Positions 1 through 24,793 of a stretch of 24,793 nucleotides of DNA are shown in pieces. The notes under the pieces were generated by a model, which was given only the letters and a program-made list of their open reading frames with translations, searched no databases and was not told the origin of the DNA. The stretch is from Gemmatimonadota bacterium (lineage in GTDB: Bacteria > Gemmatimonadota > Gemmatimonadetes > Gemmatimonadales > GWC2-71-9), in contig JBBIMQ010000002.1 in NCBI GenBank assembly GCA_037444345.1, positions 1 through 24,793 on the forward strand. Reading direction: 5' to 3'. Position 1 is the first letter of the stretch. Every line of letters starts with the position of its first letter. Made by a program: the position numbers and the translations under genes.

Positions 1-622
1 ACTCCAGCAGCGGGTGATCGAAGGAATCCGTCAGGCCGGGCTGGTGTTCGACCACCCCCCCATCGTGGCCTTCGGCCCCAATGCGGCCAATCCCCATTAC
101 GAGCCCCGTCCGGGCCTCGATGCCGCCCTGGAGCGGGATCAGGTGGTGCTCCTCGACCTCTGGGGCGGCCGGGCGCTCGGCACCGTCTTCGCCGACCAGA
201 CCTGGATGGGGTTCAGCGGCCCGCGGGTTCCGGCGAAGGTGGCCGAGGTCTGGCGCACGGTGCGGGAGGCACGGGATGCTGCCATCGGGTTCATCCGCGA
301 GACAGCCGGCCGCCGGCCCCTGCGGGGCTTCGAGGCCGACCAAGTGGCCCGGCGGGTGATCGAGGCTGCGGGGTTCGGGGCCGCGTTCGTCCACCGGACC
401 GGTCACTCGATTGATCGCGACCTCCACGGTTCGGGTCCCCATCTCGACGACTACGAGACCCACGACGACCGCGAGATCCTGCCCGGCTCGGGCTTTTCGG
501 TCGAGCCCGGCATTTACCTGCCCGGGGAATTCGGGGTGCGGAGCGAGGTGAACATGTATTGGGGACCGGAAGGGATGGTGGTGACGCCGGACGAGCCGCA
601 GGTGGAGTTGATCCTGCCCTAG
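1..622 (+). CDS. M24 family metallopeptidase (Xaa-Pro aminopeptidase-like), 5'-partial
   Basis: Frame is open to the left edge (..LQQRVIEG). Pita-bread metal ligands occur in order: LLDLW, ADQTW, HRTGHSI, GPHLD, SVEPGIY, GVRSE. TAG at 620-622. Confidence 0.9.
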   Translation, partial: LQQRVIEGIRQAGLVFDHPPIVAFGPNAANPHYEPRPGLDAALERDQVVLLDLWGGRALGTVFADQTWMGFSGPRVPAKVAEVWRTVREARDAAIGFIRETAGRRPLRGFEADQVARRVIEAAGFGAAFVHRTGHSIDRDLHGSGPHLDDYETHDDREILPGSGFSVEPGIYLPGEFGVRSEVNMYWGPEGMVVTPDEPQVELILP

Positions 623-812
623 GGGCGGGGAAGGGATGGCCGTGCGGGTCGGGCCCCAGCTGACCTCGTTCGGGGTCGCGGAAGCCCGAGGGCTCCGGGG
701 CGTGGTGGCATCCCGCTCGGCTCGCGCTCGGTGTGGCCAGCTCGGGGGTCTGGAGCCGTGAATCGGGCAGCGGCCCTGCCCCCGCCTGTTTCAGCGATGT
801 TCAATGGTTTCA

Positions 813-881
813 ACACGTTACACCCAAACGTGTGTCCGAAACCCGGTCTGTCACGATTGCTTGACACGTGATCCGGGTCAC
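813..881. promoter_or_regulatory. Three inverted repeats (candidate operators) around the promoter
   Basis: ACACGTT-N7-AACGTGT (813-833), TGTCA-N8-TGACA (849-866, overlapping the -35), GTGA-N6-TCAC (868-881, in the spacer, CRP/FNR-family-like spacing). Confidence 0.45.
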
Positions 882-889
882 TTCATATT
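861..889 (+). promoter_or_regulatory. Putative sigma70-type promoter of the receptor cluster
   Basis: Perfect TTGACA at 861-866, 17-nt spacer, CATATT at 884-889, inside an AT-enriched patch of an otherwise GC-rich window. Predicted start site about 895-896. Confidence 0.6.
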
Positions 890-1071
890 GTTGGCCCCGA
901 CTGGGCCGCAGTCGGCGATTTCCGTTTATCTCAGTCCGCAGACTACTCCATCAGGTAGGGCAAGGCGCGTCTCGATCCCAATCGCGGGCCGAGGGTGGCG
1001 CGCCGGCCACCGCGCCGTCGAGTCTTCGCTCGCTGTTCGTCGTCTGTGTCACGCCATCGGAGGACGTCTCC

Positions 1072-4000
1072 ATGAATGAAAGCTGTGTTGGCGCCTTCGC
1101 ACGCGGTGCGCGCTGGCTGGCGCTCGCGGCGGCCGCGTTGGGGCTCGGGGCGGGCACGCTCCACGCCCAGGCGACCGGGAAGATCGAAGGTCGAGTTCGC
1201 GATCAGGCCGGCGCCCCCATCCCCGGCGCCCAGGTGCGCATCGAGGGGACGGCGTTCGGGGCCGTGGCCAATAACCAGGGCTACTACTTCATCAACAACG
1301 TGCCCGCCGGCACGGTGGACCTGCGGGCGACGTTCGTGGGCTACCGGCCGTTCATCGCGACCGGGCTCCGGGTGCTGGCCGGCCAGACCATGACCCAGGA
1401 CTTCGTGCTGGAGCAGGCGCCGGTCGAGCTGGAGGAAATCGCGATCACGGGTGCGGCGGCCAACCCGCTGGTGCCACGGGACGAGGTCACCACCAAGCAG
1501 CGGGTGGACGGCACCTACACCGACGCACTCCCCGTGGACCGGATCGGCGCCGTGCTGGCACTGCAGCCGGGCGTGGTGGCGAGCCCGGCTGCCGGGCAGA
1601 TCACCATTCGCGGCGGCCGGCCGGACGAGGCGGCGGTGTACGTGGACGGGGTGCCGGTGACGCCGGGTGGTCGGGGGAACGCGTTCGTGGGGGTCTTCGG
1701 CCAGGGCACCGTGGCGCCCGCGCTCAACGTGTCGACTGGAGCCTTCGAGGAGGCGTCGGTCACGACCGGCAGTTCTTCGGCCGAGTTCGGCAACGCGCAG
1801 TCGGGCATCATCAACATCCAGACCCGGGCCGGCGGCCAGCGGTTCGCCGGGAGCGTGGGCTTCGAGAACGACGAGATCGGCGGCCTGAATCACAGCCTCG
1901 GGTTCAACCGGATCCAGGCGAACCTGAGCGGGCCCATCTGGCGGACCCTCACCTTCGCGGTGGGCGGCGACATCGAGGGGGCCAAGTCTTCGAGCACGGG
2001 GCTCAACGCCCAGCGGTACCCCATCTACGTCACCGCCGGGGTGGATACCACCGTGGCGGTGCCGTCCGGCAACGACACTGCCTTCGTGGACGTGTCCAGG
2101 TTCGCCATCTACCGGGGCGAGTGCGACGAGCACAAGAACAGCGTGAACCCCGGGATCCGGAACAACTACGGGCTCGACTGCCGCGGCGCGCGCAACCCGG
2201 CATCCAACAACACCAGCTACCGGGTGAACGGGAAGCTCCAGTACACTTACGGGACCGGCAGCCGGATCGCGCTTTCGGCCTATCGCAGCCAGGACCAGAA
2301 CCGGATTTTCGACAACGACGCCTACCTGAACCTGTACAATCCGCAGGCGCTCAGGGCCGTCTGGAGCGCCAACAACGTGGTCACGCTGAACTGGACCCAG
2401 AACCTGTCCAAGTCGGCGGAGCGGGCCCTGGCGCTCGAGACGTTCGCCTCGTACCAGTGGGACCGCGCCATTCTGGGTCCCCTCACTCGGAGCGGCGAGG
2501 AGGCGACCCGGGATCCGTTCGGCGGCTTCTACCTCAAGCGGTACGACTTCCTCTTCGATTTCGACAACTTCCCGCTCAACGACCAGCTCATCAAGAACTT
2601 CCGGCTCAACACCGGCCGGCGGTCGCCGTTCGACCTGGCCAACACGTCGCAGTATGCGCTGATTGACGCCTACCGGAACAACGCCTACGGCATCCAGGGA
2701 TGGTCCGAGGGCGGGGGGCCGACCGCCCGGCTGTCCCTCTACCGGGAGGACCGGGCGATCGGCAAGGCCAACCTCGACTGGCAGGTGGACCGCTACAACC
2801 GGGTGAAGCTGGGCGGGGAGTTCACCAAGTACTATATCTTCAGCTACTCGTCCGGGCTCGTGAGCCAGGCGTTCTCCGACGCCTATCACGAGAAGCCCAC
2901 GCGGTGGAACGCCTTCATCGAGGACCGGCTGGACCTGGGCGACGTGGTGGTGGTGGGCGGGGTTCGCTACGACTGGTACAAGACCGGGGCGAGCCGGCCG
3001 TACTTCACCGACAGCCTGGGGAACCGCACCTGGTTCCCGCGGATCAGCTCGATGCCGGGCTTCGATCCCAACAACCCCGAGGCGATCTTCGTCGAGGACA
3101 AGAGCCACGACTACCTGAGCCCGCACATTCAGGTGTCGTTCCCGGTGACCGACCGGACCAACTTCCGGCTGTCGTACGCGCACCAGGTGCAGGCGCCCAA
3201 CTTCAACACCATCCTGGGCGGGATCAACACCGACCTGAGCGTCACCAACACCAACCACGTGTACGGCTCGGATCTGGATTTCGGCCGGACGATCACCTTC
3301 GAGTTCGGGATCCGGCACTCCTTCAGCGACGACATGGTGCTGGACGTCTCGGCGTATAACAAGGACAAGCTGTCCGACGCGGCGGGGCGACTGCTCTCGT
3401 TCTTCGATCCGTTCAAGAAGCAGAACGTGGACATCCGGGTAATCACCAACGCCGACTTCGGCAACGCCCGGGGGATTGACGTCCGGCTCGACCGGCGGTT
3501 CGGGGAGCTGTTCAACGGCACCATCGCCTACACCTTCGAGGACGCCAAGAACACCGGCTCGGACCCGTTCACCTACATCAACTTCGGGTCGCGGGTGCTG
3601 AATGCGCTGGCGGGCGGGAATGCTCCGCCGCCTCAGGCCGCGCTGCCCACCAACCAGAACCGGCCGCACAACCTGGCGGGCCAGCTTGCGCTCAGCTTCC
3701 CCAACAACTGGCAGCAGGGGACCACGTTCGGGTCCATTCTGGAGAACTTCGGGATCTTCGCGATCTTCCGGTTCGCCTCGGGGACGCCGTACACCCGGTG
3801 CCCGCCGGAAGACAGCGGGAACGAGAGCGTGTTCTCGGGTCAGGTGTGCAGCCGTGGCCGGCTGGCCAGCGACTTCAACGGTGCCCGGCTGCCGACCCTG
3901 AAGCAGTTTGACGTCCGCTTCACCAAGGGCTTCAAGCTCCGGGGTGTGGATCTCACGGCCTACGCGGACGTGCGGAACATTTTCAACTTCGAGAACATCC

Positions 4001-4377
4001 TCTCGGTGTTCACCACGACGGACGACATCCGCAACAACACCGAGCGGGACATCAACCGGAAGGCTGACCTCGACGCCTTTGCCGCCGAGGCTCAGCGGAA
4101 CGGCGTGCTCCTGTCCGACAACTCGATTGACTTGACCTTCGGCGGGGCGGTGGCCGGCGGTTGCGGCGGCTGGGCCCGGCAGGATGGCGCCCCCTCGGCG
4201 CCCAACTGCGTGTACATGATCAGCTTTTTTTTTAGCTTCGGGAACGGCGACCACATCTTCACGGTGCAGGAGCAGACTCGGGCATCCGACGCGGCGTACT
4301 TCGCGCTCGCCCGGGGGCAGAACGCCTTCACCGGCCCGCCCCGGCGCATCCGGTTGGGACTGGAGCTCAACTTCTAG
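1072..4377 (+). CDS. TonB-dependent outer-membrane receptor (1101 aa) with N-terminal carboxypeptidase-regulatory-like domain
   Basis: SD GGAGGA at 1059-1064 before ATG 1072. Signal peptide ending LHA-QA; GKIEGRVRD..GYYFINNVPAGT N-terminal domain; TonB-box-like VELEEIAITG; plug motifs LQPGV, IRGG..VYVDGVP, AEFGNAQSGIINIQT; barrel strands; C-terminal RIRLGLELNF ending in Phe. Confidence 0.92.
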   Translation: MNESCVGAFARGARWLALAAAALGLGAGTLHAQATGKIEGRVRDQAGAPIPGAQVRIEGTAFGAVANNQGYYFINNVPAGTVDLRATFVGYRPFIATGLRVLAGQTMTQDFVLEQAPVELEEIAITGAAANPLVPRDEVTTKQRVDGTYTDALPVDRIGAVLALQPGVVASPAAGQITIRGGRPDEAAVYVDGVPVTPGGRGNAFVGVFGQGTVAPALNVSTGAFEEASVTTGSSSAEFGNAQSGIINIQTRAGGQRFAGSVGFENDEIGGLNHSLGFNRIQANLSGPIWRTLTFAVGGDIEGAKSSSTGLNAQRYPIYVTAGVDTTVAVPSGNDTAFVDVSRFAIYRGECDEHKNSVNPGIRNNYGLDCRGARNPASNNTSYRVNGKLQYTYGTGSRIALSAYRSQDQNRIFDNDAYLNLYNPQALRAVWSANNVVTLNWTQNLSKSAERALALETFASYQWDRAILGPLTRSGEEATRDPFGGFYLKRYDFLFDFDNFPLNDQLIKNFRLNTGRRSPFDLANTSQYALIDAYRNNAYGIQGWSEGGGPTARLSLYREDRAIGKANLDWQVDRYNRVKLGGEFTKYYIFSYSSGLVSQAFSDAYHEKPTRWNAFIEDRLDLGDVVVVGGVRYDWYKTGASRPYFTDSLGNRTWFPRISSMPGFDPNNPEAIFVEDKSHDYLSPHIQVSFPVTDRTNFRLSYAHQVQAPNFNTILGGINTDLSVTNTNHVYGSDLDFGRTITFEFGIRHSFSDDMVLDVSAYNKDKLSDAAGRLLSFFDPFKKQNVDIRVITNADFGNARGIDVRLDRRFGELFNGTIAYTFEDAKNTGSDPFTYINFGSRVLNALAGGNAPPPQAALPTNQNRPHNLAGQLALSFPNNWQQGTTFGSILENFGIFAIFRFASGTPYTRCPPEDSGNESVFSGQVCSRGRLASDFNGARLPTLKQFDVRFTKGFKLRGVDLTAYADVRNIFNFENILSVFTTTDDIRNNTERDINRKADLDAFAAEAQRNGVLLSDNSIDLTFGGAVAGGCGGWARQDGAPSAPNCVYMISFFFSFGNGDHIFTVQEQTRASDAAYFALARGQNAFTGPPRRIRLGLELNF

Positions 4378-4384
4378 GGGAGTG

Positions 4385-4433
4385 AACGGTGGTCCGGCCC
4401 GGGGTCACCCGGGCCGGGCGCGACCGCCGTTTT
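4385..4433 (+). terminator. Intra-cluster stem-loop (partial terminator or mRNA-stabilising hairpin)
   Basis: CCGGCCCGGG-GTCA-CCCGGGCCGG, a 10-bp perfect stem at 4394-4417. Outer stem AACGGTGGT(C)/GACCGCCGTT. Short T run at 4430-4433. Confidence 0.5.
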
Positions 4434-4453
4434 ACACCGAGCGAGGCAACGAC

Positions 4454-7400
4454 ATGCACTCACGATTCCGTTCGAACGGCGCGCTGCTGGCCGTCCTGGC
4501 CGCCCTGATCGCGGGGTTGCTGCTCGCCCCGGCGTCGGCGTCGGCCGAGCCCCAGCCGGGCGCCAAGAAGAGGGGCTTCCGGCTCTTCGCGCGCGCCCTG
4601 GGCGCGATGACCATCAACCGCATCTACTGCGGGCTTGCCTCCGACGGGCGGGTCTGCGTGGACTCGACCAACTCGTCCACCATCGGTGGCGGTTTCTGGC
4701 CGAAGGGCACGGCCGACCAGTACATCTTCAACTCCGGGCTCCAGGTGGCGGGGATCATTGGCCCGGACGGCGGTCCCTGGGCGGGCGACACGGTGGGCGG
4801 GTTCTTCTTCGACCCCAAGGGCACCACGGAGCACGGCGAGGAAGTCCGGCCGATCTTCAACACGGCCAACCCCGATGACATCCCGTCCGGGGTCTGGCCC
4901 GCGGCGGCCTGTGTCCCGTTCGGCGACGCGGAGGAGACCCTTTTCCACCCGCTGCTCCGCGAGGATCCCACCACGGTGGGCGACCCGAACTACCCCAATC
5001 ACCCGCTCGGGTGCCGCCGCTCGGCCTCGCAGGGCGACGTGTGGTGGATGAGCTGGGAGGGTAACCCTGCGCTCAACGCCGGCCGCACCCACCCGCTCGG
5101 GATCTTGGTGGAAACCCGGGGCATGGGGTGGAACTTCCCGGCGGGGAACGAGGACATCCTTTACTTCATCTATACCTTCTACAACGTGACGGCCTCGGAT
5201 CCGAACGTATATGGCGCTTCGATCCGGCCGGACATGCGTGCCATCCTCCAGCAGAAGGGCGCGGAGTTCCAACAGCTCAACAACGCCCGGTTCGGCATCA
5301 CCCTCCCCCCGGGCGGGTACACGATCACCAACCTGTTCGCGGCGTTCGCGCGGGACGACGACGTGGCCGAGGCGGGCGCCAACTACTCGTCGGTGAACTT
5401 GCCGTTCGCGCTGGGCTATACCTACGAGCACGCCTTCAGCCAGCCGGTGGGCTGGACCTTCGACCCCGGCATCTTCCAGGCCCCCTTCTTCGCGGGCTCG
5501 GGCTTCACCGGGGCCAAGTACCTCCGGAGCCCCACCGGGGCGGGCGAGATCCAGCTTTTCTCGAACACGATCAACGGCCGGCCCTTCGCGGGCGCCGTGA
5601 ACGACCCGCGCGACACCAAGCAGCTGTACCGCTATCTCTCGGGCACGCTCAATCCGGCCCTGGGCGACGACCCCTGCAACACGGGCGACCCCACCCAGAC
5701 CCGGATCTGCTTCGTGAACAACAACTCGCCACAGGACATGCGGTTCTTCCAGTCCTCGACGCCGCTCACGCTGGCGCCGGGCGAGTTCGGCTCGATCGTG
5801 GTGGCGTACATCTTCGCGCCGCCGGTGCGGACGGCCGGCTGCGGGGCGGCCTGCGACGTCAAGCCGGGCGACCCGCGGGTGCTGACCAGCGCCACGACGC
5901 TCATCACGCAGGGGGCCAACACCATTGACACGCTCTCGGGCTTCGTGAGCTACAACGACGCCAACAGCGACGGGATCGTCACCCAGAACGAGTTCACGGT
6001 GGTGCCCGGCTCGCTCCTCGGCAAGGCGCTGGTGGCGCAGGCGGTGTTCGATAACCAGTTCCTGCTCCCCTTCGCGCCCGATCCGCCGGACTTCTTCCTG
6101 ATCCCGGGCGACAACCAGGTGACGGTGCTCTGGCGGCCCAGCGCGTCGGAAACCAACGGCGATCCGTTCTTCGCCATCGCGAATCAGCCCACGGTCGGCG
6201 GGAGCCCCAACGCGCTGTACGATCCGAACTACCGCCAGAATGACGTGGAGGGGTACCGGATCTACCGCGGGCGGGTGGACAATCCCAATGAACTCCGGCT
6301 TCTTGCGCAATTCGACTACAAGGGGACGGTGATCAGCGACTTCACCGGGCAGGTGAACCCCACGGATGTCTGCGCGCCGGAGGTCGGCGTGAACGCGGGT
6401 TGCCCGGTGCCGTTCCAGCCCAACCTGAAGGACGGGACCCAGCTCACCCAGCACGTGGACGTCCCGCTGGTGGGCGACGTGGTGCAGGTGCGTACCGGCG
6501 ACCGGTCGGCGCTGGCCTCGGGGACGATTGACACGATCATCGCCTCGATTGACACCACGGTGAACCCGCCCGACACCACCTTCACGACGATCTTCATTCC
6601 GAACAAGGCGGTGATCACCCGGGCCGACACCCTGATGACCGGGGCGGCGGCGCGGGCGCAGGGCGGTCCGTTCCCCAAGCTGAGCGACACCGGGGTGCCG
6701 TTCGTGTTCGTGGACAACACCCCGCGGAACAACTTCCGCTACTTCTACTCGGTGGTGGCGTTCGACGTGAACTCGATCGAGTCGGGTCCCACGAGCCTCG
6801 AGTCGCAGCGGCGAACCAAGTCGGTCACCCCGGTGCGGCCGGCTTCGAACGCGGTTTCCACCGGGTCGCTGAGCACGAACATCGTCGGGCGCGGGGTCAA
6901 GATGGACACCGTGTTCCGGAGCGTGCCGGCGCTCGATCCGACCGACGGCAGGTTCAGCGGGCCGTTCCCGCCGGCCGACGGCGCCTCGCTGGGCTTCGTC
7001 GGTCAGTTTGCCAAGGAAGTCGTGGCGACTTCGGGGGCGCTGCGGGCGCGGCTCGACAGTCTGTATCCGGGCCAGGTGGATTACTCCGGCTGCTGCGCCG
7101 CCGGCCCTGTCGGCTTCCCCTCGGTCTACGTGTGGACCGCGTTCGCCGGTACCGACAGCTTCAAGCTCCGGATCCCCATTCAGGTGGATCTGGGTATCGA
7201 GCAGAAAGGCAATCAGCTCTTCCAGGCGCTCAAGATTGACCAGGCCCTGGCCTCGCGCTTCGGCGGCGACAGCACCTATCGGCTCCAGGCGCAGCTCGAG
7301 CTGACCGTTCCGCCCCTGGGCTTCCTGGGTGGCTCGGTGCTCTCGTCGGTCCTGGGGGAACCGGGCTTCACCGGCACCGACTACGCCCAGTTGGGCTACA

Positions 7401-8593
7401 CAGCCGCCCGCTACAACGGCCCCCGGTGGTTCGACGGCCCCTCGCCGCAGAACAACGAGACGGAGCCCAACCCGAACAAGGGTGCCTGCGGCAGCGGGCT
7501 CACGACCCAGTGCGCCAGCACCACCAGCTTCAACAACGGGGGGAAGCTGACTGGGGTGACCACGGTCTATATGCCGATGGCGTACACCATGTTCAACCGC
7601 GAGTGGCGCTCGATGGATGCCTTTACTGGCACCGTCCGGCGCGCCGCGGACTACAACGTGTACTGGGGCGCGGGCGGGGTGATTGACTCGGTGGTGGACG
7701 TGACCCACAACGTCCAGGTCCCGTATGCCGCCAATGGGGAGATCGGTGCGAACTGGGCGGTGCTCAACACGAGCGGGCAGGGGGCCGGCAGCTTCGATGG
7801 CCGGCCGGCGGTGTTGACCCCGCTCGACTGGTTCTGCGTCGAGCCGGTCCGCACCCTCCAGGGGCTGGCGGGGACCACGGCGAACGGCAATCCGTTCTTC
7901 CCCTGCTCGAGTGCTGCGGGATTCACGCTGAGCAACACGGCTCAACTCGGGACCATCGCCTTCGGGGCTGGCAACGCCCAGTCCACGACCGGGGCGCAGA
8001 GCCCGCGGAACCCCGCCTTCACGGCGACGGAACCGGGCTTCTCGCTCTACGTGGCGGGCACCATCACGTTCTTCGAGCTCTCCGCGCTGCCGGCGAGCGG
8101 CACGGTCTGGTCGCTCCGCGACTACGTGGGGAACATCCTCGGGGGCCGGGGTGCTCCTGCGGGTGACCTTGGCAACTACAAATTCCTCGCCGCTCCGCGG
8201 CCGTTCAACGCGATAGGGGCCGAGGTGGCGGTGAGCTACAACGTGGATAACCGGATCCGTGCCGTGCGCGGGGCGGACCTCCGGCAAGTCCACACCGTGC
8301 CCGACCCGTACTACGTGACCAACGAGTTCGAGCAGAGCACGGACAACAAGGTGATCAAGTTCGTGAACCTGCCGCAGCAGGCGATCATCCGGATCTACTC
8401 GTCGAGCGGGGTGCTCGTGAACATCCTCGAGCACAACAGCCCGACCTGGGGCGGGGAGGAGAGCTGGAACGTCCGGAACCGCAACAACCAGGTGGTCGCG
8501 AGCGGCGTGTATTTCTATCACATCGAGTCCAACTCGGGCGGTGCCACCGCCCGACGGGTGGGCCGGTTCACGATCGTCAACTTCGCCCAGTAG
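4454..8593 (+). CDS. Large secreted protein (1379 aa) with FnIII-like domain, EF-hand-like loop and T9SS type-A/FlgD-like C-terminal domain; function unknown
   Basis: GAGG SD before ATG 4454; Sec signal (LLAVLAALIAGLLLAPASASA-EP). Split FnIII-like segment APDPP..VTVLW..EGYRIYR..YFYSVVAFD. C-terminal VPDPY..IRIYSSSGVLV..WNVRN..VASGVYFYHIE..GRFTIV. Confidence 0.8.
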   Translation: MHSRFRSNGALLAVLAALIAGLLLAPASASAEPQPGAKKRGFRLFARALGAMTINRIYCGLASDGRVCVDSTNSSTIGGGFWPKGTADQYIFNSGLQVAGIIGPDGGPWAGDTVGGFFFDPKGTTEHGEEVRPIFNTANPDDIPSGVWPAAACVPFGDAEETLFHPLLREDPTTVGDPNYPNHPLGCRRSASQGDVWWMSWEGNPALNAGRTHPLGILVETRGMGWNFPAGNEDILYFIYTFYNVTASDPNVYGASIRPDMRAILQQKGAEFQQLNNARFGITLPPGGYTITNLFAAFARDDDVAEAGANYSSVNLPFALGYTYEHAFSQPVGWTFDPGIFQAPFFAGSGFTGAKYLRSPTGAGEIQLFSNTINGRPFAGAVNDPRDTKQLYRYLSGTLNPALGDDPCNTGDPTQTRICFVNNNSPQDMRFFQSSTPLTLAPGEFGSIVVAYIFAPPVRTAGCGAACDVKPGDPRVLTSATTLITQGANTIDTLSGFVSYNDANSDGIVTQNEFTVVPGSLLGKALVAQAVFDNQFLLPFAPDPPDFFLIPGDNQVTVLWRPSASETNGDPFFAIANQPTVGGSPNALYDPNYRQNDVEGYRIYRGRVDNPNELRLLAQFDYKGTVISDFTGQVNPTDVCAPEVGVNAGCPVPFQPNLKDGTQLTQHVDVPLVGDVVQVRTGDRSALASGTIDTIIASIDTTVNPPDTTFTTIFIPNKAVITRADTLMTGAAARAQGGPFPKLSDTGVPFVFVDNTPRNNFRYFYSVVAFDVNSIESGPTSLESQRRTKSVTPVRPASNAVSTGSLSTNIVGRGVKMDTVFRSVPALDPTDGRFSGPFPPADGASLGFVGQFAKEVVATSGALRARLDSLYPGQVDYSGCCAAGPVGFPSVYVWTAFAGTDSFKLRIPIQVDLGIEQKGNQLFQALKIDQALASRFGGDSTYRLQAQLELTVPPLGFLGGSVLSSVLGEPGFTGTDYAQLGYTAARYNGPRWFDGPSPQNNETEPNPNKGACGSGLTTQCASTTSFNNGGKLTGVTTVYMPMAYTMFNREWRSMDAFTGTVRRAADYNVYWGAGGVIDSVVDVTHNVQVPYAANGEIGANWAVLNTSGQGAGSFDGRPAVLTPLDWFCVEPVRTLQGLAGTTANGNPFFPCSSAAGFTLSNTAQLGTIAFGAGNAQSTTGAQSPRNPAFTATEPGFSLYVAGTITFFELSALPASGTVWSLRDYVGNILGGRGAPAGDLGNYKFLAAPRPFNAIGAEVAVSYNVDNRIRAVRGADLRQVHTVPDPYYVTNEFEQSTDNKVIKFVNLPQQAIIRIYSSSGVLVNILEHNSPTWGGEESWNVRNRNNQVVASGVYFYHIESNSGGATARRVGRFTIVNFAQ

Positions 8594-8603
8594 TCCACGG
8601 ACC

Positions 8604-8636
8604 GGGGGTCGGGGCCCGAGGAGGGGCCCCACCCCC
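8604..8636 (+). other. Intergenic GC-rich stem-loop without U-tract
   Basis: GGGGGT(c)GGGGCCC-GAGGAG-GGGCCCC-ACCCCC: 13 bp with a 1-nt bulge, between the CTD-protein stop and the PorV-like SD (AGGAGA, 8645-8650). Confidence 0.5.
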
Positions 8637-8660
8637 ACGCAGCCAGGAGAAAGGCAACCC

Positions 8661-9785
8661 ATGAGTTACGTGACGACCAAGCGCCTGGTCCTGCTGGCGG
8701 GCCTGCTGGGAGCGGCTCCCGCGGCGGTCGCCGCGCAGGCCGGCACCGATCAGGACAACACGCCCTACGGCACCACCTCGGCGGAGTTCCTCCTGCTCGG
8801 GGCCGGGGCCCGCGGCACCGCGCTGGGCGGCGCCTTCTCGGCCATCGCCAACGACGTGAGCGCGCTCTACTACAACCCGGCCGGCGCAGCCCTGATGACC
8901 CGGCCCGGGTTCATGGTGGGCACCTACGAGTACGTGGCCGACACCCGCTACAGCTGGGGCGGCATCGCCTTCCCCTTCGGCGGCGGGGCCCGGGTGGTGG
9001 GCCTCCAGGTCGGGACCTTTGGCTTCAAGGACCAGCCGGTGTACACCGTGGATGACCCGGAGGGGAACATCGGGTCGGTGTACTCAGTGAGCGAAACCTT
9101 CATCGGCGCCACCTACGCCGAGAACTTCTCGGACCGCTTCTCCGCGGGTCTGACCGCCAAGTTCATCACGGACAACCTCGGAGACGCCAACGGGAAGGCG
9201 TTCGCGGTGGACTTCGGCACCAACTTCCACGCCTCGCTGAGCGGGCATCCGGTGAAGTTCAGCTTCGTGCTCTCCAACCTGGGCACCAACCTGGACTATA
9301 GCGGCGACGCGCTCAATGCCGAGGTGCCGCGGGAACCGCTGCCCGGCCAGGAGGAGGTACCGACCATCCCGCAGCCGGCCCGGTTCCGCACCAAGTCGTT
9401 CCCGCTTCCCACGACCTTCCGGGTCGGCCTGTCGTACGACCTCGTCACTGGGGGGAACAACCGCCTCACGGTGTTGTCGGACTTCAACCAGCCCAACAAC
9501 AACCGGGCCGGTTTCTCCGCCGGCGCCGAGTGGATGAGCCGGAACCTGGGCGGGTCGCCCTTCAGCATCTCGCTCCGGGGGAGCTACACCTACTACCCGT
9601 CGAACAACATCAGCCCGAGGACGCTCTCCACGGCGCTGAACGATGAGGAGAATCTCCAGGGCCTGGCCGGGGGCGGCGGGATCATGTTCGGCCAGGGGAA
9701 CTTCAGCCTGAGCCTGGATTACGCCTACAAGTACATGGGCGTTCTGGGCGACACCCACTTCTTCAGCGTGGGCCTCGGCTGGTGA
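8661..9785 (+). CDS. PorV/PorQ-family (UPF0164-like) outer-membrane beta-barrel protein, 374 aa
   Basis: SD AGGAGA; signal peptide AVA-AQ. Family N-terminal signature TTSAEFLLLGAGARGTALGGAF..ANDVSALYYNPAG; FAVDFGT and LSNLG strands; C-terminal HFFSVGLGW ending in an aromatic residue. Confidence 0.85.
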   Translation: MSYVTTKRLVLLAGLLGAAPAAVAAQAGTDQDNTPYGTTSAEFLLLGAGARGTALGGAFSAIANDVSALYYNPAGAALMTRPGFMVGTYEYVADTRYSWGGIAFPFGGGARVVGLQVGTFGFKDQPVYTVDDPEGNIGSVYSVSETFIGATYAENFSDRFSAGLTAKFITDNLGDANGKAFAVDFGTNFHASLSGHPVKFSFVLSNLGTNLDYSGDALNAEVPREPLPGQEEVPTIPQPARFRTKSFPLPTTFRVGLSYDLVTGGNNRLTVLSDFNQPNNNRAGFSAGAEWMSRNLGGSPFSISLRGSYTYYPSNNISPRTLSTALNDEENLQGLAGGGGIMFGQGNFSLSLDYAYKYMGVLGDTHFFSVGLGW

Positions 9786-9804
9786 GGACGGGCGCTGGCG
9801 GGGA

Positions 9805-11250
9805 ATGACGCAGTGGTGGTGGACCGGGCTCGCGGCAGTGGCAATGGCCGCGGGTCCGGCGGTGGCGAGGCAGGTGGAACCGGGACCCCTGGTACGGGCG
9901 TACCGGTTCTACCGGGCCGAAGGAAATCAGACGCGGGTGACCGCCTTCGTCGAGGTCCCCTACGCGCTGCTCGAGGCGGCCGGCGACGGCCCCAATGCGG
10001 CGCTCCGCTGGGCAGTGGCGGTCCGGATCACGGACGAAGCGGGCCGGCAGCTCTACCAGAGCGCCTGGCCTGGAAAGGCGAGCGTCGAACTCAAGGCGGC
10101 TCAGGCGTCAGCCATGGAGATGCTGGACTTCAGCCTGGCCCCGGGGCGTTACCATCTGGAGGTGGCGGTTGAGGACTCGGTATCGGGACGCCGGCTCGTC
10201 TCCAGCACGCCGGTTGACGCCTACAGCGCTCCCCCGGCGGTGTCGGACCTGATGTTGAGCCCGGCCATGCGCCTCGCCACCGGCAGCGACACGATGCCCC
10301 GCCAGGGCGAGCGGCGGTGGGGGAACACCCTGGTGACCGCGAGCACCCGGCTCCGGTTGACCCCGGTGCGGTCCAAGGCCTACTACCTGCTGGAGGCGTA
10401 TTCGGCCGAGGGGCGGGCGTGCACCATGCAGGTGCAGGTCAAGGACACCTCTGGGCGGGCGATCGTGGAAACCCGGCCCACGGCGGTCCAGATCGCCGCG
10501 GGCGGCTCGGTGCTCAAGGGTCAGCTCGATCTCGCCGGCTTGCCGTCCGGGCGATACCAGATGGTGGTCAAGCTGGATCTGGGCGGCCAGCAGGAGGAGC
10601 GGTCCGAGCCGTTCGAGATGGCGGATTTCCATGCGACGCTCGAGCGCGAAGCCGCGCGACTCGCCGCCGAGCGAGAGACGGACGAAGGCTACTTCGGCCA
10701 GATGAACGAGGAACAGCTCGACGAGGCCTTCGCCCCGCTCTTCTACATCGCCGGGCGCGACTCGCTCGCGGCGTGGAAGCAAGGCCTGTCGCTCGCGGCC
10801 AAGCGGCGGTTCCTGACCCAGTTCTGGCAGTTTCGCGATCCTACCCCGGCAACGCCGCGGAACGAAGCCCGGGAGGCCTTCTACGCCAAGATCGAGTACG
10901 CGAACCGAACCTACGGCGAGAAGAGCGGCCGGTCAGCCCTTCCCGGCTGGCGCACCGACCGGGGCCGGATCTACATCAAGTACGGCCCGCCCTCCGAGCT
11001 GCTGGATCGGCGGGTGGCCTCTCACGGGCCGCCCTACGAGGTCTGGCGCTATACGCGAGGGAAGGAACAGTACTACCTGTTCGTGGATCGGACCGGGTTC
11101 GGCGCCTACAAGCTGATGTTCACCAACGATCTCCGGGAGACGAGCAATCCGGGGTTCCGGGAGATCATCGGCCCCGATGCGCTCCAGGACGTGAGCCGGT
11201 TCCTCGGGATCGACCTCTTTTTCGAGGAGTCCCAGGGACGGGCGCCCTAG
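9805..11250 (+). CDS. GWxTD domain-containing exported protein, 481 aa
   Basis: Signal peptide (AVA-RQ). C-terminal FW..RDPTPATPRNE..FY.KIEYAN..PGWRTDRGRIYIKYGPP..YEVWRY, the diagnostic GWxTDRG motif. Confidence 0.9.
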   Translation: MTQWWWTGLAAVAMAAGPAVARQVEPGPLVRAYRFYRAEGNQTRVTAFVEVPYALLEAAGDGPNAALRWAVAVRITDEAGRQLYQSAWPGKASVELKAAQASAMEMLDFSLAPGRYHLEVAVEDSVSGRRLVSSTPVDAYSAPPAVSDLMLSPAMRLATGSDTMPRQGERRWGNTLVTASTRLRLTPVRSKAYYLLEAYSAEGRACTMQVQVKDTSGRAIVETRPTAVQIAAGGSVLKGQLDLAGLPSGRYQMVVKLDLGGQQEERSEPFEMADFHATLEREAARLAAERETDEGYFGQMNEEQLDEAFAPLFYIAGRDSLAAWKQGLSLAAKRRFLTQFWQFRDPTPATPRNEAREAFYAKIEYANRTYGEKSGRSALPGWRTDRGRIYIKYGPPSELLDRRVASHGPPYEVWRYTRGKEQYYLFVDRTGFGAYKLMFTNDLRETSNPGFREIIGPDALQDVSRFLGIDLFFEESQGRAP

Positions 11251-11320
11251 CAGGACGAGGTAACGAGGGAATCGGACGCGGGCGGAACTCAACGAGTCAT
11301 TTGAACGCGAGGGAATTGTC

Positions 11321-13300
11321 ATGAACCGTGTGCTACGTAGTTCGGTCGTGCTCGCGGCCGCCGTCGGGGCCTTCGCCGCCTGCAAGGGAGATCCGACCGA
11401 GGATCTCCGGCAGGGCGTGGATCACCTGGTCGCGAACCCCACGGTGCTCTTCATTGACGAGGGACTGAGCCAGAACGTCGTCGTCGAGGCCGTGGATGCC
11501 CAGGGCAACCAGGTCGTGACTGAGTTCTTCCTGGCCAACGTCGGCACCGGGATCACCGTGGTTCGCGATACCACCTTCAACCCGGTGTACGCCGGCGAGA
11601 AGCTCACCGCGCCGGGCACGGTGACGCGGGCGCGGTTCATCGTGACGGCGGTGCAACAGGTCTCGACCAGCTTCACCGTCGGAGCGGGCGGCCGGACCAT
11701 CACGATCGCCGTCGCCACGATCCCCACGACGGCCGCCGCGGTCTTCGCGCCGACCAACCTGAACATCGGGGATACCCTCACCATCACCGCGCCCGGCTCC
11801 CTCAAGTTCACCCCGGCCTCGACGGTGAGCTTCGGAGCCGGCGCCTGCGCGGTGGTCCCGGGGAGCCTGGCCGCGGACAGCACCTCGCTCCGCTGCATCC
11901 CCTTCCCGGGCTCGACGGGGACCGCAACACTCAGCAACATGGTGACCACCTACTCGACGCCCGGGCCCGTCACGGTCACGGCCGCGTCCGGCATCACGAC
12001 CCCGCCGCTGCCCTCGCTGGTCCTGTCCCCCGCCGCCCCGGTGGCTGGCGACACGGTGACCATCACGCTCTCGGGTCTCTTCCGGTTGACGCCCGGTAGC
12101 GGCGCCACCGCCTCGGCCTGCGTGGCCGGCCCGCTGGCGCGGACCTTCCGGGTCTCGATCTCGGCGGATAGCCTGACGATCCGCTGCCTCATCGGCCCGT
12201 TCGCCAGCGGCAAGTTCCAGGTCACCAACGTTCAGCTCTCCGGCCGCGCCGTGGTCGGGCGGTTCCCCATGTCCACGGCGGCGGACGTGGTCACCGACAC
12301 GCTGCCCGCTTTCGCCGCGTCCAAGGGGACAGCCGCCATCGCCGACAACATCACGATCTCCGCGGTGGGCCGCTATCGGTTCATTCCCAGCGGGGCGAGC
12401 GCGACCAAGATCCGCGTGCCGGCGGGGGCCACCACCAGCACGCCGACCATCTCCAGCGACAGCATGACCATGAGCTTCCTCATCGGCCCGAACTGGGCCG
12501 GGGTGAAGGCCTCGCTGGACAGTGTGGTGATCTCGGGCGCGGCGGGGCTCGGCAGCTACCCGGTGCTCACCGACTCGGCGTTTTCCACGCCGGCCCTCAC
12601 GCAGTTCCCGGCCACACTGAGTAACCGGTTCCCGCAGCCCGGGGAAGTGGTGACCCTCACGGCCGGGTCGGGGTTCGGGTTCAACTCCAACGCGACGGTG
12701 ACGACCGGCGGCCGCCCCGCTGGGGTCATTTCTGTAACCGCCAATACGATTGACTTCGTGCCCATCCCAGGCACCGGCAAGGCGAAGCCGGTGGTGAGCG
12801 AGGTGGTGCTGACCAGCAACCCCGCTCTCCCGCTGATCCTGAGCGCCGGGGCCTACCTGACCCCCCCCGGCGGGTACCCGGGCACCGACGATTTCAGCAC
12901 GGCGCCGAACATCACCATGCCCCCCACCGGCCAGGTGACCTATATCGCCGATGCGGGGCCGTTTTTCGACGACCCGGGCGGCGTGTGCGTGGGCACCCTC
13001 GGCGGTCCATGCAGGATCTTCCAATTCACCATCGGGAGCACCCGTTCGTTCAGCTTCAATGCGACCTGGCAGGGTGCGACCGACCTGGGCATCTACTTCT
13101 TCGACTCCGGGCTCAATCTAGTCCCGGTCTTCGGATGCGACTCGAAGGGTGCCGGGGCCTCCGGGCAGCCGGAAACCTGCAATCTCAACAACCTGGCGCC
13201 GGGAACCTACTACATCGTGGTGGACACGTTCTCGGCGTTCTACTCGCCGCCCAACAACGTTGATCCGTTGAACTACCTGATCAAGATCACCGGCCTCTGA
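11321..13300 (+). CDS. Lipoprotein (659 aa) with four tandem Ig/IPT-like repeats and a C-terminal PPC-like domain
   Basis: SD GAGGGA; lipobox FAA-C. Repeats begin GDTLTIT, GDTVTIT, ADNITIS, GEVVTLT at 93-100 aa spacing. C-terminal DLGIYFFD..ETC..LAPGTYYIVVD. Confidence 0.75.
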   Translation: MNRVLRSSVVLAAAVGAFAACKGDPTEDLRQGVDHLVANPTVLFIDEGLSQNVVVEAVDAQGNQVVTEFFLANVGTGITVVRDTTFNPVYAGEKLTAPGTVTRARFIVTAVQQVSTSFTVGAGGRTITIAVATIPTTAAAVFAPTNLNIGDTLTITAPGSLKFTPASTVSFGAGACAVVPGSLAADSTSLRCIPFPGSTGTATLSNMVTTYSTPGPVTVTAASGITTPPLPSLVLSPAAPVAGDTVTITLSGLFRLTPGSGATASACVAGPLARTFRVSISADSLTIRCLIGPFASGKFQVTNVQLSGRAVVGRFPMSTAADVVTDTLPAFAASKGTAAIADNITISAVGRYRFIPSGASATKIRVPAGATTSTPTISSDSMTMSFLIGPNWAGVKASLDSVVISGAAGLGSYPVLTDSAFSTPALTQFPATLSNRFPQPGEVVTLTAGSGFGFNSNATVTTGGRPAGVISVTANTIDFVPIPGTGKAKPVVSEVVLTSNPALPLILSAGAYLTPPGGYPGTDDFSTAPNITMPPTGQVTYIADAGPFFDDPGGVCVGTLGGPCRIFQFTIGSTRSFSFNATWQGATDLGIYFFDSGLNLVPVFGCDSKGAGASGQPETCNLNNLAPGTYYIVVDTFSAFYSPPNNVDPLNYLIKITGL

Positions 13301-13319
13301 TTCCCGGCAGGCCAGTCGC

Positions 13320-13360
13320 AAAACGCGAGGCCCCCGCGGGTGCGGGGGCCTCGCTGTTTC
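13320..13360. terminator. Bidirectional intrinsic terminator
   Basis: Perfect 13-bp stem GCGAGGCCCCCGC-GGGT-GCGGGGGCCTCGC (13325-13354), with AAAA upstream and TGTTT downstream, between convergent genes. Confidence 0.85.
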
Positions 13361-15206
13361 AGAGCGGCTCCCGGGGGAGGGGTGGTCCCTCCGCCGAGCC
13401 GGCTGCGGTTGCCGGAGAGGCCAGATCTCCCTCCCGGAACTGGCGCTGATACAGCCGGGCGTAGAGCCCGCCCCGCGCAAGAAGCGCCTCGTGCGTGCCC
13501 TCCTCCACGACCCGGCCGTGGTCCAGCACCACCAGCCGGTGGGCCCGCCGCACGGTGGAGAGCCGGTGGGCGATGATGAGCGTGGTCCGCCCGGCGAGCA
13601 GGCGCTGCATGGCGTCCTCGATGAGCCGCTCGCTCTCGGTGTCCAGGCTGCTCGTGGCCTCGTCCAGCACCAGCACCGCCGGGTCCTTGAGCAGGGCTCG
13701 CGCGATGGCGATCCGCTGCCGCTGGCCTCCGGACAGCTTGACCCCGCGCTCCCCGACCAGGGTGTCGTAGCCGAGTGGGAGCCGGACGATGAACTCGTGA
13801 GCGTGCGCCGCGCGGGCGGCGGCCTCGATCGCCTCCGCCGGGGCCTCGGGCCGGGCATAGGCGATGTTCTCGCGGATCGTGCCCGAGAAGAGCGCGGGCT
13901 CCTGAGGCACGATACCGATGCTCCGCCTGAGGTCCGCGAGCCGGAGCCGCCGGATGTCGTGCCCGTCCAGGAGAATTCGACCCCGGGTCACGTCCCAGAA
14001 GCGGGGCAGCAGAGAGATCATCGTGGTCTTGCCGGCACCTGAAGGCCCCACCAAGGCCACGATCTCGCCCGGGGCCAGCCGGAGGCGGATATCGGCGAGG
14101 GCCCAGGGGGCGTCCGGCCGGTCGTGGTATCGGAACCAGACTCCGTCGTACTCGATATGCCCCCGCACCGGCCCCGCCAGGGGCTCCGGCGCTGGGGGAT
14201 CGGCGATCGCGACCGGCGCCTCCAGCAGCTCGAAGACGCGCTCCGCCGCGCCCACCGACTCCTGGTAGCTCGAGAAGAAGGAGACCAGCGCCCCCACCGA
14301 ACCCGCGATCATGATCGTGTAGATCATGAACGTGAAGAGGGTGCCGGGGGTGAGGTCGCCCTCGAGCACCAGCTGCCCGCCCTGCCAGAGCACCACCACG
14401 ATCGCTGCGAACGTGGCGAAGGTGATCACCCCGAAGAACACCCCCCGCATCCGGGCACGCACCAGCGCCGCCGCCACCGCGCCGCGAATGCGCTCCCCGT
14501 AGCGGCGCCGCTCGTGGTCCTCCTGGACGAAACTCTGCACGATCCGGATCTGACCCAGCGCCTCCTCGGCCACCGCCGTGGCCTCGGCGACCCGGTCCTG
14601 CACCCCGGTCGAGATCCGCCGCAGCCGCCGGCCAAAAAAGAAGATCGCCCCGACCGCGATCGGCACCGCCGCGAGCGCGGTCAGCGTGAGCCGCGGCTGC
14701 ACGATCACCAGCATGGCGATGCCGCCGCTCAGGGTGAGGACCTGGCGCGCGAACTCGGCGATGGAATGACTCAGCGTCCCCTGGAGGAGGCCGATGTCGG
14801 TGGTGAGCCGGCTCACCAGCTCCCCGGTGCGCCGCTCGGCGAAAAAGCCGGGCGGCAACGCCAGGAGCCGGGAAAAGAGTGCTTCCCGGAGCCCCGCGAC
14901 CGCCCGCTCGCCGGTCGCGCTCAAGAGGTAGGTCTGTCCGTAATTCAGCACCGCCTGGATCACGACCAGTGCCAGGAGCTGGAGGGCCTGGCGGTCGAGC
15001 GCCGCCCGGCCACCCTCGAGGAAGGCGGCATCGAGGAGCCATCCGGTCAGGCGGGGGAAGGCGAGACTGGCCGCCGCGCTCGCGAGCAGGCAGGCGACGG
15101 CCGCGCCGAGGGCCCAGCGGTAGGGCCGGATCAGGGGAAGGAGCCGTCCGAGCGGGGCGGGAGACGGAAGGCGCAGGCGGGGGCGGGACTCGGTCGGTGC
15201 TGTCAT
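13359..15206 (-). CDS. ABC exporter, fused permease/ATPase (MsbA/ABCB-type), 615 aa
   Basis: Hydrophobic N-terminal half with RTGELVSRLTTD; Walker A GPSGAGKT; Q-loop VPQE; signature LSGGQRQR; Walker B LVLDEATS; H-loop IAHRLST. Confidence 0.93.
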   Translation of the reverse strand: MTAPTESRPRLRLPSPAPLGRLLPLIRPYRWALGAAVACLLASAAASLAFPRLTGWLLDAAFLEGGRAALDRQALQLLALVVIQAVLNYGQTYLLSATGERAVAGLREALFSRLLALPPGFFAERRTGELVSRLTTDIGLLQGTLSHSIAEFARQVLTLSGGIAMLVIVQPRLTLTALAAVPIAVGAIFFFGRRLRRISTGVQDRVAEATAVAEEALGQIRIVQSFVQEDHERRRYGERIRGAVAAALVRARMRGVFFGVITFATFAAIVVVLWQGGQLVLEGDLTPGTLFTFMIYTIMIAGSVGALVSFFSSYQESVGAAERVFELLEAPVAIADPPAPEPLAGPVRGHIEYDGVWFRYHDRPDAPWALADIRLRLAPGEIVALVGPSGAGKTTMISLLPRFWDVTRGRILLDGHDIRRLRLADLRRSIGIVPQEPALFSGTIRENIAYARPEAPAEAIEAAARAAHAHEFIVRLPLGYDTLVGERGVKLSGGQRQRIAIARALLKDPAVLVLDEATSSLDTESERLIEDAMQRLLAGRTTLIIAHRLSTVRRAHRLVVLDHGRVVEEGTHEALLARGGLYARLYQRQFREGDLASPATAAGSAEGPPLPREPL

Positions 15207-15330
15207 CTGAAGTCAGGTGGTCGCCACGGGCCGCCGGGCCGAGTCGGGGACGGCTGGCAGGAGCCCTACAGCGCCCCCGCGTGACGGGGACCGGCGGTGG
15301 CAACGCCCGGCCCGGGCTTGCAGTCCCTCC

Positions 15331-17277
15331 TCATTCCCGTTCCCCGGCAGTGGCCGAGATCTGTTCCGGCCGTTCCAGCAGCAGGATCGGGCCGCGTTCC
15401 GGCCGGTGCCCGAAGGGCACCGCCCGATCCACCCCCATGGCGAGGAAGAGCAGGGCCAGGTACCGGAGTGAATACTTATACATCCGCCACGCCGTCGGCG
15501 TGATCTCGCGCTCGCGGAGCAGCCTGACTGCGTACCAGCAGAGCCGCCCGCCCAGGAGCAGGGCCGCCGCGGCGTAGAACAGCCCCAGCGCCCCGATGAC
15601 CGCGGGCATGACCGTGAGCGGAAGGAGGAGCGCGGTGTAGATGAGCATCTGGACCTTGGTGTACCGCTCGCCCGCCACCACCGGCATCATCGGGATCCCG
15701 GCCCGGGCGTAGTCCTGCCGCTTCATCAAGGCCAGCGCCCAGAAGTGCGGTGGCGTCCAGAAAAAAATGATCGCGAAGAGATAGAGTGCCGCGAGGTCGA
15801 GCGACCCCGTCACCGCCGACCAGCCGACCAGGGGGGGGAAAGCCCCGGCGGCCCCTCCAATCACGATGTTCTGCGGGGAGAGCCGCTTGAGCCAGATGGT
15901 GTAGACGAAGATGTAGAACAGGTAGCCGGCCAGCGCGAGCCCGGCAGCCAACGGGTTGACCAGGTACCAGAAGATCCCGAACGCCGCCGCGCCCTGCAGC
16001 ACCCCCAGGCCCAGCGCGGCCCAGCCGGGGATGCGGCCGGCCGGGATGGGGCGGAGCCGGGTGCGGGTCATGAGCCCGTCAATGTCCCGGTCGAACCACA
16101 TGTTGACGGTGTTGGCCCCGCCGGCCATCAGATAACCTCCGACCACCACCCAGAACACGAGCGCGGGGCTCGGCGGGCCATGGTCCGTGATGATCATCGG
16201 GGCCACGGTGGTGAGGAGGAGCAGCGAGATGATCCGCGGCTTGGTGAGGGCCACCAGGTCGCCGAGGAGCGAGGGGCGGGATTCCACCGCGGGCGACTCG
16301 ACCGGTGCGGCGGGGATGGCTTCGGCCGGCATCGGGCGCTCGAGCGGGCTCCGGCTCAGCCGGAAGACCAGCACCACCAGGCTGGCCCAGATCAGGGTTC
16401 CCAGCAGCAGATGCAGCGCGCGCCACGATGGCGGGAACACCTGCAGCACCATCGCTGCCGCGACGCCGAGCTGGAGGAGGGTGAGTCCCGCCACCAGCCA
16501 GGCCGCCCGCCTCACCCCGGCGCCATACCCGATGCGGCCGCCGGCGCTGGCCCGGGCGTGCCGGGAGATCCGGGCGGCCGCCGAGAGCGCGAGCAGCGCG
16601 AACCCGAACGCGAAGATCCGGTGGATCCAGTGGATCGCCCCCTGGGTGGAAGCCGGTGGCCCCCCCCTCGTTCCCTGGCACAGGGGGAAGCCCAGGCAAT
16701 AGGGACCGGCGTGGAGGTTGGCCGTAAGCGCCCCGAACAGGATGACGATGAACCCGAACGCCGCCGTGAAGGCGGCGAGCCGTCCCGTCGGGGTGGAAAG
16801 GAGCGGAGGCGGGACAACCGGCTCCGTCACCGCTTCCTCCCTCGCGCTTCGCAGCGCCGCCACGATCAGGATCGCTAGCAAGACCATGGCGTTGAGCAGG
16901 TGAACCACGACCACCGCAGGCGGCAGCTCCAGCTTCACGATCACCGGCCCGAGCAGCACCTGGATGGCCAGCACCAGGCCCGCGAGCAGGGCGGGATTCC
17001 GAAGCTCGGGACGGTCCCGGTGGTGCCTCCAGCCCTGCCACGCGAGGTAGGCCACGGCGGCCGAGAGCAGCGCCGCGACCCACCGATGGCTGACCTCGAT
17101 CAGCGTGGGGAGGTCGAGGGGGGGGAACCACTCGCCGTCGCAGAGGGGCCAGTGGTCGCCGCAGCCCATGCCCGAGCCCGTGATCCGCACCACCCCGCCC
17201 AACACGATCAGGCCCGCGGTGAGCGCCGCGGCGAGCACTGCGGTCCGATGGTACCGTCTGGGATGCTGCTGTGTCAT
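15331..17277 (-). CDS. ctaA-ctaB: Fused heme A synthase (CtaA/COX15) and heme O synthase (CtaB/CyoE, protoheme IX farnesyltransferase)
   Basis: SD GAGGTG. N-half: GMGCGDHWPLC, IEVSHR, VHLLN, CLGFPLC, HWIHR, ALHLLLG. Pro-rich linker. C-half: LTKPR, NMWFDRDIDGLMTRTRLRPIPAG, KRLSPQNIVIGGAAGAFPPLVGW, WTPPHFWAL. One uninterrupted frame. Confidence 0.92.
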   Translation of the reverse strand: MTQQHPRRYHRTAVLAAALTAGLIVLGGVVRITGSGMGCGDHWPLCDGEWFPPLDLPTLIEVSHRWVAALLSAAVAYLAWQGWRHHRDRPELRNPALLAGLVLAIQVLLGPVIVKLELPPAVVVVHLLNAMVLLAILIVAALRSAREEAVTEPVVPPPLLSTPTGRLAAFTAAFGFIVILFGALTANLHAGPYCLGFPLCQGTRGGPPASTQGAIHWIHRIFAFGFALLALSAAARISRHARASAGGRIGYGAGVRRAAWLVAGLTLLQLGVAAAMVLQVFPPSWRALHLLLGTLIWASLVVLVFRLSRSPLERPMPAEAIPAAPVESPAVESRPSLLGDLVALTKPRIISLLLLTTVAPMIITDHGPPSPALVFWVVVGGYLMAGGANTVNMWFDRDIDGLMTRTRLRPIPAGRIPGWAALGLGVLQGAAAFGIFWYLVNPLAAGLALAGYLFYIFVYTIWLKRLSPQNIVIGGAAGAFPPLVGWSAVTGSLDLAALYLFAIIFFWTPPHFWALALMKRQDYARAGIPMMPVVAGERYTKVQMLIYTALLLPLTVMPAVIGALGLFYAAAALLLGGRLCWYAVRLLREREITPTAWRMYKYSLRYLALLFLAMGVDRAVPFGHRPERGPILLLERPEQISATAGERE

Positions 17278-17622
17278 TTCACCTCGCTCCCCGTCGGGCG
17301 ACAGGTCGCTGCCGGCACGCCCCGTGGCCGGGCCGTCCGAAGCAGCGCCCGGGGCCGGCCATGAGACCTCCTGGCACGCCTCGACGCCAGGGGTTCACGG
17401 CCGGCGCCCTCGCCGCTCGGCTCCCGGGCCCGTCAGAGACACGACACCGGTGCCGTTTGCCGCGGACAAAGAACACGCCGGCCCTGGGCGGTGTCAAGCC
17501 GAAGCCTCGCGCCGGACCCGTAACTGGCGCAACCTGCCGAACCTGCCCACATTTCCGTCGCCATTCGCCCTCTGGCGGTGCCCTGGTCCACAGGGTGCCC
17601 GCTCCGCAACCTCGAACCCTCG

Positions 17623-19032
17623 ATGCAGCCAACCTACCAGCCTGACCCCTGGGGCGAACGCCTCCCCCGCCGCCTGGGCCTCTGGAGTGCCGTCGCGGTC
17701 CTGGTGGGTTCGACGATCGGCAGCGGGATCTTTCGCACCCCGGCCGTGGTGGCAGAGCGGGTGGACGATGTCCCGCTCTTCCTCCTGGCCTGGGTGCTGG
17801 GCGGCGCGGTGGCGGTGGCGGGTGCCCTGACCTATGCCGAGCTGGCGGCGGCCTTTCCACGAAGCGGCGGGATCTACGTGTTCATCCGCGAGGCCTTCGG
17901 CCCGGTCCCGGCGTTTCTCTTCGGCTGGGCCGAACTGCTGATCATCCGGCCCGGGGCCTACGGGGCCATCGCCATCACCGCGTCCGCCTACGCGCTCCGG
18001 ACCACCGGAGCGGATCCGGCCGCGCCGCTCCTGGGCGGGGCCTTCCGGGCCGAGCAGGTCCTCGGCGCCGCGCTCATCGCTGTCGTCGCCGCGGTCAACT
18101 ACTACGGCATCCACCGCGGGGCCCTGCTCCAGAATCTGAGCACGCTGTTCAAGGTCGGGGCGATGGCGGCGCTCATCGGGCTCGGTCTGGGGTTGGGTGG
18201 GGGCGGTGTGGAAGGCGTGCTGGAGCAGCGCGCCGCGGTGGGGCTTTCGCCCTTCCTGCTCGCCATGGTCTCCATTCTCTGGGCCTACGACGGGTGGGCC
18301 GATCTCGCCTTCGTGGGGGGAGAGGTGCGGGATCCCCAGCGCAATCTACCGCGGGCGCTCCTGCTCGGGACGGCGGGGGTGGTGGTGCTGTACCTGGGGG
18401 CCAACCTGGTCTACCTGTACCTCATTCCCATCGCGCAGATCAAGGAGGCAGAGCTGGTGGCCGCCGACGCGACCGAGCTCCTGATCGGCGCGGCCGGAGG
18501 CGTCGCGGTCGCGGCGGCCGTGGCGGTGAGCACGTTCGGCACCCTCAACGGCTCGATGATGACCGCGCCTCGCATCTTCTTCGCCATGGCGGAGGACCGG
18601 CTCTTCCCCGGCGCCATCGCCCGGGTGGACGGGCGCACCGGAGCGCCGACCGGCGCCATCCTGCTCTGCGCGGTCCTGGGTGTGGTGTTCGTGCTGATCC
18701 GGACCTTTCAGGAACTCGCCGACCAGTTCGTGATCGGGATCTGGCCCTTCTATGCCCTGGCGGTCGCGGCGGTCTTCGTCCTGCGGCACACCCGGCCGGA
18801 CCTTGCGCGCCCGTACCGAACCTGGGGCTATCCGGTGGTGCCGTTCGTCTTTCTGCTCGCTTCCCTCTTCCTGCTCGGCAACTACCTGGTCTCGGAGCCC
18901 ACCGCGTTCGCGGTGGACGTGGCGGTGATCCTGTCTGGGGTACCGGTCTACGCCGGCTGGAGGCGGTGGCTGGCGGCCCGGGGGAAGGCCGGATCAGCCC
19001 TGCCTAACCAGGGTTCTCGACCTCCAGACTGA
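17623..19032 (+). CDS. APC-superfamily amino-acid permease (LAT-like)
   Basis: LPRRLGL..VGSTIGSGIF, YAELAAAFPRSGGIYVF, WAYDGW, PRIFFAMAED, RPYRTWGYP; many hydrophobic segments. ATG 17623 chosen over 17578, start uncertain. Confidence 0.9.
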   Translation: MQPTYQPDPWGERLPRRLGLWSAVAVLVGSTIGSGIFRTPAVVAERVDDVPLFLLAWVLGGAVAVAGALTYAELAAAFPRSGGIYVFIREAFGPVPAFLFGWAELLIIRPGAYGAIAITASAYALRTTGADPAAPLLGGAFRAEQVLGAALIAVVAAVNYYGIHRGALLQNLSTLFKVGAMAALIGLGLGLGGGGVEGVLEQRAAVGLSPFLLAMVSILWAYDGWADLAFVGGEVRDPQRNLPRALLLGTAGVVVLYLGANLVYLYLIPIAQIKEAELVAADATELLIGAAGGVAVAAAVAVSTFGTLNGSMMTAPRIFFAMAEDRLFPGAIARVDGRTGAPTGAILLCAVLGVVFVLIRTFQELADQFVIGIWPFYALAVAAVFVLRHTRPDLARPYRTWGYPVVPFVFLLASLFLLGNYLVSEPTAFAVDVAVILSGVPVYAGWRRWLAARGKAGSALPNQGSRPPD

Positions 19033-19858
19033 TATCGGCCGCAGCCGCGCTGTGCGTCAGGGCACCCACCGAGATCCAGTCCGCCCCGGCCTCCGCGTAT
19101 TCCCGAACATTGGCGAGCGTGATGCCGCCGGTCGCCTCGATCTCGATGCCCGGTGCGAGGCGGCGGGCGAGGTCCGCCCACCGGCGAACCGTGTCCGCCG
19201 GCTGGTTGTCAACCAGAAGCCGGCTGGCGCCGGCGCGGCAGGCCTCCTCCACCTGCGCCGGGCTCTCCACCTCGACGTAACACGCCGCGGCCCCGCGGCG
19301 ACGCGCCTCGGCGAGCGCGTCGGCCAGGCCTCGCCCGCTCTGGCGGAGCGCCCGCCAGTGATTGTCCTTCACCAGGACGGCCCGGCCCAGATCGAGCCGG
19401 TGCTCAAAGCCGCCACCCGCGAGGACGCTGGCGACATCGAAGAGCCGCAGTCCCGGCGCCGTCTTTCGGGTGTGAAGAATGCGGCTCCCGGTGCCCGCCA
19501 CCGCCTCGACGAAGCGCCGGGTCAGGGTGGCGATCCCGGAGGCGCGCTGGAGCAGGTTGAGCAGCGGCCGCTCGGCCCGGAGCAACTGGCGCAGGTTGCC
19601 CCCGAGCCTGCCCACCACCGCAGGAGCCGCGATGCGGGCCCCCTCCCGCTCCGACCACTCGATCGGCCCGATCCCCGCCGCGCGCGCCACCGCGTCGGCG
19701 TACGCGGTGCCCGCCAGTACTCCGGGCTGGCGGAACTCGAGTGCAGCCCGGCTCCGTGCGTCGGGCGGAACCGTGACTTCGGTGGTGAGGTCCAGCGGGC
19801 CATCCTCCGCGAGGGCAATCTGGGCCAGCCGGGCGGCGTCGGCGAACAGGTCGTTCAC
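19004..19858 (-). CDS. nadC: Quinolinate phosphoribosyltransferase (nicotinate-nucleotide diphosphorylase)
   Basis: ALAEDG, AERPLLNLLQRASGIAT, HTRKTAPGLR, HRLDL..VLVKDNH, VEVE, LVDN, EATGGIT, ISVGALTHS. GTG start overlaps the upstream TGA (GTGA, 19855-19858). Confidence 0.93.
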   Translation of the reverse strand: MNDLFADAARLAQIALAEDGPLDLTTEVTVPPDARSRAALEFRQPGVLAGTAYADAVARAAGIGPIEWSEREGARIAAPAVVGRLGGNLRQLLRAERPLLNLLQRASGIATLTRRFVEAVAGTGSRILHTRKTAPGLRLFDVASVLAGGGFEHRLDLGRAVLVKDNHWRALRQSGRGLADALAEARRRGAAACYVEVESPAQVEEACRAGASRLLVDNQPADTVRRWADLARRLAPGIEIEATGGITLANVREYAEAGADWISVGALTHSAAAADISLEVENPG

Positions 19859-20475
19859 CGGTCTCCGCTCCTCCCTCCAGGTTCCAGCGGGATGGTGACC
19901 CCGGTGCGCTCCCAGGCGATGTGAATCGCGGTCGCGCTGTCGCGGCGGTCCGGCCGGATCGCCAGCGTCTCCACCGGCTGCGCCAGCTCGGTGACGGGCA
20001 CGACCACATGGCCCACCTCCCTGGCTCTGACGCCCGGAGAGAAGTCGTTGCCCCAGTGGCGGATGGATCGGGTCACGTAGACCGTCCACCAGGCGGGCCC
20101 CGGGCGAGCGTACAGGGCGTAGCGCCCGGCCTCGAGCCGGAGCTCGCCCAGGCGGAGGGCGCGGTTCGTGTAGAGCCGGGTGGGTTCGTTGGCGCCGAGC
20201 CGCCAGAGGCTGTCGTACGGGACCAGGCCGCCGAACACCTTGCGGCCGCGCATGGAAGGGCGCCCGTAGCAGAGCTGCACCGTTGCCTCGCCCACCCGGA
20301 AGCGTTCGGTGGCCAGCGGGCTCGCCCGGGGGCGGTAGCTGGAAGGGCTGGTCCAGTCCCTGAGGCAGGGCCCGATGGCCAGGCCCACCGGGACCAGCGA
20401 GATGCCGGTCACGACCCACGTGCCGGCCAGGACGATGCCGAGCCCCGCCACGACCCAGGTTCGTCGAAGTGCCAT
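19855..20475 (-). CDS. DUF2911 domain-containing exported or membrane-anchored protein
   Basis: Hydrophobic N-terminus; RASP..V.LCYGRPSMRGRKVFGGLVPYDSLWRLGANEPT..G.YALYARP..W resembles DUF2911. Confidence 0.8.
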   Translation of the reverse strand: MALRRTWVVAGLGIVLAGTWVVTGISLVPVGLAIGPCLRDWTSPSSYRPRASPLATERFRVGEATVQLCYGRPSMRGRKVFGGLVPYDSLWRLGANEPTRLYTNRALRLGELRLEAGRYALYARPGPAWWTVYVTRSIRHWGNDFSPGVRAREVGHVVVPVTELAQPVETLAIRPDRRDSATAIHIAWERTGVTIPLEPGGRSGDR

Positions 20476-20548
20476 GACGCCGTCAGCCCTTCGTGTCGTG
20501 ATGACCGGTATCGAATGCCCCGCGCAGAGGGCCGGGCACGACGCCTGC

Positions 20549-21583
20549 TCAGTCGAGCACCCCGGGAATGGGCCTCGCGGGGCCCCGCCCCCCCAGGGCC
20601 ACCATCCGCTCGAGCGCCAGCCGGGCCCGCCGGGCGATTTCCTCGGGGACCGTGATGTGGTGGCGGTCGAGCAGCAGGGCGTCGCGGGTATTCTCGAGGG
20701 TGATCGTCTTCATGTAGGCGCAGACGGCGTCGGGGTCGGCGGGGAAGAACCGCTTGGCCGGCGCCACCTGCTGCATCCGGTGCATGATCCCGGTCTCGGT
20801 GGCCACGATGAACTCTTGGGCGGGCCGGGCCTTGACCAGGTTGATCATTTGCTCGGTGGAAGCGATGTGCACTCCGTCCGGCGAGATGTCGCCCCGGCCG
20901 ATCGCGTAGATGAGCTGGCCCGCGCAGCCGCATTCCGGATGCACCAGCACCTCGGCGCCGGGGTGGTCGTGCCGCACCCGTTCCAGGGTGTGGGGATTGA
21001 TCTCCTTGTGCACGTGACACTCGCCCAGCCAGACCTCGATCCGCCGGTGCGGCCGCTCCCGCCTGACATGAGCGCCGAGGAAAAAGTCGGGGCAGAAGAG
21101 AATCCCCTGGTCCTCCGGGATCGCATCAATGACGTCCAGCACGTTGCCGCTGGTGCAGCAGTAGTCGAGCTCCGCCTTGACCTCCGCCGTGGTGTTCACG
21201 TACCCCACGGCGATGTATCCGGGGAACTTGGCCTTCCACCGCCGCAGATCCTCGGCCGTGATCGTCGCGGCGAGCGAGCACCCCGCCCGCAAGTCCGGCA
21301 GCAGCACCCGCTTCTCCGGCGCCAGGATCGCCGCGGTCTCGGCCATGAAGTGTACCCCGCAGAAGACGATCACGTCAGCGGCGGTCGCCGCCGCCTGGCG
21401 CGACAGCCCGAGCGAATCGCCGACATAATCGGCCACGTCCTGTACCTCGGGCCGCTGGTAGTTGTGCGCCAGGAGCACCGCGTTCCGGCGGCGGGCGAGG
21501 GCGCGGATTTCCTCCTGGAGCGCCCGGATCTCGCCCGGCGAAAGCGCCCGTTCCTCGATGACCGGTAGCGGGATGGCCGTCAC
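20549..21583 (-). CDS. nadA: Quinolinate synthase (4Fe-4S)
   Basis: LAHNYQ, DYVGDSLGL, FCGVHFMAETA, AGCSLA, YVNTTAEVKA, WLGECHVH, VHPEC, VATETG, CAYMK. GTG start overlaps the nadB TGA (GTGA, 21580-21583). Confidence 0.95.
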   Translation of the reverse strand: MTAIPLPVIEERALSPGEIRALQEEIRALARRRNAVLLAHNYQRPEVQDVADYVGDSLGLSRQAAATAADVIVFCGVHFMAETAAILAPEKRVLLPDLRAGCSLAATITAEDLRRWKAKFPGYIAVGYVNTTAEVKAELDYCCTSGNVLDVIDAIPEDQGILFCPDFFLGAHVRRERPHRRIEVWLGECHVHKEINPHTLERVRHDHPGAEVLVHPECGCAGQLIYAIGRGDISPDGVHIASTEQMINLVKARPAQEFIVATETGIMHRMQQVAPAKRFFPADPDAVCAYMKTITLENTRDALLLDRHHITVPEEIARRARLALERMVALGGRGPARPIPGVLD

Positions 21584-23154
21584 GTGCGCACCAGCGGAGG
21601 GTAGTCGAGCCGGCGGTGTCCTCCCCGGCTCTCCCGGCGCCGCAGCGCGGCGTGGGTGATGAGCCGGGCCACCAGGAGCTGGTTGGTCGTGCGCCACGCC
21701 TCGGGGGGGGTGTGGCGGGCCAGGCTGGCCAGGGCCTGCTTGGCCCGGGTGAGGCCGGCCTCGGTGCGCACCACCCCCACCTCGGTGGTCATGATCCGGC
21801 GCATCGCCTCGCGGATCGGCGCGGCGGCCCGCTCGGCATCCTCCCCGGATGGGGGCCCGGGGGCGGCCGGAGGGAAGGCGGGGACCGAGTCCAGCCGGGG
21901 GGCATCACGCCACCGGTTCGCATAGCCGGCCATGCGGCGCGCCGGGACCGGCCGGACTCCCTCCCGCCAGGCCCGGTTGGCCCTGGTGTCGAGGAGGGCG
22001 CGGGCCACCCGGTCGGCGAAGACCAGCCCTTCGAGCAAGGAATTGGACGCCAGCCGGTTGGCGCCGTGAACCCCAGTGCAGGCGACCTCGCCCACGGCCC
22101 ACAGCCCCGGGCGGGTCGTGCGCCCGTCCAGGTCGGTCCGGACCCCGCCCATGGCGTAATGCAGCGCCGGCGCGACCGGGATCAGGTCCCGGGCCGGGTC
22201 CAACCCGTGGCGGTCCAGGATCGCAGAGCCGCCCGGAAACCGCTGCCTGAAATCAGGGATCTCGCGCGCGTCGAGCCAGGCCCCGCCGGTGGCATCGGCG
22301 GCCGCCACCGCCCGGGCAACCACATCCCTGGGCGCGAGCTCGCCGCGAGGATCGGCGTCGAAGGCGAAGCGGCGGCCGTCCCGATCCACCAGGATGGCGC
22401 CCGCCCCCCGCACCGCCTCCGTGATGAGTGGCGCCGGGTTCACCCCCGGCAACTTGAGCGCGGTGGGGTGAAACTGCAGGAACTCGAGGTCCCGCAACTC
22501 CGCCCCCACCCGCCAGGCCAGCGCCCAGCCATCGCCGGTCGCCACCAGCGGGTTGGTGGTGACCGCGTAGAGCTGGCCCACCCCTCCCGTCGCCAGCACC
22601 ACATCCGTCGCGGCCAGCTCCACCGCCGCCCCGTGCCGGAGCGCGATGACGCCGGTCACCCGGTAGCTGTCGTGACACAGGGCCGCGACTTCCGTGTACC
22701 GGAGGATCTCGATCAGCGGGTGCCGGCGAATGATGTCCGTCAGGAAGGCGACGAGGGCCGCACCGGTCCGGTCGCCGCCGGAATGGATGATCCGGGGGCG
22801 GGTGTGAGCCGCCTCGAGGTCGAAGCGCAACCTCCCGTCGGGCCCGCGATCGAAGACGGCGCCCATCGCCAGGAGTTCCCGGATCCGGTCCGGCCCCTCG
22901 TTGGTGAGCACCCGCACCGCCTCCGGATCCGAGAGCCCGTCCCCTGCGGCCAGGGTGTCGGCCGCGTGCAGGCTCGGACTGTCCCCGGGCCCGAGGGCCA
23001 CCGCAATCCCCCCCTGGGCCCAGGCGCTGGCGCTATCGGCGAGCAACCCCTTGGTGAGGAGCAGCGAGGGCTGCCCTTCCGCCGCCAGGCGCCACGCCGT
23101 CCAGAGCCCGGCGATGCCGGTGCCGATGATGATGGGGCGGGACGGGCCGGTCAT
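21580..23154 (-). CDS. nadB: L-aspartate oxidase
   Basis: IGTGIAGL Rossmann motif, SAWAQGGIA, EAAHTRPRIIH, EFLQFHPT, TEAVRGAG, ELAPRDVVAR, HYAMGG, GEVACTGVHGANRLASNSLLE, RESRGGH; nadA/nadC context. Confidence 0.93.
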   Translation of the reverse strand: MTGPSRPIIIGTGIAGLWTAWRLAAEGQPSLLLTKGLLADSASAWAQGGIAVALGPGDSPSLHAADTLAAGDGLSDPEAVRVLTNEGPDRIRELLAMGAVFDRGPDGRLRFDLEAAHTRPRIIHSGGDRTGAALVAFLTDIIRRHPLIEILRYTEVAALCHDSYRVTGVIALRHGAAVELAATDVVLATGGVGQLYAVTTNPLVATGDGWALAWRVGAELRDLEFLQFHPTALKLPGVNPAPLITEAVRGAGAILVDRDGRRFAFDADPRGELAPRDVVARAVAAADATGGAWLDAREIPDFRQRFPGGSAILDRHGLDPARDLIPVAPALHYAMGGVRTDLDGRTTRPGLWAVGEVACTGVHGANRLASNSLLEGLVFADRVARALLDTRANRAWREGVRPVPARRMAGYANRWRDAPRLDSVPAFPPAAPGPPSGEDAERAAAPIREAMRRIMTTEVGVVRTEAGLTRAKQALASLARHTPPEAWRTTNQLLVARLITHAALRRRESRGGHRRLDYPPLVRT

Positions 23155-23160
23155 GGGCGC

Positions 23161-23166
23161 AATATA
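23161..23166 (-). promoter_or_regulatory. Putative -10 element of a leaderless nadB transcript
   Basis: Minus strand reads TATATT-GCGCCC-ATG: exactly 6 nt between the hexamer and the ATG, and no SD. Confidence 0.55.
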
Positions 23167-23245
23167 TCCGGCAGCCGGGGATCGGGCGATTGACGCCGTG
23201 CCCGCCGTCGAGGGCCCATCCTCGGGATCCTCCGGGATGCCTCTC

Positions 23246-24331
23246 CTACGTTCTGACCCTGGCCAGGAGCCAGATCCCCGCCCCCAGGAAGATCAGATTG
23301 GGCGTCCAGGCGGCCGCGACCGGGTTCATGACGCCGCTTGCTCCGACCGCCTTCGAGAGCTGGATGAGCGAGAGAAAGGTTACCGTGGTCCCCAGGCTGA
23401 TCGCGATCCCGATCGCGGTGCCCTGGCGGGGGGAGCTCATCGCGAGGGGGGCGCCGAAGAGGGCGATGATGAAACACGTCGCCGGCAAGGCCACCTTCAA
23501 CGCCCGGTCCACCTCGAGCTTGGCGGTATCGTTCCCCGACCGCTTGAGCGACGCGATGTAGCGCGACAGCTCGGCATACCGCATCTCCTCGGGGGCTTTG
23601 GGTTCCACCAGGAGATCGGCCGGTTCCTCGCGCATCGCCCGGAGCCGGGCGCTCCGGAACTGCATGCTCAGCTGATCGTCCACGCCCGCTAGCCGCCGGG
23701 TCCACCCGTGGTGCAGGCGCCAGAAGCCGCGGGCATCGTCGTAGGTGGCGCTGTCCGCCGAGATCGCGAGGCTCGGGTAATCGGGCCCGCGCCCCTGCCG
23801 TTCCAGCACCACCTGGCGCAACACCCGGTCCTCCACTTCCAGGGTCCGGATCGTATAGACCCAGCCCTGGTCGGCCCGATAGACGAAGTTGTAGCGCGAG
23901 GTCTTGGGCCGGGCCTGTTTCGCCTTCTGCAGTTCGAGCTGACGGCTGGTCGCTTCCGGCGCCAGCTCCCCCACGATGTAGGCCATCCCCGAGGCGACGA
24001 GCGCCGCCAGGTAGATCGGTAGCGCCAGCCGGTGAAAGCTCTGCCCGCTCGCCTTCGCTGCCGTGAGCTCCGAGTGGCGCCCCAGGTTCCCCACCGTGAA
24101 CACGGTCGCGAAGAGGACCGCGGCCGGCATCACCAGGTAAATGTGCTCCGGCAGCGCGTACACGTAGCTCCTGACGATCTCCGAGAGCGTGAGCCCGCGG
24201 TCCAGGAGCTTCTCGAGGTTGTCCGTCAGGTTGATGAGGACCGACACGACGGGAAACCCCACTGCCGTGAGAAGGAAGATCAACACCCACGACCGGAGGA
24301 CGTATCGGTCCAGGATGCGAAATCGCCTCAC
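23246..24331 (-). CDS. lptG: LptF/LptG-family LPS export permease (second of the pair, LptG-like), 361 aa
   Basis: ILDRYVL, LLFATVFTVGNLGRHSELTAAKASG, periplasmic beta region, KVALPATCFIIALFGAP, AAWTPNLIF. GTG start overlaps the upstream TGA (24328-24331). Confidence 0.85.
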   Translation of the reverse strand: MRRFRILDRYVLRSWVLIFLLTAVGFPVVSVLINLTDNLEKLLDRGLTLSEIVRSYVYALPEHIYLVMPAAVLFATVFTVGNLGRHSELTAAKASGQSFHRLALPIYLAALVASGMAYIVGELAPEATSRQLELQKAKQARPKTSRYNFVYRADQGWVYTIRTLEVEDRVLRQVVLERQGRGPDYPSLAISADSATYDDARGFWRLHHGWTRRLAGVDDQLSMQFRSARLRAMREEPADLLVEPKAPEEMRYAELSRYIASLKRSGNDTAKLEVDRALKVALPATCFIIALFGAPLAMSSPRQGTAIGIAISLGTTVTFLSLIQLSKAVGASGVMNPVAAAWTPNLIFLGAGIWLLARVRT

Positions 24332-24793
24332 GGTGCCGCCCGCCGCCGGAAGGGTACCGTGAGCGCGTACCAGAGCTCGGCCAGATCGCCGCCGCGCGTC
24401 GAGCCGGACTCCCGGTTCACCCGGAAGAGCCCGTACACTCCCAGCGTTGCGAAAATGAGATTCGGTGCCCACATCGCCACCCAGGGCGGGACGATATTCT
24501 TGTCCCCCAGGCCTTCCCCGGCGATCAGCCCCACGTAGTAGATCGCAAAGACGAAGAGCCCGCCGCCAATCACCAGCCCCATGCCGCCTCGCGGGAACCG
24601 GAGGGCCATCGGGATCCCCACGATCACGAACACCAGGCAGGCTGCGCTGATCGCCCACTTCTTGTGGACCTCGACCGCGTACTGGTCGGCACGGAGCTCG
24701 GCCGAGCGGACCTGATCAATGGCCGCGGCCACCTCACCCCAGGGGGTGAGCAGGACCGGCCGCGGCCGCGGCGGCTCCGAAGCGGGGCCCGGC
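24328..24793 (-). CDS. lptF: LptF/LptG-family LPS export permease (first of the pair, LptF-like), 5'-partial
   Basis: Open to the right edge; YAVEVHKKWAISAACLVFVIVGIPM..RGG..YYVGLIAGE..AMWAPNLIF; directly upstream of the lptG-like gene. Confidence 0.82.
   Translation of the reverse strand, partial: PGPASEPPRPRPVLLTPWGEVAAAIDQVRSAELRADQYAVEVHKKWAISAACLVFVIVGIPMALRFPRGGMGLVIGGGLFVFAIYYVGLIAGEGLGDKNIVPPWVAMWAPNLIFATLGVYGLFRVNRESGSTRGGDLAELWYALTVPFRRRAAP

Follow-up and report, generated by a model that had tools for sequence, protein, structure and literature searches.

The window analysed here, a stretch of 24,793 nucleotides, carries a five-gene cluster whose conserved core, as judged from gene order, is a triad of a TonB-dependent receptor, a large secreted protein of an unnamed family (hereafter BIG) and an outer-membrane barrel of the PorV/PorQ family. 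The probable role of the cluster is nutrient capture on the surface of the cell. In the best explanation, to which we give about an even chance, BIG would leave the cell via SprA, stay attached to its partner PorV through a C-terminal domain (CTD) that is not cleaved and pass a ligand to the receptor. The proposal starts from the observed gene content, conserved synteny, genome inventory and folds, together with a CTD-PorV interface at the level of models. No paper on a receptor-BIG-PorV design was found in the literature, in line with an earlier sequence-only reading of this DNA, which had taken the arrangement as a candidate for an undescribed system.

The host is a soil or sediment Gemmatimonadales bacterium. 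The five co-oriented genes lie on the plus strand at 1072–13300, preceded by a promoter-like site and followed by a strong hairpin, with intergenic gaps of 76, 67, 19 and 70 nt calculated from the ORF coordinates:

861–889, plus strand: promoter-like sigma-70 site TTGACA-17-CATATT ahead of the receptor gene (consensus match only, 10/12 positions)
1072–4377, plus strand: TonB-dependent receptor, 1101 aa, with signal peptide, CarboxypepD_reg, TonB-box-like VELEEIAITG, Plug and a large barrel
4454–8593, plus strand: BIG, secreted protein of 1379 aa belonging to no named family, with a C-terminal domain resembling T9SS type A
8661–9785, plus strand: PorV/PorQ-family outer-membrane barrel, 374 aa, with an NF033709 match and a profile match to 6H3I_F
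9805–11250, plus strand: GWxTD protein, 481 aa, with signal peptide, two Ig/FN3-like sandwiches and a C-terminal alpha/beta GWxTD domain (about 10714–11070)
11321–13300, plus strand: putative lipoprotein, 659 aa, fast-evolving, with Ig-like (TIG) repeats and, at the C-terminus, PPC
13326–13355, no strand assigned: G+C-rich, terminator-like hairpin of 13 bp, situated where the lipoprotein and ABC-exporter genes converge

This layout bears out the orientation and spacing given by the sequence-only reading, as well as the single strong terminator that it had placed at the end of the cluster (dG −35.1 kcal/mol, z −5.6). The single promoter claimed there fared less well: a sigma-70-like site is present at 861–889, but two such sites were observed against 0.7 expected, which makes them weak promoter evidence. 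The sequencing runs holding the window sequence were DNA runs only. Export signals on all five products, likewise anticipated, agree with the hydrophobic signal-like N-termini judged by eye from the translations, the fifth product also having a lipobox-like AFAAC with Cys21. As had been noted before, no SusD or glycoside hydrolase family was matched among the five genes in the profile search; the cluster also lacks a hydrolase, a regulator and an inner-membrane transporter, which was counted against the nutrient-capture reading. The GWxTD protein scored 92.6 bits with TIGR04514 (cut-off 28) and 40.9 bits with PF20094 (cut-off 26.9), is one of four GWxTD genes in the genome, and its tandem sandwiches are similar to the biofilm scaffold protein RbmA. 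The lipoprotein gave a PPC match and a weak TIG match in the profile search.

Conservation of the cluster was followed in loci anchored on the PorV-like gene and taken from different Gemmatimonadales species. The gene order was kept across dozens of species, beyond what chance would give, and the cassette proposed earlier is real and conserved: BIG immediately preceded the PorV-like gene in 63/63 loci and the receptor lay upstream of BIG in 52/56, while downstream the GWxTD gene was present in 67/72 and the lipoprotein gene in 53/61 (median identity of 35%). A homologue at 36% identity still shows the order receptor-BIG-barrel-GWxTD. All six sampled loci of f10, a distant family of Gemmatimonadota, contained the triad, with identities of 23–35% for BIG, 33–36% for PorV and 27–44% for the receptor. 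Genomes of this family had two to five matches each; the sampled triads lay among housekeeping genes, and GWxTD was not detected beside them. The retention of the triad down to about 25–35% identity fits a working unit in which the GWxTD protein and the lipoprotein are dispensable, consistent with their earlier description as accessories. Second copies in relatives were BIG-PorV pairs standing alone without an adjoining receptor gene, and tandem BIG-like genes exist without receptor or PorV; both observations were counted against the nutrient-capture reading. In a sample of 71 genomes from the strain's own family, SprA was found in 40/40 with BIG, and BIG was absent in 13/13 without SprA (one-sided p about 4e-6, kinship ignored). 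BIG was absent from 64 of the 121 sampled SprA-positive genomes.

The only Pfam/NCBI family content of BIG is the T9SS tail, and this is borderline, which was counted against the nutrient-capture reading: Por_Secre_tail (TIGR04183 / PF18962) scored 20.3 bits by hmmscan and 24.9 in the genome scan with a cut-off of 23, and CHU_C scored 22 with a cut-off of 27. Some BIG homologues carry the NCBI name 'T9SS type A sorting domain-containing protein'. The Ig-like CTD follows the pattern PxP...IRIY...G...ASGVYFY...G(R/K) and ends in G-R-x-T-I-V-N-F-A-Q, not in a Lys-rich tail. The predicted model (pLDDT 87) consists of a supersandwich, an FN3 domain and further beta-rich domains, which divide the gene as follows:

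4586–6067, plus strand: N-terminal beta-supersandwich with insertions, of the galactose-mutarotase / GH15-GH65-GH94 N-domain type (model residues 14–507)
6068–6841, plus strand: fibronectin type III (FN3) domain carrying a large insertion (model residues 508–765)
6842–8146, plus strand: beta-rich middle region whose domains match no named structure, least conserved (median identity 38%)
8288–8590, plus strand: type-A-like T9SS C-terminal domain, the best conserved part of BIG

The supersandwich, with pLDDT mostly above 90, gave VIA Z scores up to 19.2 and Foldseek matches to GH94/GH116 N-domains; in the model it is of the carbohydrate-binding type. Supersandwich domains are often non-binding scaffolds within enzymes, which was counted against ligand capture. 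The FN3 domain matched titin and other FN3 domains with a Z of about 12 (VIA). Foldseek and VIA revealed no protease, glycosidase or other catalytic fold in the predicted model, and the structural neighbours of BIG are uncharacterised T9SS-tailed proteins from other FCB phyla. The median identity of the CTD reached 65%, as opposed to 38–50% for the rest of the protein.

The barrel belongs to the PorV/PorQ family (NF033709, 147 bits with a cut-off of 90, over 324/326 model positions), and its profile matched F. johnsoniae PorV (6H3I_F) with an E of 1.1e-8. It scored below the cut-offs of all equivalog models (PorV NF033710, 53 vs 250; PorQ NF033711, 69 vs 220; PorV2 NF052325, 54 vs 325), with the best of these scores obtained for the PorQ model. 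In Pfam it matched UPF0164, PorV and Toluene_X (FadL type) but not DUF560. The barrel is the best conserved of the five products (median identity 72%), and the high conservation of both the CTD and the barrel fits a lasting interface. In relatives, nearly all strong Por_Secre_tail matches directly precede a PorV-family gene. Complex models of the CTD with the barrel scored 0.91, 0.91 and 0.89, whereas the best of three controls scored 0.00; in the calibration, the mark was reached by 58 of 80 solved complexes and by 2 of 110 mismatched pairs, although the model was built on alignments made in this analysis and its score may owe something to solved PorV-CTD structures already known to the predictor, which was counted against the nutrient-capture reading. 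The CTD of BIG is thus predicted to bind the PorV-like barrel, and the contact proposed by the sequence-only reading stood this check. Its description of the barrel as a dedicated PorV paralogue, which would call for a canonical PorV elsewhere, did not, since no other PorV-family gene was found in the 86%-complete genome.

The receptor qualifies as TonB-dependent by its Plug domain (PF07715, 32.6 bits with a cut-off of 23.9), has a CarboxypepD_reg domain in the profile search and ends in ...LELNF with an aromatic last residue. FepA and heme receptor models gave partial matches. Receptor homologues in related triads matched TonB_dep_Rec_b-barrel and OMP_b-brl_4 and also the Oar-type barrel model PF25183; neither the barrel Pfam model nor PF25183 matched the receptor of the window itself at E ≤ 0.01. 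A SusC/SusD polysaccharide utilisation locus was rejected, as the SusC model TIGR04056 matched just the N-terminus, at 36 bits with a cut-off of 368, and the five genes include no SusD family match.

The genome of the strain is 86% complete, which was also counted against the nutrient-capture reading. It encodes SprA (TIGR04189, 460 bits with a cut-off of 200), which supports the earlier assignment of the cluster to a T9SS-related system. The gene is located on contig C115, which continues the window as judged from synteny with a relative (G137), and in a close relative SprA is encoded about 16.5 kb downstream of the cluster. A single type-A CTD, that of BIG, was found in the genome. The T9SS profile check suggested by the sequence-only reading was otherwise negative. 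For GldK/L/M/N, the models TIGR03523, TIGR03517 and TIGR03513 had no match and TIGR03525 only generic matches far below the cut-off in the genome itself and in up to 25 relatives, some single-contig and others near-complete; these searches were run without a positive control, and divergent versions could escape them. The PorU model NF033707 matched only the CTD of BIG in the 86%-complete genome (17.7 bits vs 420), the PorZ model likewise matched only the C-terminus of BIG, and neither PorP/SprF (TIGR03519) nor type-B CTDs (TIGR04131) were found. Taken together, the missing GldK/L/M/N, PorU, PorP/SprF and type-B CTDs argue against the cluster as an offshoot of a complete Bacteroidota-type T9SS, and a whole system of that type was rejected on the GldK/L/M/N result. 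In Flavobacterium, GldK/L/M/N supply the energy that frees carrier and cargo from SprA (PMC10994853), and their apparent absence was counted against the proposed SprA export route.

According to the preferred explanation, BIG would be carried over the inner membrane by Sec, and the SprA translocon would recognise its type-A-like CTD and export it. The PorV-like barrel would then take up the CTD, which probably stays uncut, because no PorU, the sortase that would cut it off and join cargo to anionic LPS, was found, and may tether BIG non-covalently to the barrel, as PorP/SprF barrels do with type-B cargo. On the surface, the supersandwich would bind a ligand, possibly a glycan, and hand it to the neighbouring receptor for uptake. 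BIG would thereby replace a surface lipoprotein of the SusD type or a Slam-dependent one, with the GWxTD protein and the Ig/PPC lipoprotein as lineage-specific accessories.

An unlikely alternative is that BIG is a surface coat, an adhesin or a matrix binder displayed by SprA and PorV, the other genes being co-regulated envelope neighbours that share no mechanism with it. The large, beta-rich BIG without a catalytic fold, its position as the only CTD protein of the genome, the solo BIG-PorV pairs and tandem BIG-like genes and the RbmA-like sandwiches of the GWxTD protein all suit such a role; the adjacency of receptor and BIG, which has survived repeated duplication and divergence to about 25% identity, is hard to explain by it without a shared function. 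We consider it quite improbable that the TonB-dependent barrel is not an importer but an energy coupler or exporter of BIG. As a coupler, it would transmit TonB-ExbBD energy to free PorV-BIG from SprA without GldLM/GldKN; as an exporter, it would secrete BIG directly, as Oar does with PopC, Oar being a Myxococcus TonB-dependent transporter required for PopC secretion. Such a function would agree with the GldK/L/M/N genes not found in the genome itself or in near-complete relatives, with the receptor score under the SusC cut-off and with every sampled distant BIG-PorV pair having a CarboxypepD_reg/Oar-type receptor of its own and no neighbouring genes related to uptake. The solo BIG-PorV pairs without an adjoining receptor gene speak against it, and SprA-positive families without BIG would require another energy source anyway; the Gld searches lacked a positive control, and TonB-dependent receptors are overwhelmingly importers. 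Its broader form is held just as doubtful: many Gemmatimonadota would have a minimal type IX pathway of SprA and a PorV-type barrel, without GldLM/GldKN or sortase, for one to a few giant cargoes, with the adjoining TonB-dependent barrel as the TonB-ExbBD energy link that draws carrier and cargo from the translocon. If so, the 'receptor' would be part of a secretion and display machine with TonB-ExbBD in the place of GldLM, and not a nutrient importer.

In the P. gingivalis attachment complex, PorV and PorQ retain PorU and PorZ non-covalently, and porU adjoins porV. A reading in which BIG, not itself a cargo, and the barrel would be general attachment-complex parts for other cargo, equivalent to PorU-PorV or PorZ-PorQ, might be drawn from this gene adjacency, from the PorU and PorZ models matching only the C-terminus of BIG and from the PorQ model as the top equivalog score of the barrel, yet we regard it as highly improbable. 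The PorU and PorZ matches are confined to the CTD, and the pair was rejected on the predicted model, in which Foldseek and VIA found no C25/gingipain peptidase fold or PorZ-like beta-propellers. Besides, no other type-A CTD cargo was found to be served, BIG is missing in more than half of the sampled SprA-positive genomes and some genomes have it in two to five copies.

The surface-capture unit that we prefer shares features with several known systems. With the PorV/type-A cargo of F. johnsoniae (PDB 6H3I, 8GL6; PMC10994853), in which the CTD is bound by carrier loops inside SprA, it has in common a FadL-like barrel, an Ig-like CTD, SprA and the CTD-barrel interface, here predicted. It differs in having one barrel per co-encoded cargo instead of one PorV for tens of cargoes, in a barrel under the PorV, PorQ and PorV2 cut-offs, in GldK/L/M/N and PorU not being found, and in a CTD which is the most conserved part of its protein and is not Lys-rich at the tail. 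Cognate barrels also anchor type-B cargo, as in SprB-SprF and PG1035-PorP (PMC9143113, PMC12618676); there, as in the PorU-PorV and PorZ-PorQ pairs, the cargo gene adjoins that of its own 14-strand barrel, paralogous pairs multiply together and the CTD presumably remains uncut, keeping the cargo at the surface, as proposed for BIG. In contrast to the type-B pairs, the cluster combines a type-A-kind CTD with a barrel of the PorV/PorQ and not the PorP/SprF kind, and compared with cognate anchor pairs in general, BIG has no sortase or PorZ fold and comes, with its barrel, linked to a TonB-dependent receptor.

SusC/SusD (RagA/RagB) likewise joins a CarboxypepD_reg receptor to a surface partner with a carbohydrate-binding-type fold, and the Ig-repeat lipoprotein recalls SusE/F; the partner here, however, is a T9SS-tailed protein of 1379 aa and not a lipoprotein, SusD is lacking, and the glycoside hydrolases and regulators of Bacteroidota polysaccharide utilisation loci are absent. 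The same three-part logic of importer, ligand-capture protein and co-encoded display barrel is seen in Slam/T11SS clusters, namely TbpA/TbpB/Slam and HphR/HphA/Slam (PMC8560813, PMC8406197), as an analogy and not a membership: those are proteobacterial, their binders are small lipoproteins or hemophores, and their DUF560 barrels are unrelated to the PorV/FadL-like barrel. Oar has the same CarboxypepD_reg-Plug-barrel build, with PF25183 matching receptor homologues only, whereas the T9SS tail, PorV barrel and SprA give BIG a separate export route.

The cluster occupies 1072-13300 and consists of five genes on the forward strand, all of whose products have a signal-like N-terminus (judged by eye). 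The intergenic gaps of 76, 67, 19 and 70 nt given in the sequence-only reading match the ORF coordinates in the window. The features are:

861-889: sigma-70-like site (sequence match)
Gene 1, forward strand: TonB-dependent receptor, 1101 aa, with CarboxypepD_reg and Plug domains
Gene 2, forward strand: BIG, the large secreted protein, 1379 aa, with borderline T9SS sorting-domain matches in the last 100 residues only
Gene 3, forward strand: barrel, 374 aa, PorV/PorQ family match
Gene 4, forward strand: GWxTD-domain protein, family match
Gene 5, forward strand: putative lipoprotein, with TIG and PPC matches, both weak
13326-13355: hairpin, -35 kcal/mol, between the cluster and a convergent ABC exporter gene

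The cluster is flanked by housekeeping genes for an M24 peptidase, a CtaA-CtaB fusion, an amino-acid permease, NadC, NadA, NadB and LptF/G. The fusion gene is one 648-aa ORF on the reverse strand (15331-17277) with COX15/CtaA (heme A synthase) and UbiA/CtaB (heme O synthase) domains, and seems to unite two successive enzymes of the heme A pathway. A run of nine T (4225-4233) lies in the receptor gene, towards its 3' end. The host assembly, of a Gemmatimonadales bacterium, is metagenome-derived (2.8 Mb, 442 contigs, 86% complete, about 69% G+C), and the window sequence is present in DNA runs of sediment and subsurface metagenomes.

Scanning one genome per species with the barrel returned 122 relatives, and the best 80 of these 122 all came from Gemmatimonadota. 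The gene order proved to be conserved: among the loci with enough flank for counting, BIG was directly upstream of the barrel gene in 63 of 63 and a receptor upstream of BIG in 52 of 56, while a GWxTD gene followed downstream in 67 of 72 and a lipoprotein gene in 53 of 61. Median identities were 72% for the barrel, 59% for the receptor, 53% for BIG, 51% for the GWxTD protein and 35% for the lipoprotein. Some genomes have a second BIG-barrel pair, solitary and with unrelated neighbours, and a metagenomic homologue at 36% identity retained the order receptor-BIG-barrel-GWxTD. In f10, a distant Gemmatimonadota family (54-65% G+C), each of the six BIG-like genes sampled was located inside a receptor-BIG-barrel triad with housekeeping flanks, at identities of 23-44% and with 2-5 BIG-like matches per genome; the GWxTD gene was absent from the sampled triads. 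This multiplication amounts to a PUL-like expansion in which neither hydrolases nor regulators take part. Each of the sampled triads (loci L095-L100; genomes G022, G025, G030, G040 and G049) has its own barrel. The conservation pattern points to the triad as the core, with the BIG-barrel pair within it, and to the GWxTD protein and lipoprotein as accessories of the Gemmatimonadales version. Separately, a metagenomic contig (L089:10001-17328) carries tandem BIG-like genes of 1219 and 1223 aa with no adjoining receptor, PorV or GWxTD gene, so the N-terminal module of BIG is used outside the triad too.

A scan with a degenerate motif brought up hardly anything but Gemmatimonadota. Two close-relative scans for the phyla of the distant homologues gave no matches, and a cluster look-up gave no taxa. 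Three short contigs (L105, L156 and L168; 65-69% G+C) with receptor-BIG at 41-53% identity come from bins labelled Acidobacteria, Phycisphaerales and Zixiibacteriota, which reflects either mis-binning or a wider range. Since they may be mis-binned, a range beyond Gemmatimonadota rests on the Atlas and AFDB look-alikes only.

BIG belongs to an unnamed family of 730 clusters at 50% identity (E<=1e-3), whose members are labelled 'hypothetical' or 'T9SS type A sorting domain-containing'. For its last 100 residues, Por_Secre_tail (20.3 or 24.9 bits; the cut-off is 23) and CHU_C gave borderline matches, as did the PorZ and PorU models with their C-termini. This C-terminal domain (CTD) is the most conserved part of the protein, with a median identity of 65% against 38-50% elsewhere, and keeps a basic residue near its end (G-R, sometimes G-K). 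The AlphaFold model of residues 32-1231 (pLDDT 87) contains a beta-supersandwich of the galactose mutarotase / GH15, GH65, GH94 and GH116 N-domain type (Z up to 19.2), an FN3 domain (Z about 12) that carries an insertion, and other beta-rich domains without a named match. Fold searches with the model found neither a peptidase fold nor an (alpha/alpha)6 glycosidase barrel, and a sequence search against the PDB found no matches. Among predicted structures, the closest neighbours are T9SS-tailed, uncharacterised proteins from WOR-3, Rhodothermota and Bacteroidota. The predicted carbohydrate-binding-type head suggests ligand capture. The idea that BIG is a PorU homologue, which arose from porU-porV adjacency, was rejected, because a C25 fold is absent and the matches to the PorU and PorZ models are limited to the CTD. 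A broader role as a PorU/PorZ-like general attachment component is very unlikely, as the fold of BIG, its patchy distribution and its copy number all speak against it.

The barrel matched the PorV/PorQ family at 147 bits (cut-off 90), scored below the cut-offs of the PorV, PorQ and PorV2 equivalog models, and its profile matched F. johnsoniae PorV at E 1e-8. The anticipated contact between CTD and barrel was predicted by complex modelling on our own alignments, with scores of 0.91, 0.91 and 0.89 against 0.00 for the best of three controls, although solved PorV-CTD structures may have informed this pass; in the calibration of the tool, the mark was reached by 58 of 80 solved complexes and 2 of 110 mismatched pairs. 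The modelling supports, as a prediction, binding of the CTD by the barrel.

The search of the host genome for T9SS components recovered a full-length SprA on another contig, C115 (460 bits, cut-off 200), but neither GldKLMN nor PorU. Por_Secre_tail and the PorU model each matched only the tail of BIG. GldK/L/M/N, PorP/SprF and type-B CTDs were not found; no control genome matched those models either, and divergent versions are therefore possible. For this genome, the notion of a 'dedicated paralogue' beside a canonical PorV had to be abandoned, since the barrel of the cluster is the sole credible PorV-family gene in the genome. Each of 20 relatives had 0-3 type-A tails; almost all of these sat on BIG-sized frames, and a PorV-family gene followed every strong one. 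Among 151 sampled Gemmatimonadota genomes, SprA was present in 121 and BIG in 57, with SprA in every BIG genome; within the host's own family (71 genomes), BIG was missing from all 13 SprA-less genomes (one-sided p about 4e-6, uncorrected for relatedness).

At least 25 of the sampled Gemmatimonadota genomes have SprA on the strand of BIG, 14-27 kb further downstream. A same-genus genome of three contigs shows the gene order M24 - receptor - BIG - PorV - GWxTD - lipoprotein - ABC - CtaAB - permease - NadCAB - LptFG - 389-aa ORF - SprA - M28, which indicates that C115 continues the window and that sprA starts about 16.5 kb past the cluster. The window ends just short of sprA (the stretches concerned are 23246-24658 of the window and L086:2-1171 and 1182-7355 of C115). 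The 389-aa ORF, which has no family match, stops 10 nt short of SprA; it may encode a partner of the translocon. Four genomes of family f2 (G083, G150, G107 and G118) have an SprA of 818-1251 bits, compared with about 460 in the host's family, and no BIG; their SprA is far nearer the Bacteroidota model, and a search for GldM in three of them (G083, G150 and G118) gave nothing. Two SprA lineages thus seem to coexist in the phylum.

Knowledge of the T9SS comes almost wholly from Bacteroidota, where many cargoes share one PorV, a sortase re-anchors the cargo and release is driven by a proton-powered motor. In the present cluster, by contrast, one co-encoded cargo seems to be all that SprA and the only PorV-type barrel serve. 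Neither a motor nor a sortase was detected, and the BIG-barrel pair is tied to a TonB-dependent receptor. The best-supported proposal is that SprA exports BIG and that the cognate barrel captures it via the CTD; as no sortase was found, BIG would stay tethered to the barrel, in the same manner as PorP/SprF barrels hold type-B cargo (PMC9143113, PMC12618676). Display dependent on SprA and PorV is probable, and an uncleaved CTD serving as the anchor is slightly favoured.

That BIG would work with the receptor is argued by a linkage that is strict, deeply conserved and repeatedly duplicated; joint uptake is nevertheless a tentative proposal, falling just short of an even chance, and the whole reading (display, uncleaved anchor and joint uptake) is evenly balanced. 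The same linkage speaks against the view that BIG is a surface coat or adhesin with merely incidental neighbours, which we consider unlikely. With no motor detected, the receptor might instead be the energy coupler or exporter of a motor-less T9SS, a role that is less likely still. Joint uptake by BIG and receptor would give the cluster a working design resembling SusC/SusD and the Slam-dependent receptor-binder-barrel clusters (PMC8560813, PMC8406197), although it is a member of neither.

The model of the GWxTD protein (pLDDT 92) comprises two Ig/FN3-like sandwiches and an alpha/beta GWxTD domain (residues 254-446), to which no fold was assigned, both whole-protein searches being dominated by the N-terminal sandwiches. 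A GWxTD profile had no matches in the PDB, where the receptor gave a single, insignificant one. The host genome has three more GWxTD genes (C17:12865-14226, C303:1353-3668 and C193:1154-3865), one with TPR repeats; their neighbours (DNA polymerase I, protein kinase, TPR and amidase genes) represent unrelated, uninformative contexts.

Among the papers searched, none uses the term GWxTD, and none describes a receptor-cargo-PorV cluster or T9SS in Gemmatimonadota (for the latter, the only match was irrelevant). On Gemmatimonadetes, reviews go no further than to say that a T9SS 'may be present' there (PMC11285876), and TXSScan found it in Bacteroidetes only (PMC4793230). If true, the proposed reading would represent a second way, beyond SusD-type and Slam-dependent lipoproteins, to give an outer-membrane importer a surface binder, and a natural minimal system for what SprA and PorV do alone and for their power source. 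It would also set the GWxTD domain, so far unstudied, in a functional context for the first time, and likewise some 730 clusters of 'hypothetical' giant proteins common in soil Gemmatimonadota.
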